From positions 95,837 through 159,836 of the IMG/VR virus record IMGVR_UViG_3300040801_002079: a stretch of 64,000 nt of DNA, one strand, 5' to 3'. Under the pieces are notes generated by a model that made no database searches, was not told the DNA's origin, and was given only the letters and a program-made list of their open reading frames with translations. Below are positions 1 through 64,000 of the stretch, one piece after another. Position numbers and translations under genes: made by a program. The first letter of the stretch is position 1, and each line of letters starts with the position of its first letter. This DNA comes from a virus.

Positions 1-75
1 ACCAGATACTCAGGTTCAACGTCACTGAAATGATCAGTCGGGTCAACCTCAAACCGATGCTGGGGATGAATAGAC
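1..75 (-). CDS. hypothetical protein, 5' part only (runs off the left edge)
   Basis: Minus-strand ATG near 75 with GGAG about 10 nt upstream; open frame to the window edge. Confidence 0.3.
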
Positions 76-137
76 ATAGTTGACATACTGTGTACTCCGT
101 GTTTGTTTAACGATGAAACAATGTTACCACAGTGAAA

Positions 138-524
138 TCAGGATTGCAACCCTGCGGCACGTTTATACAGATTGTACCCTGCTTTGTGATCGTTTGCATC
201 ACCATCACTTGACCATGTAAAATCATCATTAACCGCTTCCAATGCAAACAGGGTAGCGACCACGATTTCATCATAGGGTCTACGGGCAGTCTTACAGAAT
301 TCTCCTCTGGCACCATCCCGGTAAACCACGAAGGTTTCATAACCATCGTCATCGACACCGTTGAAGCGAATCCTGTCTCCATCAATCATCGGAGGTTTGG
401 GAACATCATATTCAAACTGTACCGGGACGCTTGAAGCATTGATGATCTTACCAGCAAGCTCAGTAGCTTTCTTCCACTGCTCGGGGGTAAACCCACGGTG
501 ACTCCAATAATGCGTGTAACCCAT
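138..524 (-). CDS. hypothetical protein
   Basis: ORF track 138..590. Likely start is MGYTHYW at 524, just downstream of the stop of the preceding gene (526..756). Confidence 0.5.
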   Translation of the reverse strand: MGYTHYWSHRGFTPEQWKKATELAGKIINASSVPVQFEYDVPKPPMIDGDRIRFNGVDDDGYETFVVYRDGARGEFCKTARRPYDEIVVATLFALEAVNDDFTWSSDGDANDHKAGYNLYKRAAGLQS

Positions 525-525
525 G

Positions 526-756
526 TTAGTGCTCCTGTGTGTAATGAGAGAGGTCAGTATACTCCACTTCACGGGAAAATACAACCGCAATCAGTTCATC
601 CAGATAACGAATATGCTTAATGAACCATGCAACATCCGATTCATTACCGGCTTGCTTATGTTCAATAAGTCGTTCGACACAATGCATTTGATCCCTTCGT
701 AAAACTCTCCAGAGATTCTCGGTATCAGTAGCATCCAGTTCGAATTCAAATTTCAT
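526..756 (-). CDS. hypothetical protein
   Basis: ORF track, 76 aa, same-strand gene array. Confidence 0.5.
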   Translation of the reverse strand: MKFEFELDATDTENLWRVLRRDQMHCVERLIEHKQAGNESDVAWFIKHIRYLDELIAVVFSREVEYTDLSHYTQEH

Positions 757-985
757 CCAAACTATCCGTATATGAATTAACGATAATAGCGATAATTTCT
801 AAATGCATGTCAACCATCCATGGCTCAGGGGCATCTTTTATTTCTTCACCTACCGGCTCAACGAAGATATTACATCCATCAGTGAATTCAATAAAGAGAT
901 TAAGGTCTGATTCCATTTCAACTGTCTTAATCGTTTTACCTATCAAGTGCTGAAGGTCTGATTCGTGTGTTACTATTTTATGCAT
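746..985 (-). CDS. hypothetical protein
   Basis: ORF track, 79 aa. Confidence 0.5.
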   Translation of the reverse strand: MHKIVTHESDLQHLIGKTIKTVEMESDLNLFIEFTDGCNIFVEPVGEEIKDAPEPWMVDMHLEIIAIIVNSYTDSLDEI

Positions 986-999
986 GGTTATATACCCAT

Positions 1000-1239
1000 T
1001 TAGTTACAAGTTACTATCGAACCGTCCGTATTATACTTCACAGACGCACCAGAGGTGAACTGGAGGTACTGAACACCGTCTACACAGATTTCACTGTACC
1101 CTGTAAACTTGGCACCAACCCGTTCCATCTGACCACAACCGGACATTGCTACAGCAACAATGATAATAGACGGTAGGAACATGAGCACCGGGAGGATACG
1201 ACTAATGTATTTGTTTTCTTCTTGCATGACATTCTCCAT
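1000..1239 (-). CDS. small membrane protein
   Basis: ORF track, 79 aa with a hydrophobic N-terminal helix. Confidence 0.5.
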   Translation of the reverse strand: MENVMQEENKYISRILPVLMFLPSIIIVAVAMSGCGQMERVGAKFTGYSEICVDGVQYLQFTSGASVKYNTDGSIVTCN

Positions 1240-1285
1240 TCAAATGTTGCGACATTATAACATGGAAAAAAGTTAGGGTAAAGGC

Positions 1286-1314
1286 TTGACAATGCTGGCA
1301 GCATTTGGTATTAT
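1286..1314 (+). promoter_or_regulatory. sigma70-type promoter (TTGACA-N17-TATTAT) with no downstream ORF
   Basis: Consensus hexamers with 17-nt spacer read directly. Confidence 0.5.
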
Positions 1315-1410
1315 ACTAACCATCAAAGGAAGTTGAAGCAGACGCACCCAACAACCAACATATATGTCTGCGAAGTAACCTACGAAGCACTGCGGTTGTC
1401 GAAGTCTATC

Positions 1411-1466
1411 TTTTTTATATAAAAGGAAACATCCGCTACTATAAGTATATCATAATAGCGGATGCA
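1411..1466 (-). terminator. rho-independent terminator for gene 1482..1691
   Basis: Imperfect hairpin CATCCGCTA...TAGCGGATG followed by a T-rich tract on the minus strand. Confidence 0.4.
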
Positions 1467-1481
1467 TTGCAAGTGATGTGT

Positions 1482-1691
1482 TTAACTGCCCCGATTGACA
1501 GTATGTGAAATATCCAATAGCTGATCAATGAAGTTCTTTACGACATCTTTATCCAATCCGGATTTTTTAATGTCCATCGCAAGCTGTTTGCATTTCCCAG
1601 CAACAACTGATCCCAAATCCTCACCTTCGGTTATAACCTCATCATTAGATTCAACCAACAGATCATTCCATTTGTCTTCCCAGTTTTTCAT
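1482..1691 (-). CDS. hypothetical protein
   Basis: ORF track, 69 aa; GGAG RBS upstream on minus strand. The overlapping plus ORF is rejected. Confidence 0.5.
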   Translation of the reverse strand: MKNWEDKWNDLLVESNDEVITEGEDLGSVVAGKCKQLAMDIKKSGLDKDVVKNFIDQLLDISHTVNRGS

Positions 1692-1727
1692 AACATTCTC
1701 CAGTGTTTACATTATTTATCAAATTGC

Positions 1728-1756
1728 TTGACTTGATAACATCGTTTTGGTATAAT
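1728..1756 (+). promoter_or_regulatory. sigma70-type promoter (TTGACT-N17-TATAAT)
   Basis: Perfect -10 hexamer, 17-nt spacer. Confidence 0.55.
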
Positions 1757-1852
1757 GTACTTAATGGAGATACATGAGAGACGGTAGGGGGGAGGGTGGA
1801 CGATTATATTATAAATTCCTAATTTAGTACTAATTGATATTCCTCAAGGGGG

Positions 1853-1881
1853 TTGACACTTGATCCCCAATTTGATACAGT
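1853..1881 (+). promoter_or_regulatory. sigma70-type promoter (TTGACA-N17-TACAGT)
   Basis: Consensus -35 with acceptable -10; in tandem with the 1728 promoter. Confidence 0.4.
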
Positions 1882-2099
1882 ATACCCATCATCATCATTC
1901 TAGCTGACGCTGGAAGGGTGGTGTTCGCCCTCATGAAAGTTTGTTGTATAAATACAACAGACTACAGGAGAGTGTTGCTTATGTACAACATTGTGGTAAA
2001 AAAACAACAGAACCAAACTTCTGTTGTATCCCCGCAACATAGGTGTACTACTACACTACAACACCACCGGGGTACGACACCCCACCAGACCCCGAAACG

Positions 2100-2185
2100 G
2101 AAAAGCCAATGGCAATTCCCAATGGGGTTTTAAAATCCCAATGACAATTTCCAATAGACATTCACAATAGAAAAAATAGACATTT
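2100..2185. repeat. iteron-like direct repeats (CCAATGRCAATTYCCAATRG x2, CCAAT x4)
   Basis: About 20-bp units at ~2106-2125 and ~2137-2157 match 17/20, inside a 560-bp non-coding region. Confidence 0.45.
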
Positions 2186-2303
2186 TTGCATATAGTCAAA
2201 ACGGTCAAATTTGATATATACTTATAACATGCGCGGTTTTTGAAAACGGAATTAAAAGTGGGACTTCCCTGTCCCTTTGGGCCTCGAACTTCCCTTTCAA
2301 GAA

Positions 2304-2540
2304 TTACTCAACTGAACTTGGGTCGGAGGAATATAAAAGGTAACATTCCTCACGAATTAACCTTTCTCCTCCGGTAGCATAAAGAACCATTCCATCTGGT
2401 CCCATATTAACACCCGATATAACATGAAAACGAACCTGACCATTTTCTCCAATGGTTGCAACTGTATCATTCATCTGAGGAGTCAGTTCACTCTCTTCAG
2501 TGCACGGTCCATATAATTCTATTTCTAGTCTTCTGTTCAT
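2304..2540 (-). CDS. hypothetical protein
   Basis: ORF track 2304..2564; preferred start MNRRLEIE at 2540 with GGGAG RBS. Confidence 0.5.
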   Translation of the reverse strand: MNRRLEIELYGPCTEESELTPQMNDTVATIGENGQVRFHVISGVNMGPDGMVLYATGGERLIREECYLLYSSDPSSVE

Positions 2541-2650
2541 AAACGTATTTAGCTCCCTTTTCAAAAGTTGTATTTTTACCTGTTAACGGTTTTTTACAAT
2601 GCTCATACTGTTTTAATTATACTATTATTTAGAATGCCAAAAACAATTAG

Positions 2651-2714
2651 GGTTTTCAAAACCAAAACCGAAATATCGTTTAGGGGTTTTGAAATGAAAA
2701 CCGAAATATCGTTT
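2651..2714 (+). promoter_or_regulatory. operator-like tandem ~31-bp direct repeats (GGTTTTnAAAnnnAAAACCGAAATATCGTTT x2)
   Basis: 18-bp identical core at 2664-2681 and 2697-2714; lies just upstream of the 2747 promoter. Confidence 0.45.
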
Positions 2715-2746
2715 GGAATATTGTCTAATATTCTGCTTCAGTATAC

Positions 2747-2775
2747 TTGCAACAGTTTGAGCATTGTGTTATAAT
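2747..2775 (+). promoter_or_regulatory. sigma70-type promoter (TTGCAA-N17-TATAAT) for gene 2806
   Basis: Hexamers read directly; ATG about 30 nt downstream. Confidence 0.55.
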
Positions 2776-2805
2776 ACACTCTGTTAAACAACATAGGAAA
2801 GTACA

Positions 2806-3087
2806 ATGCCACAAGACTTAATGACATGGGTTGCTGGATTCTCTGTTGCAGGGTTCATCTACCTTCTCTACCGTAACTGGATAATGTCCCACGCTATTCA
2901 AACCTTGTGGGAAACGTTCAAATCGGAAACTGAACGCATGGAGTCTGATCATCATCTTGAAAAAGCACTTAACGATACTCTGATTGGTAGTTTTATTGAA
3001 ACGATTGAGAGGTTCGATGAGCGTTTGAACATTATTGAAAAGGGTATGGACATTGTAGAAGAACAATCAGGAGAAACTAATGAATGA
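2806..3087 (+). CDS. membrane-anchored hypothetical protein
   Basis: ORF track, 93 aa, N-terminal TM helix. Confidence 0.55.
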   Translation: MPQDLMTWVAGFSVAGFIYLLYRNWIMSHAIQTLWETFKSETERMESDHHLEKALNDTLIGSFIETIERFDERLNIIEKGMDIVEEQSGETNE

Positions 3088-3217
3088 CCTTAAGGCATTA
3101 GGGACTATTATATCTTTGGGTGGAGCTTTCTTACTCCATGATATGCCATGGAATCATTTTGTAGGTATAATACTAATGGTTATAGGATTCTTTTTCTGGA
3201 TGAGGGAATTAGATTAG
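3080..3217 (+). CDS. small membrane protein (45 aa)
   Basis: ATGA overlap with the preceding stop; hydrophobic; not in track because under 60 aa. Confidence 0.3.
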   Translation: MNDLKALGTIISLGGAFLLHDMPWNHFVGIILMVIGFFFWMRELD

Positions 3218-3543
3218 ATTAGAAAAAACTAATATATTAATCCCGTAGGGGTAAAGTAAACTAAGTCTTTGATTTAGTTGAAGATTAAGTTTTTGCCTAT
3301 TTGTAGGAAAAACAATTTGGGCATTGATCGCGCCCTATGGTAAAACCGATTTATATGCATTCTCCCCACAAAAATACCACAATGTCCCAACTTTCCCCAC
3401 AAATTGCCCCGTTATTGACCTTTTCTATTCTGTTGAAAGCCTTGATCTATAGCCATTTTCTTCTATTTATATCAGAATGATATCACAATGATATCACAAT
3501 GCCATCAAAGTGGGTTTTTCGGGGTAATTTTCTGTTCACATAA

Positions 3544-3572
3544 TTGATCTATCCCCCTTCCTGTGTTATAAT
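3544..3572 (+). promoter_or_regulatory. sigma70-type promoter with extended -10 (TTGATC-N17-TGtTATAAT)
   Basis: Read directly; gene 3603 begins about 30 nt downstream. Confidence 0.5.
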
Positions 3573-3602
3573 GTTACCACTTTAACACTTAGAGTACTAA
3601 AA

Positions 3603-3836
3603 ATGTATAGCGACGAAGAACTGATTGAGCGAATACTAAACCATGAGTTTCCACCGTATCCATTTGATGACAAGTACGTTAACGTATCTGAAAAGAAATT
3701 AAAAGAGTTCATTGAACCCTATCTACTGCTGAGGATATATTACGATAACTTACTTGATGAATTGAAGCAACTGGAAAGTGAAAATTCTATTCCCGTATCA
3801 ACCATTAAGAGGCTTATAAATTGCTATGAATACTAG
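3603..3836 (+). CDS. hypothetical protein
   Basis: ORF track, 77 aa, ends with TAG. Confidence 0.55.
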   Translation: MYSDEELIERILNHEFPPYPFDDKYVNVSEKKLKEFIEPYLLLRIYYDNLLDELKQLESENSIPVSTIKRLINCYEY

Positions 3837-4230
3837 AAAGCGTGAACGTGAACCGTTTAGAAATCTGGACCCCCAAGCATTCTTTGAGGACTGTGGAAGG
3901 CCATTGGATCGTCAACGAGAACTTAAAGTAATAAACAAAAGAGTGCGGTGGTTACAGAATGAAATGGAAAACCATGGCTATGAACCTACAAAGCGAGATA
4001 TTGAATGCATGGCTGAGAACTTTGTAGAGGTTCTTGATATGATTGCCCACATGGAGATGGGCCTGATTGATATCTACAGACTTACCTTCCCTGCTTATAG
4101 TCCACACCATTATGGATGTGAAGTTGGTCCTAATGGAAGATACCGTGACAATGAAATAATTGATGCCATGGTGGGTATTGGTAGAATTCTGGAATTGATT
4201 GCACCCTACGAACGGAGAAACTTATGGTAG
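3826..4230 (+). CDS. hypothetical protein
   Basis: ORF track, 134 aa, ends with TAG, overlaps the next start. Confidence 0.55.
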   Translation: MNTRKREREPFRNLDPQAFFEDCGRPLDRQRELKVINKRVRWLQNEMENHGYEPTKRDIECMAENFVEVLDMIAHMEMGLIDIYRLTFPAYSPHHYGCEVGPNGRYRDNEIIDAMVGIGRILELIAPYERRNLW

Positions 4231-5261
4231 AAGAAGCCTACGTCTATCTGTGGAGAGATTCTGTAAACAAGAAATTCTATCTTGGGTATCATAAAGGATC
4301 ACCTGATGATAACTATGCCCATTCATCATCGGTTATGGAATCCTTTAAAATGAATTCTGTCCCTAATGGGTATAAACGTAGAATACTTGCGTTTGGATCA
4401 AGGGAAGAGATGTTAGCACTTGAGGAAACTCTGCTTAAGAATAGAAAGGAACGAGGTCGGTGGCATAAGTATCATAATATGAAGACATGCTCATTTCCTT
4501 ATCTCTGGGATGATCCTGAGTATCGTGAGAAGATGAAAGCGTTATGGGATGATCCTGAGTTTTATAAGATGAGGTCTGAAGAAACATCCGCTAGACTTAA
4601 AGAAATGTGGAAGGACCCTGAGTATCAGAAAATGCAGTCGGAACTGATGTCAGCTAGAAATAAAGAGTGGTGGGATGACCCTGAGTATCGTGAGAAGATG
4701 GCAAAAATGATGTCGATTCGAAGCAAGGAGTGGTGGAATGACCCTGAGTATCGTGAGAAGATATGTGCCGCATTGAAAGCGGCATGGGATGATCCTGAGT
4801 ATCGTGAGAAAATGGCTGAGATTATGTCAGTTCGTGTTAAAGAACTATGGAAAGACCCTGAATATCGTGAGAAGATGGCTGAGATTATGTCAGTTCGAAG
4901 CAAGGAGTGGTGGAATGACCCTGAGTACAGACAGATGAAATCTGAAAGTATGTCGATCCTACACAAAGAACTATGGAAAGACCCTGAATATCAGAAGAAA
5001 ATGTCTAAGAAGCGAAAGGCTATGTGGAAAAACCCCGAGTATCTAAAAAAACAAGCTGAAAATATGGCAGTTCGAAGTAAAGAACTATGGAAAGACCCTG
5101 AATATCGTGAGAATATTTCTAAAAAAATGAAAAAAAAATGGGAAGACCCTGAGTATCGTAAAAAGATGCGGGCTATTTGTACGGTGTGCGGGCACGAATC
5201 TCAAAAATCAGTAATAACACGATACCATAACGATAACTGTAAGTTTAAGAACAAACAATAA
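4224..5261 (+). CDS. GIY-YIG family endonuclease with 13 tandem ~19-aa WxDPEYRxKM repeats and a C-terminal Cys-rich tail
   Basis: N-terminal YVYLWRDSVNKKFYLGYH (GIY-YIG); repeats visible in the translation. Confidence 0.6.
   Translation: MVEEAYVYLWRDSVNKKFYLGYHKGSPDDNYAHSSSVMESFKMNSVPNGYKRRILAFGSREEMLALEETLLKNRKERGRWHKYHNMKTCSFPYLWDDPEYREKMKALWDDPEFYKMRSEETSARLKEMWKDPEYQKMQSELMSARNKEWWDDPEYREKMAKMMSIRSKEWWNDPEYREKICAALKAAWDDPEYREKMAEIMSVRVKELWKDPEYREKMAEIMSVRSKEWWNDPEYRQMKSESMSILHKELWKDPEYQKKMSKKRKAMWKNPEYLKKQAENMAVRSKELWKDPEYRENISKKMKKKWEDPEYRKKMRAICTVCGHESQKSVITRYHNDNCKFKNKQ
4495..5170 (+). repeat. intragenic tandem repeat array (~57-bp unit, about 13 copies)
   Basis: Recurring ...gaYCCtgaRtatcgtgagaaRatg...; also produces the spurious antisense ORF 4625..4966. 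Confidence 0.7.
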
Positions 5262-5269
5262 ATACATGT

Positions 5270-5461
5270 ATGAACGATTGTGTAACATATGATGATTTGT
5301 TTCGAATATTGCAGTGGGTTGTGGTAATTATCACAATCATGTTTATAGCATATACCGGTCAATTAAAAAAACTTACTTCCAACTCATGGGTAAAACCCAT
5401 TATCATTGGTGTCATCATCATTGTTCTTTCCGAGGTCATCATACGAGCAGTGGGGGCATGA
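5270..5461 (+). CDS. small membrane protein
   Basis: ORF track, 63 aa, two hydrophobic helices. Confidence 0.4.
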   Translation: MNDCVTYDDLFRILQWVVVIITIMFIAYTGQLKKLTSNSWVKPIIIGVIIIVLSEVIIRAVGA

Positions 5462-5462
5462 T

Positions 5463-5891
5463 ATGAAACTCAAACATCTTTTTGAATCACACGAAGCTCT
5501 TGAATTTGTCACACCCCATGAAGAACGGGATGACATGTATGAGTTAATGGATCAGGCCGAGAAGCTTGTGCATGAGCGGGGGCTTCGTATGCTTCGTAAC
5601 GATGAAATCAGTGAGGTAGTGGTTCACGGTGATAAAGTAGTGGGGGTTCTGTACAATGGACACTATGACAATGAATTAACTTCTTCTATAGCTGTTGATC
5701 CATCTTATGAAGGCCGAGGGCTGGCTAAAGAATTATTTTCCCGTATTCCTTTTGATCAATATGAGCCACTTGTGAATACTCATGTCTGTGAAGTTCTTCC
5801 ACCTTATACCATGGAAAAATTTCTGGTCCGTAATGGATATGAACACACTGAAACGGATCGGGATATCAAAATCTATAAAAAGGAAATTTAA
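5463..5891 (+). CDS. GNAT-family N-acetyltransferase (putative)
   Basis: Motif IAVDPSYEGRGLAKELF (GNAT motif A); start ATG 5463 in the frame of track ORF 5406..5891. Confidence 0.5.
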   Translation: MKLKHLFESHEALEFVTPHEERDDMYELMDQAEKLVHERGLRMLRNDEISEVVVHGDKVVGVLYNGHYDNELTSSIAVDPSYEGRGLAKELFSRIPFDQYEPLVNTHVCEVLPPYTMEKFLVRNGYEHTETDRDIKIYKKEI

Positions 5892-5893
5892 AC

Positions 5894-6259
5894 TTGAAAC
5901 TCAAAGAACTGATAACCGAAGGATTCAAACAAAAAAACGGAATGTTTCTTGGCTACCGTGTGGTCAATCTTACGGATGATGGACGCATACAATCCCAAGC
6001 GGATAAAAGAGTTCACCTTCCATTGAAATTAAATGCAGTGCATCATGTTCCAAACGGGGGTTACTGGGTGACCAACGATCCTCAATATGCACTCGACTAT
6101 TACAGCAACGGTAGCTGGGAAGAGGATGAACCTCGACAGGCATTACTCACTTATGGATTTACCAAGGACAATGTTCAATCCGGTGACATGGATGATATTG
6201 AACCTGAGTTGAGTATCAATGGTGCGGTTCTGTTGAATGCAAAGGAACTACCGCTGTAA
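5894..6259 (+). CDS. hypothetical protein
   Basis: ORF track, 121 aa (TTG start; true start may be an internal Met). Confidence 0.45.
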   Translation: MKLKELITEGFKQKNGMFLGYRVVNLTDDGRIQSQADKRVHLPLKLNAVHHVPNGGYWVTNDPQYALDYYSNGSWEEDEPRQALLTYGFTKDNVQSGDMDDIEPELSINGAVLLNAKELPL

Positions 6260-6472
6260 CCTGCCTTCACGCCCCTTCTCCATATCACACATAGGACATT
6301 CGGTGTTTACATCATCAGTTTGGAACACAGACTTGCCTACACCATTACCAGCAGAGAAAATGTTTAATCTTCCTGCCTTGATACCACCATCACATTTTTC
6401 ATCGTCAATAATCTTTACGATAACGGGAACTCCGGGTTCTAGCATTCTTAATCTAAACATCTTCTTCCTCAT
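6248..6472 (-). CDS. hypothetical Cys-rich protein
   Basis: Track minus ORF preferred over the low-complexity plus ORF 6237..6476; contains CDGG...CPMCD. Confidence 0.35.
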   Translation of the reverse strand: MRKKMFRLRMLEPGVPVIVKIIDDEKCDGGIKAGRLNIFSAGNGVGKSVFQTDDVNTECPMCDMEKGREGRLQR

Positions 6473-6478
6473 TTAATT

Positions 6479-6841
6479 TTACCAGTACGTATCCAGTTCT
6501 TTCTCAGTGAGAGTAATCTTCTTGGCGTTATCAAAGATACACAGAAATTTATTACCATCAACCTGAGTGTCACAACAGATCATTGTATAACCATTCGCTT
6601 CATAAACGTATTTGTTAAGAAACCGTTGACGGTAAATGGAGTTGCTGTAGTATTCGCCACCTGATGCATCACGAAGATGCTCCTCTTTTTCAGCAAATAA
6701 AACGTCATCATCCCCCTCTTGATAAACCCAATAATAATCACGGTTATCTTCTAGAGGAATAACCACCCAATTTTCCACGTAGCCAAAGGCATCATGGATT
6801 TTCTGTTTAATGCTGAAATAGTCATCAATCAGTTGTTTCAT
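6479..6841 (-). CDS. hypothetical protein
   Basis: ORF track, 120 aa. Confidence 0.55.
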   Translation of the reverse strand: MKQLIDDYFSIKQKIHDAFGYVENWVVIPLEDNRDYYWVYQEGDDDVLFAEKEEHLRDASGGEYYSNSIYRQRFLNKYVYEANGYTMICCDTQVDGNKFLCIFDNAKKITLTEKELDTYW

Positions 6842-6842
6842 T

Positions 6843-7023
6843 TTAACTCATTAGCTCCATGCAAAAGTAAGTAAAAGCCTTTTCTGCTTCCTCTTCAGTA
6901 TCGAATGCAAATATTTTTTTGATATCGTCACCGAATACAGTTATCTCATTATTGATAATACTAGCACGGTTAATGGCATCCTTTTTAATCACCCAATTCT
7001 TTAATCTTACAAAATCAGTCATT
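6843..7023 (-). CDS. hypothetical small protein (~59 aa)
   Basis: Minus ORF MTDFVRLKNW... fills the gap between 6841 and 7026; AGGA RBS. Confidence 0.3.
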
Positions 7024-7025
7024 GT

Positions 7026-7217
7026 TTATTTCCTCATCTTAAATACTTCAAATACGCCTTTCCATGCATCAAACCGCTTAATAATGTTTCCCAGCATTTC
7101 AAGTTCATAAGATGATGCATCATCTATAAATTCTCTAATTTCCTTACGATTCCATTCATCTATTGCTGCTTGCTGTTCACGTTCTACTGCGTCATAACAA
7201 TCGTCATAATGTCCCAT
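7026..7217 (-). CDS. hypothetical protein
   Basis: ORF track, 63 aa, tightly coupled to 7221..7538. Confidence 0.45.
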   Translation of the reverse strand: MGHYDDCYDAVEREQQAAIDEWNRKEIREFIDDASSYELEMLGNIIKRFDAWKGVFEVFKMRK

Positions 7218-7220
7218 GGT

Positions 7221-7538
7221 TTATTGCTCCATTTTCTCAAGGTGTTTTTCATACTCTTCTCTGTGTTCTGGATGTACTTCCAGATAACGCTCCATCAGTT
7301 CTCTTTGACGAATCCTGTCTTCCTCAACGTCCTTTCCTTTGATTCTTCCCCCACAAGAAGGACAGTACCTATAAGGGGATGATGGAAGGTTTTTCATGTA
7401 GCCACATTCTGCAAGCCAATGTTGATTGGGTATTAATTTGTATTCGCAAGTCCTATTGGCTTTGGTTTCAAGACGCTCAATTTCATTTGCGGCCCAATCG
7501 GGATCACGCTTGCATCTCATGAACAAGTAGTTAGTCAT
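7221..7538 (-). CDS. hypothetical Zn-ribbon protein (paralog of 12350..12580)
   Basis: CPSCGG...C motif; shares the CK(R)xPxWAAN motif with 12350..12580. Confidence 0.5.
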   Translation of the reverse strand: MTNYLFMRCKRDPDWAANEIERLETKANRTCEYKLIPNQHWLAECGYMKNLPSSPYRYCPSCGGRIKGKDVEEDRIRQRELMERYLEVHPEHREEYEKHLEKMEQ

Positions 7539-7645
7539 TAATGTCTCCTTGTGAAAGTATTATAACCCAATTGCGTTCTACATGCAACCTCATTCTATTC
7601 ATTACCGCTTGGTAATAAATATTATTATTCAATGGGAGAAGTATA

Positions 7646-7882
7646 ATGAAAGAACTTATTTTTGGAACAGTAACGGTGCATACTCGTGATCCCGGCTTTC
7701 AATATGTGTTGGAAACGGAAGATGGCGAATACAAAGAACTTTTGTTTTTTGATCATGGTGGTATGAGTGTGGTTGACATGCCATACAATAGACCCATCGG
7801 TGTCTATGTCAGAAAATATGATGAAGAAAAATATGAAGTCGCAGAAGAACTAGAACAATGGTGGGTGGAAGATCATGGATAA
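7646..7882 (+). CDS. hypothetical protein
   Basis: ORF track, 78 aa. Confidence 0.5.
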   Translation: MKELIFGTVTVHTRDPGFQYVLETEDGEYKELLFFDHGGMSVVDMPYNRPIGVYVRKYDEEKYEVAEELEQWWVEDHG

Positions 7883-9536
7883 GAAAAAATTACATATCGG
7901 TGTTTATAGAAAATTAGGTACCAGTGCGACTGATGATGAACTAGAAGATGCTGTTGGATTTATTTCAAAATACTCGCTGGAACTCCAGCGGTTTTATCGT
8001 TTCTATGCAGAAAATATCTTTGATGTAAAAACGAAGCCGTTTGCCTATAAATCTAATACGAATACTTCCCCTACTGCTGGTTATGGTGGAAGAGATCGAA
8101 GAGAAGTTGATAAGGGAGACTTCGAAGAAACTCACGCCGCTGTTTATGGTGGAGCACCCCCAGACGGTAGACACATTTGTGGACAAGGTGGTTTGGGTGG
8201 TACTTCTTCGGTTACTTACGAAGGCTGTTTGCCAAGAACAATGATCCATGAAGTTGGACATAATCTGACTCTTCATCACGCAAATGATGGATTCCCCGAC
8301 AAGTTGGAAAGTTACGAATACAAAGATGAAACTTCTGTCATGGGTTCAAATGGCAACAACCCCGGTTTGAATGCCCCCGATATGATCTTTTTGGGCGTAA
8401 CAACAGATCGTGAAATTCGAAACGTAACCCAGACTGAGCAAGTGATTCTTCGTCCTACTGAACTTCCTGAAAGTGGATTGAAGAATGGTGAATACAAGTA
8501 TGCTGTAATTGAAAAGGGTGAGAACAAATATGTTGTATCGATCCGAAAGAAGAAGGGTATTCATTGGCACGTAGGTCGTGCGGGTGGACATGATCACATG
8601 AAAAACAATTATGTTTATGTTCATCGTATGGAGCCGATGGACCATAAACGATCCGCTTTGATCAACCCCATGATTCAAGCGGGAGAGCAAATGGATTTGT
8701 TGGGGGATATTCGCGTTGAAGCAGTTGAGTATCAAGATGAAGCAGCAAGAGTCAATATCTATTATAATCTTGATGACGAAACCCCCTCCGATTTAATAAT
8801 TGATCAATCCCTTCCCAAAAGAGAGAATACGCTAGAACTGAATGAAGCATTCAACGGCATTTGGTATAATTCCAATATGGTCGGGCAAGGCATTGATTTA
8901 CATATAAAAAATGATCGTCAAGTAATGTATTGGTATACATTTGGCATGGATAGTAATATGCCACCCACCTTTATCTATTCAGATGAAGAAGGTAATCTGT
9001 ATCGAACCGAATTTGGTTATTTTGATGATCCTACAGTAGCGCGAAATATTCATATCGGAACCTATTCAATCGAAGCGCTTGCTCCAAATCGAATCGTCTT
9101 TGATTATGACACGACTGATTATGGGCGCGGTTCAATTATGATGAAGCCAATTCTTACGAATCAAGATGAAAGATCAGGCATTTTATACCCAGAAGGTAAA
9201 GAGAAATCAGGGTTTTCTGTTCAATTTCATAACGACACCTGTGTTATGTACTGGTATACCTATGGACAATCACGGACTAATTTTATGGGTGGGCAAATTC
9301 GCAACAATCAGCAATGGTTCTTATGTCAAGGTGAAAGAAAGGAAGATGGGACATATGATTTAACGATTTATAATTCACCAGAAAATGTTCTGTTTTGTGA
9401 GCGTGTATATGAAAATGAATTAAGTGATCTGGAAGTTCTTGGTACAGCAAACTACAATCCAGAAACAAATGAATTTACATATAATTTAGAAAGATACAAT
9501 AAGGCTGGCTCATACAATTTAGTGCGTTTACTATAG
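7875..9536 (+). CDS. putative zinc metalloprotease (metzincin-like HEVGHNLTLHH motif)
   Basis: HExxH with a third His at +6; Cys/Gly-rich region upstream; 553 aa. Confidence 0.5.
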   Translation: MDKKKLHIGVYRKLGTSATDDELEDAVGFISKYSLELQRFYRFYAENIFDVKTKPFAYKSNTNTSPTAGYGGRDRREVDKGDFEETHAAVYGGAPPDGRHICGQGGLGGTSSVTYEGCLPRTMIHEVGHNLTLHHANDGFPDKLESYEYKDETSVMGSNGNNPGLNAPDMIFLGVTTDREIRNVTQTEQVILRPTELPESGLKNGEYKYAVIEKGENKYVVSIRKKKGIHWHVGRAGGHDHMKNNYVYVHRMEPMDHKRSALINPMIQAGEQMDLLGDIRVEAVEYQDEAARVNIYYNLDDETPSDLIIDQSLPKRENTLELNEAFNGIWYNSNMVGQGIDLHIKNDRQVMYWYTFGMDSNMPPTFIYSDEEGNLYRTEFGYFDDPTVARNIHIGTYSIEALAPNRIVFDYDTTDYGRGSIMMKPILTNQDERSGILYPEGKEKSGFSVQFHNDTCVMYWYTYGQSRTNFMGGQIRNNQQWFLCQGERKEDGTYDLTIYNSPENVLFCERVYENELSDLEVLGTANYNPETNEFTYNLERYNKAGSYNLVRLL

Positions 9537-9539
9537 CTA

Positions 9540-9568
9540 TTGTTTAAAAATACAATTCATGATATAAT
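9540..9568 (+). promoter_or_regulatory. sigma70-type promoter (TTGTTT-N17-TATAAT) placing the TSS at the ATG of 9575
   Basis: Read directly; 6 nt between -10 and ATG. Confidence 0.5.
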
Positions 9569-9574
9569 GTTTCC

Positions 9575-9937
9575 ATGAAGCATGAAGATGAACGAAGCAT
9601 TAATGGCTGGACTCCTACCACTCGCCCATGGATTGTGTGTGCTGCAAATCGATATGGCGATACAATCATCACTGGTGCACGACATCATGACAACATCATG
9701 AGAGCAGCGGTGGCAGCAATTGGTGGGTCATTTGATGCACAGGATCATGATGCATGGAAACGAGGTCATAGTGTATTGATGAGTCGTGTTCCGGAAGGTG
9801 GGCGTGAGGAGCAGGGGTTCATTGATCAATTTGGTCGGTTCTATGATCGGGAAGAAGCCATGCAACTGGCTCTTCAAAATGATCAGGTTAATAACCATAA
9901 GGGCGAACGTTTTTTATGCAGTGAACACTTGTATTGA
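9575..9937 (+). CDS. hypothetical protein
   Basis: ORF track, 120 aa. Confidence 0.5.
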   Translation: MKHEDERSINGWTPTTRPWIVCAANRYGDTIITGARHHDNIMRAAVAAIGGSFDAQDHDAWKRGHSVLMSRVPEGGREEQGFIDQFGRFYDREEAMQLALQNDQVNNHKGERFLCSEHLY

Positions 9938-9964
9938 TTAACAATGATGTGGTAGACTACGACA

Positions 9965-10231
9965 ATGAAAAAACTTATTATATTATTGACACTTTTAGTG
10001 CTTACAGGTTGTAAAATGGATTTAGAAGTTGAAGACCCCGCCATCGTGAAGTGTACAGATTTTCGTGATAACGAGGTTTGGCATTTTGATAATCGAACAG
10101 CCCGTGATGGAGTAATGCATATGAGCGGTGAGGCGACATATATCGTTACTGATACCAATGGAAATAAAAGAGAAATGCGTCACCCCCTTCCTGATTACCT
10201 TAAATGTGATATTCACGAGGAACTAAAGTGA
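9965..10231 (+). CDS. lipoprotein
   Basis: Signal peptide plus lipobox LTGC. Confidence 0.55.
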   Translation: MKKLIILLTLLVLTGCKMDLEVEDPAIVKCTDFRDNEVWHFDNRTARDGVMHMSGEATYIVTDTNGNKREMRHPLPDYLKCDIHEELK

Positions 10232-10680
10232 TTACTTTAAATTCAAAAAACATTTTTGTCGATTTTGCACTACGAAACAGCATAACAGATAATTGGAAGC
10301 AGCCCCGAGACATCTGCTCCTTATTTAATAAGTTTGTAAAATCCTTTTTTGCTTGTTGTTTTGCCTATGGATTACTGATAATGTCAGTAGTATCTGCTTT
10401 ATTTGTATTATTGGTGGGCACCCATATGTATTTTACAACTGACAGTCTTAATGTTTTACAAGATATTCAACGTGGGGTATACAACATGTTTACCATGTTT
10501 ATGCTATGGGGAATAGGGTCATTATTTTTTATCTTTGCAATTGGTTTGATGATGGCTTATTCGGCAATAGAAGACTTATATAGAGCCACTTTTCGCCCTA
10601 AAAACAAATCGAATAACATGTTTAAAGAATGGGTTAAAGCAAAGCGAGATAAATTATGCCCACTTGTAGAATACAAATAG
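10228..10680 (+). CDS. multi-pass membrane protein (paralog of 11354..11791)
   Basis: Several TM helices; shared C-terminal W(K)xKRxxxC motif. Confidence 0.55.
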   Translation: MITLNSKNIFVDFALRNSITDNWKQPRDICSLFNKFVKSFFACCFAYGLLIMSVVSALFVLLVGTHMYFTTDSLNVLQDIQRGVYNMFTMFMLWGIGSLFFIFAIGLMMAYSAIEDLYRATFRPKNKSNNMFKEWVKAKRDKLCPLVEYK

Positions 10681-10696
10681 GATATTAAAAGAGAAA

Positions 10697-10963
10697 ATGA
10701 CCATCGATAAAGAAAAAGAAGACGAGATAACTGTAAAATGTAATCTCTTTGTTCCCTTAATTTTTGGCCTTATGCAAAAATGGGACGATCTATACTCAAT
10801 TGATCCGAAAATAATAGCCGAGGAACTTCAATTAACGGTGACCGAAGTGCATTATCTATTATCAAATCAGATAAGTCAATTCTCTTTGCAACAGATAATC
10901 GCAATTGGAGAAATTGCTGGAATTTGGGATTCACAGGTGCCTCCCCCACTTGAAAATGATTAG
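10697..10963 (+). CDS. hypothetical protein, possible HTH
   Basis: ORF track, 88 aa; IAEELQLTVTEVHYLL helix-turn-helix-like. Confidence 0.45.
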   Translation: MTIDKEKEDEITVKCNLFVPLIFGLMQKWDDLYSIDPKIIAEELQLTVTEVHYLLSNQISQFSLQQIIAIGEIAGIWDSQVPPPLEND

Positions 10964-10996
10964 ATGCGTTTTAACGTAAAATTAGAGGAGTAAATT

Positions 10997-11224
10997 ATGC
11001 ACGAAGATTTGGGTTATAGTTCCACAAAATTACATTTTCCCTTTTGGGTGAAATTTATCATAGCGTTTATCGGTCTTGCCTTGTTTTACATTGCTGGAAT
11101 TTATTTAATAAAGGGTTTTATATTTTTAGTAATGACCTATCCGACACCTTCACTGATTGTAATAATGGGTTCACTTATTTCACTTCTTGCTGGTTTGATA
11201 GCATCCTTATGGCACTATAGTTAG
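10997..11224 (+). CDS. small membrane protein
   Basis: ORF track, 75 aa, two TM helices. Confidence 0.5.
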   Translation: MHEDLGYSSTKLHFPFWVKFIIAFIGLALFYIAGIYLIKGFIFLVMTYPTPSLIVIMGSLISLLAGLIASLWHYS

Positions 11225-11233
11225 GAGATTAAA

Positions 11234-11350
11234 ATGGAAATTATTGGATTTGATGCCTTCGCCTTTATTTTTTTCGGCATTGTGTTGGCCTTCGGTTGGT
11301 ACATGTTGTTTCATAATGCACCTTTTACCATTCAATTTATCACGGAGTGA
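11234..11350 (+). CDS. small membrane protein (38 aa)
   Basis: AGGAG RBS, hydrophobic; under track cutoff. Confidence 0.35.
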   Translation: MEIIGFDAFAFIFFGIVLAFGWYMLFHNAPFTIQFITE

Positions 11351-11353
11351 CTT

Positions 11354-11791
11354 ATGAAAGAACTTAGTGCTTCAAACTCAATTATTGCAGATTTCTTATT
11401 GAATGGGACGTTTAGTGTTACAAGGGGACGGACAGACATTTGTGAGTTAATGGTTGATTTCATTGCCCAGTTTGTGTTTACTTCATTTATGTTTTTATCC
11501 CTCATTGTTATCACATGGACATCCCTGTTTTCTTCTGTAATGGTGCTTGATTTTTTTGTTGGGCCTCAGTATTTTACGGATTTCTATTTGTATGTGAGGG
11601 AATTTAATACGCCATCTGCACTTTTTTGGATTACATCATTGATGGGGGGTCTGATGACTACACCCATTGTAATTATTGGACTGCTTATTACATTTATCAA
11701 GAAGCACCGATCTGATAGTGAATCTTTTATCGGAAATTGGTGGAAATCAAAGCGTCAGAGGATGTGCTTCGATATTAAAGTTGTGCCATAA
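11354..11791 (+). CDS. multi-pass membrane protein (paralog of 10228..10680)
   Basis: ORF track, 145 aa. Confidence 0.55.
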   Translation: MKELSASNSIIADFLLNGTFSVTRGRTDICELMVDFIAQFVFTSFMFLSLIVITWTSLFSSVMVLDFFVGPQYFTDFYLYVREFNTPSALFWITSLMGGLMTTPIVIIGLLITFIKKHRSDSESFIGNWWKSKRQRMCFDIKVVP

Positions 11792-11811
11792 ATATTAGAG
11801 AGACTAGAATT

Positions 11812-12114
11812 ATGAGAGAACCAACTCATTATCTATGTGATAATCACCCCTTGCATGATTTCTATGCCAAAGAGGATCATCCGCGTAAGGAAGTAGATGG
11901 TGAAATGGTAGTACAGTGCCCTTATTGTATGGCTGTTACCATTCGATATCTCAACGAGAAAATGGTATTGTTTAAAAAATACATTAATCATGTGGGTGAG
12001 TGTGAAGGTATAGATTTTACGGGAAATTCATTAACCTGTTCAGATAAATTTACGGATGAAGAAAAGAAAGATTTACGTATTATAGCTAAAGCCGCTTGGG
12101 AGGAAAGTCAATGA
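11812..12114 (+). CDS. Cys-rich hypothetical protein
   Basis: ORF track, 100 aa, CPYC...C...C. Confidence 0.5.
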   Translation: MREPTHYLCDNHPLHDFYAKEDHPRKEVDGEMVVQCPYCMAVTIRYLNEKMVLFKKYINHVGECEGIDFTGNSLTCSDKFTDEEKKDLRIIAKAAWEESQ

Positions 12115-12341
12115 AACCTATCGTTATTATATTCTTAATTGTACTAGCAGCATTTATATTCATGGTCAAGAAGGATGTTAAAACATATCACATCACTTGT
12201 CAGATCGATGGACTTTCTTTGTATGATGGAATTGGAACACAACTTGAGTACCCTGACAGTGGGGAAAATCAGCTAATCTTTGTTGATGAAAATGGAGATG
12301 AGGTTGCCATTTCAAACAAGGCAACCTGTCAAATTAAATAG
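12111..12341 (+). CDS. secreted/membrane small protein
   Basis: ATGA overlap with GGGAGG RBS; N-terminal signal/TM; track 12096..12341. Confidence 0.45.
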   Translation: MKPIVIIFLIVLAAFIFMVKKDVKTYHITCQIDGLSLYDGIGTQLEYPDSGENQLIFVDENGDEVAISNKATCQIK

Positions 12342-12349
12342 TTATTTTT

Positions 12350-12580
12350 CTATTCACCTAATGCGTCAATGGCGTTTTTGCAGTCAATGCTCAAACGCCC
12401 CTTTTCCCAGCATTCTTCGAACTCTGCTTGCGCATAACGAATCTTTTCTTTCAGTTCTCTTAATTCCTTGCGCTCTACCTGCAAACGGTTAGCTGCCCAT
12501 TCGGGGGATTTCTTGCACAACTTCAGTAGAGTCATAAATTCTTCGTGTCGTGGATCAAAACCACCTTCTATAATTACCAT
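12350..12580 (-). CDS. hypothetical protein (paralog of 7221..7538)
   Basis: ORF track, 76 aa; CKKSPEWAAN motif. Confidence 0.45.
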   Translation of the reverse strand: MVIIEGGFDPRHEEFMTLLKLCKKSPEWAANRLQVERKELRELKEKIRYAQAEFEECWEKGRLSIDCKNAIDALGE

Positions 12581-12692
12581 GTTTAATTTCCTTTATTTAA
12601 AAAGATTTCATGATCAGTATCATACCACATCATTTGCTTCATATCAACCATTGTGTTATAATTCACCCCGTTAATTTTAGCAGGAGAAGAAA

Positions 12693-12968
12693 ATGTTTAA
12701 GGCCAGAAAATGTGTCGTAAAAAATGTTAACGCAATTTGCAAACCTAATAATAGCCGCAGGATGGATTGGCGTAAATATGCCTTTTTGTATATTGTAAGT
12801 AAGGCTGAATTGGAAAACTGTGATTATAGCAATGCGTGTGGTATGCATGATAATGATGGTATCCATCTATGGTGGGACAATCGTGATGCACTTGTCAGGT
12901 TTGCATGGAAGTATAAAGATGAGCCTGACCTCAAGTGGAAAATTTATAAAGAGTTTGTTACAGAATAA
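12693..12968 (+). CDS. hypothetical protein
   Basis: ORF track, 91 aa; AGGAG RBS; extended -10 (TGtTATAAT) upstream. Confidence 0.5.
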   Translation: MFKARKCVVKNVNAICKPNNSRRMDWRKYAFLYIVSKAELENCDYSNACGMHDNDGIHLWWDNRDALVRFAWKYKDEPDLKWKIYKEFVTE

Positions 12969-12988
12969 ATATAAAAAAGGAGTTTAAA

Positions 12989-13411
12989 ATGAAACTTGAT
13001 CAAATTTTAAATGAAAGATGGTATGAAGATGAATGGGAAGATGAAGATGGTGATTATGGATGGTTGCCCATTTCATCTAGAGAAAATGGATTCTGGTTCG
13101 AAAATTTTGACAGTGTTGATAAACATAATAGTTGGTTTGATGGCATCGGAAAAGATTTATATGAACTAGGCAGTGAAAAGTTCAATAAGAAATTTGACGA
13201 TCTTCGTTGGGAAGAATACTACTTCCCCCCAGATTGGCAAGAGGTTGTTTCTAGAATGCCCGATCCGAGGAAATTCGGAATTGATCCCACACGACCCGAT
13301 AATACAGATATTAATGCTGGTAAACAATTTTTGGATGCATTTACTGACTGGTTTGAATCGGAAGAGTTAAACGATAACATTAAGCTTGAGGGCGATTTAA
13401 GGAGTTTATAA
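12989..13411 (+). CDS. hypothetical protein (tandem paralog A)
   Basis: Starts MKLDQILNE; 5' region duplicated at 13411. Confidence 0.55.
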   Translation: MKLDQILNERWYEDEWEDEDGDYGWLPISSRENGFWFENFDSVDKHNSWFDGIGKDLYELGSEKFNKKFDDLRWEEYYFPPDWQEVVSRMPDPRKFGIDPTRPDNTDINAGKQFLDAFTDWFESEELNDNIKLEGDLRSL

Positions 13412-13746
13412 TGAAACTTGATCAAGTATTAAATGAATGGAATGACTGGGATGACTTGAGTGGTCATCATCGTGCGGGAGCGTCAGAAGCAGATCGTGAA
13501 GAAATAATTAATGACATTTATCAGTATCTCAATCAGCCCCATATGAAACGTCACATGGAAAAACATTGTCCCCGACTATTAGCATCCAATAGTTTAGATG
13601 CAATTGCGGATCAAGTCGCATTTACTCCCATTGATGGAAAGAATGTGATTGATTGGATTGATGGAGATGAATATTACACAGATGATGACTTTGAAGATCA
13701 AGTAGAAGATGCACTTCAAAAACTAGAAGAACCCCTCTGGCACTAA
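13411..13746 (+). CDS. hypothetical protein (tandem paralog B)
   Basis: Starts MKLDQVLNE; identical RBS context AAGGAGTTTA(a/t)AATG. Confidence 0.55.
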   Translation: MKLDQVLNEWNDWDDLSGHHRAGASEADREEIINDIYQYLNQPHMKRHMEKHCPRLLASNSLDAIADQVAFTPIDGKNVIDWIDGDEYYTDDDFEDQVEDALQKLEEPLWH

Positions 13747-13778
13747 CACTCTTCCATTACTGGTAATTAATATAAAAA

Positions 13779-14087
13779 TCAATAACTTGTATATTCCTCA
13801 ATTACTCCGTTCAGGTCATCAGCCCAGACATGCTTTACTCCGGGAGGTGCCATTGGTGTTTGTTGTGCATTTTCCAAAAGTGCTCCCAGATCATTAAGTA
13901 GGTTGTTTGTAAAAGCGAACTCTGTTGAGTATCCCTCCATAAACTCTATAATCATGGGACGAAGATTATCACTCATGTCCTCATTGATTATCGCTTCAAC
14001 CAAATCATTATATCTTTCACCCGTCATTCTTTTCATATTAATATCTCCTATTTCCTTCAGTGTAATATTGTATTTGCTTACTGTCAA
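13779..14087 (-). CDS. hypothetical protein
   Basis: Track minus ORF, 102 aa, convergent with flanking plus genes. Confidence 0.4.
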   Translation of the reverse strand: MTVSKYNITLKEIGDINMKRMTGERYNDLVEAIINEDMSDNLRPMIIEFMEGYSTEFAFTNNLLNDLGALLENAQQTPMAPPGVKHVWADDLNGVIEEYTSY

Positions 14088-14126
14088 CAGGTGTGATATG
14101 ATTTAATCTCGTGGAGGATTAAAATT

Positions 14127-14378
14127 ATGCAAGAATCTGTAGAGCAGTTTATGAATCAGTTTCCAACACTGAATGATTGGGTGGATTGGGTAATAGCCCT
14201 TTTATTCTTTTCAGTTGTTTGGCTATCGGGATCGGTAGACTCTATTCGAAAAGTTGTAGAACATAAAATAATGTGGCTTGCTAATCCGTTGGGAATTATT
14301 CTTATAGTTGGAGGACATGCGTTTGTCACATATGTTTTGTTTAAGTTAATTCTAACAAATGAGGTTTTATTCCAATGA
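14127..14378 (+). CDS. small membrane protein
   Basis: ORF track, 83 aa. Confidence 0.5.
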   Translation: MQESVEQFMNQFPTLNDWVDWVIALLFFSVVWLSGSVDSIRKVVEHKIMWLANPLGIILIVGGHAFVTYVLFKLILTNEVLFQ

Positions 14379-14545
14379 ATAGAATTGAAGAACTTCTTGA
14401 TCGCCTAGAAAACATGGCAGAGAATTGGCGACTCGCTGAAAAGTATGATCCAGTGTGGTTTCCGGGAATTCGAGAACCTCGTCTGGATGGCAATGATTGT
14501 TCAAAAGAACTTCGTGAATTAATTGAGGAGTATAGAAATGGCTGA
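14375..14545 (+). CDS. hypothetical small protein (56 aa)
   Basis: ATGA overlap with preceding stop; charged helical sequence; under cutoff. Confidence 0.35.
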   Translation: MNRIEELLDRLENMAENWRLAEKYDPVWFPGIREPRLDGNDCSKELRELIEEYRNG

Positions 14546-14723
14546 TTGTGTTATGTGTGGAAGTTGGGTTCCAGATGGTCAACGCACATGTTCAATGTGC
14601 TATGGCGATCCAGAATATGGAAGTGATGGATATTACAAAGATTTTTTACGACAACAGGAAGAGCAAGAGCAGAGAATTCGAGAGTATGAGAGACAATATG
14701 AAGAAGAAGGTCCCCCACCCTAA
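14538..14723 (+). CDS. Zn-ribbon protein
   Basis: CVMCGS...CSMCYG; ATG 14538 within track ORF 14523..14723. Confidence 0.45.
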   Translation: MADCVMCGSWVPDGQRTCSMCYGDPEYGSDGYYKDFLRQQEEQEQRIREYERQYEEEGPPP

Positions 14724-14816
14724 ACCGGGAGTCATGAGCAAGGAAGAGTTTTTTGGAAGATTCATTGTTCCAGCCAGTAAAAAATATTTTAACCCTAAGC
14801 CCAATGGAAAGGCTAA

Positions 14817-15152
14817 ATGAAGATATACGATGAAGAATATGAACATCCACCCGAGTGGATTGAGGACAACATCAATGACATGCTTTCTGGATATGATGAT
14901 ATCCGAGAACTGTTTAAATTAGAAAAAAGCTTTGAGTTTGTCATTCATGATCTACGTTCATTTTACTGGAGTGAGGCGGAAAATAATCAATTGGCTTGCA
15001 TTCTAAATGGCAGACAATCTTTCTGGCCTATTGCACAGTCAGTCAAATTAGGTTATACTACTTTAGTGTTATTCAAGGGATTACCCCCAAGTCGGGTATT
15101 CGTATTGAGTAACAATTGTAAAATTCCAATGGAACGATTCAGGACAATATGA
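14817..15152 (+). CDS. hypothetical protein
   Basis: ORF track, 111 aa. Confidence 0.5.
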   Translation: MKIYDEEYEHPPEWIEDNINDMLSGYDDIRELFKLEKSFEFVIHDLRSFYWSEAENNQLACILNGRQSFWPIAQSVKLGYTTLVLFKGLPPSRVFVLSNNCKIPMERFRTI

Positions 15153-15364
15153 TGAGCACAAAACGAGAGGTTGTACTTTGCTGGGACTGTAATGGCACTG
15201 GGGAACGTGAAATACCCGGAGAGCTTTATGACTATCATAAAGGTCTCTATCACGACTCAGCTACGGAAACATGTTCAACATGCGATGGCTTGGGGCGATT
15301 GGTTGTTACTACTACGGTTACAGTTTCAACCCTGAGTCAAGCGTCAGGGCCTCCACATAATTAA
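15149..15364 (+). CDS. DnaJ-type zinc-finger-like small protein
   Basis: CWDCNGTG...CSTCDGLG. Confidence 0.5.
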   Translation: MMSTKREVVLCWDCNGTGEREIPGELYDYHKGLYHDSATETCSTCDGLGRLVVTTTVTVSTLSQASGPPHN

Positions 15365-15376
15365 TAGGAGATTGAA

Positions 15377-15766
15377 ATGACACAAATGATTTATAGTGCA
15401 ATGCGAACCCCCGATGGGACTATTATTGAAAGTACCCATCGACATGATTATGTGACTCATACTGATGCCAATGGTCGTGAGTACATGCTAGATGGGGGGC
15501 ATGATTATGTTCGATCTTCTGCATGGGGTGATGAGGAATATATCATTCATACAATGGATGAGGATCATGAAATTCGCCGTGAATTTTTCAGGTGGGGATC
15601 ATGGGGTAAGGATGGAAAAGGTCCGTTTAAGCGAATCCCATTGAAAGACTTAACTGATGAGCATATTGCTGCTATTTTGGAAACCCAAGAGCAGATTAGA
15701 GGAACATATGTTGAAGAACTAATGATCGCTGAACAGAACTATCGCAAGGAGAACCCTGATGTATAA
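15377..15766 (+). CDS. hypothetical protein
   Basis: ORF track, 129 aa. Confidence 0.55.
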   Translation: MTQMIYSAMRTPDGTIIESTHRHDYVTHTDANGREYMLDGGHDYVRSSAWGDEEYIIHTMDEDHEIRREFFRWGSWGKDGKGPFKRIPLKDLTDEHIAAILETQEQIRGTYVEELMIAEQNYRKENPDV

Positions 15767-16157
15767 AGATGGTTACATTGTTTTTAGCACAAACGGTGAG
15801 TTCTTTGACACCGAATTTGATTGTGTATGTGATGAAGTTGAAGACCTTCGTGAAGATGGTGAGATTGTAAGTATATGGGTTGGTGAACTTGATGAAGTTA
15901 ATCACCGGGATTACATTAATGCTCACTATATTGTCGAACAAATGGCTGATGCGGCATATGATGATTTAGATGACTTTACAGAAGGTTATCTGGATGATGT
16001 AACCATGAAGCAACTTGACGAATTGGAAGAAGTTATCTCCAATTGGTTCGATGAGAATGTTTCAAAACCATCGTTTTTCAGGGTTCGAAACATGAGAGAG
16101 GTTAGTTTTAAAGTGGGTCAACGGGATAAGGCATGGAAGGCAATACATGACGGATAA
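15759..16157 (+). CDS. hypothetical acidic protein
   Basis: ORF track, 132 aa. Confidence 0.55.
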   Translation: MYKDGYIVFSTNGEFFDTEFDCVCDEVEDLREDGEIVSIWVGELDEVNHRDYINAHYIVEQMADAAYDDLDDFTEGYLDDVTMKQLDELEEVISNWFDENVSKPSFFRVRNMREVSFKVGQRDKAWKAIHDG

Positions 16158-16512
16158 AATAAGACCACTATCTGAATATCTTGATGAAAGTTGGGAAGAC
16201 CCGCATAAGCGTAAGTATTTGAAAGAGGCGGTGTTTGACTATAATCGCAGACTTCGTGAAGAAAATGAGGCTCTTATTGCTTTTATAGATGAATATATGG
16301 GAGTTCCCGATGGGACCAGACTGTGGCCCATGTTTGAACATGCTAATAGAGTCGTTAAGCGATTTGAAAAAATGGACCAAAGAATATCCCAACTGGAAGA
16401 GGTTATAGAAATTCTACGCAACTGTGACCCCGTTACTATACAAATGCCCGTTGGTGGTAACGTTCCATTTGTACCATATAGTAAAATTAGAAGATTACTG
16501 GAGAAAGTTTAA
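16147..16512 (+). CDS. hypothetical protein
   Basis: ORF track, 121 aa. Confidence 0.55.
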   Translation: MTDKIRPLSEYLDESWEDPHKRKYLKEAVFDYNRRLREENEALIAFIDEYMGVPDGTRLWPMFEHANRVVKRFEKMDQRISQLEEVIEILRNCDPVTIQMPVGGNVPFVPYSKIRRLLEKV

Positions 16513-17090
16513 TGACTAAAGAAAAGGGCAATAACAACCCCTTCAAGTCTGCAATAGAAAAAGCTAAAAAGGATTTAGAAGGATTCGATGAAGCCATGGA
16601 GATTGTTAAAGAGTTGAGAAACCCAACAAAGAATAGGCCGTTTATTCACAAAGAGCGGGTACAGAAAGGACCCTATGAGGTTGTGGAAGAAGAAACCACG
16701 TATGATGAAATTGATGAAATTTTTGGTACGGATGGTAACAATCTTGTAAGTTCAATGATGCAAAGAATTCGTGATTACGAAGATGTAATTAAAACTTTAA
16801 CCGATGAAAATAAAAGATTAAAGAATTCTAATAAAATTTCGGTCATTTCTGAGGACATTTCCAGTCTAAGAGATTGGATTTTAGGGGAATCCAAAAGGCT
16901 AAATGATGAAATTAGGAATATATCTAAAGTTGTCAAGGATGTTAAAAAGTGCAAGGTTTATGTACTAGATTCAAGAGGTAATATGATTGAAGAGAGTGAT
17001 GATACACCGTTATCTGCAATTAGATATATACAAAGAGATGATGTATTAAGAGTTTTTAAAAACAGGAGGCTGGTTGATAAAAATGGCTAA
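16512..17090 (+). CDS. hypothetical protein
   Basis: ORF track, 192 aa. Confidence 0.55.
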   Translation: MTKEKGNNNPFKSAIEKAKKDLEGFDEAMEIVKELRNPTKNRPFIHKERVQKGPYEVVEEETTYDEIDEIFGTDGNNLVSSMMQRIRDYEDVIKTLTDENKRLKNSNKISVISEDISSLRDWILGESKRLNDEIRNISKVVKDVKKCKVYVLDSRGNMIEESDDTPLSAIRYIQRDDVLRVFKNRRLVDKNG

Positions 17091-17436
17091 TAAAACTTTA
17101 GAAGTTTGGTACAGATATGATGATGACTATGATGGAAATGTGCTCTGCACAAAGTATGAAGTATTAAAGCATACCCCGAAAGGTGTTTGGTTAAAGTTTG
17201 GAAACAATGATAAATTTGTACTAAAAGGTGCTAGGAAGCGTTTTGCATGTCCAGATAAGGATTCAGCATTAGAGTCTTTTATAGCTAGGAAATATTCACA
17301 GCGCAAAATTGTTAGAAGACAGGTTGATAGGGTGGAAAAGGCAATACTTTCTGCACAAACAATTCAGGCTGGATTAAAACCACATAGATTTACACAAGTA
17401 TATACCATAGGGAGCTTTACGCATGACTATCCATAA
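17083..17436 (+). CDS. hypothetical protein
   Basis: ATG 17083 (MANKTLEV) within track ORF 17074..17436. Confidence 0.5.
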   Translation: MANKTLEVWYRYDDDYDGNVLCTKYEVLKHTPKGVWLKFGNNDKFVLKGARKRFACPDKDSALESFIARKYSQRKIVRRQVDRVEKAILSAQTIQAGLKPHRFTQVYTIGSFTHDYP

Positions 17437-17686
17437 CAATAATGAATTAGACTGGGCTAGATTATTAAAAGAACAAGAAGAAGAAACCAAACGATATAAA
17501 GCTTTATATGAAACACGAGAAAAGCAATTGGAATGTGCTCATAAGCGAATTCGTGACATAAAGCGATGTCAGAGATATAGTATTGATAAAAACGGCAATC
17601 CAGTTGAATGGAGATTCGGAAAGTGGATCATTCATGAAGAAATGGTAAAAGCTGCGGCCCTTCCCCATGAAGATGACGAGAGGTAA
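17423..17686 (+). CDS. hypothetical protein
   Basis: ORF track, 87 aa. Confidence 0.5.
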   Translation: MTIHNNNELDWARLLKEQEEETKRYKALYETREKQLECAHKRIRDIKRCQRYSIDKNGNPVEWRFGKWIIHEEMVKAAALPHEDDER

Positions 17687-17691
17687 AAACA

Positions 17692-17865
17692 ATGTTTCCT
17701 GATACATATTGTGCATTCTGTCATAATAGAACAGCAACCGGATGTGAACATTGCAACCCCTCTGTTCATGGACGCATTGACTTTTTTCCCGATCCCCCCG
17801 ATTTGGAAAGAGAAATTGAAGAGATTAAAAAGCGGTTAGATAAGCTGGAGAATAAAGATGTTTAG
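17692..17865 (+). CDS. Cys-rich small protein (57 aa)
   Basis: CAFC...CEHC; under cutoff. Confidence 0.35.
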   Translation: MFPDTYCAFCHNRTATGCEHCNPSVHGRIDFFPDPPDLEREIEEIKKRLDKLENKDV

Positions 17866-18019
17866 TTGGGTGTTATTACTGGCAAGTCTTATATTATTAG
17901 CTGGTGTAATGTTAATGGCTGGGTATGACTTTAAAAAGCAAACCGTGCCCGTACTTATAGGGGCGACACTTCTTTGGGTATTGATTACATTGGCAAATTT
18001 TATATCTCCAACCACATAG
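17858..18019 (+). CDS. small membrane protein (53 aa)
   Basis: Two TM helices; overlaps previous stop; under cutoff. Confidence 0.35.
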   Translation: MFSWVLLLASLILLAGVMLMAGYDFKKQTVPVLIGATLLWVLITLANFISPTT

Positions 18020-18024
18020 CTTTC

Positions 18025-18032
18025 TATAAATA
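18025..18032 (+). promoter_or_regulatory. T4-late-type TATAAATA box upstream of ardC-like gene
   Basis: Exact 8-mer 25 nt before ATG 18057. Confidence 0.35.
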
Positions 18033-18056
18033 CGGATAATAATCCGAGGATTTGCT

Positions 18057-19376
18057 ATGAAAATTAATGAAGTCATGGGCGGTGAAAAACGAGCCGCGAT
18101 AAAAAAGGGTACGAAAAGACCCATGGGACTTTCCCATAAAATCAATAAACAGTCTAAGAAACTCCAAAATAAAGCTGCTAGACGCAAAAGCAAGCGTGAA
18201 TTGGAATTGTCTGAGTCTATAAATGTAATTCTATTTGAAAAACTAAAATTACTCCATGATAAGAAAAATGGAGTTCTCGCTGTGGCTTCCGACGAAACTG
18301 ACCCCAAAAAGGCAAGCCGAGAAACGTATCGCAATAAAGATGCTCTTAAGTCTGCTGGTTTTAAATGGTCTGGTGGCAACTGGACTATTAGTGATTCTGA
18401 GTTTGAAAAAGCCAAGTCTACATTAACCACAATTAACAAAACAGAATACCTGATTAATAAACTGGAAGATGTTCAGGAATTTATCGGTGATGCTACCAGT
18501 GACCCTAAGAAGGGGAGATTAACCGATATGATTCAGGGTTATATTGATGACTTGGCAAGTGCTACAGATGAAGCCGCTGCTGCCGAAGAAATACGTAAGT
18601 ATTTGGATTTCTTCTCTAATTTTTATCAGTACAGTTTCTTCAATAAGATTTTAATCTATATTCAGAACCCGGATGCAACTCAGGTTGCTAGCTATAAAAA
18701 CTGGAGGAAAAAGCATCGTCAGGTTAAGAAGGGCGCTAAAGGTATGCAGATTCTCGTACCTATATTCCCAAAGGGACGCAATCCAAAATATGATGATGTG
18801 GATGAGGATGATAAAGCTCAGCCAGTAAGATTCATTGTTGGCAGCGTGTTTGATATTAAGGACACGGAAGCTATAGATGAAAGAGGTGAGGCTCCTGAAG
18901 AACCAGAGTGGTGGGGTGACAATACTCCAAGTGAAACGGCTAAAGACCTATTCAATTTGGTTGTCAAGGCAGCAGAAGCTGAAGGCATTGATATAACCTC
19001 TGATGATGCGAAAGGGGGAGAGAAGGGCTACAGTTCTGGTGGACATATTAACATCACATCGAATGTAGAAGGTGTGGGTGAAGTTTCCACGATGGTTCAT
19101 GAGTTTGCACACGAATTAATGCACTGGAAGGATCGCTCCAAGTTTTATGTTGGTGATGAGGCCGCTGGAAACAGGAAACTTAAAGAACTACAAGCCGAGA
19201 GTGTGTCATATGTTGTCCTGAAGCATTATAAGCTTCCAGTTGAGCATCACACTAAATATCTTGCTTTGTGGAGAGCAACCGGTGAAAAAATCAAGAACAA
19301 CATTGAAACAATTTCAAAAGTTGCTCATTACATTATTAAAAAGATTGACGCTCAAGCAGAAAAGAAATCTAAATAA
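18057..19376 (+). CDS. ArdC-like anti-restriction protein (ssDNA-binding N-domain plus HExxH metallopeptidase-like C-domain)
   Basis: ArdC-N-like segment NKILIYIQNPDATQVASYKNWRKKHRQVKKGAKGMQILVPIF; C-terminal HEFAHELMHW. Confidence 0.6.
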   Translation: MKINEVMGGEKRAAIKKGTKRPMGLSHKINKQSKKLQNKAARRKSKRELELSESINVILFEKLKLLHDKKNGVLAVASDETDPKKASRETYRNKDALKSAGFKWSGGNWTISDSEFEKAKSTLTTINKTEYLINKLEDVQEFIGDATSDPKKGRLTDMIQGYIDDLASATDEAAAAEEIRKYLDFFSNFYQYSFFNKILIYIQNPDATQVASYKNWRKKHRQVKKGAKGMQILVPIFPKGRNPKYDDVDEDDKAQPVRFIVGSVFDIKDTEAIDERGEAPEEPEWWGDNTPSETAKDLFNLVVKAAEAEGIDITSDDAKGGEKGYSSGGHINITSNVEGVGEVSTMVHEFAHELMHWKDRSKFYVGDEAAGNRKLKELQAESVSYVVLKHYKLPVEHHTKYLALWRATGEKIKNNIETISKVAHYIIKKIDAQAEKKSK

Positions 19377-19377
19377 G

Positions 19378-19406
19378 TTGACACCTGATACGTCATACCG
19401 TATAAT
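19378..19406 (+). promoter_or_regulatory. sigma70-type promoter (TTGACA-N17-TATAAT) placing the TSS at ATG 19413
   Basis: Perfect consensus; 6 nt from -10 to ATG. Confidence 0.6.
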
Positions 19407-19412
19407 GGCGGT

Positions 19413-20219
19413 ATGACTACACATAGAGAACAATTTTTAAATCAATGCGCCTGTATTGATTTTGAAACAACGAGCTTAGAACCCGAAGAAGCTGAAATCA
19501 TTGAGCAAGGCATAAGTGTATACGAAGATGGGAACTGGACTGTGGCAACTTCTATGTTGCACGACTGTAAAGCTCCAGATGTTCCAGCCGAAGCATCCGC
19601 TGTAAACAACATTACGAAGCCAATGCTAAAAGGTTACGGCCCATTCAGTCTTGATAATTTCGGATTATTATCTATAAAGCCTCATAGGAATATATTAATT
19701 TCACATAATGTCAAATATGACAGCATGGTATTAAAGAACTATGTTGATCCCGAGACATTTGAAGCACTTTCTTCTAATTGGCTATGCAGCTATCGTATGG
19801 CTAAAAAGTTATATGTTAATCGTCCCGAGTATAAATCATTAAGCCTTGCCTATCTACGGTACAGGCGCAAGCTATGTGAATTTGTTAAAATTCCAACCGA
19901 GCCTCACAGAGCGGGATATGATTCGTACATCAATGGCCTTCTTTTGGAGGACATTATCGACATATTAGAAGAGGCTAATATATTGGATAAGGATAAACCA
20001 TACTTTGGACAACTAAAAGATTGGCTGAAGCCACCTATAATGTTGGAATACATGCCCGGATTTGGTAAACATGCTGGGGAACGGTTGGACGAACTTGATT
20101 TCGGCTATTTGAAATGGGTGTTCGAAAATACCGACAGATGTGATGAGGATAGTCCCGAGTATGATATTGATCTGGCAACTACATTAGCTGGATATATGGC
20201 AAAAGCTTATAAGGGTTGA
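19413..20219 (+). CDS. DEDD-family 3'-5' exonuclease (DnaQ-like)
   Basis: Motifs DFETT, HNVKYD, HRAGYD. Confidence 0.6.
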   Translation: MTTHREQFLNQCACIDFETTSLEPEEAEIIEQGISVYEDGNWTVATSMLHDCKAPDVPAEASAVNNITKPMLKGYGPFSLDNFGLLSIKPHRNILISHNVKYDSMVLKNYVDPETFEALSSNWLCSYRMAKKLYVNRPEYKSLSLAYLRYRRKLCEFVKIPTEPHRAGYDSYINGLLLEDIIDILEEANILDKDKPYFGQLKDWLKPPIMLEYMPGFGKHAGERLDELDFGYLKWVFENTDRCDEDSPEYDIDLATTLAGYMAKAYKG

Positions 20220-20224
20220 TATAA

Positions 20225-20524
20225 ATGGATGATTTTTATAAAGAAATTATAGATTATATTCGCAAATCTGATGAAAAGAAGGTTCACTTAGCAGAGTTAT
20301 GGGATGTTTTCTTTGAAGGAAAAGATATTCCTGCCGGGGCTATCATGATGGGGCTATCTCATGATAGCATTAAACGGGTCATAGGCTTGTTTTCTCCGTA
20401 TACTGGAAACCTATTAGAAACATATGATTCTCTTGGGGATATTCCGTATACATGGGATGAAGATGGGGCATCATTTGAAATTAATGATACACATATCAGC
20501 GTGTGGTATGAATTAAATGAGTAA
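20225..20524 (+). CDS. hypothetical protein
   Basis: ORF track, 99 aa. Confidence 0.5.
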   Translation: MDDFYKEIIDYIRKSDEKKVHLAELWDVFFEGKDIPAGAIMMGLSHDSIKRVIGLFSPYTGNLLETYDSLGDIPYTWDEDGASFEINDTHISVWYELNE

Positions 20525-20639
20525 GGTTGGCTTCACATGCTCAACGTTTGATTTAACATATTGGACTTCTGATAAATATAATCAGAAAGAGGAGTCTTTA
20601 TATGTTTGGGTATATCTATATAACAACAAACCTGATTAA
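20517..20639 (+). pseudogene. orphaned 5' fragment of the cytidylyltransferase gene (MSKVGFTCSTFDL...)
   Basis: First 12 codons match the N-terminus of 21264..21680 (KIGFTCSTWDL) but are recoded at the nucleotide level; the frame then runs into the HEG region. Confidence 0.45.
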
Positions 20640-21263
20640 TGATAAGAAATATATTGGAAAAAGATATGGTGCGTTTGATTCAACATATTATGGATCAGGC
20701 ACTATATTAAAAAAGGCTATAGAGAAGTACGGACTTAAAAACTTTAACACTGTACTCTTGAAAGAATGTTGCAATGAAGAAGATATTAATAAATCAGAAA
20801 AAATATTAATACGTGTATTGAATCCGGAATATAACATAGCTGAAGGTGGAGCAGGAGGGAACACTCTACTACATGCGTCAGATGATCATAAATTAGAGGT
20901 GATTAAAAAAAGGTCTATATCCTTAAAGAAAGCATGGGATCGTAAAGATAGGAAAAAGTGGGGCAAAGCTATAAGTGAGGCAAAAAAAGGTAAAAGGTGT
21001 GGCGGGGTTAAAGCACATACTGATGAAACTAAATTGAAAATATCAAAAAGTAATAAAATTGCGGCTAAAAATAGACCGGAATCATGGAAAGTTAATCACC
21101 AAATTGCGTCAGAAAAGAGGAAGGGTATTCCAAATAAAAAATGCATGAAACCCCTAATCCTAGATGGTAAAAAGTATAATAGTAGAAAAGAGGCAGCGAA
21201 GAAACTTGGTGTAACGGGATCAATGATAACTTACTATATTAAAAAGGGTAGAGGTAGATATTT
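20525..21263 (+). mobile_element. homing-endonuclease cassette inserted at the 5' end of the cytidylyltransferase gene
   Basis: HEG flanked by a diverged duplicate of the target gene's first ~13 codons. Confidence 0.4.
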
Positions 21264-21267
21264 ATGA
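20602..21267 (+). CDS. GIY-YIG homing endonuclease
   Basis: N-terminal GYIYITTNLINDKKYIGK motif; basic DNA-binding C-terminus. Confidence 0.65.
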   Translation: MFGYIYITTNLINDKKYIGKRYGAFDSTYYGSGTILKKAIEKYGLKNFNTVLLKECCNEEDINKSEKILIRVLNPEYNIAEGGAGGNTLLHASDDHKLEVIKKRSISLKKAWDRKDRKKWGKAISEAKKGKRCGGVKAHTDETKLKISKSNKIAAKNRPESWKVNHQIASEKRKGIPNKKCMKPLILDGKKYNSRKEAAKKLGVTGSMITYYIKKGRGRYL

Positions 21268-21680
21268 AAATAGGGTTTACGTGCAGTACATGGGATTTAT
21301 TACATTCCGGGCATATTATCATGTTACGACAAGCTAAAGCACAGTGTGACTACCTGATTTGTGGACTCCAAGTTGATCCATCTGTTGACCGCTCTGAAAA
21401 AAATTCTCCCGTGCAAACATTGGTTGAGCGATATATTCAATTATCTGCTGTCAAATATGTTGATGAAATTATAACCTATCAAACTGAAAAGGATTTAGAA
21501 GATATATTGCAAATGATTGATATTGATGTCAGAATACTAGGCGAGGAATACCGAGAAAAAGATTTTACCGGTAAAGCAATTTGCAGAAAAAGAGGTATTG
21601 ACTTATTCTTCAACAAGAGGGATCATAGATTTTCTACTTCCGATTTAAGGAAGCGAGTTATGGAGGCAAACAATGTCTGA
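21264..21680 (+). CDS. cytidylyltransferase-like nucleotidyltransferase (HxGH motif)
   Basis: GFTCSTWDLLHSGH matches the (T/H)xGH nucleotidyltransferase signature. Confidence 0.55.
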   Translation: MKIGFTCSTWDLLHSGHIIMLRQAKAQCDYLICGLQVDPSVDRSEKNSPVQTLVERYIQLSAVKYVDEIITYQTEKDLEDILQMIDIDVRILGEEYREKDFTGKAICRKRGIDLFFNKRDHRFSTSDLRKRVMEANNV

Positions 21681-21879
21681 TTGGATTAATATTGACGAAG
21701 AACGTCCCGTTAAAATAAAGAAATACAAAGTTTTATTGAATGAAGAGCATGAATACGAAGCAACGTGGCATCCGGGTAAAGGAGAAAATGGAATGTTCGT
21801 TGATATTAACCTCATGATGGAGCTTCCTGATGTAACACATTGGAAGGATAATACTAAATATCTAAGAGGTACCGAATAA
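21673..21879 (+). CDS. hypothetical protein
   Basis: ORF track, 68 aa. Confidence 0.5.
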   Translation: MSDWINIDEERPVKIKKYKVLLNEEHEYEATWHPGKGENGMFVDINLMMELPDVTHWKDNTKYLRGTE

Positions 21880-22181
21880 TGGAAATTAGTAAAGATATTT
21901 TAAATAGTGTGCTTGAAAATGGTGAATATGAAGCAATAATAGAAAAAAATCTTCATAGTGGACCCCATTATAGTATGGTATTCGAAATGGATGATAAACT
22001 GTATAAGGCTTATTATATAGAGGGGTCACATGGACCCCGTTGGTTATCACCCAAACCTTCAAGCGAAACGGCTGAATGCACTGAGGTTGTACGAAAGGAA
22101 GAAACTCGTATCGTAATTGGATACGTTGATGTACACGAGGAACCCTCTACTACACCCATGTCATTGGATTATTATCTATAG
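21879..22181 (+). CDS. hypothetical protein
   Basis: ORF track, 100 aa. Confidence 0.5.
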   Translation: MEISKDILNSVLENGEYEAIIEKNLHSGPHYSMVFEMDDKLYKAYYIEGSHGPRWLSPKPSSETAECTEVVRKEETRIVIGYVDVHEEPSTTPMSLDYYL

Positions 22182-22218
22182 GTATTAGCCGTTAGTTCTC
22201 TAGCTACCGATTGGTGGC

Positions 22219-22422
22219 ATGGATAAGTATGAAAAGAAATGGAGGATAGTCATGAGCGAAAACTATCAGAAAACGATACGTGAGCTTAATGCAACCATCG
22301 AAGAATTACAGTACAGATTGTCCCATTGTGTTGAGTTATTAAAGACTGCCAAGTGTCCATCAGGGTGTAATGGTAAATGCACATGGTGTTATGAGAGAGA
22401 AATAGAGGTCAGAGCACATTAA
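22219..22422 (+). CDS. Cys-rich small protein
   Basis: ORF track; CPSGCNGKCTWC. Confidence 0.45.
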   Translation: MDKYEKKWRIVMSENYQKTIRELNATIEELQYRLSHCVELLKTAKCPSGCNGKCTWCYEREIEVRAH

Positions 22423-22628
22423 TGAAAAGTGATTGCAAATTAAGCACAGATTTTTATCTGGGACTTGTCAGTTTAGAAAAATATAAAGATGCTAAATCCA
22501 CGGCAATGGCTAGATTTGGTATAAAAAAGAGTAAACGAGTTCATTATAATGATGTTATGGACGAAGTAATCAAGATATTAATAGAATATAATGCTGTAAC
22601 ATTCGAAGATGAATTCACCCTTGAATAA
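22422..22628 (+). CDS. hypothetical protein
   Basis: ORF track, 68 aa. Confidence 0.5.
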   Translation: MKSDCKLSTDFYLGLVSLEKYKDAKSTAMARFGIKKSKRVHYNDVMDEVIKILIEYNAVTFEDEFTLE

Positions 22629-22644
22629 AAATAATGAGATAAAT

Positions 22645-22788
22645 ATGACCGTGTACTCACAAATGATTAAAGAATTGGATACGATTATCAATTCAAGTGA
22701 GCGTACAGAACTGGAAAAGGACTTGGCTGAGACCTTGAAGCTGAGTATTAATTATATTAAGGATATGAAAAATGATTATAAAGTGTGA
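22645..22788 (+). CDS. hypothetical small protein (~47 aa)
   Basis: ATG with AT-rich leader; overlaps the start of 22772; under cutoff. Confidence 0.3.
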   Translation: MTVYSQMIKELDTIINSSERTELEKDLAETLKLSINYIKDMKNDYKV

Positions 22789-22981
22789 CCTTTGTGGTAA
22801 AAAGACAACCCAGATAAATTCCCCCGCCAGTATGTTGAAAGATGTTGAAAACCTTGATGGCATGTGTAACGATTGCATGGAGCGAATGAATGTCGCTTTA
22901 AAGGAAGCCAGAGTTGTGGCCCATAAAGTCATCAGTGATGCGATGGTCGCAGAAGCTGAAAAAATAAGGAATGAGCAGTGA
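22772..22981 (+). CDS. Zn-ribbon protein
   Basis: CDLCGKK...CNDC. Confidence 0.5.
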   Translation: MIIKCDLCGKKTTQINSPASMLKDVENLDGMCNDCMERMNVALKEARVVAHKVISDAMVAEAEKIRNEQ

Positions 22982-23283
22982 AAACCAGCATTCTTTATCT
23001 ACTGTTAAGTGTTTTCTTCATTTTAACATGGTTGGGATTTTATAATTCCTACGCTATGAAAGAAGAAATTAACGGCCTGAATGCCTCACTTGGAAACCTG
23101 TTTGCAGATTATTGTAAAGACCATGGCGGTGTTACTATTGTAAAAGATGTGCAGATTTACTTACCTGATATTAAAAATAAGGAAGACCTTACGATGGCCT
23201 CATGCCGAGATGGAGACTATTACGGGATTCTTCTCATTAATAAGCACACACAAAAAGTTATCTATTACATAACCGAGGATTAA
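22978..23283 (+). CDS. secreted/membrane protein
   Basis: ORF track, 101 aa, N-terminal signal-like helix. Confidence 0.5.
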   Translation: MKTSILYLLLSVFFILTWLGFYNSYAMKEEINGLNASLGNLFADYCKDHGGVTIVKDVQIYLPDIKNKEDLTMASCRDGDYYGILLINKHTQKVIYYITED

Positions 23284-23284
23284 T

Positions 23285-23596
23285 ATGCAAGGATTTATAA
23301 CAGGAACCATACTTGGCGTAGCCGGGGGCATCATAGGATCATATCTATTTTTTAAATTCGTAATTGCTCCCAAACTTCTCAACATTCAAATAGCTTATAA
23401 TAATTTAAGAGTAGCTTCTACCGCACTTTTTAAAGACAGTTCAGTTTTACTGGCGTTTCAAAATGTATTTGCACAGAGATTAATTGACGTTGAGGAAAAG
23501 CTGGACATAGAAAGCTTAACACCCGAAGATTACAAAGCCATTCAATATGATGTTATCGCATCTATTGAATCTTATGCAAAAGAACCGGACTTTTAA
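23285..23596 (+). CDS. membrane protein
   Basis: ORF track, 103 aa. Confidence 0.5.
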   Translation: MQGFITGTILGVAGGIIGSYLFFKFVIAPKLLNIQIAYNNLRVASTALFKDSSVLLAFQNVFAQRLIDVEEKLDIESLTPEDYKAIQYDVIASIESYAKEPDF

Positions 23597-23607
23597 TAAA
23601 TAATATT

Positions 23608-23838
23608 ATGAAACTACACGAAGTATGCAAAGATGCATTGGATAAACCAACACCGACTCTTGATGATTTGGTAAAAAAGTATGACCTTTCAAAAGAGGAA
23701 CTTCAATCTCAGCTTGACATGGGCATTGAAGTAGAATTTGAGCACACATCGGATAAAAAGGTAGCTAAGGAGATTGCATTAGATCATCTAGCCGAAGACC
23801 CAAAATATTACGATAAACTCAAAAAAGTTGAAGAATAG
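23608..23838 (+). CDS. hypothetical protein
   Basis: ORF track, 76 aa. Confidence 0.5.
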   Translation: MKLHEVCKDALDKPTPTLDDLVKKYDLSKEELQSQLDMGIEVEFEHTSDKKVAKEIALDHLAEDPKYYDKLKKVEE

Positions 23839-23839
23839 T

Positions 23840-23868
23840 TTGCATCTCACCTCCTAATATTGTATAAT
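23840..23868 (+). promoter_or_regulatory. sigma70-type promoter (TTGCAT-N17-TATAAT)
   Basis: Read directly; gene 23880 follows 11 nt after the -10. Confidence 0.5.
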
Positions 23869-23879
23869 TAGTCCAAATA

Positions 23880-24062
23880 ATGTTGATACTGTCTATAGTT
23901 CTAGCATTACTAAGCTGTTCAGTAACAACGTATGTACTTTTTAAAGATCGCTCATCCTTTGTGAGCAGAGAATCAAGTACAACCAATAAAGTCCTTATAA
24001 TTTTAAGTGTAACGCTCATAATTATAACATTATTGGTCTACCTTTTGGAGAAATTTGGATGA
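23880..24062 (+). CDS. small membrane protein
   Basis: ORF track, 60 aa. Confidence 0.45.
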   Translation: MLILSIVLALLSCSVTTYVLFKDRSSFVSRESSTTNKVLIILSVTLIIITLLVYLLEKFG

Positions 24063-24241
24063 TGTTTTTACAAATCGGAATTTATGTATTGATTGCCATA
24101 GTAACCTCCCTTCTGATTGCCGCATATGATGGTGGACAGCGATGGGGAGCCGGAACGTGTTTATTTTTGGGAGCAACATGGCCCATATCCCTTTCCATTA
24201 TGCTGTGGATTGTAATTCGTAGAAAAATAGGGGGAAGATAA
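24059..24241 (+). CDS. small membrane protein
   Basis: ORF track, 60 aa. Confidence 0.45.
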   Translation: MMFLQIGIYVLIAIVTSLLIAAYDGGQRWGAGTCLFLGATWPISLSIMLWIVIRRKIGGR

Positions 24242-24414
24242 TGATTTATAATGTTCCAAAAAATATGAAAGTAGAGGAAACACACAAGGTTTGTGAACAC
24301 CACAAGAAGCATCCCGATGATGTATCTTATCCCGGATGCACATGCTACCACTCTTGGACGGCAAAGTTTGACATTCCACTTCCAACATATTATGGTGTAT
24401 CATTATGCATGTAA
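24241..24414 (+). CDS. Cys/His-rich small protein (57 aa)
   Basis: TAATG overlap; CEHH...CTCYH; under cutoff. Confidence 0.35.
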   Translation: MIYNVPKNMKVEETHKVCEHHKKHPDDVSYPGCTCYHSWTAKFDIPLPTYYGVSLCM

Positions 24415-24677
24415 AAGAATTTAACATTATAACCGACTACACCAAAACTGGCACCATAGAGTGTGAGGACGGCACAATTGCCGTGGCTAATAATCTTTCA
24501 TGCGGAGTATGTGGTGACGATACCGAATTTGAGCCTCTCATATCGGATGGAAACAACTGGCACTGTGTTAAATGTTGGACTGATGCTGGTCACGAGCCTC
24601 CAACTGAAGGCACCAAGATGCGATTGAATGAAGCTAAAATGACCACACGAATGAATTGCCTTATCAGGAATATGTGA
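24405..24677 (+). CDS. Zn-ribbon protein
   Basis: CGVCGDD...CVKC. Confidence 0.5.
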   Translation: MHVKEFNIITDYTKTGTIECEDGTIAVANNLSCGVCGDDTEFEPLISDGNNWHCVKCWTDAGHEPPTEGTKMRLNEAKMTTRMNCLIRNM

Positions 24678-24982
24678 TGAGATACGCAGTTATAGCAACC
24701 ATCATAACCATAGCATTAACTGTTATGCTTGCCGTAACGTTTTTAAGCTTTATGACCAGCTATAACAATGATAGTGCTTCAATACGCGATATCATAGGGA
24801 ATGGTATGCTATTCCTTTCCTTTTTGATATCATCTTGCATCATTGTTCAAATATTCTTTGTGTGGGTTTTCTCCAATCAAGTTGAGAAACTGAAGAGTAT
24901 TTTGGATACCAAAAATAAAGAAATTAGTGCCTTGCGCGGTGAAGTAAAGCGAGTGAAGGAAGACGTAGACTTGCTGCTATGA
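24677..24982 (+). CDS. membrane protein with coiled-coil tail
   Basis: TGATG overlap start, in frame with track ORF 24656..24982. Confidence 0.45.
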   Translation: MRYAVIATIITIALTVMLAVTFLSFMTSYNNDSASIRDIIGNGMLFLSFLISSCIIVQIFFVWVFSNQVEKLKSILDTKNKEISALRGEVKRVKEDVDLLL

Positions 24983-25206
24983 AAAATCTAATGAATTTCA
25001 TCGATGATTATATTCTAACATCGTGGCATTTCTTTGTAGCAGTCTCGCTGGGTACAATTTTCGGCTTAGAAAACGTAATACCCATATATTCTCTTATCTG
25101 GCTTATGTTATTCGGGGCAGCATCTTTTCTATTTTTATTCAAGTATCGTAAAATGTATAAATACTCACATGAAACTCAAAGACATCAAAAAGCCAGAAAA
25201 GCGTAA
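24979..25206 (+). CDS. small membrane protein
   Basis: ORF track, 75 aa. Confidence 0.5.
   Translation: MKNLMNFIDDYILTSWHFFVAVSLGTIFGLENVIPIYSLIWLMLFGAASFLFLFKYRKMYKYSHETQRHQKARKA
25156..25163 (+). promoter_or_regulatory. T4-late-type TATAAATA box 5 nt upstream of ATG 25169
   Basis: Exact 8-mer read directly. Confidence 0.4.
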
Positions 25207-25633
25207 CCCCGTAGCTAAAAATATGGGCATTAATAAAGCTTCTACTCATAAAGATAAGAAGAAAGCCCAAAGAACTCCTCGTAAGAACCAAAAGCATAAA
25301 GGTAAAATGTTTGAATCCTTTATAGTTCTTTGTGAGGAAGCTAAGGTTTGGACAAAAGATGAAATCAAAGAAAAGCTTAAAACAGATGACCGATGGCTTA
25401 TTCGTGCACTATTAGCAATCTACAACAAGCAAACAGAGGATGAGCAGGCAAATGACATGACTGCACATTATAATAATGTTGGATTTAACGGTCTAGATGC
25501 TGAATGGCTTTCAAAGATGGCTAGGTTTTACAAAGATCGTGGGTTCCTATCGCCTAAGCAATTAATGCACGTTCGTAAAAAAATGCTAAAATATTCAGGC
25601 CAACTGGCTAAGATCGCAAATAAAAAGATTTGA
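25169..25633 (+). CDS. basic hypothetical protein
   Basis: ORF track, 154 aa, Lys-rich N-terminus. Confidence 0.5.
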   Translation: MKLKDIKKPEKRNPVAKNMGINKASTHKDKKKAQRTPRKNQKHKGKMFESFIVLCEEAKVWTKDEIKEKLKTDDRWLIRALLAIYNKQTEDEQANDMTAHYNNVGFNGLDAEWLSKMARFYKDRGFLSPKQLMHVRKKMLKYSGQLAKIANKKI

Positions 25634-25658
25634 TTTCCTAAGATTATCGTAGTATAAT
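25630..25658 (+). promoter_or_regulatory. sigma70-type promoter (TTGATT-N17-TATAAT) placing the TSS at ATG 25665
   Basis: 6 nt from -10 to ATG. Confidence 0.5.
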
Positions 25659-25664
25659 TGTGCC

Positions 25665-26456
25665 ATGAATAAATGGCATGATGACATAACCCCCTCCGAC
25701 CTAACATTCACAGGTATGAATACGACTGAATTTGCTCGTAGCTCCCTGCTTACCCGACTGTTAAGCGATCTATCAAATCGTAAAATATCACTTGGTGTAT
25801 CGCATGGGACAGTGGTTGATACCTTTTCTGTATTGACTCAAAATGAAGATGTGCCAAACATTATAGAACATTTAATGGTTGATATGCTTGCCACTTTAAT
25901 TTGTGAAAATCCCAAATTTATAGAGGATTATATTGAAGCAAATATCGGCAGAAAATTGCAGAAGGCGGCGTTAGAAGAAATTGCAGGGAAGTTTGAGATA
26001 GATGATCTGAAAAAAGAACCCCCTTTTCCCTTTAATTCACCATGGTCCAATGAGCTTAATAAATTAAAAAATGAACAATTTAATTTTTGGTGGGATTATG
26101 AAGATGATGAGGTTGTCATATTTGCGGAATATGCGGGCATAGATGGTGAAATATGTCGAATATTTTTCGAGGATGAATATGAACAACAGGATGCTGAGAA
26201 TGAAGCTGAACGCATCATACAGAAATTATATAATGATGAAGTAAACATCGGAGATTTCATTAAGTCCGATCAATCTTTAATATTAGTCGATGATTTGCCA
26301 GAATATATTAAGAGTTGGATTAATCGCTCTAGTACGATGTTTTCATCAGGATCAGATGATTATTTGGTGTGGGATTCTACTAATGCATCATCTTATTCTA
26401 AATTAACTGCCGTTACTACCTCAGCAACAGGATATACTAAATGGTGGAACCCATGA
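25665..26456 (+). CDS. hypothetical protein
   Basis: ORF track, 263 aa. Confidence 0.55.
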   Translation: MNKWHDDITPSDLTFTGMNTTEFARSSLLTRLLSDLSNRKISLGVSHGTVVDTFSVLTQNEDVPNIIEHLMVDMLATLICENPKFIEDYIEANIGRKLQKAALEEIAGKFEIDDLKKEPPFPFNSPWSNELNKLKNEQFNFWWDYEDDEVVIFAEYAGIDGEICRIFFEDEYEQQDAENEAERIIQKLYNDEVNIGDFIKSDQSLILVDDLPEYIKSWINRSSTMFSSGSDDYLVWDSTNASSYSKLTAVTTSATGYTKWWNP

Positions 26457-26590
26457 TAGGCTCAGAATATATTTGTGAAATACATGGTAAGTATATACAA
26501 GAGGGTGAATCAAAGGAATGCCCTGTTTGTGAATATTACAAGTACACCAATTTCCCGGAAGAATATGAGTGGGATGAAGAGGAAGACTAA
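26453..26590 (+). CDS. Zn-ribbon small protein (45 aa)
   Basis: CEIHG...CPVCEY; ATGA overlap; under cutoff. Confidence 0.35.
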   Translation: MIGSEYICEIHGKYIQEGESKECPVCEYYKYTNFPEEYEWDEEED

Positions 26591-26830
26591 ATGTACATGA
26601 AAGAAGTTTTTAGAGTGTTCGATATTGTCATTGAAGACTGTCCCGCCCATCTGAGCCTGACTCAAGCTGTGTGGGCTGCGCATAATCACCTTCAGACAAT
26701 AGATGGTGCATCGGTTGAGTGGTCTCCTTCTACCCCATCTACAATACGTTTACGATTTGAGGAACATGTTAGTGCCCACAATGTGATGCTTGATATTATA
26801 GATGAACTATCATCAATGGGTTATAAATAG
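26591..26830 (+). CDS. hypothetical protein
   Basis: ORF track, 79 aa. Confidence 0.5.
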   Translation: MYMKEVFRVFDIVIEDCPAHLSLTQAVWAAHNHLQTIDGASVEWSPSTPSTIRLRFEEHVSAHNVMLDIIDELSSMGYK

Positions 26831-27059
26831 TTGTATGATTGATTTTGATTTCAAATTCAGATGGTTCAGGCTACTATATGTTGGCGTTATTTCGGCAACC
26901 ATATTTTTCTTTTATGGGTGGATTCCAGCCGCGTTATGTATGCTTACCGTTATAGATATTAATTTTGATGAAGACCTATTTAAAGTTGAATCTTCCGATG
27001 AAGATGATTTAGTCGATTTATTAAATGAAGATGATCGGGGATACGGACCCAACTCGTAA
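26802..27059 (+). CDS. membrane protein
   Basis: ORF track, 85 aa. Confidence 0.45.
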   Translation: MNYHQWVINSCMIDFDFKFRWFRLLYVGVISATIFFFYGWIPAALCMLTVIDINFDEDLFKVESSDEDDLVDLLNEDDRGYGPNS

Positions 27060-27280
27060 TGGTTTTTACTCAACTGCTCTTACTTTCCGTTCTTATAATG
27101 TTAGTAGGAGCACTAGCCCCATTAGGACTTTTTCATTTATTACCAGCCGCTTTTAGTAATATCTTAGGTTTTGTAGGAATAATGACCATATCCATTGGAC
27201 TTATAGTTTATGGTGTGTTATTATATGCTTCAACATTGCAGATTTTATTTAAGAGATTAGGTTGGATAAAAAATGGATAA
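27059..27280 (+). CDS. small membrane protein
   Basis: ORF track, 73 aa. Confidence 0.5.
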   Translation: MVFTQLLLLSVLIMLVGALAPLGLFHLLPAAFSNILGFVGIMTISIGLIVYGVLLYASTLQILFKRLGWIKNG

Positions 27281-28001
27281 AACAAATTTAGGTGACCGCA
27301 TGAAAGGCTATGAGGTTGTACCACGAGTGCAACTGATGCGCCGTACACCTGTTATTATGCGATTAGATGGAAAGGCGTTTCATACTTATACTCGTCATGA
27401 ACTGTATAATGATGAAGGAGCGTTCAGTAATCGCTTAAAGGAAATCTTTGCTAACTCCGTGTTCAGCCTGATTCAAGAAATTCAGGGTGCCGCGTTTGCA
27501 TATTTGCAATCAGATGAAGTTTCCATCTTAATTACTGATTGGAAAAAGTTAACGACCCACGCATGGTTTAATTATAACACTCAAAAAATCACAAGTGTTG
27601 CGGCATCAATGTTCACATACTTCTTCAACGAAGAGGCTCGAATGAGAGGCATTGAGTCTCCAGCATTTTTTGATGCAAGAGCGTTCAATCTGCCTTTTGA
27701 AGAAGTTACAAATTATTTCATCTGGCGACAACAGGATGCAACCAGAAATAGCATTCAGATGCTGGGAAGGGAATACTTTTCCCACAAGGAATTAAATGGT
27801 AAAAATGTGTCTAATATTCAGGACATGTTAATGAATGTGCATGGAGTAAACTGGAATGATATTCCGACTTGGCACAAGCGAGGGTTTGCTATTAAGTCAT
27901 TTTTACATGAAGATCGTAGAACTTTTGGAATCGATCCCGAAATTCCAGTGTTTACAAAGAATAGAGGGTATATAGAAAAACATCTTGTATTTGAAGATTA
28001 G
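27273..28001 (+). CDS. Thg1-like protein (tRNA-His guanylyltransferase family 3'-5' nucleotidyltransferase)
   Basis: IMRLDGKAFHTYT, AYLQSDEVSIL, NYFIWRQQDATRN match Thg1/TLP conserved blocks. Confidence 0.65.
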   Translation: MDKTNLGDRMKGYEVVPRVQLMRRTPVIMRLDGKAFHTYTRHELYNDEGAFSNRLKEIFANSVFSLIQEIQGAAFAYLQSDEVSILITDWKKLTTHAWFNYNTQKITSVAASMFTYFFNEEARMRGIESPAFFDARAFNLPFEEVTNYFIWRQQDATRNSIQMLGREYFSHKELNGKNVSNIQDMLMNVHGVNWNDIPTWHKRGFAIKSFLHEDRRTFGIDPEIPVFTKNRGYIEKHLVFED

Positions 28002-28020
28002 ATAAATACAAGTAGTAAAT

Positions 28021-28221
28021 TTGAAAATAACGCTGGCTAGGGAATTCTCTAGCCAGTGCTATTATGGGAGAACTGAAATGTTCAAAAAACTTAAATTAAA
28101 TCATTACGTTAGCGATTATTTTTGGGAAGATGTGAAGAACCTATCCATTACTTTGCTAATTGTCATCGTTATTGGTGGGGCTTGCACCCTAGCAATTTAT
28201 CATCCGTACATTATTGATTGA
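28021..28221 (+). CDS. small membrane protein
   Basis: ORF track, 66 aa (start may be an internal Met). Confidence 0.4.
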   Translation: MKITLAREFSSQCYYGRTEMFKKLKLNHYVSDYFWEDVKNLSITLLIVIVIGGACTLAIYHPYIID

Positions 28222-28246
28222 CACAGATCAATTTATTTGGTAAAGT
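28218..28246 (+). promoter_or_regulatory. sigma70-type promoter (TTGACA-N17-TAAAGT)
   Basis: Consensus -35, weaker -10; precedes gene 28276. Confidence 0.35.
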
Positions 28247-28275
28247 ATTAAAACTTTCACTCAATAGGTAAGACT

Positions 28276-28890
28276 ATGAAAATTTTATTTTTGTCGATAT
28301 GGCTATCGGCTGCGTATTTTTTATACTCAATTCCTTACGAGGATTATATCATCGAAGAGGATTTGGTTCCCGTGTCTGATGCGGAACTCAATCTTCCTGT
28401 TCGTAAAGTTCCACCCAAGGTGGGGCTAGAACCTCTTTTTTCTGAAAGCGAGGTTTTGTGTCTGCAACAAAACATATTTTTTGAAGCCCGCAATCAGGGC
28501 TACGAAGCTAAGATCGCAGTCGCATGGGTTACTTTAAACCGAGTTAACCACTCTCGCCATGCAAATGATATATGCGGGGTAGTGAAACACGCTATCTATA
28601 AAAATGGTTTGCCGGTTAAAAATCGATGTGCATTTAGTTGGTTCTGTGATCGAAAGCCAGATCGTCCATCAAATAATAAAATAGAATTACGTGCATGGGA
28701 CGAAGCCGGATATATTGCGCGAAAATTTTTAATGAATTGTTTAGATGGTAAAACGGAGTTGTGCCCGGAAGACCCCACTCACGGGGCAACATTTTATTTT
28801 AACCCAACTTTAGCTGATCCACACTGGAAAAATGTAAAGGTTAAAACTGTGGCTATCGATGATCACGTTTTTTATCGATATAATGATTAA
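28276..28890 (+). CDS. SleB-like cell-wall hydrolase (Hydrolase_2 family) with N-terminal TM/signal anchor
   Basis: FFEARNQGYEAKIAVAWVTLNRV...CGVV resembles the SleB/CwlJ family. Confidence 0.5.
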   Translation: MKILFLSIWLSAAYFLYSIPYEDYIIEEDLVPVSDAELNLPVRKVPPKVGLEPLFSESEVLCLQQNIFFEARNQGYEAKIAVAWVTLNRVNHSRHANDICGVVKHAIYKNGLPVKNRCAFSWFCDRKPDRPSNNKIELRAWDEAGYIARKFLMNCLDGKTELCPEDPTHGATFYFNPTLADPHWKNVKVKTVAIDDHVFYRYND

Positions 28891-28894
28891 AATG

Positions 28895-29104
28895 CTATGA
28901 ATTGAAATCTTTGACCTTATTGGCTTCAAGTATTTCAAATAACTCAAACACATTCAATGATACCAACGTGCTACCACCAACTCTTTTTACTAAAAAGAAG
29001 GGTACAGGTTTAGCGTCAAACAGCATGTATATGTTTGCAGAAGTCCCATCTAAAAGTGGGAATGATTTGCCAACCAAATCATTTAGATTAATATACTCAT
29101 CCAT
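28895..29104 (-). CDS. hypothetical protein
   Basis: Track minus ORF, 69 aa, preferred over the low-complexity plus ORF 28902..29159. Confidence 0.4.
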   Translation of the reverse strand: MDEYINLNDLVGKSFPLLDGTSANIYMLFDAKPVPFFLVKRVGGSTLVSLNVFELFEILEANKVKDFNS

Positions 29105-29106
29105 TA

Positions 29107-29135
29107 TTGTATTTAGTGTTATTTTGAGGTATAAT
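29107..29135 (+). promoter_or_regulatory. sigma70-type promoter (TTGTAT-N17-TATAAT)
   Basis: -10 overlaps the first ATG (29134), so translation likely starts at ATG 29143 (7 nt after the -10). Confidence 0.5.
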
Positions 29136-29142
29136 GTTTCAT

Positions 29143-29646
29143 ATGAACATTTTAAGTGAAAAATGGTGCGTTAGATTTTTACATCTGGCGAGAACTGTAT
29201 CTAGATGGTCTAAGGACCCCTCAACTCAGGTTGGGGCGGTTATTACATCTATGGAAGGTGATCCTATATCTTTTGGATATAATGGATTCCCAAAGGGTGT
29301 GAGAGAATCTGATGAACGCCTAGAGCGTCCACAAAAATATGATTTCTCTGAACATGCCGAAAGGAATGCAATATACCTTTCACGGAGAGACTTACGGGAT
29401 ATGGTCATGTATGTGACCTGTTTGCCATGCTGCGACTGTGCCAGAGCTATTATACAATCAGGAATAAACATTCTAGTAGTAGATGGTGAGTATCAAAAGA
29501 CGATAAGGGCTGGAAGCTCTATTTTAACGCCAGATTTTAAACGTCAAAAGGAAAATTCAAGAATCATGCTGGAAGAAGCAGGGGTTCAGATTATAGAAAA
29601 GTTTACAGCTAATGATATTACTAAATGGGAGAATATAAATGGCTAA
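29143..29646 (+). CDS. dCMP deaminase
   Basis: HAERNAI ... TCLPCCDCARAI (zinc-binding deaminase motifs). Confidence 0.65.
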   Translation: MNILSEKWCVRFLHLARTVSRWSKDPSTQVGAVITSMEGDPISFGYNGFPKGVRESDERLERPQKYDFSEHAERNAIYLSRRDLRDMVMYVTCLPCCDCARAIIQSGINILVVDGEYQKTIRAGSSILTPDFKRQKENSRIMLEEAGVQIIEKFTANDITKWENING

Positions 29647-30160
29647 AGGTAAGAACAGTAAGAAAAAGAAAGAAGTGATTGAAGATGTGGAAGAAGTGAT
29701 CAGTGATGTGGTTGAAGAGATAACGGCTGAAACCAAATTTGTTGATAATTCATTTGCTGAATGCATTGCGAGTATTACCAGAATTCCATCTGAACTTTTC
29801 GGTGATATTCATGCAAACATTGACCGTGTTGGAGTTGAAGAATGGCATAAGCCATACATTGAGGTTTTGAAACACCACGGCTATGATATGATATTCTTTG
29901 AGTATAATCCGGCTGAACCCATTGGTGGGGACAAGAAGCTTGAAAACATTATGTTTGAGCGTCTTCCCACCGGTAAGTGCATCATGATGGGGCGTGATTC
30001 GGTTCACAACTTTAAGAGTGTTACGGCAATTATTAATGACAAACACTTAGCTAAGGTTGTATTTGATCCAGCACCCAATGCATCGTTTGTTGAATTGTCA
30101 CATGTCGGGTTCTTTATTAGAACGTTTATGGAAAGTTCTACTGAAGCCGATGGTTCTTAA
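29639..30160 (+). CDS. hypothetical protein
   Basis: ORF track, 173 aa. Confidence 0.55.
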   Translation: MAKGKNSKKKKEVIEDVEEVISDVVEEITAETKFVDNSFAECIASITRIPSELFGDIHANIDRVGVEEWHKPYIEVLKHHGYDMIFFEYNPAEPIGGDKKLENIMFERLPTGKCIMMGRDSVHNFKSVTAIINDKHLAKVVFDPAPNASFVELSHVGFFIRTFMESSTEADGS

Positions 30161-30536
30161 TCAAACATCTTATAACAAAGCATTTAATCTGCGAATCAAT
30201 GAATGTTTGCAGAGTGTGGCACACTCATATGGGAATATTTTAGATATTCCCCGCAAAGCCGATATTATTTTTAATTATGAATTTATTAAAAAGGATTGGC
30301 TGGCAGCAGCGAGTGTTGACCCAAATGCTAAAGTTACTCAAAGCATCATATCCTTCAACCCTCTATATGTAGAAGAGTATTTTGATGAATTTATAGAAGA
30401 TATTATTCCCCATGAGTTATCACACATTATTTGTTTTTTAAATAGATTAGATGATGGGCATGGGAAAAACTGGAAAACATTGTGTCGTGAAATGGGCGGC
30501 ACCGGGGAAGAATTTCATAGGATCAGATACGCATGA
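30150..30536 (+). CDS. SprT-like zinc metalloprotease domain protein (putative)
   Basis: IPHELSHIICF ... HGKNW; start chosen at ATG 30150 within track ORF 30057..30536. Confidence 0.4.
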   Translation: MVLNQTSYNKAFNLRINECLQSVAHSYGNILDIPRKADIIFNYEFIKKDWLAAASVDPNAKVTQSIISFNPLYVEEYFDEFIEDIIPHELSHIICFLNRLDDGHGKNWKTLCREMGGTGEEFHRIRYA

Positions 30537-31270
30537 TTTATGCTATTGGTGACATTCATGGAACATATGTAAAACTGATACGCCTGTATCAGAAGATTAT
30601 GCTTCATATGAAATACAACGGGGTGAAACGAGCCACGATCATCTTTTTGGGTGATTATGTTGATCGCGGTCCACACCCACATAAAGTATTTGATTTCCTT
30701 ATGAATTTGAAAGATACTGATGAAATTAAGCACATCTTTTTAAAGGGAAATCACGAGGATATGATGATTCATGCTTATGATGGAGCAGACTATAAAGTAT
30801 GGGTTGCTAATGGTGGGAGAGATACATTAAATGCTTTTGACATTGGCTATCCTGAAGACTTTGTTGGCAATGAAGAAGTAAAGCCCTATATTGATTGGTG
30901 CCGACAACTTGATGTTATGCATGTTGTGGGTAAATATATTTTTGTTCATGGCGGATATGACCCAAAGCGTCCACCAAACGATCAAAAAGATGAAGTTTTA
31001 ATGTGGAAAAGAAGCACTCCTTACATGGATGGGAGAGAGTATGAAACGTGCGATTACACTATAGTGCATGGACATACTCCACATAAGGAACCCAAGATGT
31101 ATAAAAATGAAATCAATGTTGATACATTTGCATATTATGATGGGCCTCTTACAGCAGTTGCTATACCGGAAGATATTACCCAGTATAATGCTGATGACAT
31201 TTATGGTATGACAGATGATTGTTTCAATAAGGTAACCAATAATACTATTGAGTTCTTGACGGCTCAATAG
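30533..31270 (+). CDS. Ser/Thr protein phosphatase (metallophosphoesterase, lambda-PPase-like)
   Basis: GDIHG, GDYVDRG, GNHE motifs. Confidence 0.65.
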   Translation: MIYAIGDIHGTYVKLIRLYQKIMLHMKYNGVKRATIIFLGDYVDRGPHPHKVFDFLMNLKDTDEIKHIFLKGNHEDMMIHAYDGADYKVWVANGGRDTLNAFDIGYPEDFVGNEEVKPYIDWCRQLDVMHVVGKYIFVHGGYDPKRPPNDQKDEVLMWKRSTPYMDGREYETCDYTIVHGHTPHKEPKMYKNEINVDTFAYYDGPLTAVAIPEDITQYNADDIYGMTDDCFNKVTNNTIEFLTAQ

Positions 31271-31319
31271 GGATTATGATATAGTTCAATCTCATTTAAC
31301 GCAAACAGGAGAAAATTAA

Positions 31320-32684
31320 ATGAATGAAGTAAGCACAGGTTTTAATATTTGGCTGGTTCTCGTTCCCCTCATTTTGGTTGGTGGCGTAGTAATCTGGCTA
31401 GGATTATCGAAATGGCTGCGTGTCGCCGTCAAACCCAATGAAGTACATATTGTTCAATCATCAAACAAACGTGTTTCGTATGGCGGTGATGGTTCCGCTA
31501 AAAACGTTTATTGGCGCTGGCCCGAGTGGGTCCCCATTTTGGGTGTTGAAGTAATTGAGTTACCTCTTTCCGTATTTGATCTTGATCTTCCTAATTATGA
31601 AGCATACGATCAGGACAAAGTACCCTTTATGGTTGATGTAAAGGCGTTCTTCCGCATTATGGATTCCCGCATTGCATCAGAGCGAGTAGAAAACATGCAT
31701 GAACTTAATGAACAGTTGCTTGCGATTGTTCAGGGTACTATTCGTAAGGTTCTTGCCATGCATGATGTTGAAAAGATCATGGTTGATCGTGCAACTTTTG
31801 GCGAACTCTTTACAGAAGAGACCACTGAGAGTCTTGCAGCATGGGGTGTTGAAAATGTCAAGAACATTGAACTCATGGATGTTCGTGACGCTAAAGGCTC
31901 TGAAACCATCTCTAACATCATGGCAAAGCGTGAATCTTTTATTGAGAAAGAATCTCGCATTGAAGTAGCCGAAAACCGTAAAGCAGCCGCCCAGAAAGAA
32001 ATTGAAGCACAGCGTGAAGTTGATATTTCCGAACAGGAAGCTGAACAAAAGGTTGGTGAGCGCACTGCCGAAAAAACCAAGATGGTTGGTATTGCTGAAG
32101 AAATGGCTCAGCAGGAAATTAAAGAGCAAGCCCGTGTTACTGCCGAGAAAGATATGGCGGTTAAAAAGGTTAACGATGTCAGAACTGCTGAAATTAATAG
32201 AGAGGTTCGTGTGGTTCAGGCAGACGAAGCCAAGCAGGTTGACATTGTTGAATCCGAAGGTAAGAAGCAAGAAGCTATCATCGTTGCTGAAGGTATGAAG
32301 GAATCTGAATTCTTACGAGCAATGGGTATTGAAAAGGTTGGTAACGCGGAGGCTGAGGCCATTAAAGCTAAGGGTCTTGCAGAAGTTGCGCCCGATATCC
32401 GTCTTGCCGAAGAGATTGGTGAAAATGAAGGATATCAGGAATACCTTGTTAAAATTCGTGTTCAGGATAAAGAACAAGCGGTTGGTGAAGAAGCTGCAAG
32501 AGCACTCCAAACTGGTGATCTTAAAATTATCGCCAATGCTGGAGATGTTAATGGCGGCATGAATAGCCTGCTTGATATCTTTTCTTCAAAGGGTGGAACT
32601 AACCTTGGTGCAGCGTTAGAGGGTCTTGCTCAAACTGAAGTCGGTGGGGCACTTCTCAATAAGGTGACTGGAACCAAGGATTGA
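31320..32684 (+). CDS. SPFH/band-7 (flotillin-like) membrane protein
   Basis: N-terminal TM, SPFH-like core, long Ala/Glu/Lys coiled-coil C-terminus. Confidence 0.6.
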   Translation: MNEVSTGFNIWLVLVPLILVGGVVIWLGLSKWLRVAVKPNEVHIVQSSNKRVSYGGDGSAKNVYWRWPEWVPILGVEVIELPLSVFDLDLPNYEAYDQDKVPFMVDVKAFFRIMDSRIASERVENMHELNEQLLAIVQGTIRKVLAMHDVEKIMVDRATFGELFTEETTESLAAWGVENVKNIELMDVRDAKGSETISNIMAKRESFIEKESRIEVAENRKAAAQKEIEAQREVDISEQEAEQKVGERTAEKTKMVGIAEEMAQQEIKEQARVTAEKDMAVKKVNDVRTAEINREVRVVQADEAKQVDIVESEGKKQEAIIVAEGMKESEFLRAMGIEKVGNAEAEAIKAKGLAEVAPDIRLAEEIGENEGYQEYLVKIRVQDKEQAVGEEAARALQTGDLKIIANAGDVNGGMNSLLDIFSSKGGTNLGAALEGLAQTEVGGALLNKVTGTKD

Positions 32685-32707
32685 TTTAATCCCACCAGTA
32701 TGATATA

Positions 32708-32741
32708 AAAGAACCCTCGCTTATGCGGGGGTTTCTTTTTG
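32708..32741 (+). terminator. rho-independent terminator
   Basis: GAACCCTCGC-TTAT-GCGGGGGTTTC followed by TTTTT. Confidence 0.6.
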
Positions 32742-32750
32742 GAGAAGAAT

Positions 32751-33533
32751 ATGAAATGGGTAATACAGGATAATTTATACAATGAAGATGGGTACGTTAG
32801 ATTTATTGAAGCATTGGACAATCAAAAACAGGATTACGAGGTTGTAAAGGTTGTCCCATTCGCTCATGAATTAATTCCAGATATAGACTTAAACTATAGG
32901 CCCATCTTGGTCATGGGGTCAGACTCTCTTATTGCTGCTGCACAGAAGAAGAACTGGTACCCCGGTGCTTTCACCAATCCCGTTACATTCCACCAGAGTA
33001 TGTGGAACAGAAAACTTGGGATTAACATGCTCAATTATGATGCGCAGATTGTAAAGTTCGGGGATGTTCGTGCCCCTAATGATAGCGAAGAGTTTTTTAT
33101 TAGACCAGCATTGGATTTTAAAATTTTTGCTGGAACGGTAATAGATGCTGATAGTTTTGAAAAATGGCAAGAAAAGGCTGTTGCCTATGGGGACACATTA
33201 AATGCGGATACAGAAGTCGTAATCGCTTCACCGAAAGTAATTTATGAGGAATATAGATTCTTTGTTGTGAATTTCAAAATTGTTACTGCATCCCGTTATA
33301 AGATAGGCAATAGAGTTAAACCGGACACCGAGGTTCCATCAGAGGCGGTTCAGTTTGTTACCGATATGACTAACTATTGGAACCCAGATATTGCATACGT
33401 CATTGATGTTGCCAAGACTCCAAAGGGGTTTAAAGTGATTGAATATAACTGCATTAATGCGTCAGGATTTTATGCATGTGACTGTGAAAAAATTGTTTCT
33501 GCATTGTACGAGCAAGTTCGCTGGTTGAAATAA
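32751..33533 (+). CDS. ATP-grasp-like domain protein (putative)
   Basis: Blocks FFIRPALDFKIF, EEYRFFVV, VIEYNCINASG resemble the ATP-grasp fold; ATG within track ORF 32739..33533. Confidence 0.4.
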   Translation: MKWVIQDNLYNEDGYVRFIEALDNQKQDYEVVKVVPFAHELIPDIDLNYRPILVMGSDSLIAAAQKKNWYPGAFTNPVTFHQSMWNRKLGINMLNYDAQIVKFGDVRAPNDSEEFFIRPALDFKIFAGTVIDADSFEKWQEKAVAYGDTLNADTEVVIASPKVIYEEYRFFVVNFKIVTASRYKIGNRVKPDTEVPSEAVQFVTDMTNYWNPDIAYVIDVAKTPKGFKVIEYNCINASGFYACDCEKIVSALYEQVRWLK

Positions 33534-33541
33534 ATACTGGT

Positions 33542-34036
33542 ATGAAACTTAATGAAATTGCGTCCAGTCGAGCATTAAAAACAAAAAAAGGTAGCCTCAT
33601 TAAACGCTCCAAGTTTGGAGTTGGGAAACTTATTGGTGGGTACCTCTATCTACATAGAAATTACATCAATGATTTGCCTCCGGAGTTAAAACAAAAAATT
33701 ATTGCAGCCGAAGAATATCTTGATGGGTTCGAATATAATACAGTTAAGGTTGGGTTAAAAAATGATGTTGTAACATTTATAAATTCATCAGATTTTGATG
33801 AATCCCCGGAACCCACTGTAGGCAAATATGTTTCAATAAATTCATCGGGTGATACTAAAACCGGTTCCAGTAATGCAATCTGGCATCATAAATGGCTATG
33901 GGTCAAGGATGATTATCAGGGATTTGATGTGGAGGATTCATTTGAGCGATCCAAGAAATATCTGGAAATGGACATAGATTTCTCTAGAATAGGTAATAAA
34001 ACATTTTGGGAGGACAACTATGCCAACAAACTATAA
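33542..34036 (+). CDS. hypothetical protein
   Basis: ORF track, 164 aa. Confidence 0.5.
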   Translation: MKLNEIASSRALKTKKGSLIKRSKFGVGKLIGGYLYLHRNYINDLPPELKQKIIAAEEYLDGFEYNTVKVGLKNDVVTFINSSDFDESPEPTVGKYVSINSSGDTKTGSSNAIWHHKWLWVKDDYQGFDVEDSFERSKKYLEMDIDFSRIGNKTFWEDNYANKL

Positions 34037-34739
34037 CCCATATACCCCACAGGCAGTCTCTGAGTGGCATCAAGAGCTTTCTAAACATGTCGGATGGCAT
34101 GTACGTCATGTCGTAGATTATTTCCTAGACAGGGGCTTCACAGAGATTAAGATGATTGATGTTGGATGCTGCACTGGAAGGCTGGTTGAGCTAATGAATG
34201 AGCGTATAACCATTTCTGATGCAATCCTCATTGATGCCATATCCGAATTAACAGATCATGCAAAATCAATATTCGGGGACAAATACAAATATGAAACCAC
34301 TGTTCTTGGAAACAAAATAGGAGTAACGGACATTACTTTGCCTCAGCCAACAAACGGCGCTGTAAACTTAGGGGGAGCAACTGCACGAAAACAGGCAAAC
34401 GATGTTCGCCCCAATGTCCCCATAAATACATTTGACGCACTATGGAAAGAGAAGTACATGGGGTTTGAACCCAACCTAATCAAAATAGATGCTGAAGGTT
34501 TGGATATAGATGTTATAGAAGGTATGAGGGAATTCTTAACATCTCTGGATACCAAGCCCCTCATTGTTTATGAGATAGCGGGCATAAATATGTCTGAAGA
34601 CGAAGTTGATGAGGTATATGATAGGCTTTCATTTTTAACCGAAATGGGATATGAGCCAATCTGGGAAGATTCCCTAGCTCCGAAGAAATGTTGTGACTTA
34701 GTAATAGGTATTAAAGATGAAATTGAAACAATTATATGA
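34020..34739 (+). CDS. FkbM-family methyltransferase
   Basis: MIDVGCCTGR ... LIKIDAEGLDIDVIEGMREFL. Confidence 0.55.
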   Translation: MPTNYNPYTPQAVSEWHQELSKHVGWHVRHVVDYFLDRGFTEIKMIDVGCCTGRLVELMNERITISDAILIDAISELTDHAKSIFGDKYKYETTVLGNKIGVTDITLPQPTNGAVNLGGATARKQANDVRPNVPINTFDALWKEKYMGFEPNLIKIDAEGLDIDVIEGMREFLTSLDTKPLIVYEIAGINMSEDEVDEVYDRLSFLTEMGYEPIWEDSLAPKKCCDLVIGIKDEIETII

Positions 34740-35121
34740 AGCGGATTTAAATTGGGCTACACGGGATAATGCTCAGCGTCCCGGAAACTTTGATGATAAA
34801 AATTATGTACTATTAATGGTTAACATTAAAGACACTTTTGACAATGGACACTCTGGTTTCAAATTAGATGTTGAAGATGAAAAAGGTGGACCCAATGCAA
34901 TTGGTGATAGGTTGACCAAAGCTAAGGCACATTTTGAACAAGGGAAGCCCATGGACTATCCCGAAGTTGCATACAATCTATCAACAAAAACAGTAGATTA
35001 TACCAATGGTAGACATCGTGCGGTTGCAGCATATCAAATGGGTAAATGGTTTATTCCTATGTTCGTATCAAAAGATGGGCTTCACAAATTCAAAGAGGTT
35101 GTAAGAACCCTTCCAATCTGA
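34717..35121 (+). CDS. ParB/Srx-like domain protein (putative)
   Basis: TNGRHRAVAAYQMG resembles the ParB N-domain DGxHR motif; weak. Confidence 0.35.
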   Translation: MKLKQLYEADLNWATRDNAQRPGNFDDKNYVLLMVNIKDTFDNGHSGFKLDVEDEKGGPNAIGDRLTKAKAHFEQGKPMDYPEVAYNLSTKTVDYTNGRHRAVAAYQMGKWFIPMFVSKDGLHKFKEVVRTLPI

Positions 35122-35127
35122 TATAAT
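35099..35127 (+). promoter_or_regulatory. sigma70-type promoter (TTGTAA-N17-TATAAT) 6 nt upstream of ATG 35134
   Basis: Read directly. Confidence 0.45.
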
Positions 35128-35133
35128 CACATC

Positions 35134-35592
35134 ATGTGGTTACCAGATTTTAGCAATTTATTCTATGGAACATCAAATGTCAAGAATGGCAGAATCGGCA
35201 CTCATTTCAATATTGGGTGGCTTTCGCATCGCCATGAGTTTCCCACCGGAAGCATTGATGATGAAATCTTAAATAAATTAAGAGCATATCCCATTGTTAA
35301 TAGATGTAGAGGATTTCATCCCTGTGATTTTTGTGAAGAAAATGTGTTTGGTAATGGTGAAATTCATGTGATAAGTAACGGTGGGGTTGAATTTAGATCA
35401 CCCCAAATGCTCATTCATTATATTGAATTCCATAGTTATTTGCCACCTCAACCATTTCTAGACGCAGTTATTGGGTTGCCTGTAAGCAGAAATGATGTTA
35501 TTCAGTATATCTTACACCATCACGAACCAACCCTCCAATTCTATGAAGAATGGGAGAAGGGGTTACAGACATATCTTAATAAATTTGGATAG
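35134..35592 (+). CDS. hypothetical protein
   Basis: ORF track, 152 aa. Confidence 0.5.
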   Translation: MWLPDFSNLFYGTSNVKNGRIGTHFNIGWLSHRHEFPTGSIDDEILNKLRAYPIVNRCRGFHPCDFCEENVFGNGEIHVISNGGVEFRSPQMLIHYIEFHSYLPPQPFLDAVIGLPVSRNDVIQYILHHHEPTLQFYEEWEKGLQTYLNKFG

Positions 35593-35596
35593 ATAT

Positions 35597-38500
35597 TTAC
35601 CCTGAAACTGTCGGTGTTACGGTTATTGTCGGTGTAACCGTAGCTGTAACAGTTGGTGTAACCGTTAATGTCGGTGTAACCGTAGCTGTAACAGTTGGTG
35701 TAACTGTATTTGTTGGCGTAATCGTTGGTGTAACCGTAGTAGTCGGAGTTACTGTTGGGGTTAATGAAATAGTAGCTGTAACAGTTGGTGTAACGGTTGG
35801 TGTAGGAGTAGGAGTAGCTTCGATGCCCTTCCATTTTAAAACCAGAGAGTCAATAACTTGCTCAACTGTGAAATCATTTAATCCACCCTGAATAAAAATA
35901 ACTTCACCTATATCAGCATTGAGTCCATCAACCATTGTCATATCATTACAAAATATCCATGATTCATCCACAACAAATGAATCAACATCCAGTGTTCCAG
36001 TGTCAACAATTTCACTGTTATAATATGCCTTAACAGACGTACCATCCTTGAATATTCCACGAATAACAATTTCACCCGCTTCGGGATTATTTCCTACACC
36101 TTGTGTTAATGTTAATTCCGTTCCTCCATCTGGATAGAACGTAGCTATCGGTCCATCATCAACAGTGGAATTATAGAGTCTAATTCTTGCTGAACTTGTG
36201 TCGGTACTAGAAAAGAATGTGTCGGTGGAACTGTTAGCTATATTGGCAGTTACCCAGAACATCCCAACATTTGAAAAATCACTTATAGCGTTCCCCTGTG
36301 TTCCAACATTTACCGCGCCCGTCACACGGGCAACACTGAGGCCGTTAAATGCATTTTCTCTATATGTTATATTGGCTGCATTCCTCCATGAGGGCATTGT
36401 GCCGGAATTATTAACCCATGCAGAAACTGATTGACCATCAGTTGGGTTAGTTATAATTTCCCCCTCCGATGATCCCGTTGATAACCACTGTCCATCACTT
36501 GCGTCAAGCCATGTTATAACGGAAACATCCGTATCATCAATCCACCAATTTGGTTTATCATATAAGTCATGATATGTGAAGCCATTGCCGCTATTGTAGA
36601 AGAATGAAATGTCTCCATCAGCTAATAAAACATCACCGTGCACGGCTTGTCCTATATTGCCTTGGAATTTATATCCAGTATTGGAGCCATAAAGTCCCAT
36701 ATTGGTGTACATCCATTGATTGTCACCAGTATTAGACGTTGGATTAGATGGGGTGTTGGTTACAGTATGCCACTCAAACGGAGACCCGTTTACAGAAATT
36801 CCCATTCTGCCAAGAGTTGAATCCCATTGGACGCAAATTAAATATCGCTGAAGTCTCTGATATTCTTCACTGAATAGTAAAATTTCATCGTCAATTAAAT
36901 CTGAATTATTTCTACAAACAAACGCTATTTCGTTTCGGTGTGTACCAAAACTATCAGATATTGATATGCCGGAATCATAAGGGTTATAGGGATTATTAAC
37001 TTCACTCACGTACCTAATCCCTCGTCCTCTGAGCATCAAGAACCACCCATCTCCTTGCCCATCTTCGCCTGCTGGTCCCTTTTCTGAGCCAACACTTATA
37101 AGCGTTTTATCAGAAACATCTTCCATTGGCTCACACCATATCCAGTGGAACCAATCATTATCAAAATTAAATGATTCTGCTCTTGTTGAACCACTATTCC
37201 ATCCAGATGTTGAATTATTTGAAAGCACATTATATTCCCTTCCAGTTATCATATCTTCATCTCTAACGGTGGAAATATCCCATGGAGTTGACATATCAAA
37301 TTCATAAAAAGCGTCATAGGCATGTGTCATAAAGAGCTTTGTACCATCTGAGCTAATATCAATTCCATATATCTGCGATGAATCACCTTGCAGGTAATTA
37401 AAGTTATGACTGTTAGTTAATGTTGCGCTGGTTATATCCCAAGCCGTACTCAGTGTATATTGTTCAAGCTCTGCAAAATCTGCTGTTCTATTGCGGCACA
37501 TTACATACATTTCAGTGCCATCGGGCTTAAATTTTAATCCTACTGGAGAGTCGGAGGTTGACGTTGTTGCAAGTGGAGTTCCACCAGATACACTTGATGT
37601 TATATCCCATGGTGTTCCTAATGTGTATTCAGAGATAGCATCTGTGCCAATAGATGTGCCGAAGAACTTTGTTCCATCGGGGCTAATATAAATACCATGC
37701 ATCTCACTATTAACTACAAGCTCCCCCGCAATGGGTGCAGCATTTATATCCCAAGGTGTTGAGCATGTTAACTGATAAATCTTAAATGTGCTGGGATTTC
37801 TCTCTTCTACCGATACATAGAGACTGGTGCCATCGGGACTGAATATAGCAGCATTTGTAGCGGCCCAGCGTGATATATCTTCAACATCAGGATGATAAAG
37901 ATTGCGTCTATTCCCATCACATGTTGCTGTTGTTACATCCCATGGCGTTGACAGTGTAAATGTGAACAAATCGCTGCCGAATTCGGTAAGGATATATAAT
38001 TTGGTTCCGTCTGAAGATATATCCATATCCTGTGGAACCCCATCCCAGAAATTAATTTCAAATCTACCTTCTAGTGTTGCTGTGCTCAAATCTTTAGGTG
38101 TTGACATTAGATATTGTGTAATCCAATTACCCTCTTCACCTAAAATATACAATCTGGTATTATCATCGCTTATATGAAGCGCTCTTGCTCCGCTGTGTAG
38201 GCTTTCATCTACTGATAGTTCAATACTATCATAAGTCATGGTACTAATGTCCCATGGAGTTGAAAGGCTAAATGAATGCAATGCAAAGTAATCTGCTGGC
38301 ACTAAATATCGATCAGCTATAGCAAAATATTTAGTTCCATCGGATGAAAAAGCTCCCCCATACTCTGCCCAATCAACGCCCAACGTCGATAAATCAAGGT
38401 AGTAATAACTTGTAGGGTCTAATGTTGTTATATCCCAAGCAGTGGATAGAGTATATGATGCTACGCCACCATTGCCGTGCTCATACATAATCAAACCATC

Positions 38501-40219
38501 TGAGGAAAATTCAATACCATCTTCTTCACCTACATAATAATTAGTATCACTTGTTTTATAATCGGTGTACGCTGAATTTATATCCCATGGTGTTCTTAAC
38601 TCTATCTGATAAACATTGTCTTCCCATGATCCATAAAAATAAAAATATCTACCATCTATGCTAAAAGTTGATGCTAGGGTGCCACCATCTATCCAAGAAA
38701 AGAATTTAGCATTTGATACATGTGCCCCCTCTATTGACCATGGTTTGTTAATTGTTTGCTCACATATTCCACTATTCCCGAAATCTGTCACGAATAACCG
38801 TGTCCCATCATCTACAAAGTGTATACCAGTAGGATTTTGCCACGGTTCCGTTACGTGCATTCTTTCCACAATATTGGTGAGGTTCATCGGATCAAACCCT
38901 TCGTCTCTTATATTCGTGGTTCTATCTCCGGTTGTTTCATCCCAATATGCCGTTTTTATAAATGCCCCGGAACTCTCGTCTGCTGTGTTTTCGTTTGTTA
39001 TAACAGGCTTTTCTCTGGAAGCATCTTGATTAAACTCGAACCATGTGATAACACTTGGGTATATTGGAGGAGCGGGTGACGGCGTAGGGGTTGGTGCCAG
39101 ATAAACATATTCGATGATCAGTTTTTCAGATATTCCAACCTTAACATGTGAATGTTTGGGCGTACTACACTCACCATCACCGTCAAATCCAGCCGTATTA
39201 ACATATCCATATAATTTAACGAATCCAGTGCTTGCAGATGTTGGGACCAAATCAGCTAGATGTATAATGGTTTCATTCGCATTTTTATCATATTCAGATC
39301 GAATAATCTTATACTGCTTATCACTATCTGTCCCAGTATCTTCAATTTCAATATAACGATTAGGAAGCATACCGGTTCTTAATTGAATACTTCCGTGATT
39401 AGAACCTTCTGTTGTATTCGTAAACGAAGTTTGGGTCGTACTATGTAAATTTATTGTTGTAAAGTTGCCATCGAAGTTATAACTTTCGATTAAATATGCT
39501 CCGTTATTCTTGTTACCAATTTTATATTCGACAATGGCGTTATCCAATCCAACCGCTATTGGTTTACTCTCAGATATAACAATTGTTGTAATATTTGATA
39601 TGGAATCGTATGTTGCAGATAGTACAGTGTACATATCGTCATCAACATCCGCATTATATAGTTTAAACCTGCCCTCATTGATCAACTCTTGTGTATAATT
39701 TCCCTTAACAAGAATTTGTGTCTCTGTGGTAGTGTGTACATCAAGGGTTCTTACGGGAACAACCAAAAATAATTTCTGAAAAGCTAGCTGTGGACGAATA
39801 TCGCCCCTAACCACAATTGAATCATATGTTGGTATGGAATCAATTTGTGCGCGAACATCATATGTGTTATTACCTGAAATGCGAACGGTGTCAGTTACGT
39901 TTTCTATTTCATTGATGGGCAATACGTTTACAAGATCGGAGTTATCAAAAATTACACCATAACCACCAAGACACTCAAACAAATCACAGCAGTCAACCGA
40001 GTCGAATCCACATTCGCCATCCCATGTATATCCATAACCCACTGTTTGACACAAGGGATTATTTTTATAGTCGATGTTAAAAAATATATTTTCCTCGAAC
40101 TTTACATCCAAATCTTCTCGAAAATTATAGTTCTCAATAATTTCTAGAATTTTCGTATGGTACGGTTTAACGTCAAGAAAATATTTTTTAAACGAGTCGG
40201 TTGGTCTTGAGTTAGTCAT
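35597..40219 (-). CDS. giant tail-fibre/structural protein (1540 aa) with repeated STPWDI modules and C-terminal Thr-Pro-Val linker
   Basis: At least 9 copies of L(S/G)TPWDI(S/T) at roughly 60-70 aa spacing; C-terminal (TPTV)n tail; ATG with upstream GATAAATA. Confidence 0.65.
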   Translation of the reverse strand: MTNSRPTDSFKKYFLDVKPYHTKILEIIENYNFREDLDVKFEENIFFNIDYKNNPLCQTVGYGYTWDGECGFDSVDCCDLFECLGGYGVIFDNSDLVNVLPINEIENVTDTVRISGNNTYDVRAQIDSIPTYDSIVVRGDIRPQLAFQKLFLVVPVRTLDVHTTTETQILVKGNYTQELINEGRFKLYNADVDDDMYTVLSATYDSISNITTIVISESKPIAVGLDNAIVEYKIGNKNNGAYLIESYNFDGNFTTINLHSTTQTSFTNTTEGSNHGSIQLRTGMLPNRYIEIEDTGTDSDKQYKIIRSEYDKNANETIIHLADLVPTSASTGFVKLYGYVNTAGFDGDGECSTPKHSHVKVGISEKLIIEYVYLAPTPTPSPAPPIYPSVITWFEFNQDASREKPVITNENTADESSGAFIKTAYWDETTGDRTTNIRDEGFDPMNLTNIVERMHVTEPWQNPTGIHFVDDGTRLFVTDFGNSGICEQTINKPWSIEGAHVSNAKFFSWIDGGTLASTFSIDGRYFYFYGSWEDNVYQIELRTPWDINSAYTDYKTSDTNYYVGEEDGIEFSSDGLIMYEHGNGGVASYTLSTAWDITTLDPTSYYYLDLSTLGVDWAEYGGAFSSDGTKYFAIADRYLVPADYFALHSFSLSTPWDISTMTYDSIELSVDESLHSGARALHISDDNTRLYILGEEGNWITQYLMSTPKDLSTATLEGRFEINFWDGVPQDMDISSDGTKLYILTEFGSDLFTFTLSTPWDVTTATCDGNRRNLYHPDVEDISRWAATNAAIFSPDGTSLYVSVEERNPSTFKIYQLTCSTPWDINAAPIAGELVVNSEMHGIYISPDGTKFFGTSIGTDAISEYTLGTPWDITSSVSGGTPLATTSTSDSPVGLKFKPDGTEMYVMCRNRTADFAELEQYTLSTAWDITSATLTNSHNFNYLQGDSSQIYGIDISSDGTKLFMTHAYDAFYEFDMSTPWDISTVRDEDMITGREYNVLSNNSTSGWNSGSTRAESFNFDNDWFHWIWCEPMEDVSDKTLISVGSEKGPAGEDGQGDGWFLMLRGRGIRYVSEVNNPYNPYDSGISISDSFGTHRNEIAFVCRNNSDLIDDEILLFSEEYQRLQRYLICVQWDSTLGRMGISVNGSPFEWHTVTNTPSNPTSNTGDNQWMYTNMGLYGSNTGYKFQGNIGQAVHGDVLLADGDISFFYNSGNGFTYHDLYDKPNWWIDDTDVSVITWLDASDGQWLSTGSSEGEIITNPTDGQSVSAWVNNSGTMPSWRNAANITYRENAFNGLSVARVTGAVNVGTQGNAISDFSNVGMFWVTANIANSSTDTFFSSTDTSSARIRLYNSTVDDGPIATFYPDGGTELTLTQGVGNNPEAGEIVIRGIFKDGTSVKAYYNSEIVDTGTLDVDSFVVDESWIFCNDMTMVDGLNADIGEVIFIQGGLNDFTVEQVIDSLVLKWKGIEATPTPTPTVTPTVTATISLTPTVTPTTTVTPTITPTNTVTPTVTATVTPTLTVTPTVTATVTPTITVTPTVSG
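35629..35712 (-). repeat. 42-bp tandem repeat x2 encoding TPTV linker
   Basis: tcggtgtaaccgtagctgtaacagttggtgtaac... repeated. Confidence 0.6.
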
Positions 40220-40246
40220 AAATGTATTTATCTTATTATTATCTAC

Positions 40247-40275
40247 TTGAAATCGCCTATTTTGTTTGATATAAT
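40247..40275 (+). promoter_or_regulatory. sigma70-type promoter (TTGAAA-N17-TATAAT)
   Basis: ATG 40286 follows 10 nt after the -10. Confidence 0.5.
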
Positions 40276-40285
40276 CCTATTTATT

Positions 40286-40915
40286 ATGAGATTTGTAAAG
40301 TATCCAAAAACAAACTATCTGCCATGGTCACGCTCTATTGGTGAGGGAGACCGTGTACTTAAACATATGGATATATTTGAAAATCAGCGAGTTATTGTAA
40401 CTGAAAAAATGGATGGTGAAAATACCACCATGTATCACTCTAAGATTCATGCTCGTTCTCTGGATTCCGTTAATCACCCCTCTAGAAACTGGGTGAAAAA
40501 TTATTGGGCATCTATTCAATATAATATCCCACATGATATTCGAATTTGCGGAGAAAACTGCTTCGCAAAACATTCTATTCATTATACCAAATTGCCATCA
40601 TATTTTCTAGGATTTAATGCTTGGAAAGAAAACACATGTCTAGAATGGGATGAAACTATGGAATTATTTTCAACCATAGGTATATCTCCCGTCAAAGTTT
40701 TATACGATGACATATATGATGAAAACTTAATTCGAACTATTCCAATAAATGAATCTAAGTGTGAAGGCTATGTTATGCGCCTAGCGCGATCATTCACTAT
40801 GGATGAGTTTCCGCGTGTTGTCGGAAAGTATGTAAGAGAAAATCATGTACAGACCGATGAGCATTGGATGAAAGGTCCAATGATACCCAATATTCTTAAG
40901 GAAATAACACTATGA
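40286..40915 (+). CDS. ATP-dependent RNA ligase family protein (KxDG motif I)
   Basis: VTEKMDGEN nucleotidyltransferase motif I; start ATG 40286 (MRFVKYPK) within track ORF 40247..40915. Confidence 0.55.
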   Translation: MRFVKYPKTNYLPWSRSIGEGDRVLKHMDIFENQRVIVTEKMDGENTTMYHSKIHARSLDSVNHPSRNWVKNYWASIQYNIPHDIRICGENCFAKHSIHYTKLPSYFLGFNAWKENTCLEWDETMELFSTIGISPVKVLYDDIYDENLIRTIPINESKCEGYVMRLARSFTMDEFPRVVGKYVRENHVQTDEHWMKGPMIPNILKEITL

Positions 40916-41157
40916 TTGTACCAGAAGATACCCTTTTAATGGACGGATATGACGATTGTCTAGAAGGAATTTGTATTCGCTTTGGTCAAGACCCCATTGC
41001 AATATATGATTATGATAAAGTCATTAATAAATTAATGGAAGATGGCCTATCAGAGGTTGACGCAACGGAATGGTTCGAATATAATATGATTGGTGCGTGG
41101 GTAGGAGAAAAGACTCCCGCATTTATCGTGAAAGATGTAGAGTTTGAATACGAATAA
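40912..41157 (+). CDS. hypothetical protein
   Basis: ORF track, 81 aa. Confidence 0.5.
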   Translation: MIVPEDTLLMDGYDDCLEGICIRFGQDPIAIYDYDKVINKLMEDGLSEVDATEWFEYNMIGAWVGEKTPAFIVKDVEFEYE

Positions 41158-41165
41158 ATTTTTAA

Positions 41166-41173
41166 TATAAATA
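41166..41173 (+). promoter_or_regulatory. T4-late-type TATAAATA box upstream of 41194
   Basis: Exact 8-mer 20 nt before the ATG. Confidence 0.35.
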
Positions 41174-41193
41174 TACAATAGGAACATTATAAT

Positions 41194-41409
41194 ATGAATG
41201 GCAAAACCGCAAAACTTATCCGGAAAGTTGCATTAACTGCGCCCTACGGCAATAAAGGATTTGATGAAGAAGAAACAAAATATGTTATGAGGGAAAGCAC
41301 AATTATGTTGGCACCCGGAGTTAGACTCACAGAAAAGTTGCTCAAGAAATTCTACAAGCAGGGCAAATTCACCACAGAAGATTTAAGACAGGGCCTTCTT
41401 TCAGAATAA
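41194..41409 (+). CDS. hypothetical protein
   Basis: ORF track, 71 aa. Confidence 0.5.
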   Translation: MNGKTAKLIRKVALTAPYGNKGFDEEETKYVMRESTIMLAPGVRLTEKLLKKFYKQGKFTTEDLRQGLLSE

Positions 41410-41735
41410 TGAACGATTTTATAATCTTTGATGAAATTATATCAACCGAGCCTAGCGTCAACTGGCTTGACTATCTGGGTCAATCGAATGTAAATTTGGT
41501 TAATTTACATGCATCCATATATGCCCTTCTCTTGGTTCACAGTGATGATGAGTCATTAAGTGGAGATGAGCAAAAAACACTGGATGAGGCCCGTGATATT
41601 CTGGATCAACATATATCACATGACAATCTTTTTGACATTATGGGTGACGAAGTTGGGTCATATGATTATGATCCACAATCAGTTTTAAAGTACGCAGTAA
41701 GAATTATTGACTTTTATAAAGGAGATTCAACCTAA
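41409..41735 (+). CDS. hypothetical acidic protein
   Basis: ORF track, 108 aa. Confidence 0.5.
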   Translation: MNDFIIFDEIISTEPSVNWLDYLGQSNVNLVNLHASIYALLLVHSDDESLSGDEQKTLDEARDILDQHISHDNLFDIMGDEVGSYDYDPQSVLKYAVRIIDFYKGDST

Positions 41736-41736
41736 A

Positions 41737-41910
41737 ATGCGTAATGAAATGCAAAAGTTGTTACAGTTAACACAAGCACTTGAAAAGGCAACTGATCCCG
41801 ATGAGAGGGATAGATTGGAAGAAGAAATTTTTAATTTGGAAATGGAAATGGAAGACTATGATGATAACCAATATAGGACAAACCATCATCAAAAATTTTC
41901 TGACTTTTGA
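41737..41910 (+). CDS. hypothetical small protein
   Basis: ATG with AGGAG RBS within track ORF 41707..41910. Confidence 0.45.
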   Translation: MRNEMQKLLQLTQALEKATDPDERDRLEEEIFNLEMEMEDYDDNQYRTNHHQKFSDF

Positions 41911-41926
41911 ATAAATACGGAAAAAT

Positions 41927-42000
41927 GGGAGTGTCTGGTTATATTGGAGTCTCGCTGGGGAGCGAGTTTTGTTGGGGACCAGACACTCCCTTATTTTTTA
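41927..42000 (+). terminator. long-stem structured element / terminator (13-bp stem GGGAGTGTCTGGT...ACCAGACACTCCC, nested CTCGCT-GGGG-AGCGAG, then TTATTTTTTA)
   Basis: Perfect inverted repeat read directly, followed by a U-tract. Confidence 0.5.
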
Positions 42001-42010
42001 GGGCAGACCA

Positions 42011-42217
42011 ATGATTGATAAAGATGAAGTTGCTATTTTAACCAACAATATTACCAATAGTATTAAAGACATCTTAGAGAATAAAAAAATTAGTTATATG
42101 TCAGATACCCCTGAATTTGTGGAGGGATTGTTGGTCGGACTAGAGATAGCTGGGATTTATGGGAATGATATTCAAAAAGTTTATTCTGATTTTGTTTCTC
42201 GCAATAATAGCGAGTAG
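42011..42217 (+). CDS. hypothetical protein
   Basis: ORF track, 68 aa. Confidence 0.5.
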   Translation: MIDKDEVAILTNNITNSIKDILENKKISYMSDTPEFVEGLLVGLEIAGIYGNDIQKVYSDFVSRNNSE

Positions 42218-42425
42218 TTGCACTATAAATGATCCTAAGCCGTTTTTTCCAGAAAATGCGATAACGTGTGTGCACAAATATGAAAAAGAAATAAAATTCA
42301 CTTACTTGCCCGAAAATATCAGCAGATTTATCATCAATGACATGACTATGTTCCATATTGCAACCATCGATGATAGAAATGTATTTTTAAACATCTACGA
42401 AATAGAAAATTACAACTGTGATTGA
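42159..42425 (+). CDS. lipoprotein (putative)
   Basis: Signal peptide with IASSC lipobox-like cysteine. Confidence 0.45.
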   Translation: MGMIFKKFILILFLAIIASSCTINDPKPFFPENAITCVHKYEKEIKFTYLPENISRFIINDMTMFHIATIDDRNVFLNIYEIENYNCD

Positions 42426-42723
42426 CTTAAGCAAAATGAGCCTGCCACGTAAAGTCTTGGTTTACATGAGACTCCCTCATTCTTATTACCTAAATATGAT
42501 TACAGCTATTATTGCTATGATACTGTCCGGTATATTTTTACATCGAAGTGTGACGTATCTAATTAGCGGTGATATGTGGATTGGGATAATAGAGTTTTTT
42601 ATTGGTTGTATGATTATCATATTTGGAATAATATGTATTTCAAGATTTATGAGAAAATACCATGATTACTTATATGGAATCATAACCAAAGGAAAATCCA
42701 ATTTGGAGATAAAATTTAAATGA
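42418..42723 (+). CDS. membrane protein
   Basis: ORF track, 101 aa, two TM helices. Confidence 0.5.
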   Translation: MIDLSKMSLPRKVLVYMRLPHSYYLNMITAIIAMILSGIFLHRSVTYLISGDMWIGIIEFFIGCMIIIFGIICISRFMRKYHDYLYGIITKGKSNLEIKFK

Positions 42724-43040
42724 ATATGAGAATCAGGACAAAATGGGGTCAAATTATTATAGACCCTGAAAGAATTTTTGAAATGCGAGTAGTTGTTAAT
42801 CCATGGGACAATGTTTACAAAGTAGAGTTTGTCATGGACGGCACATATGAGGTTATACCAGCAGATGTGGCAAATGCCAATGAGCTTAACGCTCTTATGC
42901 GCAGGGTGACCAATGAACTTCACTTTGTAAAACAATACAAGTTCAAAGATACTACTGGACATTTGCAGATTAATGAAGCAAGAAGGCGGTCAGCCTTTAA
43001 GGAGAGGAAAGAGTATGAAGCGAATAATAATGTACAGTAA
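42720..43040 (+). CDS. hypothetical protein
   Basis: ORF track, 106 aa. Confidence 0.5.
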   Translation: MNMRIRTKWGQIIIDPERIFEMRVVVNPWDNVYKVEFVMDGTYEVIPADVANANELNALMRRVTNELHFVKQYKFKDTTGHLQINEARRRSAFKERKEYEANNNVQ

Positions 43041-43281
43041 ACCAACATGCAGTTTTTGCACTAAAGCTAAAAAATTGCTTGATGAGAAAATGGTCCCATA
43101 TGAGGAAAGAGTGGTTGGGAATGGATATTCGGCAGATCAGGTGAGAGAACATTGTCGAAAATTGGACCCCAATGCCGTAGTAACAACTGTTCCTCAAATT
43201 ATTTTACAAATTGATACATCTGAGCAGTACATAGGGGGATATACAGAGTTGGCAGTTAAGGTTCATTCTGGAACCTTGTAG
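43015..43281 (+). CDS. glutaredoxin (NrdC-like)
   Basis: IIMYSKPTCSFCTKAK CxxC active site; AGGAGAGG RBS; ATG inside track ORF 42973..43281. Confidence 0.6.
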   Translation: MKRIIMYSKPTCSFCTKAKKLLDEKMVPYEERVVGNGYSADQVREHCRKLDPNAVVTTVPQIILQIDTSEQYIGGYTELAVKVHSGTL

Positions 43282-43289
43282 GAGGAAGT

Positions 43290-43607
43290 ATGGATGGTGT
43301 TTTAATAGTATTGGCTCTACTTCTGGGCGTTATTATTTCCGCGTGTGCAATAGCATACAAAGAAAGAAAATTTGAGCCACCGGTCACTGATGAACAAGAT
43401 AATGTTGTTGTTAACGGCGTTGTTTTGGGTAAGTATTACGGAGACCCTGAAACCAAAACATGCGTAGAAGTTATAGCGGTTGAAGATGATATGGTCGCCT
43501 TTCGACATATGAGCGAAGAAATTCACAGTATGCCAAAAAGCGCATTTTTAGAAAAATATTATAAGTATCCCAACGGATGTGAGTTCCCGGAAATTGATAG
43601 ATACTAA
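43290..43607 (+). CDS. membrane-anchored hypothetical protein
   Basis: ORF track, 105 aa. Confidence 0.5.
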   Translation: MDGVLIVLALLLGVIISACAIAYKERKFEPPVTDEQDNVVVNGVVLGKYYGDPETKTCVEVIAVEDDMVAFRHMSEEIHSMPKSAFLEKYYKYPNGCEFPEIDRY

Positions 43608-43881
43608 AGTAGTACACTGTCAGAGCGAACCATATGATATTTATATTGGTAGACCCAGTATATGGGGTAATCCGTTCAAAATAAATGATGGGATGACCCG
43701 CAAAGAAGCTATAAATGCCTATAGGGATTGGATTCTATATTCCCCAGATGCTGAAGAGCAGCGATCTAAATTACACACATTAAAAGGAAAAACACTTGGA
43801 TGTTGGTGTAAGCCAAAATCATGTCATGGGGATGTTTTGGTTGAATTAGCCGACAATAACGTGCTAGACTTGCTATCATGA
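43579..43881 (+). CDS. DUF4326-family protein (CWC motif)
   Basis: YDIYIGRPS...GNPF...GCWCKPKSCHGDVL. Confidence 0.5.
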   Translation: MSSRKLIDTKVVHCQSEPYDIYIGRPSIWGNPFKINDGMTRKEAINAYRDWILYSPDAEEQRSKLHTLKGKTLGCWCKPKSCHGDVLVELADNNVLDLLS

Positions 43882-44324
43882 AATACATTAAACAGGACAT
43901 AACAAAGGTTGAGCGTGGCATCATTGTTCATGGAGTGAATTGTTTAGGTGTTATGGGCAGTGGTGTCGCGCTAGCTATTCGAAACGCCTTTCCAGTTGTA
44001 TATGAAAAGTTTAAAGATGCCCCCACTGGAAAAGACATGTTGGGCACCACCCATATGATTACTGTAAAAGATGATCTTTATGTTGCGAATTGCTACACCC
44101 AAGTGAACTATGGTTCAGATAACAGGCGTTACGCAGACTTAGATGCTGTTCGTAAATGTTTAACGGATTGCTATGATTTTGCCGATTTAATGCAACTCCC
44201 ATTATGTTCAGCTAAAATAGCTAGCCTTCGCGGTGGTCTGGATTGGGATACAGAAGTTGAACCTATTTTTTTGGAACTAAATAAAGAGTATACGAACGTA
44301 GACGTTGCAATTTACTATATATAG
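43878..44324 (+). CDS. macro-domain protein (ADP-ribose binding/hydrolase)
   Basis: GIIVHGVNCLGVMGSGVALAI macro signature. Confidence 0.6.
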   Translation: MKYIKQDITKVERGIIVHGVNCLGVMGSGVALAIRNAFPVVYEKFKDAPTGKDMLGTTHMITVKDDLYVANCYTQVNYGSDNRRYADLDAVRKCLTDCYDFADLMQLPLCSAKIASLRGGLDWDTEVEPIFLELNKEYTNVDVAIYYI

Positions 44325-44333
44325 GAGTATACT

Positions 44334-44519
44334 ATGCTTATTGATGGAACAAACGCTAGTACAGCAAAATACAATGTAATCGTTAATGGAAGAGTGGTTC
44401 GACACAAGGTTCCAAAAATGGTTGCTGAAAACTACATTATAAACTTAGATGAAAATTCACAGAAAGAGGCCAAAATGGTCCCCGTAACTGATGAAGGAAA
44501 AGAAATCTTATTAGGATAG
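44334..44519 (+). CDS. hypothetical protein
   Basis: ORF track, 61 aa. Confidence 0.45.
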   Translation: MLIDGTNASTAKYNVIVNGRVVRHKVPKMVAENYIINLDENSQKEAKMVPVTDEGKEILLG

Positions 44520-44522
44520 GAA

Positions 44523-44729
44523 ATGGACTTAGAGAAAAAGGAACAGCTAGAAAAGCTGCATGACGGAATTGAAGAATTTTTAACATTTATTGAAGAACAC
44601 GAGGATATTGAAGAGGAAGATGGCGAGTATGAGTTTTTAGCCGATGAATCTGGTGTATCCAATACTGAATGGGATAATTTTATTGAATCCCTTAATGTTG
44701 TTAGTGAACATATTGAAAAATTAAAATAG
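44523..44729 (+). CDS. hypothetical acidic protein
   Basis: ORF track, 68 aa. Confidence 0.5.
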   Translation: MDLEKKEQLEKLHDGIEEFLTFIEEHEDIEEEDGEYEFLADESGVSNTEWDNFIESLNVVSEHIEKLK

Positions 44730-45095
44730 ATGTATACTGCATACGTATTAACAGAAAAATCTAGAAAGACCCTGTTCTTTCTTTTTCCACCAAAATATCC
44801 TGAGGTTATTGGTCACCATATAACCGAAACCTTCGGGGTTTCCAAAGATGCTGAAGCTCCGGAAATGCCAACGCTTGTTGAGGTTGTTGGCTACATCGAC
44901 AATGGTGATGGAGTTGAGGGATTCTTGGTGGAAATAGACGGGTCTAGTGATCGCCCATCTGGTGGTAAATATCACATTACATGGTCAATTGATCGTGATA
45001 AGGGATATAAGCCTGTTAATACTAATGATTATACAAATGATGCAAAACCGGTTAAGCCTGTACGATTGCAGGTTGAACCCAAAGTGCTCCGGTAG
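44730..45095 (+). CDS. hypothetical protein
   Basis: ORF track, 121 aa; its TAG stop lies inside the tRNA. Confidence 0.5.
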   Translation: MYTAYVLTEKSRKTLFFLFPPKYPEVIGHHITETFGVSKDAEAPEMPTLVEVVGYIDNGDGVEGFLVEIDGSSDRPSGGKYHITWSIDRDKGYKPVNTNDYTNDAKPVKPVRLQVEPKVLR

Positions 45096-45163
45096 CTCAG
45101 TTTGGTTAGAGCAAGAGCTTCTAAAACTCATGGTCGTGGGTTCGAATCCCGCCCGGAGCGCCA
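45086..45163 (+). tRNA. tRNA with CUA anticodon (amber-suppressor type); identity unknown; CCA encoded
   Basis: Cloverleaf read by hand: acceptor GCTCCGG/CCGGAGC, D-arm GCTC-AGTTTGGTTA-GAGC, anticodon loop TTCTAAA (U33-CUA-A37), T-arm GTGGG-TTCGAAT-CCCGC, discriminator G, CCA. Anticodon stem has only 3 Watson-Crick pairs. Confidence 0.6.
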
Positions 45164-45175
45164 AGAATTAAAGTT

Positions 45176-45484
45176 ATGTTGACAGAAGGCAAATACAGAA
45201 GTAACATAAAAACTGCGGTGTCTAATGTTAGACCTAACCGTCCACCACCAGCACCTAAGGGAACTAATACAGTGAAAAAGTCCAGAATAGACATAGATGT
45301 AAGCCCTGAAGTCTTTGTTGAAATTTACGAAGCTGTAAGCGATGAAGATACAAAAGCATTTGATATAAATCTCTTTGTTGACGGTAAGTTAGCAGGGAGA
45401 ATGACAGACATAAGTGCGGAAGATGGGGGCACTTTTTCAACATTAAACGCAAATGCAAGGAGAAATATAAAAGATGAGCAATAA
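45176..45484 (+). CDS. hypothetical protein
   Basis: ORF track, 102 aa. Confidence 0.5.
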   Translation: MLTEGKYRSNIKTAVSNVRPNRPPPAPKGTNTVKKSRIDIDVSPEVFVEIYEAVSDEDTKAFDINLFVDGKLAGRMTDISAEDGGTFSTLNANARRNIKDEQ

Positions 45485-45719
45485 TGAATTAGAAAGAGTT
45501 GAAAGATTGCAAAAAGTGGACATTAGTCCGGGTGATATACTGATTGTTTACGTAGATTATGGTAAACTTCCATCAGATAAAAGAGAGGCGTATGCTGAAA
45601 ATATCTTAACATATTACAAAAAGGCGTTACATCGAAGTGCGCTTAAAGATGTTAATATAATATTAGCGCCTAACACTTTTGATCATGCCGTTCTTCACGT
45701 AGTGGAAGAGCATATATAA
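45474..45719 (+). CDS. hypothetical protein
   Basis: ORF track, 81 aa. Confidence 0.5.
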   Translation: MSNNELERVERLQKVDISPGDILIVYVDYGKLPSDKREAYAENILTYYKKALHRSALKDVNIILAPNTFDHAVLHVVEEHI

Positions 45720-45752
45720 ATAATTTTATAGCCAAAGGAAGATAAAATTATG
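45715..45752 (+). promoter_or_regulatory. late-promoter/RBS cassette copy A (TATAAATAATTTTATAGCCAAAGGAAGATAAAATT-ATG)
   Basis: Exact TATAAATA plus AAGGAAG RBS directly before ATG 45750; 35/38 identical to copy B. Confidence 0.45.
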
Positions 45753-46034
45753 AATCAGTTTAGGGGGAGAGTTCCAAATTATGTTGATGCCGGTGAACTT
45801 CCTGAATTTGAGTTCGAAACCGAAGAAGAATTACTATCACACTATTGGCTCAAACATTGGACAGAAATGAGTGATTTTAAAGAATTTCGTTACTCTCCTA
45901 CTGGACGCAAAAGGGATTATGCTTATTATTTAATGGCAATAATTAAAACACCTCTGTTTAAAAAGAATGAACATTGGGTTATGGGATTTATAAAGTCATT
46001 AGATGGATTATCATTTAAAGAGTGGAAGGAATAG
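45750..46034 (+). CDS. hypothetical protein
   Basis: ORF track, 94 aa. Confidence 0.5.
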   Translation: MNQFRGRVPNYVDAGELPEFEFETEEELLSHYWLKHWTEMSDFKEFRYSPTGRKRDYAYYLMAIIKTPLFKKNEHWVMGFIKSLDGLSFKEWKE

Positions 46035-46039
46035 CAAGG

Positions 46040-46077
46040 TATAAATAATTTTATAACCAAAGGAGGATAAAATCATG
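46040..46077 (+). promoter_or_regulatory. late-promoter/RBS cassette copy B, followed by 2-codon ORF ATG-ACA-TAG
   Basis: TATAAATAATTTTATAACCAAAGGAGGATAAAATC-ATG. Confidence 0.4.
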
Positions 46078-46108
46078 ACATAGATTTACATACGTGGATC
46101 ACCATAAG

Positions 46109-46150
46109 TTAGTACCAAATTTAATATCGAATTTAGTACCAAATTTAATA
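46109..46150 (+). repeat. 18-bp direct repeat x2 (TTAGTACCAAATTTAATA) upstream of gene 46172
   Basis: Copies at ~46109-46126 and ~46133-46150. Confidence 0.5.
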
Positions 46151-46171
46151 CTTAACTTATGGAGATTTAAA

Positions 46172-46636
46172 ATGGAAACATTAGTAAAACAAGACGTAAA
46201 CTTGACAAACGAAATCACATCGTTCTTTGATTCCAAGGAACATTACTTAGAATTCATCGCTGCATGGAAAAAAAGCATAGCTGATGGATATCATGAAAGA
46301 CAGAAGTATACACACCGCATTTATGTTGATGGGTCCCACAAAGAAGTGGAGCTTAAGCATCCATCAAAGTTAACATGCGTTCATCACTTAATCTATAATG
46401 CGTTACGCAAAAAAGATTTACATAAATCTTTTGCACCGTTAACCAGCGAAGGTAAAATAAATGCCAACGCTTATCGTGATCCATATTATGCATTTAGACG
46501 AGCATGTGATGTTCTAGACCGCAATGTAACATCTCGTTGGGGTAGAACCGATTGGATCAAGGAGCCTTTTGGTGATACAGTAACAGATGAGATGTTAATT
46601 AAGTTGAATGCAGCGTTAAAATGTGTTAAGCTGTAA
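46172..46636 (+). CDS. hypothetical protein
   Basis: ATG with GGAG RBS (METLVKQD); track ORF 46094..46636 extends upstream through the repeats. Confidence 0.5.
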   Translation: METLVKQDVNLTNEITSFFDSKEHYLEFIAAWKKSIADGYHERQKYTHRIYVDGSHKEVELKHPSKLTCVHHLIYNALRKKDLHKSFAPLTSEGKINANAYRDPYYAFRRACDVLDRNVTSRWGRTDWIKEPFGDTVTDEMLIKLNAALKCVKL

Positions 46637-46643
46637 CTGAAGT

Positions 46644-46711
46644 AACAGGGTGGGTAGTTCTCCTCGGGGTTTTTGTTTATTTTTCCCCCTTTCATAGCTA
46701 CCCACCCTGTT
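46644..46711 (+). terminator. long-stem structured element (perfect 14-bp stem AACAGGGTGGGTAG...CTACCCACCCTGTT, 40-nt loop)
   Basis: Read directly; immediately followed by TATAAATA (46713-46720) and gene 46739. Confidence 0.45.
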
Positions 46712-46712
46712 T

Positions 46713-46720
46713 TATAAATA
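46713..46720 (+). promoter_or_regulatory. T4-late-type TATAAATA box for gene 46739
   Basis: Exact 8-mer 18 nt before the ATG, AAGGAAG RBS between. Confidence 0.4.
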
Positions 46721-46738
46721 TATCAATAAGGAAGAATT

Positions 46739-47242
46739 ATGACTAGCAAGTATAAACTATATTTGGATATGGACGGTGTTGTGAGTGATATGGACGCTAT
46801 GATGGCAGATATCACTAATGGTGCGTCTGAGCAGCCAGATTACCCTAGGGGAAAATTCTGGGGTGCAGTGTCGCGTTACAATAAAGAGGTTGCTCCATTC
46901 TTTGAGTCACTTCCTAAAACGAAAGATGCTGATAAACTCGTACAGTTTGCGACTGATAATTTTGATGATGTTGCCTTTTTAACAGCATCGGGAACAACTC
47001 CCAAGGATGGGCCTGAGCAAAAGCGTAGATGGGTTGAAAAGCATTACCCCGGTATGAGGGTCATTGTGGTAACCAAAAGCGCTGAGAAGGCCGTGTATGC
47101 CAATCCTCGGTCAATTCTAGTGGATGATAGGGATAAGTCTATTAATCCATGGAGAAAAGCTGGTGGAGTTGGTATACTCCACACCTCAGTGAACGACACA
47201 ATTAATCAACTAAGCTCTTTTATGCCTGACCACCGTCAGTAA
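46739..47242 (+). CDS. 5'(3')-deoxyribonucleotidase (HAD family, NT5C-like)
   Basis: LYLDMDGVVSD HAD motif I. Confidence 0.55.
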   Translation: MTSKYKLYLDMDGVVSDMDAMMADITNGASEQPDYPRGKFWGAVSRYNKEVAPFFESLPKTKDADKLVQFATDNFDDVAFLTASGTTPKDGPEQKRRWVEKHYPGMRVIVVTKSAEKAVYANPRSILVDDRDKSINPWRKAGGVGILHTSVNDTINQLSSFMPDHRQ

Positions 47243-48710
47243 TATTAAGTGAATATGTAGTTGTTAATGTGTTTCTAGCTGTTGTTGCTGCACCGGCTGA
47301 ATATTGAACATTACTAAAGTGCCAGTCACCTCCAGTGTTAATTCCAGCAAGCCCACTCCATGCAATAAGGACCTCATCATATTTCGCAGTGGAAAACGGG
47401 GTCGTGACTCCGTTACAGAAGTTTGGACCACTGCCGCTTAAGGGCCTCCATCCGGCAATATCAAGTCCTGTCATAGCGAAACACCCACTAAACATTTCAT
47501 CAAAATACTGAACGTCATCAACATCCCAGCCCGACACATCGGGGGCGGGGGTCATCACGCTACAATTTTCAAACATGCTATCCATGTCGGTTGCGCTTCC
47601 AGTATTCCAGTTACTAGTATCTGGTGGTGTAAGCATGGCATTACAGTCTTGGAACATACTCCAGAAAACACCAACATTACTTACGTCCCAATTACTAGTA
47701 TCAGGAGCAGAGGTCATATTAAGACAACCATAAAACATTCCTTCCATATTTGTAACATTTCCAACATTCCAGTCGGTTGTGTTCGGGGGATTTATTAAAG
47801 ACGTACAATCTTCGAACATATAATCCATGGAATCAACCAAATCAAATGTATTATTAACCCCAGCGTCAGTGGCTGTTATAGACGATAAGTTTGAACACAA
47901 GCGGAAGCCATTATTGCAATATAATAAACCTATGTCTCCCCAATTTTTTATTCCCACTAATTTGTCACGATCTGCTTGGGGCATAGTATCTGTTGTTATC
48001 CAACTAAATGTTCCCGTGATTGAAACATCATATGTCCCGGCTGTTGCATACGTGTGAATTCTTAATGGATCGGAGCCGCTCGTGATTGTATCACTATTTC
48101 CATCACCCCAATCTACATCATAACTATAGGTGCCCGTATTTCCGGATGGTAATTGTATAGTATCCCCATCACTCGCAATTGTCCATGTCGTAACAAAAGC
48201 GGCACTAACAGGCGATGGTGTTGGAGTTACCGTAGGAGTAACAGTCGGGGTAACGGCTGATGTAACCGTGACTGTGGGTGTTGGGGTTGGTAAGTTACTA
48301 TTTGTTGCAGCAAGAGCTACCCATTCCGTGGCTGAATACTTAGTAAGTTGCATACTGTTCCATTGGGTCGGTGTTGAGACAGCAAGTGTTGACCCATTAA
48401 TTGTATCAGTTGCGGGAGTCACAAACACCTCACCATTACCTAATTGCAACATAATACAGAAGAAGCCTTCGGGTAATCCATCAGGTAGTGTAACCGAAAC
48501 ATCATCATTACTAGTAAAGGCAACGGTCTTTCCATGGTCCGATGCCTGTATTGTATAAGTTAAACCCGCTTGAATGTTAAAAATAGGCTTATAAAAGAAG
48601 TCCCTAGCTGTTAATGAAAAGAATTTAAAGGTGCTAGCATTATCAACGCCCACTAGCTCCTCTGTTCCATCCAATGCTGTTTTTTCTGTTAAGTCATTAA
48701 TTCTTGCCAT
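47220..48710 (-). CDS. tail-fibre protein with TPTV linker and DUF285/BspA-like repeats
   Basis: About 4 repeats of WDVSNV..M..MF type (DUF285), an internal TPTPTVTVTSAVTPTVTPTVTPTPSP linker, AGGA RBS. Confidence 0.6.
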   Translation of the reverse strand: MARINDLTEKTALDGTEELVGVDNASTFKFFSLTARDFFYKPIFNIQAGLTYTIQASDHGKTVAFTSNDDVSVTLPDGLPEGFFCIMLQLGNGEVFVTPATDTINGSTLAVSTPTQWNSMQLTKYSATEWVALAATNSNLPTPTPTVTVTSAVTPTVTPTVTPTPSPVSAAFVTTWTIASDGDTIQLPSGNTGTYSYDVDWGDGNSDTITSGSDPLRIHTYATAGTYDVSITGTFSWITTDTMPQADRDKLVGIKNWGDIGLLYCNNGFRLCSNLSSITATDAGVNNTFDLVDSMDYMFEDCTSLINPPNTTDWNVGNVTNMEGMFYGCLNMTSAPDTSNWDVSNVGVFWSMFQDCNAMLTPPDTSNWNTGSATDMDSMFENCSVMTPAPDVSGWDVDDVQYFDEMFSGCFAMTGLDIAGWRPLSGSGPNFCNGVTTPFSTAKYDEVLIAWSGLAGINTGGDWHFSNVQYSAGAATTARNTLTTTYSLNITDGGQA

Positions 48711-48737
48711 TATATAATTCCTATATCTTATCTCTAT

Positions 48738-49334
48738 TTATGGTCCTGATAGTTGTTGTCCATCATGTCCATCAATCGTGTTACCATCCTGTCCTTCTAG
48801 ATATGTTCCATCGGCTACCGAAGGTGTAACCGTTGGGGTAACGGTGCTTGTAGGTGTAACCGTTGGGGTAACGGTGCTTGTAGGTGTAACCGTTGGGGTA
48901 ACGGTGCTTGTAGGTGTAGCCGTTTGTGTCGGAGTAACGGTACTTGTTGGGGTAACAGTCGGGGTAACAGTTGAAGTGGGTGTTAGTGTTGGAGTTACAG
49001 TTGGAGTTACAGTTGGAGTCGGTAATATGTTAAAGAAATCTGCCTCTCTGAATATTAAATTTAATGTCCCAGAAGTGGGTTCCGAAAACTCAATTAATAT
49101 GGTATTATTATCAACAATTTGAACAGATTGTGGTATAATTTCAGAATTACGGTTATCCAGAATCTGGAAATAAAGTTTGGTGGTTCTTCTCCAGTGCTTT
49201 ACATACCATGTATCAGAAGCTTTACGCACACGAACCCTCAAGCTTTTAAGGTTTGAGTCGGATATTTCATTGGTTGTATACCAGTTACCGTTTTCTAAGT
49301 CAATATAAAGTGGCTTGTATCTTGTTTTAAGCAT
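48738..49334 (-). CDS. structural protein with C-terminal (TPTVTPTS)n linker
   Basis: ORF track, 198 aa; repeat-encoded C-terminus. Confidence 0.55.
   Translation of the reverse strand: MLKTRYKPLYIDLENGNWYTTNEISDSNLKSLRVRVRKASDTWYVKHWRRTTKLYFQILDNRNSEIIPQSVQIVDNNTILIEFSEPTSGTLNLIFREADFFNILPTPTVTPTVTPTLTPTSTVTPTVTPTSTVTPTQTATPTSTVTPTVTPTSTVTPTVTPTSTVTPTVTPSVADGTYLEGQDGNTIDGHDGQQLSGP
48823..48912 (-). repeat. perfect 3 x 30-bp tandem repeat (ggtgtaaccgttggggtaacggtgcttgta), encodes VTPTSTVTPT x3
   Basis: Three identical units read directly; degenerate copies extend to about 49030. Confidence 0.8.
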
Positions 49335-49408
49335 ATTGGGTCCAATTTTCTACAATATATATTTATCCGTCATAAATATAATATATAAATTAAATATTGG
49401 ATTCCCTT

Positions 49409-49825
49409 ATGAAAAAGACATTAAAAGACAAATTGATTGATGAGGCTATGGATTTCTATAGGATTGATAGCCTGCTTGATGATGAAGATTTCGACATGGG
49501 AGAAGATGAAGATATGGATTTCGACTTCGATGATGAAGATTTCGATGATGAAATGGGGGAAGAAAATCCAGACAAGGCTGGTATGATAAGACCAGTTAAG
49601 GGTGCATATTTGGTTTATAAAAGAGTTACTCCCAATAATAACTATGAGGAGTTATGGGTTTATAATTTAGGTAACGTTAAATCTCAGACTCGGATCAGAA
49701 ACTCTATACTGGCTGGCACGGACATTGATCCTGTCGATCTAAGATCACCCGATAATGAGCAATCAGCTACTACATGGTCGAAGGGTAATGTGCAATATCT
49801 TCATATCGATGGATTGCCCAATTAA
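49409..49825 (+). CDS. acidic hypothetical protein
   Basis: ATG 49409 (MKKTLKD) within track ORF 49397..49825; TATAAATT 18 nt upstream. Confidence 0.5.
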   Translation: MKKTLKDKLIDEAMDFYRIDSLLDDEDFDMGEDEDMDFDFDDEDFDDEMGEENPDKAGMIRPVKGAYLVYKRVTPNNNYEELWVYNLGNVKSQTRIRNSILAGTDIDPVDLRSPDNEQSATTWSKGNVQYLHIDGLPN

Positions 49826-49828
49826 CCG

Positions 49829-49857
49829 TTGACATTTTTCAAATTAGGTTATACACT
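49829..49857 (+). promoter_or_regulatory. sigma70-type promoter (TTGACA-N17-TACACT)
   Basis: Precedes gene 49884; palindromic CTATAG x2 just downstream. Confidence 0.35.
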
Positions 49858-49883
49858 TCTATAGTTATTCTATAGGAGGAAGC

Positions 49884-50450
49884 ATGTCACTAATAACAAT
49901 AAGCGGATCGCAAGGTCAAGGCAAAACCACAGTTTTATCATCCCTTGCTGAATTAGGCTATAACGTAATTCCACATAAAACATCCCGTCTGATCTTAGAT
50001 GATTGGGGCTACACTTTAAACGAGGTTAACAAAGATTTAAACTTGAAAAAGAAGTTTCAGGATGAAATTCTTGTTCGCCACGTAGAAAATAATAGAATCG
50101 CATTAGAGTCCGATGAAGTGTTTCTGTCTGAGCGATCTTTCGCTGACATATTCACGTACACTATATTCACTCTTGGAGCATTCAATGAGTATAGTGAGTG
50201 GCTGGACGGGTATTATCAAAAATGTAAGCAGGGTCAGGCAATGTATGACGCGGTTATTTCTTTAAGTGGAAGAACCACTGATATTGACAATGATGGTGTT
50301 AGATCAGTCAATCAACACTTCACTGAATCCATTGATATTGTATTACAGTTTTATCTTGAGCAGTTTACTGGTCCTGATTTGGTTAGAGTTAGCACACCAG
50401 ATCATGCTGAAAGAGTAACAGAGATATGTAATTACATTGATTCCATTTAA
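49884..50450 (+). CDS. P-loop kinase, AAA_28/NadR-type (putative nicotinamide riboside kinase)
   Basis: ITISGSQGQGKTTVLSSLAELGYNVIPHKTSR ... ERSFADIFTYT pattern resembles NadR C-domain kinases. Confidence 0.45.
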   Translation: MSLITISGSQGQGKTTVLSSLAELGYNVIPHKTSRLILDDWGYTLNEVNKDLNLKKKFQDEILVRHVENNRIALESDEVFLSERSFADIFTYTIFTLGAFNEYSEWLDGYYQKCKQGQAMYDAVISLSGRTTDIDNDGVRSVNQHFTESIDIVLQFYLEQFTGPDLVRVSTPDHAERVTEICNYIDSI

Positions 50451-50471
50451 TTATTTTATATAAATATACTT

Positions 50472-50723
50472 GTGAACACTGTAAAACCAAGAAAGAAACA
50501 AAGGCGCAAAGCCATAAGAGAGGCAGCGCCTGCTGATGCAAAGGAAGTTGATAACTTAAAGCGAGAACTTGCTGCGCAGCGTAAGGCTATCAACACTTTG
50601 GAGCGGTCAAATAAGTACTTGCGTGACAGGCTTTCTAATGTTGAATACAGGGTGAGCGTAGCAGATCGCATTCTAACCAATCTTCAGAATGCGGTTAACA
50701 AGTTCTCAAGGATAATCAGATAA
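50472..50723 (+). CDS. coiled-coil hypothetical protein
   Basis: ORF track, 83 aa (non-ATG start). Confidence 0.4.
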   Translation: MNTVKPRKKQRRKAIREAAPADAKEVDNLKRELAAQRKAINTLERSNKYLRDRLSNVEYRVSVADRILTNLQNAVNKFSRIIR

Positions 50724-51178
50724 TGCAAATCAATGTCAGGGAAAAGAAAATAGAAGATGGTCGCTTTGGGTTCTTTGGCCCAACGTCCGTACTCTTTACA
50801 CCCTTTACAAAAATCATATGTGGGGTGTTATTGGTTGGTTTACTGGGAAGTTTGGGTGTAACTACTTGGAAGGTTTTTGAAACAAAAAATCTGAAAATTG
50901 AATTACTTGAAGTAAAGAATGATAATACGCACCTGAATAATGAACTGGATATCTGTAAATTTGAATTGGACGATACAAATATTAGAATTGCAGAAATACA
51001 AGCGGCTTCAGAAAAGGATATGCAGATCATAAGGGAAGTTAATGAAGAACTCAGTAAACTTACCGTTGAACAGAAAAAAGAAATTAATAGACTGAAATCA
51101 TTACCCGCACCAGAGGGGTGTGATGGAGCCACGGAATGGTTACGGGATAATCTGGACATATTTACGAGGCAGCAATGA
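50723..51178 (+). CDS. i-spanin-like protein (N-terminal TM, periplasmic coiled coil)
   Basis: Topology read from the sequence; overlaps the following lipoprotein gene. Confidence 0.4.
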   Translation: MQINVREKKIEDGRFGFFGPTSVLFTPFTKIICGVLLVGLLGSLGVTTWKVFETKNLKIELLEVKNDNTHLNNELDICKFELDDTNIRIAEIQAASEKDMQIIREVNEELSKLTVEQKKEINRLKSLPAPEGCDGATEWLRDNLDIFTRQQ

Positions 51179-51636
51179 AAAATCTAATAGTGTTAAGCAT
51201 AAGTGCAATCATACTAATGGGCTGTGGTCATCAGCAAGTTAAAACTGTATATCAGGATAAGTATATCCCCATACCTATTGTTCCAGCACCACCCGAGGTT
51301 GCAAAACCTGAATATTATTCAGAAACACTAACCGATGAGCAAAAAGAAGACATTGGTGAGTTGGCTAAAGCTTACGTTATAGACTCTAAGCAAGCAAAGG
51401 CTTATGCTGATAACCTTGAACGAGTGTATGAAACATACGGTGATATGGCAACAAGCTCAGAAAACCGATTAAAAGCATTAGAAAGTCTGGGAGCTACTGT
51501 TGATAGAAGTTTAATGGAGCAGGCATCTGCCGAGATTAATACTGAACTAAAATCACTATCTTTGCAAATTGAAACGAACAGCGAAGAGGTTGATTCGGAC
51601 ATAGAAGAACTCAGGCAGATGAAAAAGCCTGAATAG
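51175..51636 (+). CDS. lipoprotein (o-spanin-like, unusually long)
   Basis: Signal peptide plus LMGC lipobox, Pro-rich segment. Confidence 0.4.
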   Translation: MKNLIVLSISAIILMGCGHQQVKTVYQDKYIPIPIVPAPPEVAKPEYYSETLTDEQKEDIGELAKAYVIDSKQAKAYADNLERVYETYGDMATSSENRLKALESLGATVDRSLMEQASAEINTELKSLSLQIETNSEEVDSDIEELRQMKKPE

Positions 51637-51660
51637 TTCCCTTTATTCATAAATACCCTT

Positions 51661-51981
51661 ATGAAATTAAAAACTTTATTCGAAGCCAAAAAATCAGAAG
51701 ATAAGGTGGTATTTAAGGAAACTGATCCGCAGTTGCCGTTTCCTAATGATACCATCACGGCTATTAAAAAGAGAATTAATGTTTTTGCTAAGGACTTGAC
51801 AACCGACTGGGATAGTGCAGTTGAAATGTTAGATGCTGTCCTTATGGAATTGAAAGTTCCAAAGCCTCAAGCTTATTTAAAAGAGCGGTGGAGACAATAC
51901 CAAGAGTTAATTGAATTTACAGTAGAAAATTTATATGACTCTAGGGGCTTTGGTGGCAACTGGAATAGAGTTGTAAAATAA
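51661..51981 (+). CDS. hypothetical protein
   Basis: ORF track, 106 aa. Confidence 0.5.
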   Translation: MKLKTLFEAKKSEDKVVFKETDPQLPFPNDTITAIKKRINVFAKDLTTDWDSAVEMLDAVLMELKVPKPQAYLKERWRQYQELIEFTVENLYDSRGFGGNWNRVVK

Positions 51982-51995
51982 CTTCGGAGAATGTA

Positions 51996-53447
51996 ATGAG
52001 TATAGACTATTTAAAAGAAATGTTAGACCTAAACCCATCTAAAGTGGAATCGGATATACCGACACCCCACTCAGATTCACTTGACAACAAATTGAGCATT
52101 GTTAAGTACTCAGAGGCCAAGCAAATCTTAGAGCATCCTGAAGTTTATCCTGTGCTCAAAGAAATGAAAGCTTTTGATCTTTTAAATGAACACGATGTTG
52201 ATACTTATCACACACTAGCAATATGGGTATCAGAAGCTTTAGAGGTTTTCGCAACCGAGAACTTCGGAACAGCGCAGGCAATTGATTTTAATGAGAAGTT
52301 CATTCTTCGTTCCGTAACTGAAGGACTGAATGATTTTTCTAGTGAGTTCTTGACGGAATTTACAAAGAAGCGCTTTATGGATACGGATGATGGAGAGGTG
52401 GAAAAATCACTAGATGTGCCTTCACAGTCAACGTCATGGCTTGATAAGCTTGCTGCGAAGTTTGGAATCTCTGAATTTGGTATAAAAGACTTTCTTTACC
52501 TCTATCTCTTAAATAGGATGGGTCAAGGTAAAGAAGATACAAAGTTTATGAAGCCCCCTGTAACGGAGGCTATGGCTCTTTTCCTAAATGAAAAGGCTCC
52601 ACCGGGAATGGAAGGCTGGATCAACAGTGTTAAAGCTAAGTTCCAAAAAGAATATGGGGATGATTGGGAAGAGGTTTTATACTCAACTGCATGGAAGAAA
52701 TATAAAGCTAATAAAAAGAAAGTAAACGAAGGCTTTATGGACAAGGAAATTCCTCATGAAGAAATGATGCGATCAATGGAGCAGGCTGGTTGGGAAGAAA
52801 ATGGTGGAACGGCTTTATGGTCTCACCCCGATCACCCCGATTTCTGGGTTGATGGAAATACCGGATATATCTATGTTTATCCAACAAGACCCTTATCTGG
52901 CCCGTTTACAGCGGAAGATGATTTTCTTGAAACATTCGACAATATGGGAGACTTTCTCAATTGGGTAAACAGTGGGGAGGCAGATGAACGTGCTGCTAAA
53001 TATAAGAGAATGGCAACCGATGCTGGTTGGAGAGGATATGTTGAAGAGGATGACATGAGCAAAGTAAATGAAGATGTAGATGATATGTATGGTGGAGCTA
53101 CGAAACAGGAACACTTCCCTCGCCCAGAGGACAAAAAGGCTCCGAAGGCATCATCTAAAGTAAAATCTGACGTTAGCCAACGTATTAAAGAGCTTGATAA
53201 ATTGATTCGGGATTATAAGGAAAAAACACACTTCTTTGGTGAGGTTAAGCCCGCCATATTTAATGCTAAAGAAGCATTAGAAGAGATTCAGGGCAAAATT
53301 AATGATGGATCGATGGATGCATACAAAGAAGCACAGATTCATTTCCAGAAACTAATGAGTCCGATCACTAACTTATTCCCACCAAGCTTGGTTAAGTTTC
53401 TAGCATACGGGAATGATGGAGAAGAAAATAAACCTAAAGATGTTTAA
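51996..53447 (+). CDS. hypothetical protein
   Basis: ORF track, 483 aa. Confidence 0.55.
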   Translation: MSIDYLKEMLDLNPSKVESDIPTPHSDSLDNKLSIVKYSEAKQILEHPEVYPVLKEMKAFDLLNEHDVDTYHTLAIWVSEALEVFATENFGTAQAIDFNEKFILRSVTEGLNDFSSEFLTEFTKKRFMDTDDGEVEKSLDVPSQSTSWLDKLAAKFGISEFGIKDFLYLYLLNRMGQGKEDTKFMKPPVTEAMALFLNEKAPPGMEGWINSVKAKFQKEYGDDWEEVLYSTAWKKYKANKKKVNEGFMDKEIPHEEMMRSMEQAGWEENGGTALWSHPDHPDFWVDGNTGYIYVYPTRPLSGPFTAEDDFLETFDNMGDFLNWVNSGEADERAAKYKRMATDAGWRGYVEEDDMSKVNEDVDDMYGGATKQEHFPRPEDKKAPKASSKVKSDVSQRIKELDKLIRDYKEKTHFFGEVKPAIFNAKEALEEIQGKINDGSMDAYKEAQIHFQKLMSPITNLFPPSLVKFLAYGNDGEENKPKDV

Positions 53448-54139
53448 TCCTTTTTATGGATTGCATCTCTTATGTTTTTATTAACCTGATCTCTTCGGGC
53501 CATCTTTTGCTTTCTTTCTTCAATTTCAGTTAGGATGGCATGTAGATTTTTTTCCGCTTTACTTGCAGTCGGAGCAGGTTGAGTTAATGGGAGAGGGGTT
53601 GGCTTAGGTGTTACAGCCTCTTCAGTCTTCTTCTCTACCACTACTTCATCAACCACACTATCAGCTTCTAGATTCCTGCCGATAAGCTCTTCTGCAAAGT
53701 CTATTGGATCAAAAGCAGTTGATTCTTTAACTTCTTTAGCGGATGGTGACGGCTTGGGTGTTGACTCTGATTTCTTGGTCTCAGGCTTATCTTTCTTTTC
53801 TTCTTCAGGCTCTTCCATTGGACGCATTTTAGCATTGTCTTTAACCTGAACCTTGAAGTCCTTTTCATCAATAAACTTAATGTCACCAGAATCAACTTCA
53901 AATCTGGCATTTTCTTTGTATACAAATATAGAATAAGAGACCTTGGCTTTCTTTAAAGTATCCTTGAGCTTTGTTGGTATAGTGAAGGTATAGTCAATGT
54001 CCTCACCTTTTATCTTCTTTAGCTTAATACCTATTTGAAAATCAGTCTTGTTAAGCATAAGCTCAGCATCGAATTTCCCTATATCAATTGAGGGTTCGAT
54101 AGATATCTCATATGGTACACCAATTGCTATTTTTTCCAT
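53444..54139 (-). CDS. structural/scaffold-like Lys/Glu-rich protein
   Basis: ORF track, 231 aa. Confidence 0.5.
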   Translation of the reverse strand: MEKIAIGVPYEISIEPSIDIGKFDAELMLNKTDFQIGIKLKKIKGEDIDYTFTIPTKLKDTLKKAKVSYSIFVYKENARFEVDSGDIKFIDEKDFKVQVKDNAKMRPMEEPEEEKKDKPETKKSESTPKPSPSAKEVKESTAFDPIDFAEELIGRNLEADSVVDEVVVEKKTEEAVTPKPTPLPLTQPAPTASKAEKNLHAILTEIEERKQKMARRDQVNKNIRDAIHKKD

Positions 54140-54615
54140 TTCGCTGTAAACCTATTATTTTTGACCTTATTCCATGCCGTTTTAAACTTGATTCTTAATG
54201 TATTTATCTGTCCAACTCGTTTTATTATCTGATCCTTCTTAAACGAATCAACAATGAATGTTCTAGTAACACGCTTCTTACGGAACTTAACTACGAACGT
54301 AAGCTTATATTTCTGCTCTTCCGGTAAATCATCGTCCCATCCAGATGGATACGATGCTCCACCACCTCCACCTCCACCTATTCCCGGTGATGGGCTTGGG
54401 CTGGGCGTAACCGAGGGAGACGGTGTAATCGTTGGAGTAACAGTGGGGGTTAACCCACTGGTGGGCGTTGGAGTGGGCGTTACAGATGTTGCCGTGGGAG
54501 TAGGGGTGACACCCAATGGTTCAATGTATAAATGAAATGGACCAAATATTAAAAGATTACACGCTGGGCCACCTAACCCCTTGGTTATAATACTTCCAAC
54601 GCCTATGTTCATCAT
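54127..54615 (-). CDS. structural protein with TP linker, poly-Gly tract, basic C-terminus
   Basis: ORF track, 162 aa. Confidence 0.5.
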   Translation of the reverse strand: MMNIGVGSIITKGLGGPACNLLIFGPFHLYIEPLGVTPTPTATSVTPTPTPTSGLTPTVTPTITPSPSVTPSPSPSPGIGGGGGGGASYPSGWDDDLPEEQKYKLTFVVKFRKKRVTRTFIVDSFKKDQIIKRVGQINTLRIKFKTAWNKVKNNRFTAKWKK

Positions 54616-55979
54616 TATTGTGGTACTCTTTCTGCAACTTCATCTGTGCTTGGCGTTCCAGTGCTATCCAATAATGCAAATGTTAGTATTGGAGTTACAT
54701 CATCATCATCATATATAGTAAGAGTATTATTGTCTTTATCAATTACGCTTCTATTCTCTTCATATTTCTGTAGAAGTGCAAGCACTTGTGCTATACTGGT
54801 TAATGAAGCTAGGGTGGAATCCTTCTCTGCTGTTGTCCAAACAGGGGATAGACCCTTTCTAATAACAGTTACCGCACCACCAGATTCATCTGTTATATGT
54901 CCAGTTCCTCTAACCACTATTGTTCCAGCAGTGCATGTACTATCAATGATTAGATGACCTGATAATAAATCCACGCTGCATAAATTATTTGCATCACTAT
55001 AGTTCTTTATCCTAATTCCGCCCGTGTAGGGTCTTAATTGCAATTCGAGGTTCGGATGATTATTACAATCAATGATGGGTGAACTGGTTCCGGGAATAAG
55101 TGAAAAACAGTCCAAGAATGAATAGAACGAATTACTGAAGCCACTGGATGGGAGTGTTATGGTTCCCAATAGGCCACACTTGGATGCATCCCCTTCGAAA
55201 TTGGAGAAATCTTCTATAATCCCTTCTTCCAATGAAAAGTTTCCGGAAGCATATCCAGCCATGTATAAACGTCTGAATGTACATTCATGGACATCTTGAC
55301 CAGAAAATATCAACCCAGTTGTTGTCGGGTCTCTACCAAGAAAATCAGAATGTGACCAGTCACTCGTTGGAGCCGTATTTGCCTGAAAATATCCATTTAG
55401 ATGAACCCTTCTTGGCAATCCCCTATTAATCATTATAGCATATGCATCAGTTAAATTATCAACCGGATATGATGTCGTACCGCGTGGATACTGTGATCCG
55501 GGTCCACCAACCACATTATCAGTCCATATTCTACCGTCAATAAATGATTGATCTTCAATTTCTTTTGAATATGTTAAACCGGCTGAGTTTGCAGATCGTA
55601 CAGAGACTTGGTTAACATTTGTTACGTCAGCAATGTTTGTGTTGCCGCCGACTAGGTTAACAGCATATTGTCCATTCTCAAATGTAATGGTATACCCATT
55701 AATGATTTCGATAACTCGTGCAAGCGTAACGCCACCAACTGTAACAGGTTGGTTATGTGAGTGGGTGTCTAAAAACGACATACCCTCAATGCTTGCTTCC
55801 AGAGCCTTTAACTCTAATCGAAACAGGTTAACGTCCAATTCACGAATTTCAGTGGGGGTAGATTGTACCAATAGAAGATAGCTTCGGGGAACATGAATTA
55901 TCTTGTTTCCCCAATCGATGTATATTCCTGATGCAATATACCCACTTTCTACATATCCACTATCAACATAATCTGCCAT
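54615..55979 (-). CDS. tail-fibre-like structural protein
   Basis: ORF track, 454 aa; ATGA overlap with downstream gene. Confidence 0.55.
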   Translation of the reverse strand: MADYVDSGYVESGYIASGIYIDWGNKIIHVPRSYLLLVQSTPTEIRELDVNLFRLELKALEASIEGMSFLDTHSHNQPVTVGGVTLARVIEIINGYTITFENGQYAVNLVGGNTNIADVTNVNQVSVRSANSAGLTYSKEIEDQSFIDGRIWTDNVVGGPGSQYPRGTTSYPVDNLTDAYAIMINRGLPRRVHLNGYFQANTAPTSDWSHSDFLGRDPTTTGLIFSGQDVHECTFRRLYMAGYASGNFSLEEGIIEDFSNFEGDASKCGLLGTITLPSSGFSNSFYSFLDCFSLIPGTSSPIIDCNNHPNLELQLRPYTGGIRIKNYSDANNLCSVDLLSGHLIIDSTCTAGTIVVRGTGHITDESGGAVTVIRKGLSPVWTTAEKDSTLASLTSIAQVLALLQKYEENRSVIDKDNNTLTIYDDDDVTPILTFALLDSTGTPSTDEVAERVPQ

Positions 55980-55982
55980 CGT

Positions 55983-56687
55983 TTACGTCCAGAAATCTGG
56001 TGCCCTCTGTTTTGTCGGTAGACCCGTGCTCTGGTAGTGTATATCAACAAAATGAATAAAGGGGTCAGGCACACCTCCCCCTGAAACCGTTATATCATTT
56101 GAGTCAAGATAGAAGCGGCATAATATAAGACCATCTGGCTCTAGAATATCTGTATCCAATTCATCAGATGCTCCACCTGAAACCGACAGTGTGGTTTCTG
56201 CGATCATATGCTGGTACGGCGTTGTACTTACATTTTGGGCAACAGTCTTGGTTATAGTGGTGGGAAATGCGGCTTGATTGTGACCTTTAGAATAGGTTGT
56301 TTCCCATGCAAACGTTAGACTGCCTCCGGTAACAAGAGCGTTATCGTGTGAATGATGCACATGAATGAATAAATCCGAACCCATGAGATAATCATGTGGC
56401 ATATGAAAACGACAAAGCATTTCGTCGCCCTCTGCAAACTGAAACTCTGTTATTCCGCCCCGATAGGCTGCAAACGTTGGCTGGTTTAAAGAGTTTGGAT
56501 CAATAAACCCCGTTGCTAACATATCATGCCACCCCCATGTTGGGGTAGTCGTATCAAGTTTTATACCAACCGTTCTACTCGAAGGGAACACCTTACCATC
56601 GGGAATATCCCTCAATTCGATAAAGTTGTTATCCATTTCGGTGTGTGTTAAAGGAGACCCTTTGGAAGCTCTTGTAATAATAGCCAT
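55983..56687 (-). CDS. structural protein
   Basis: ORF track, 234 aa; TATAAATA 71 nt upstream on the minus strand. Confidence 0.55.
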   Translation of the reverse strand: MAIITRASKGSPLTHTEMDNNFIELRDIPDGKVFPSSRTVGIKLDTTTPTWGWHDMLATGFIDPNSLNQPTFAAYRGGITEFQFAEGDEMLCRFHMPHDYLMGSDLFIHVHHSHDNALVTGGSLTFAWETTYSKGHNQAAFPTTITKTVAQNVSTTPYQHMIAETTLSVSGGASDELDTDILEPDGLILCRFYLDSNDITVSGGGVPDPFIHFVDIHYQSTGLPTKQRAPDFWT

Positions 56688-56757
56688 TAATAGAATCTCC
56701 TGTTATTTTGATTTTTCATATTATAAGTCATAAAGTCGGTATTATAGCATATAGTTG

Positions 56758-56765
56758 TATTTATA
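56758..56765 (-). promoter_or_regulatory. T4-late-type TATAAATA (minus strand)
   Basis: tatttata on the plus strand. Confidence 0.35.
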
Positions 56766-56779
56766 CCAGCCCCGAACAA

Positions 56780-57247
56780 TTAAGAGTTGGTTTTTTCTAA
56801 TAATGCATTAAGCTGATTTATTTTCTTTTCTTGGTCTCGTACCGTCCCTTCTAATTTTTGAATAAGTTGAATGTATTCATCTTTGGCTTTATTATTGTCA
56901 GTAATAGCCTTAAGGACGATGTTTTTCTGTATTAATAAATTCTTTTCGGCATTTTCTAATTGCCTCTGAACAACATCGACTTTCTCAAGAAGCTTATTTC
57001 GCTCTTGTTGCATAATGTCAGCAGCGTGGTTCATACTGCTTGCTAACTTTTTAAGGAATTCGATTTTATGTTTATCATCCCATTTATGGAATTCTTCACC
57101 AAAATTGATCATTCTGGCTCTGGGAGCAGTAATTCCTTCAAAGTCTAACTCTTTTAGTCCTTCAACTTCTATCCCAAGATATTCTTGAGTATGGGGGCTT
57201 TCTTCCCCTGCATCCATGATGTCATCAATATCGTCTCTGTTTGTCAT
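56780..57247 (-). CDS. coiled-coil structural/assembly protein
   Basis: ORF track, 155 aa. Confidence 0.5.
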   Translation of the reverse strand: MTNRDDIDDIMDAGEESPHTQEYLGIEVEGLKELDFEGITAPRARMINFGEEFHKWDDKHKIEFLKKLASSMNHAADIMQQERNKLLEKVDVVQRQLENAEKNLLIQKNIVLKAITDNNKAKDEYIQLIQKLEGTVRDQEKKINQLNALLEKTNS

Positions 57248-57271
57248 GATTATTCCTCTTGAGTGTACCTA

Positions 57272-57279
57272 TATTTATA
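57272..57279 (-). promoter_or_regulatory. T4-late-type TATAAATA (minus strand) 24 nt upstream of gene 56780..57247
   Basis: tatttata on the plus strand. Confidence 0.4.
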
Positions 57280-57312
57280 AAAAAAATCCCCGCTGTCAAG
57301 CGGGGATTTTCA
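57279..57312 (-). terminator. rho-independent (bidirectional-type) terminator after gene 57345..59288
   Basis: AAAATCCCCGC-TGTCAA-GCGGGGATTTT with A/T runs on both sides. Confidence 0.65.
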
Positions 57313-57344
57313 TTAACGCTAAATTTTAAGAAAGTAGCTTTCCG

Positions 57345-59288
57345 TCAAGCATCTGAGGTCCTGATCGCGGCGATTGTACCACCGGTACTCGTTAGCGTTG
57401 ATGGTGCCTCAAACGTCTTAATAGGCGTTGATCCACCATCTCTAACTCGTACAAACAATGCTCTATCACCTAGACCATTATTATAAATGGTTGTGAACGT
57501 TGCTGTCGTAGTAGCATCAGCAATTTCATCAATATAAGCAATAAAGATGTTATTGCCGGTTGTAGCGTCTGCATCATCAGACCCCTGATATGCGCCACTT
57601 AGCGTGTAAACAGAACCAGTGTATGAGGTATATGCCTGTGGAGCATATACGCCATTATCGTCCTGAACACGAACAATACCACTAGCTGGAGTATCAACAG
57701 GAATCGAAGAGGTGGTTGTAATGGTAGTTGAAACGTTATCAGTTAATGTACCATTAATCGTATCCTGATCTTTCTGTAGAATACCCGCTGCACGAGGTCC
57801 AACCAATACTCTATCCTCAGCCTCAACCAAACCAGTTACCGTGAAGGTTACATTGTTTGGAGGAATCTGCGCTGTACCCGATAGGTCTTCTAGAGAATCC
57901 GATGCTCGTAGATCATCTGGGTCAACACCAATACCGTATGCACCAATCAACGAACCCGTATATGATCCGAGGAAGGTTTTTGGAACGGTACGTGCTGTTG
58001 GAGCACCATTTACATCTGCTGTTGCACTAGAGGTTAATCCTCTAACTGGCAAATCATCAACAGGGGCAGAGCCAGTTTGTAACTGAATGTACATGTTGCC
58101 CGTTGTACCATCATCATCCAATGCTAATAGCAATCCGCTACCGCCGTTATTAGCATTGTTTAGAATGGTCGTATCAACTGCTGCTGTAACTGCACCAGTT
58201 CCATCAGCCACAGTGATAACATCGTTATCAGCAATAGTGATTGTTGGGTCTTCAAGAGCAACAATCATGTTAGTTGAGCCATTGTCGTACATCACACGAC
58301 CCGCAGCACCATTGGTTCCAATTGTTACATAATCGCCAGCAGAGAATGTTCCACCCGATAATGTGTCATATGTAATATCGGTTCCCCATACTACAACCTC
58401 ATCTTCTTGGAATGGACCGCTAGCTTCATTGTCATAAGCAAACGAGTGTGTAATTCCCAAGAATAGCTCACCGTTAATACCATGAATGGTTTTGGCTGTG
58501 CCATTACCAGTAAGGTCTTTGATGAATTCCCACATACCTTTAAGGCCGTCACCCGATGTATCAGCGCCATATGTCCAACGAGAGTAGTATTCTCTAGCAC
58601 CACTACCGTTATTAAGATCAATGGTCTGGAATCCTTCGGTGTTTGTTACGTGCGTATATGCAGTAACTGTACCCTGTGAAGTGTCATTTTGTGCGTCAGG
58701 TGTTGTACCGATAGCCGCAACGGACTCACCCTGTCCCAAGGTTACGTTGAAGAAGTCGTATGAATCGCCCCAGTGACGAGCTTGTACACGAATTCTTTTA
58801 CCATTAATATCTGCACCATTCACACGAGATTTAATCAAAACCCTCATAAGAATACCAGCAGCAGTGTTACCATTGTAACCACCCGATGACTGATCGCCCC
58901 AGAAAGGAGCAGATGGTGTAGTAGTAAACTGATAAAGCTCATTATCCTGAATGATCATAAGCTGTGTGTTCGCGTTATTTACAGCACCAAGTACCTGTAG
59001 TCCAGAATAAACGGTGTCACCATCATCCTGAGTAATAGAACCAGCATAGAGATGTTCTGCTGCCGTATCATCGATGTTGTACGTACCTAGCAACGTGATA
59101 ATGTTATCCGTTGAACGCTCAGATGGTGTATCCGAGGTAATGTCAATTAGGTCATTACCCGATGCACTCGCGTCATCAGCTAGGTCTTGTAAGAATCGGT
59201 GAAGTTCCAATACAGTGTAGTTTGCTGTTGTTCCTGTATATCTAATGTCCCCATTTACGGCAACACTGAAATCGTCTGCAATAGCCAT
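57345..59288 (-). CDS. large structural protein (tail-fibre/tailspike-like)
   Basis: ORF track, 647 aa, Thr/Gly/Asn/Asp-rich. Confidence 0.55.
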   Translation of the reverse strand: MAIADDFSVAVNGDIRYTGTTANYTVLELHRFLQDLADDASASGNDLIDITSDTPSERSTDNIITLLGTYNIDDTAAEHLYAGSITQDDGDTVYSGLQVLGAVNNANTQLMIIQDNELYQFTTTPSAPFWGDQSSGGYNGNTAAGILMRVLIKSRVNGADINGKRIRVQARHWGDSYDFFNVTLGQGESVAAIGTTPDAQNDTSQGTVTAYTHVTNTEGFQTIDLNNGSGAREYYSRWTYGADTSGDGLKGMWEFIKDLTGNGTAKTIHGINGELFLGITHSFAYDNEASGPFQEDEVVVWGTDITYDTLSGGTFSAGDYVTIGTNGAAGRVMYDNGSTNMIVALEDPTITIADNDVITVADGTGAVTAAVDTTILNNANNGGSGLLLALDDDGTTGNMYIQLQTGSAPVDDLPVRGLTSSATADVNGAPTARTVPKTFLGSYTGSLIGAYGIGVDPDDLRASDSLEDLSGTAQIPPNNVTFTVTGLVEAEDRVLVGPRAAGILQKDQDTINGTLTDNVSTTITTTSSIPVDTPASGIVRVQDDNGVYAPQAYTSYTGSVYTLSGAYQGSDDADATTGNNIFIAYIDEIADATTTATFTTIYNNGLGDRALFVRVRDGGSTPIKTFEAPSTLTSTGGTIAAIRTSDA

Positions 59289-59356
59289 TGTATGTATTTC
59301 TCCTTAAGTTTAACGTTAAAATGGTATTTCTTGAATACCTAAAAATTATTCAAATA

Positions 59357-59364
59357 TATTTATA
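59357..59364 (-). promoter_or_regulatory. T4-late-type TATAAATA (minus strand) upstream of 57345..59288
   Basis: tatttata on the plus strand, 69 nt from the ATG. Confidence 0.35.
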
Positions 59365-59479
59365 CGAATGGCGCTGTTGTTATAAAAAAATGCTTTACTT
59401 TTGATTTTTTACATGTTATAGTAATCATGCTAAATACAAATGTAAGACTAAAACCATTAGGACATAGGAGGTATGACTA

Positions 59480-60640
59480 ATGCATAATTACGACTATATC
59501 GTATATATCGGGCGATTCCAGCCCTTCCATAATGGTCATCTGACCACGCTTATGAAAGCTCTGCGCTTGGGCCAAAAGGTTATCATGGTGCTAGGCTCTT
59601 CAAATTCCCCTCGAACCTATAAAAATCCTTGGACTTCTACTGAACGAGAAGTAATGATTCGCAGTTGCCTTAGTGCAACCGAGAACGAAGCATTAGAATT
59701 TGCTCATATAGAAGACCATCTTTATTCCAATGAGAAATGGTTACTTGATGTTCGTACCGAGGTGCGCAAGATCATTACCACCACTCGCACACAGATTGTT
59801 TTAAATGAAGATGATTATAATGATCCAAATTATAAACACTCTGTTGCCCTCATTGGGTATAACAAAGATGAATCCAGCTTTTATACTAAAGAGTTTCCGG
59901 ATTGGCCCTTAATTGAAACGGGACCACATATTAAGGAAAGTACCGGGAAAGGGAAGCCAGTCGGATCAACCATGATTCGCTTCTTAATGTTTACTGGCGA
60001 TTTGGGATATGTTGAAAGCAACGTTCCTCCCGCCATCTATGCATTTCTTGAAAATTTTACCACCACTGAGGACTTTCAGTATCTTCAGGACAGCTTCGAC
60101 CACTACTACAACGAAGAAAAGCAGTACAAGGATTTACCATATTGGATGAATTTCTTCACCGCTGATGCCGTAGTGGTACAGTCGAACCATGTCTTGCTTG
60201 GTAAGCGCAAACATCACCCCGGTAAAGGTCTTTGGGCTTTACCCGGAGGTCATGTTAGCGTAAATGAAACTTCATATGAAGCCGCTTTGCGTGAACTTAC
60301 CGAGGAAACTAGAATTAAAGTTCCAAAGGGTAAAATTATCGGTAGTATGGTAATGAATCGTCGCTTTGATCACCCCGCACGGTCTCTCAGATGTCGTGTA
60401 ACGGGAAATCATGGTAGGACCGTAACCGATGCCTTCTTCTTTAAGCTTGACGGAGTAGCGTCAAGCGGAGAAGCAATACATTCACTCCCTAAAGTAAAGG
60501 GTGATGATGATTTAGAGGAAGCCCGCTGGTTCCCGCTAGATGAGGTTCGAAACATGCGCTCCGAGCTTTTTGAAGATCATTTGGACATTATTGAATATTT
60601 TGTAGATAGAGCACCCAAGGAGTCTACTTCTTCTTGGTAA
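59480..60640 (+). CDS. natV: bifunctional NMN adenylyltransferase / Nudix ADP-ribose pyrophosphatase (NatV/NadM-Nudix type)
   Basis: IVYIGRFQPFHNGH nucleotidyltransferase motif plus Nudix box GHVSVNETSYEAALRELTEETRI; GGAGG RBS. Confidence 0.75.
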   Translation: MHNYDYIVYIGRFQPFHNGHLTTLMKALRLGQKVIMVLGSSNSPRTYKNPWTSTEREVMIRSCLSATENEALEFAHIEDHLYSNEKWLLDVRTEVRKIITTTRTQIVLNEDDYNDPNYKHSVALIGYNKDESSFYTKEFPDWPLIETGPHIKESTGKGKPVGSTMIRFLMFTGDLGYVESNVPPAIYAFLENFTTTEDFQYLQDSFDHYYNEEKQYKDLPYWMNFFTADAVVVQSNHVLLGKRKHHPGKGLWALPGGHVSVNETSYEAALRELTEETRIKVPKGKIIGSMVMNRRFDHPARSLRCRVTGNHGRTVTDAFFFKLDGVASSGEAIHSLPKVKGDDDLEEARWFPLDEVRNMRSELFEDHLDIIEYFVDRAPKESTSSW

Positions 60641-60675
60641 ATTAAACTAACCCATGTTACATAGGAGGTATGAAC

Positions 60676-62121
60676 ATGAACACAACTTTTCTAAAATCAA
60701 TTCTTAACGTACACGGTGCGAAGACCGATGGATACAAGTTTGATCATCACAAGCAGACTGTTCCCGGTATGACCAACGCCTTTTCTTACATCGAATCCCG
60801 AGGAACTAACTTGGATTGGGATAACCCCCGAACCCTGTTCTTTGGATTACAGATGTATCTTAAAGAGTATATGACTCAGCCTGTTACTCATGAAGATATC
60901 GATGCCATCATTCCCCTAGTGGAAAAATATGGTGTTGAATTCAACGAGAAGGGATGGAGACATATTGTTGATGCCCATGGAGGCATTCTTCCATTGAAAA
61001 TTCGGGCAGTTAAAGAGGGTACAGTGATGCCATTAAGTAATGTAATGGTGTCAGTTGAAGCCACTGATCCCGAGTGCTACTGGTTAGCACCTTTCGTAGA
61101 AACTGCTTTGCTCCGTGCAGTGTGGTATCCAACCACGGTTGCATCCAATTCATTCCGCGCCAAGGAAATCATCAAAGGATTCTTGGATGAGACTGCTGAT
61201 AACGGTGATCTTGAACTTCCGTTCAAGTTGCATGACTTCGGTGCAAGGGGTGTATCTTCCGCTGAAAGTGCACAGATTGGAGGTGCAGCACATCTTGTCA
61301 ACTTCATGGGTTCTGATACCTTTGAGGGTGCGCTTGCAGCCATGTTGTATTACGACACTGATATGCCAGCCGGTACGATTCCTGCTGCCGAACACTTCAC
61401 CATTACCTCTTGGGGTCCAGAAGGTGAAACCAGTGCGTACCGAAATATGCTTCGGACTTTCGGTGGTCCTGATAAAATGCTTGCAGTGGTGTCTGATTCT
61501 TACGACATGTATAATGCTGCCGAGCATATTTGGGGTGAAGAGCTTCGTGATGACGTTATCAACATGGGTGGAACCTTAGTGGTTCGTCCTGATTCTGGTG
61601 ACCCACTGGTTGTTCCCGTTGATGTCATTGAAATTTTAATGGAGAAGTTTGGTTACACTATCAACAAGAAGGGATACAAGGTTCTTCCTGATTGCATTCG
61701 AGTTATTCAGGGTGACGGTATCACCGTTGATAACATCAAAGCCATTCTTACTCGCATGAAGTCTCGTAAGCTTAGCGCATCTAATATTGCATTCGGAATG
61801 GGCGCTGGTCTGCTTCAGCAGGTTGACCGTGATACCTACAAGTTTGCAATGAAGTGTTCTGCAAAGGAAATCAATGGTCGATGGGAAGATGTTTGGAAAG
61901 ACCCTAAGACTGATTCCGGTAAGAAGTCCAAGCGTGGTCGTGTCACGCTGGTACAGGATCGCAATACAAAAGAGTTTAGAACCATTAGACTTGATGGGCC
62001 AACTTCTGTTAAGGAAACGGAACTAAATGTAATGCGAACTGTATATAATAACGGTGTTGTTGAGTCCGAGTTTCAGACGTTTGACGAAATTCGTGAACTT
62101 TCAAATTCGTACTTGAAATAA
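60676..62121 (+). CDS. nadV: nicotinamide phosphoribosyltransferase (NadV/NAMPT)
   Basis: NAMPT-like throughout (DFGARGVSS, GSDT, VIQGDG); start at second ATG, 8 nt from GGAGG. Confidence 0.8.
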   Translation: MNTTFLKSILNVHGAKTDGYKFDHHKQTVPGMTNAFSYIESRGTNLDWDNPRTLFFGLQMYLKEYMTQPVTHEDIDAIIPLVEKYGVEFNEKGWRHIVDAHGGILPLKIRAVKEGTVMPLSNVMVSVEATDPECYWLAPFVETALLRAVWYPTTVASNSFRAKEIIKGFLDETADNGDLELPFKLHDFGARGVSSAESAQIGGAAHLVNFMGSDTFEGALAAMLYYDTDMPAGTIPAAEHFTITSWGPEGETSAYRNMLRTFGGPDKMLAVVSDSYDMYNAAEHIWGEELRDDVINMGGTLVVRPDSGDPLVVPVDVIEILMEKFGYTINKKGYKVLPDCIRVIQGDGITVDNIKAILTRMKSRKLSASNIAFGMGAGLLQQVDRDTYKFAMKCSAKEINGRWEDVWKDPKTDSGKKSKRGRVTLVQDRNTKEFRTIRLDGPTSVKETELNVMRTVYNNGVVESEFQTFDEIRELSNSYLK

Positions 62122-62150
62122 CACAAAGTTGTATATATAATAAATATAAT

Positions 62151-62184
62151 ATGGAGACGGATGCCTTCGGGGTCCGTCCTCCAT
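62151..62184 (+). terminator. rho-independent terminator (UUCG tetraloop hairpin)
   Basis: ATGGAGACGGATGCC-TTCG-GGGTCCGTCCTCCAT. Confidence 0.55.
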
Positions 62185-62220
62185 TAATTTTAATATTGCT
62201 TAAATTAGGAGGATATTATT

Positions 62221-62715
62221 ATGAACGCAAAATTAAAAACTTTAACACCTGTTACACCCAAAGTTAGTGCATTACAATCACTTTTCCCAGATATGAACAA
62301 ATCCGGTAGGAATTTGTGGATGTTTGATGATTTCTTGGAAGGGCTGTTTGATGACTTTAATTCGTATCAAACCGAAATTACATTTCCAAAATATAATGTG
62401 AAATTCCATAAGGATACAGGAGATGGAATTATTGAAATTGCATTGGCTGGCTACGACAAGAGTGATATCAACGTTGAATTAACTCCGGAAAATAAACTTC
62501 GGGTTTCGAACGTTAAAACGGAAAACAACGTTGATCGGGAAGATGATTGGGTCTACACGAAAAATGGAATCGCCTCTAGGGATTTCAGTATTTCATGGAA
62601 GCTAAGTCCCTATCAAGAGGTTGGTGATGTGGAATTCGTCAATGGTATTTTGACCATTAAGATTAATAACACTGAGCCGCCTAAGCCGGAAACGAAGTAC
62701 CTTAAAATTAAGTAA
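62221..62715 (+). CDS. Hsp20/alpha-crystallin family small heat-shock protein
   Basis: ACD domain features (IEIALAGY ... LTIKI); AGGAGG RBS. Confidence 0.6.
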   Translation: MNAKLKTLTPVTPKVSALQSLFPDMNKSGRNLWMFDDFLEGLFDDFNSYQTEITFPKYNVKFHKDTGDGIIEIALAGYDKSDINVELTPENKLRVSNVKTENNVDREDDWVYTKNGIASRDFSISWKLSPYQEVGDVEFVNGILTIKINNTEPPKPETKYLKIK

Positions 62716-62738
62716 GCTTATTTACTAAGCACTTAAGT

Positions 62739-62768
62739 AAAGAGGGGACTTCGGTCCCCTCTTTCATT
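62739..62768 (+). terminator. rho-independent terminator
   Basis: AGAGGGGAC-TTCG-GTCCCCTCT then TTC. Confidence 0.65.
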
Positions 62769-62796
62769 TGCAATGTTATAAATTTGCTGGTATAAT
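62768..62796 (+). promoter_or_regulatory. sigma70-type promoter (TTGCAA-N17-TATAAT with TG extension)
   Basis: Read directly; gene 62824 follows 28 nt downstream. Confidence 0.45.
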
Positions 62797-62823
62797 AAAT
62801 AATTCATAACAACAGGTAAAAAA

Positions 62824-63318
62824 ATGAAGATTAGAGAATTAAAAGAGAGCGCAGACTATCCGGAAATTATAGTTATGATAGGGCTTCCCGGTGTAGGGAA
62901 GAGTACCGTAATAAAGCGGGATTACCCAAACCATACAATCGTATCTTCGGATGATATTATTGAGAAATATGCTGCCGAAGAAGGAAAGACCTACGATCAG
63001 GTTTTTCAGAAATATATTGGGCAAGCTTCAGGCGAAATGAAATCAGTATTTCGCAGAGCAGTCCAGAATAATGAGAACATTGTCTGGGATCAGACAAATC
63101 TTTCCAAGAAGAAAAGGAGAGGTATACTGAGTCAGGTTCCTCGGCATTATAGAAAAGTTGCCGTGGTATTTGATGTCTCTGATAAAGTTCGTTATGAGCG
63201 AATGGCGCAGAGAGAAGGTAAGAGTATTCCTGCTCATGTAATACAGAGTATGGAAAAAGCGTATCAGGCCCCAACCAAAGATGAGGGGTTTGATGAAATT
63301 AGAGTAATAAAGGAGTAA
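62824..63318 (+). CDS. P-loop kinase of the polynucleotide-kinase/AAA_33 type
   Basis: IVMIGLPGVGKST Walker A; overall PNK-kinase-domain-like layout. Confidence 0.5.
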   Translation: MKIRELKESADYPEIIVMIGLPGVGKSTVIKRDYPNHTIVSSDDIIEKYAAEEGKTYDQVFQKYIGQASGEMKSVFRRAVQNNENIVWDQTNLSKKKRRGILSQVPRHYRKVAVVFDVSDKVRYERMAQREGKSIPAHVIQSMEKAYQAPTKDEGFDEIRVIKE

Positions 63319-63324
63319 ATAAAA

Positions 63325-63933
63325 ATGGAAAACATGGTAAAGACTTCATTCACCGGACTGAATCGACTTCCTCAGATTCTAGCATTGAATAAGAGTGGTG
63401 AAGCAATGAGATGGATAGACTACGAAAAGTGTGCATATTACTATGCAAAAGATCGCGTACTGTGGAGTTTAGGACAGTATGAGGTTATTTTGCGCGGTGG
63501 TAGGAATGCGCTCACAGGTCAGCCGTCGATACTTACCATGGATTCCATTGTAGCTATTGACAGTGATCGTAGTCCAACAAAGTCTCGCAATTACACCTCT
63601 CCAGCATTGGAGAACAGACTTCTTTTCCGTAGAGATAAGAACATCTGTGCGTATTGTGGACACCGCTATGGTAGCAACCAGTTAACTCGTGATCACGTTA
63701 CTCCACGTTCTCGTGGTGGTAAGAACACTTGGGATAACGTTGTTACCGCTTGTAAGGGATGCAACCAGTGGAAAGCAGACAGTATGCTTAATGAACTTGA
63801 TTTAAAGTTGATTTATGTTCCATACACCCCTACATACAATGAGCACTTGATTCTCAAGAATCGCAAGATACTTGCAGACCAAATGGAATTTCTTATGAAA
63901 GGTGTTGGTAAGAACAGCAGACTGTTGTCTTAA
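63325..63933 (+). CDS. HNH homing endonuclease
   Basis: CAYCGHRY...RDHVTPRSRGGKNTWDNVVTACKGCNQWK. Confidence 0.7.
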   Translation: MENMVKTSFTGLNRLPQILALNKSGEAMRWIDYEKCAYYYAKDRVLWSLGQYEVILRGGRNALTGQPSILTMDSIVAIDSDRSPTKSRNYTSPALENRLLFRRDKNICAYCGHRYGSNQLTRDHVTPRSRGGKNTWDNVVTACKGCNQWKADSMLNELDLKLIYVPYTPTYNEHLILKNRKILADQMEFLMKGVGKNSRLLS

Positions 63934-63965
63934 CCCTTTACAAGACTACATTTTGTGGTATAATA

Positions 63966-63997
63966 CAAAGGAAGCCTAGAGCTTCCTTTGTTTTTTT
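63966..63997 (+). terminator. rho-independent terminator
   Basis: AAAGGAAGC-CTAGA-GCTTCCTTT then GTTTTTTT. Confidence 0.65.
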
Positions 63998-64000
63998 GGA

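Follow-up and report, generated by a model that had tools for sequence, protein, structure and literature searches.

A probable amber-suppressor tRNA of the XacN1 type in a standard-code, probably jumbo, phage

Results

The tRNA gene and its neighbors

The window, by which we mean the entire 64-kb stretch of viral DNA analyzed here, contains a single tRNA gene, which ARAGORN placed at 45086-45163 on the plus strand, with the anticodon cta at gene position 36. The gene is preceded by a chain of four ORFs and followed by a block of four small ORFs:

43878-44324, plus strand: macro domain ORF
44334-44519, plus strand: 61-aa ORF
44523-44729, plus strand: 68-aa ORF
44730-45095, plus strand: ORF for a 121-aa protein with two H-x-T motifs (H-x-T protein), PHROG 36523 (unknown function)
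45086-45163, plus strand: tRNA gene, 75 nt plus encoded CCA, anticodon CUA (ARAGORN, Rfam)
45176-46636, plus strand: four small ORFs (102, 81, 94, and 154 aa)

The four upstream ORFs lie in one frame, with only TAG codons between them, and the chain abuts the tRNA. Each of these ORFs has an ATG of its own, and two also have a Shine-Dalgarno sequence that overlaps a TAG (TAGGAG). The last three codons of the H-x-T ORF and its TAG (45093-45095) overlap tRNA positions 1-10, with the TAG at positions 8-10. The preliminary description of this DNA had drawn attention to a stop codon inside the tRNA; the stop is indeed there, but it carries no special meaning because it corresponds to the ordinary U8-A9-G10, which is present in almost every tRNA. 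At its C-terminus, the H-x-T protein matches in length its counterparts in relatives without the tRNA, so that the tRNA lies flush against the end of the gene.

A sequence search of PDB with the H-x-T protein gave no match, and an AlphaFold2 model built without an alignment was unusable (pLDDT 39); at the level of motifs, our guess is that the protein could be a 2H-phosphoesterase. We considered the possibility that the tRNA is a conserved partner of the H-x-T gene and rejected it, given that none of the 28 viral loci with H-x-T homologs contains a tRNA within 10 kb.

The tRNA and the four small ORFs sit between the H-x-T gene and an NT5C-like gene (46739-47242). In three relatives (L004, L005, and L007), tblastn-based synteny places the H-x-T and NT5C-like genes about 60 nt apart, compared with 1.6 kb here; because the relatives keep this short spacing, the arrangement suggests that the tRNA together with the four ORFs at 45176-46636 is a lineage-specific insertion. 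No homologs of the four small ORFs were found to adjoin other CUA tRNAs. Likewise, the immediate vicinity of the tRNA yielded no theta or HDV-like ribozyme and no other RNA, and the tRNA gene has no convincing promoter or terminator of its own.

The genomic context

Under the standard code, gene calling based on codon usage yielded 127 genes, with 92% of the window coding; the GC content is 38%. A megablast search of INPHARED detected no near-identical phage, and no capsid, tail, or terminase genes were recognizable within the 64 kb. The genes that can be recognized are auxiliary, including NAMPT and an NMN adenylyltransferase/Nudix protein, along with a set of RNA-repair-type genes (RNA ligase, Thg1-like, AAA_33/KTI12-type kinase, metallophosphoesterase, and macro domain), and, among others, a dCMP-type deaminase, glutaredoxin, NT5C-like nucleotidase, ArdC-like protein, SPFH protein, and HNH endonuclease. 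Searches of Pfam, PHROGs, and INPHARED gave no hit for the 647-aa protein encoded at 57345-59288.

Homologs of the protein encoded at 51661-51981 are confined to the jumbo phages XacN1 and Xoo-sp13 and two Stenotrophomonas phages (51-56% identity), and the local gene order ORF219/ORF218/NMNAT is common to the window and XacN1. On this basis, the window most plausibly represents the region of auxiliary genes in a large phage distantly akin to XacN1, probably a jumbo phage with a genome much larger than 64 kb.

Structure and register of the tRNA

The Rfam tRNA model (RF00005) matches 45086-45160 over its full length (model positions 1-71) with a score of 61.1 bits, against a gathering score of 29, and an E-value of 8.9e-11. 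The tRNA core is complete within 45086-45163, comprising U8, A14, G18G19, the GTTCGAATC T-loop, U33, and a purine at position 37; the acceptor stem, GCUCCGG/CCGGAGC, is accompanied by the discriminator base G73, and CCA is encoded at 45161-45163. The features that set the gene apart lie in the anticodon arm:

45114-45130, plus strand: anticodon arm AGAGC-UUCUAAA-ACUCA, the family signature (sequence, Rfam NC line)
45121-45123, plus strand: anticodon C34-U35-A36 (ARAGORN, Infernal alignment)

The Infernal alignment presents UUCUAAA as a 7-nt anticodon loop, which carries U33 and A36-A37-A38, and marks two non-standard pairs in the anticodon stem. The only Watson-Crick pairs of this stem are G28-C42, A29-U41, and G30-C40, with A27·A43 and C31·A39 on either side, and the minimum-free-energy fold of the arm obtained with ViennaRNA is a 3-bp stem with a 9-nt loop.

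The preliminary description had derived a 75-nt cloverleaf plus CCA, with CUA placed in a TTCTAAA loop that includes U33 and A37, and both ARAGORN and Rfam concur, with the same anticodon and no rival assignment; its account of the stem (three Watson-Crick pairs, A-A at 27-43, and C-A at 31-39) agrees with what is read from the sequence. It had further maintained that no other register is better, and this holds for tRNA-Arg(UCU), which requires the 9-nt loop CUUCUAAAA and was chosen by neither predictor; moreover, position 20 is U here, whereas the aligned phage Arg-UCU tRNAs have A.

The name 'Pyl' that ARAGORN attaches to the gene is the default label for any CUA anticodon. In a tRNA-Pyl, the anticodon stem would span 6 bp and the variable loop 3 nt, the D-loop would be small and lack G18G19, only one base would separate the acceptor stem from the D stem, and pylS/pylBCD would be linked to the gene. 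In the tRNA in question, the anticodon stem has nominally five positions, the variable loop is 5 nt long, the D-loop of 10 nt contains GG, and the acceptor stem is followed by two bases (U8 A9); no Pyl genes were found among the approximately 60 window proteins that were scanned. A sequencing artefact in the A-run of the loop is ruled out as well. Four independently assembled contigs (L033-L036), which come from other samples of the same JGI series, contain the tRNA and 25-27 nt on either side of it with 100% identity, and, because four separate assemblies agree, the A-run is real. The related contigs that were found are all 6.4 kb or shorter (JGI 3300040774-79).

A family of phage CUA tRNAs

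The best match of the tRNA in INPHARED is the tRNA-Sup of XacN1, with 84.7% identity, followed by phage tRNA-Arg(UCU) and tRNA-Lys at about 80%. The CUA tRNAs of sequenced relatives that are pertinent here are as follows:

AP018399.1, 36047-36122 and 36130-36205: XacN1 tRNA-Sup(CUA), two genes, duplicated in the terminal repeats
MN047793.1, 36791-36866: CUA tRNA of Xoo-sp13, unannotated

Like the window tRNA, the XacN1 and Xoo-sp13 CUA tRNAs have the arm AAGAGC-YUCUAAA-ACUC with C31·A39 and a weak 27:43 position, an encoded CCA, and a Lys/Arg-type body, and they reside in standard-code jumbo-phage genomes with no readthrough target identified. Position 32 is U in the window tRNA and C in the XacN1 and Xoo-sp13 tRNAs, and the discriminator G73 is shared with one of the two XacN1 copies. 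The genomic setting differs too, in that the window tRNA is a single, isolated copy flush against a protein-coding gene, whereas the XacN1 copies belong to a tRNA array in the terminal repeats. In agreement with the anticodon assignment of the preliminary description, the homologous phage tRNAs carry CUA, not a sense anticodon.

The shared signature of this family is the arm RGAGC-YUCUAAA-ACUC with C31·A39 on a class-I, Lys/Arg-like body; it is present in the window tRNA, the two XacN1 tRNAs, the Xoo-sp13 tRNA, and about 50 metagenomic phage tRNAs. Pattern scans brought up further members in IMG/VR and 42 more in metagenomes, with highly diverse acceptor stems and mostly A73. The full anticodon arm of the window tRNA with its flanks has no exact match in IMG/VR or the metagenome collection. 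When the anticodon was left free in the search of IMG/VR, 10 of the 11 tRNA matches to the arm turned out to contain CUA, the exception being a Leu-UAG tRNA, and the remaining matches were protein-coding sequences. Among 185,579 bacterial and archaeal species, represented by one genome each, the arm was not found in any tRNA, all seven exact matches being located outside tRNAs. These scans indicate a CUA tRNA family that is carried by phages, not by bacterial chromosomes.

In an alignment of 12 family members, double compensatory changes occur at 10 pairs, which include all seven acceptor pairs and two anticodon-stem pairs; 91.7% of the cells are paired, and none of 500 shuffles reached the observed score. 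The C31·A39 mismatch is kept throughout this set even though a single transition at either position 31 or position 39 would restore pairing, with the caveat that nine of the 12 members were chosen for the C·A, the window, XacN1, and Xoo-sp13 copies not being so chosen. A broader comparison involved 49 distinct phage CUA tRNAs with the same type of D-arm and T-arm: the 31:39 position is mismatched in 19 of these, compared with 12 of 152 neighboring non-CUA tRNAs (Fisher p = 1.6e-6, a value that is overstated since the sequences are related). Most of the 12 mismatched non-CUA tRNAs have anticodons ending in A. The gene at 45086-45163 is a real CUA tRNA gene, and the family to which it belongs is conserved, phage-specific, and subject to selection for the cloverleaf.

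The body of the window tRNA is closest to the tRNA-Lys(UUU) of Xoo-sp13 (82%), the best similarity to a tRNA-Gln being 69%, and position 20 is U20, not A20. Under the E. coli identity rules, U35 suits Lys, whereas A20 is needed for Arg.

Stop-codon usage and the possibility of recoding

TAG is in regular use as a stop codon in the window, terminating 29 of the 127 genes (23%), next to 67 for TAA and 31 for TGA. When TAG is treated as a sense codon, ORFs gain no more length than when TGA is, and code 11 leaves all large ORFs (1540, 647, 553, 496 aa, and others) intact. The preliminary description had pointed to three TAG stops (those of 3603-3836, 3826-4230, and 7875-9536, one of them with a 553-aa product) as evidence that TAG is a genuine stop here, and the gene call across the window bears this out. 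TAG stops are somewhat more frequent in small genes and mildly clustered, with two stretches in which four or more genes in a row end in TAG (permutation p = 0.015).

The late or structural genes could nevertheless be TAG-recoded (code 15) outside the window and decoded by the tRNA, as in crAss-like, Lak, and other recoded phages. Recoded phages keep the standard code in their early and replication genes and employ CUA suppressors (Borges et al. 10.1101/2021.08.26.457843; PMC13037316), and the window consists of auxiliary and nucleotide-metabolism genes, without recognizable capsid, tail, or terminase genes. However, we consider this explanation unlikely. TAG is not depleted in the window, where it ends even the gene for the 553-aa protein, and there is no large ORF that is disrupted under code 11. 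XacN1, which is fully sequenced and carries tRNAs of the same family, uses the standard code, and family members elsewhere are found in TAG-stop contexts: TAG terminates 55 of the 378 ORFs of at least 100 aa around them, which indicates that the family lives in standard-code surroundings.

The tRNA itself points in the same direction. The suppressors of code-15 phages (crAss-like, Lak, Phass-1, and others) resemble it in being phage-encoded, in having the CUA anticodon, and in their presumed charging by the host. However, code-15 phages have in-frame TAGs in late genes and few TAG stops, and the known phage recoding of TAG is to Gln, whereas the window follows the standard code and its tRNA is probably not of the Gln type. 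The two also differ in the anticodon stem, which is a regular 5-bp one in the suppressor of Phass-1 and weak in the window tRNA.

A possible non-decoding role

The tRNA might not decode at all but instead act as a decoy or inhibitor of an anticodon-nuclease defense, or play some other non-translational, tRNA-like role. Countering anticodon nucleases is a known function of phage tRNAs (PMC10264068, PMC11464382, PMC11555353), the window is rich in RNA-repair-type genes, and the unusual weakness of the anticodon stem is itself conserved. Nevertheless, such a role appears improbable, given that a CUA tRNA can replace no cleaved sense tRNA and that no defense system is known to be blocked by a suppressor tRNA; furthermore, the features required for translation are all conserved, namely, U33, A37, the T-loop, G18G19, CCA, and a covarying 7-bp acceptor stem.

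Search for readthrough targets

The preliminary description had also raised the possibility that the suppressor drives programmed readthrough of selected genes. The prime candidate would be the upstream chain (macro domain, 61 aa, 68 aa, and H-x-T), in which readthrough of specific TAGs would yield fusion proteins: four consecutive TAG-ending genes in the same frame adjoin the tRNA, TAG stops form the two runs mentioned above, and the extension segments beyond the TAGs score as coding. We found, however, no conserved in-frame TAG with coding continuing downstream anywhere in the 64-kb window, so the suggestion is unsupported, and we regard programmed readthrough as very unlikely.

The post-TAG extensions score as coding only where the next gene shares the frame, exactly as is the case for TAA and TGA, and, in the chain, the extensions are the next genes, with the start signals described above. 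In the four relatives that keep the gene order (L001, L003, L008, and L016), the chain genes are separate and end in TAA, TGA, or TAG, in some cases with tandem stops or an extra intervening gene, and their frames vary; the relatives thus give no sign of a conserved readthrough polyprotein spanning 43878-45095, and this reading was rejected. Neighboring genes that share a frame and have a single stop between them are found in the window for every stop type (two cases for TAG, one for TGA, and six for TAA), so that in-frame neighbors are not special to TAG, and a three-gene chain separated by TAA is present at 6843-7538 on the minus strand. Readthrough of the last TAG of the chain would lead into the tRNA, which would be translated as 28 junk codons, and the lack of a tRNA near the gene at all 28 homologous H-x-T loci argues against a functional link as well.

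Two other candidates were examined and rejected. A fusion of the lipoprotein encoded at 51175-51636 with the product of 51661-51981 is contradicted by the homologs of the latter, which are stand-alone genes in XacN1 and Xoo-sp13; the XacN1 gene, ORF219, overlaps its upstream gene in another frame. The 41-codon extension that follows 10997-11224 is within chance, considering that an extension of 30 codons or more follows 17 of the 98 genes ending in TAA or TGA.

After TAG, the next in-frame stop lies farther away (median 13 codons) than after TAA or TGA (6-7 codons; Mann-Whitney p = 0.001), and none of the 29 TAG-terminated genes has a stop in the next two codons, a trend opposite to selection for back-up stops. 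Under strong suppression, back-up stops might be expected, and the lack of any excess counts against it. Within the 64 kb, the phage is not TAG-recoded, and the tRNA has no dedicated target.

Finally, although the anticodon stem has two mismatches, one family-like copy (L043) is so degenerate that ARAGORN missed it, and the loop is one change away from that of Lys (CUCUUAA) or a register shift away from that of Arg (CUUCUAA), it is extremely unlikely that the gene is a decaying or neutral pseudo-tRNA mutated from a sense tRNA (Lys CUU or Arg UCU), given the high Rfam score, the exact conservation of the arm across very divergent acceptor stems with compensatory changes, and the lack of any sense-anticodon version of the arm among IMG/VR tRNAs, with the single exception of the Leu-UAG tRNA.

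Discussion

A weak suppressor as the favored explanation

Judging by its sequence and its relatives, the gene at 45086-45163 probably specifies a working amber-suppressor tRNA of the XacN1 type, carried by a standard-code, probably jumbo, phage. The tRNA would be transcribed as part of a plus-strand operon; we infer co-transcription because we saw no clear promoter or terminator dedicated to it. Host RNase P and 3' processing would then release the tRNA, whose CCA is already part of the gene. A cut by RNase P at 45086 would sever the upstream mRNA 7 nt (45086-45092) before the stop codon of the H-x-T gene, and, because the cut precedes the stop, one transcript could yield either a full-length H-x-T message or the tRNA, but not both.

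Charging would be performed by a host synthetase, most likely LysRS, that is, it would be of the Lys type rather than of the Gln type, as suggested by the Lys-like body, the retained U35, U20, and the lower similarity to tRNA-Gln. The A36-A37-A38 motif is a candidate for i6A37 modification, and A37 would be modified by virtue of this motif. The charged tRNA would compete with RF1 at UAG codons.

The stem with three Watson-Crick pairs could mean that the tRNA decodes poorly or not at all; together with the conserved C31·A39, it probably makes for a suppressor of low efficiency. Low efficiency would explain how the phage tolerates a suppressor even though about one-fifth of its own genes in the window end in TAG; this same usage implies that the tolerance cannot be attributed to the rarity of TAG. 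As for the benefit, we would guess at readthrough at a low global level, a safeguard against nonsense changes, or a pre-adaptation to recoding that is kept in readiness.

Relationship to known systems

Some of the closest precedents come from XacN1. The authors of the XacN1 genome report noted the two CUA tRNAs and simulated readthrough of 18 amber stops in silico but found no targets (PMC5852040). TAG usage differs between the two phages, with 23% of the gene stops in the window, compared with 18 amber stops among the 592 genes of XacN1. In recoded phages, CUA tRNAs are tied to TAG-to-Gln recoding of late genes, and it has been proposed that the gain of a suppressor can precede recoding, once the stop codon has become rare (10.1101/2021.08.26.457843). 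Unlike in this proposed route, TAG is not rare in the window.

Suppressor tRNAs without a demonstrated role are also present in other jumbo phages with the standard code, namely, RsoM2USA (CUA), Atu_ph07 (UCA), and phiKp24 (UUA). These phages resemble the phage of the window, a likeness by description only, in that the tRNA reads a codon that is used as a stop, although the Atu_ph07 and phiKp24 tRNAs read other stop codons than the window tRNA. The amber suppressors used in the laboratory (supE, supF, and psu1+ of E. coli and T4) also have the anticodon CUA, which sits in a loop of the CUCUAAA type with A37-A38, and they compete with RF1. They are, however, single-step mutants of sense tRNAs with normal stems, whereas the window tRNA represents an old, diversified lineage in which CUA and the 31:39 mismatch are kept.

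Implications

The window tRNA adds a low-GC member to a known, unexplained kind of phage tRNAs that read stop codons; as it stands, a CUA tRNA is an expected feature of large phages. The family may be more useful than the single gene, in that one arm with the conserved C31·A39 marks a widespread, phage-only lineage of CUA tRNAs, and the conserved weakness of the anticodon stem is the one family feature that seems to be worth an experiment. Along these lines, tRNAs with the RGAGC-YUCUAAA-ACUC arm might be an old lineage of deliberately weakened suppressors with a specific use in standard-code, often jumbo, phages, either UAG readthrough tuned to a low level that yields functional extended or fused proteins, for example, within the macro/H-x-T chain, or counter-defense against systems that target termination or cleave tRNAs; they would then be neither neutral ballast nor just a stage on the way to recoding. 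This is a speculation to which we give little weight. If the role of the family is regulatory or directed against host defense, it would matter for our understanding of the control of translation by phages as well as for genome annotation.

Weakened anticodon stems of phage CUA tRNAs

Weak pairing in the anticodon stem is a trait of phage CUA tRNAs that have the same D-arm and T-arm type as the tRNA of the window. The compared set consisted of CUA tRNAs sharing this type, drawn from IMG/VR loci L041–L085 together with the window tRNA itself (anticodon arm at 45114-45130). Positions 31 and 39 are mismatched in 19 of the 49 distinct CUA tRNAs vs 12 of the 152 non-CUA neighbours (Fisher's test, p = 1.6e-6, computed on sequences that lack independence). 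For the 27:43 pair, mismatches occur in 20 of 49 and 18 of 152, respectively. Among the non-CUA neighbours, most of the 12 mismatched cases have anticodons with a final A.

The family of the window tRNA, marked by the arm RGAGC-YUCUAAA-ACUC, includes a CUA suppressor tRNA in the Xanthomonas jumbo phage Xoo-sp13 (MN047793.1, 36791-36866, equivalent to L087 594-669) that is unannotated in the GenBank record. Two IMG/VR contigs carry the arm in other settings. At 4340-4425(-) in L043, the CUA arm is part of a tRNA-like sequence that is degenerate and yields no ARAGORN call, possibly a decaying copy, and a tRNA-Leu(UAG) bearing the same arm sequence is found in L152 at 9487-9558(+).

Overlap of the tRNA with the upstream gene

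The 5' end of the window tRNA overlaps the final codons and the stop codon of the upstream open reading frame 44730-45095 (region 45084-45095), so that cleavage by RNase P would strip the stop codon from the mRNA of this gene. Judging from this arrangement, each transcript would therefore allow either tRNA maturation or complete translation of the upstream gene, never both.

RNA-repair-type genes

The upstream gene is one of several in the window that encode proteins of RNA-repair type:

27273-28001, Thg1-like 3'-5' polymerase
30533-31270, metallophosphoesterase
40286-40915, RNA ligase (PF09414)
43878-44324, YmdB-like macro domain
44730-45095, small protein with two H-x-T motifs
62824-63318, AAA_33/KTI12-type kinase

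By its motifs, the H-x-T protein is a possible candidate for a 2H phosphoesterase. This set of RNA/tRNA-repair-type genes suggests defence against host systems that cleave tRNA or RNA.

Stop codon context in the window

Across all called genes of the window, for which the small-ORF calls are crude, the next in-frame stop lies at a median of 13 codons past TAG vs 6-7 codons past TAA or TGA (Mann-Whitney p = 0.001), and distances of 0-1 codons, common after TAA and TGA, are never observed after TAG. The base following the stop is evenly spread for TAG, whereas A or T is favoured after TAA and TGA. TAG is enriched in small genes, terminating 19 of the 57 genes shorter than 100 aa vs 3 of the 23 whose products reach 200 aa or more. 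A control is provided by three small same-frame genes at 6843-7538(-) that are separated by TAA alone, with one codon after each stop before the next gene; thus, same-frame chains of small genes arise here independently of TAG.

Other proteins of the window

One TAG-terminated gene (51175-51636) encodes a predicted lipoprotein of 153 aa, with a signal peptide ending in LMGC and an acidic, coiled-coil-like C-terminal part, which could be a spanin-like lysis component; a SleB-type cell-wall hydrolase is encoded at 28276-28890. Four larger proteins are essentially without matches in Pfam or PHROGs:

35597-40219(-), 1540 aa, except for a short C-terminal PHROG match
51996-53447(+), 483 aa
54615-55979(-), 454 aa
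57345-59288(-), 647 aa, also without a match in INPHARED

Genes near CUA tRNAs

The window contains NAD-salvage genes, encoding NAMPT and NMNAT/Nudix, at 59480-62121. In several other contigs, NAMPT is located 0.1-5 kb from a CUA tRNA of the family (L127 13281-14397 and L133 10796-12293, where the two directly adjoin, as well as L095, L098, and L108), probably a common architecture of the auxiliary region of jumbo phages. Phage-encoded tmRNA genes were also observed within a few kb of CUA tRNAs, in the Xanthomonas jumbo phage XacN1 (L037 4066-4486) and in an IMG/VR contig (L143 2693-3045). The presence of tmRNA beside suppressor tRNAs is perhaps of interest because both affect termination and non-stop events.
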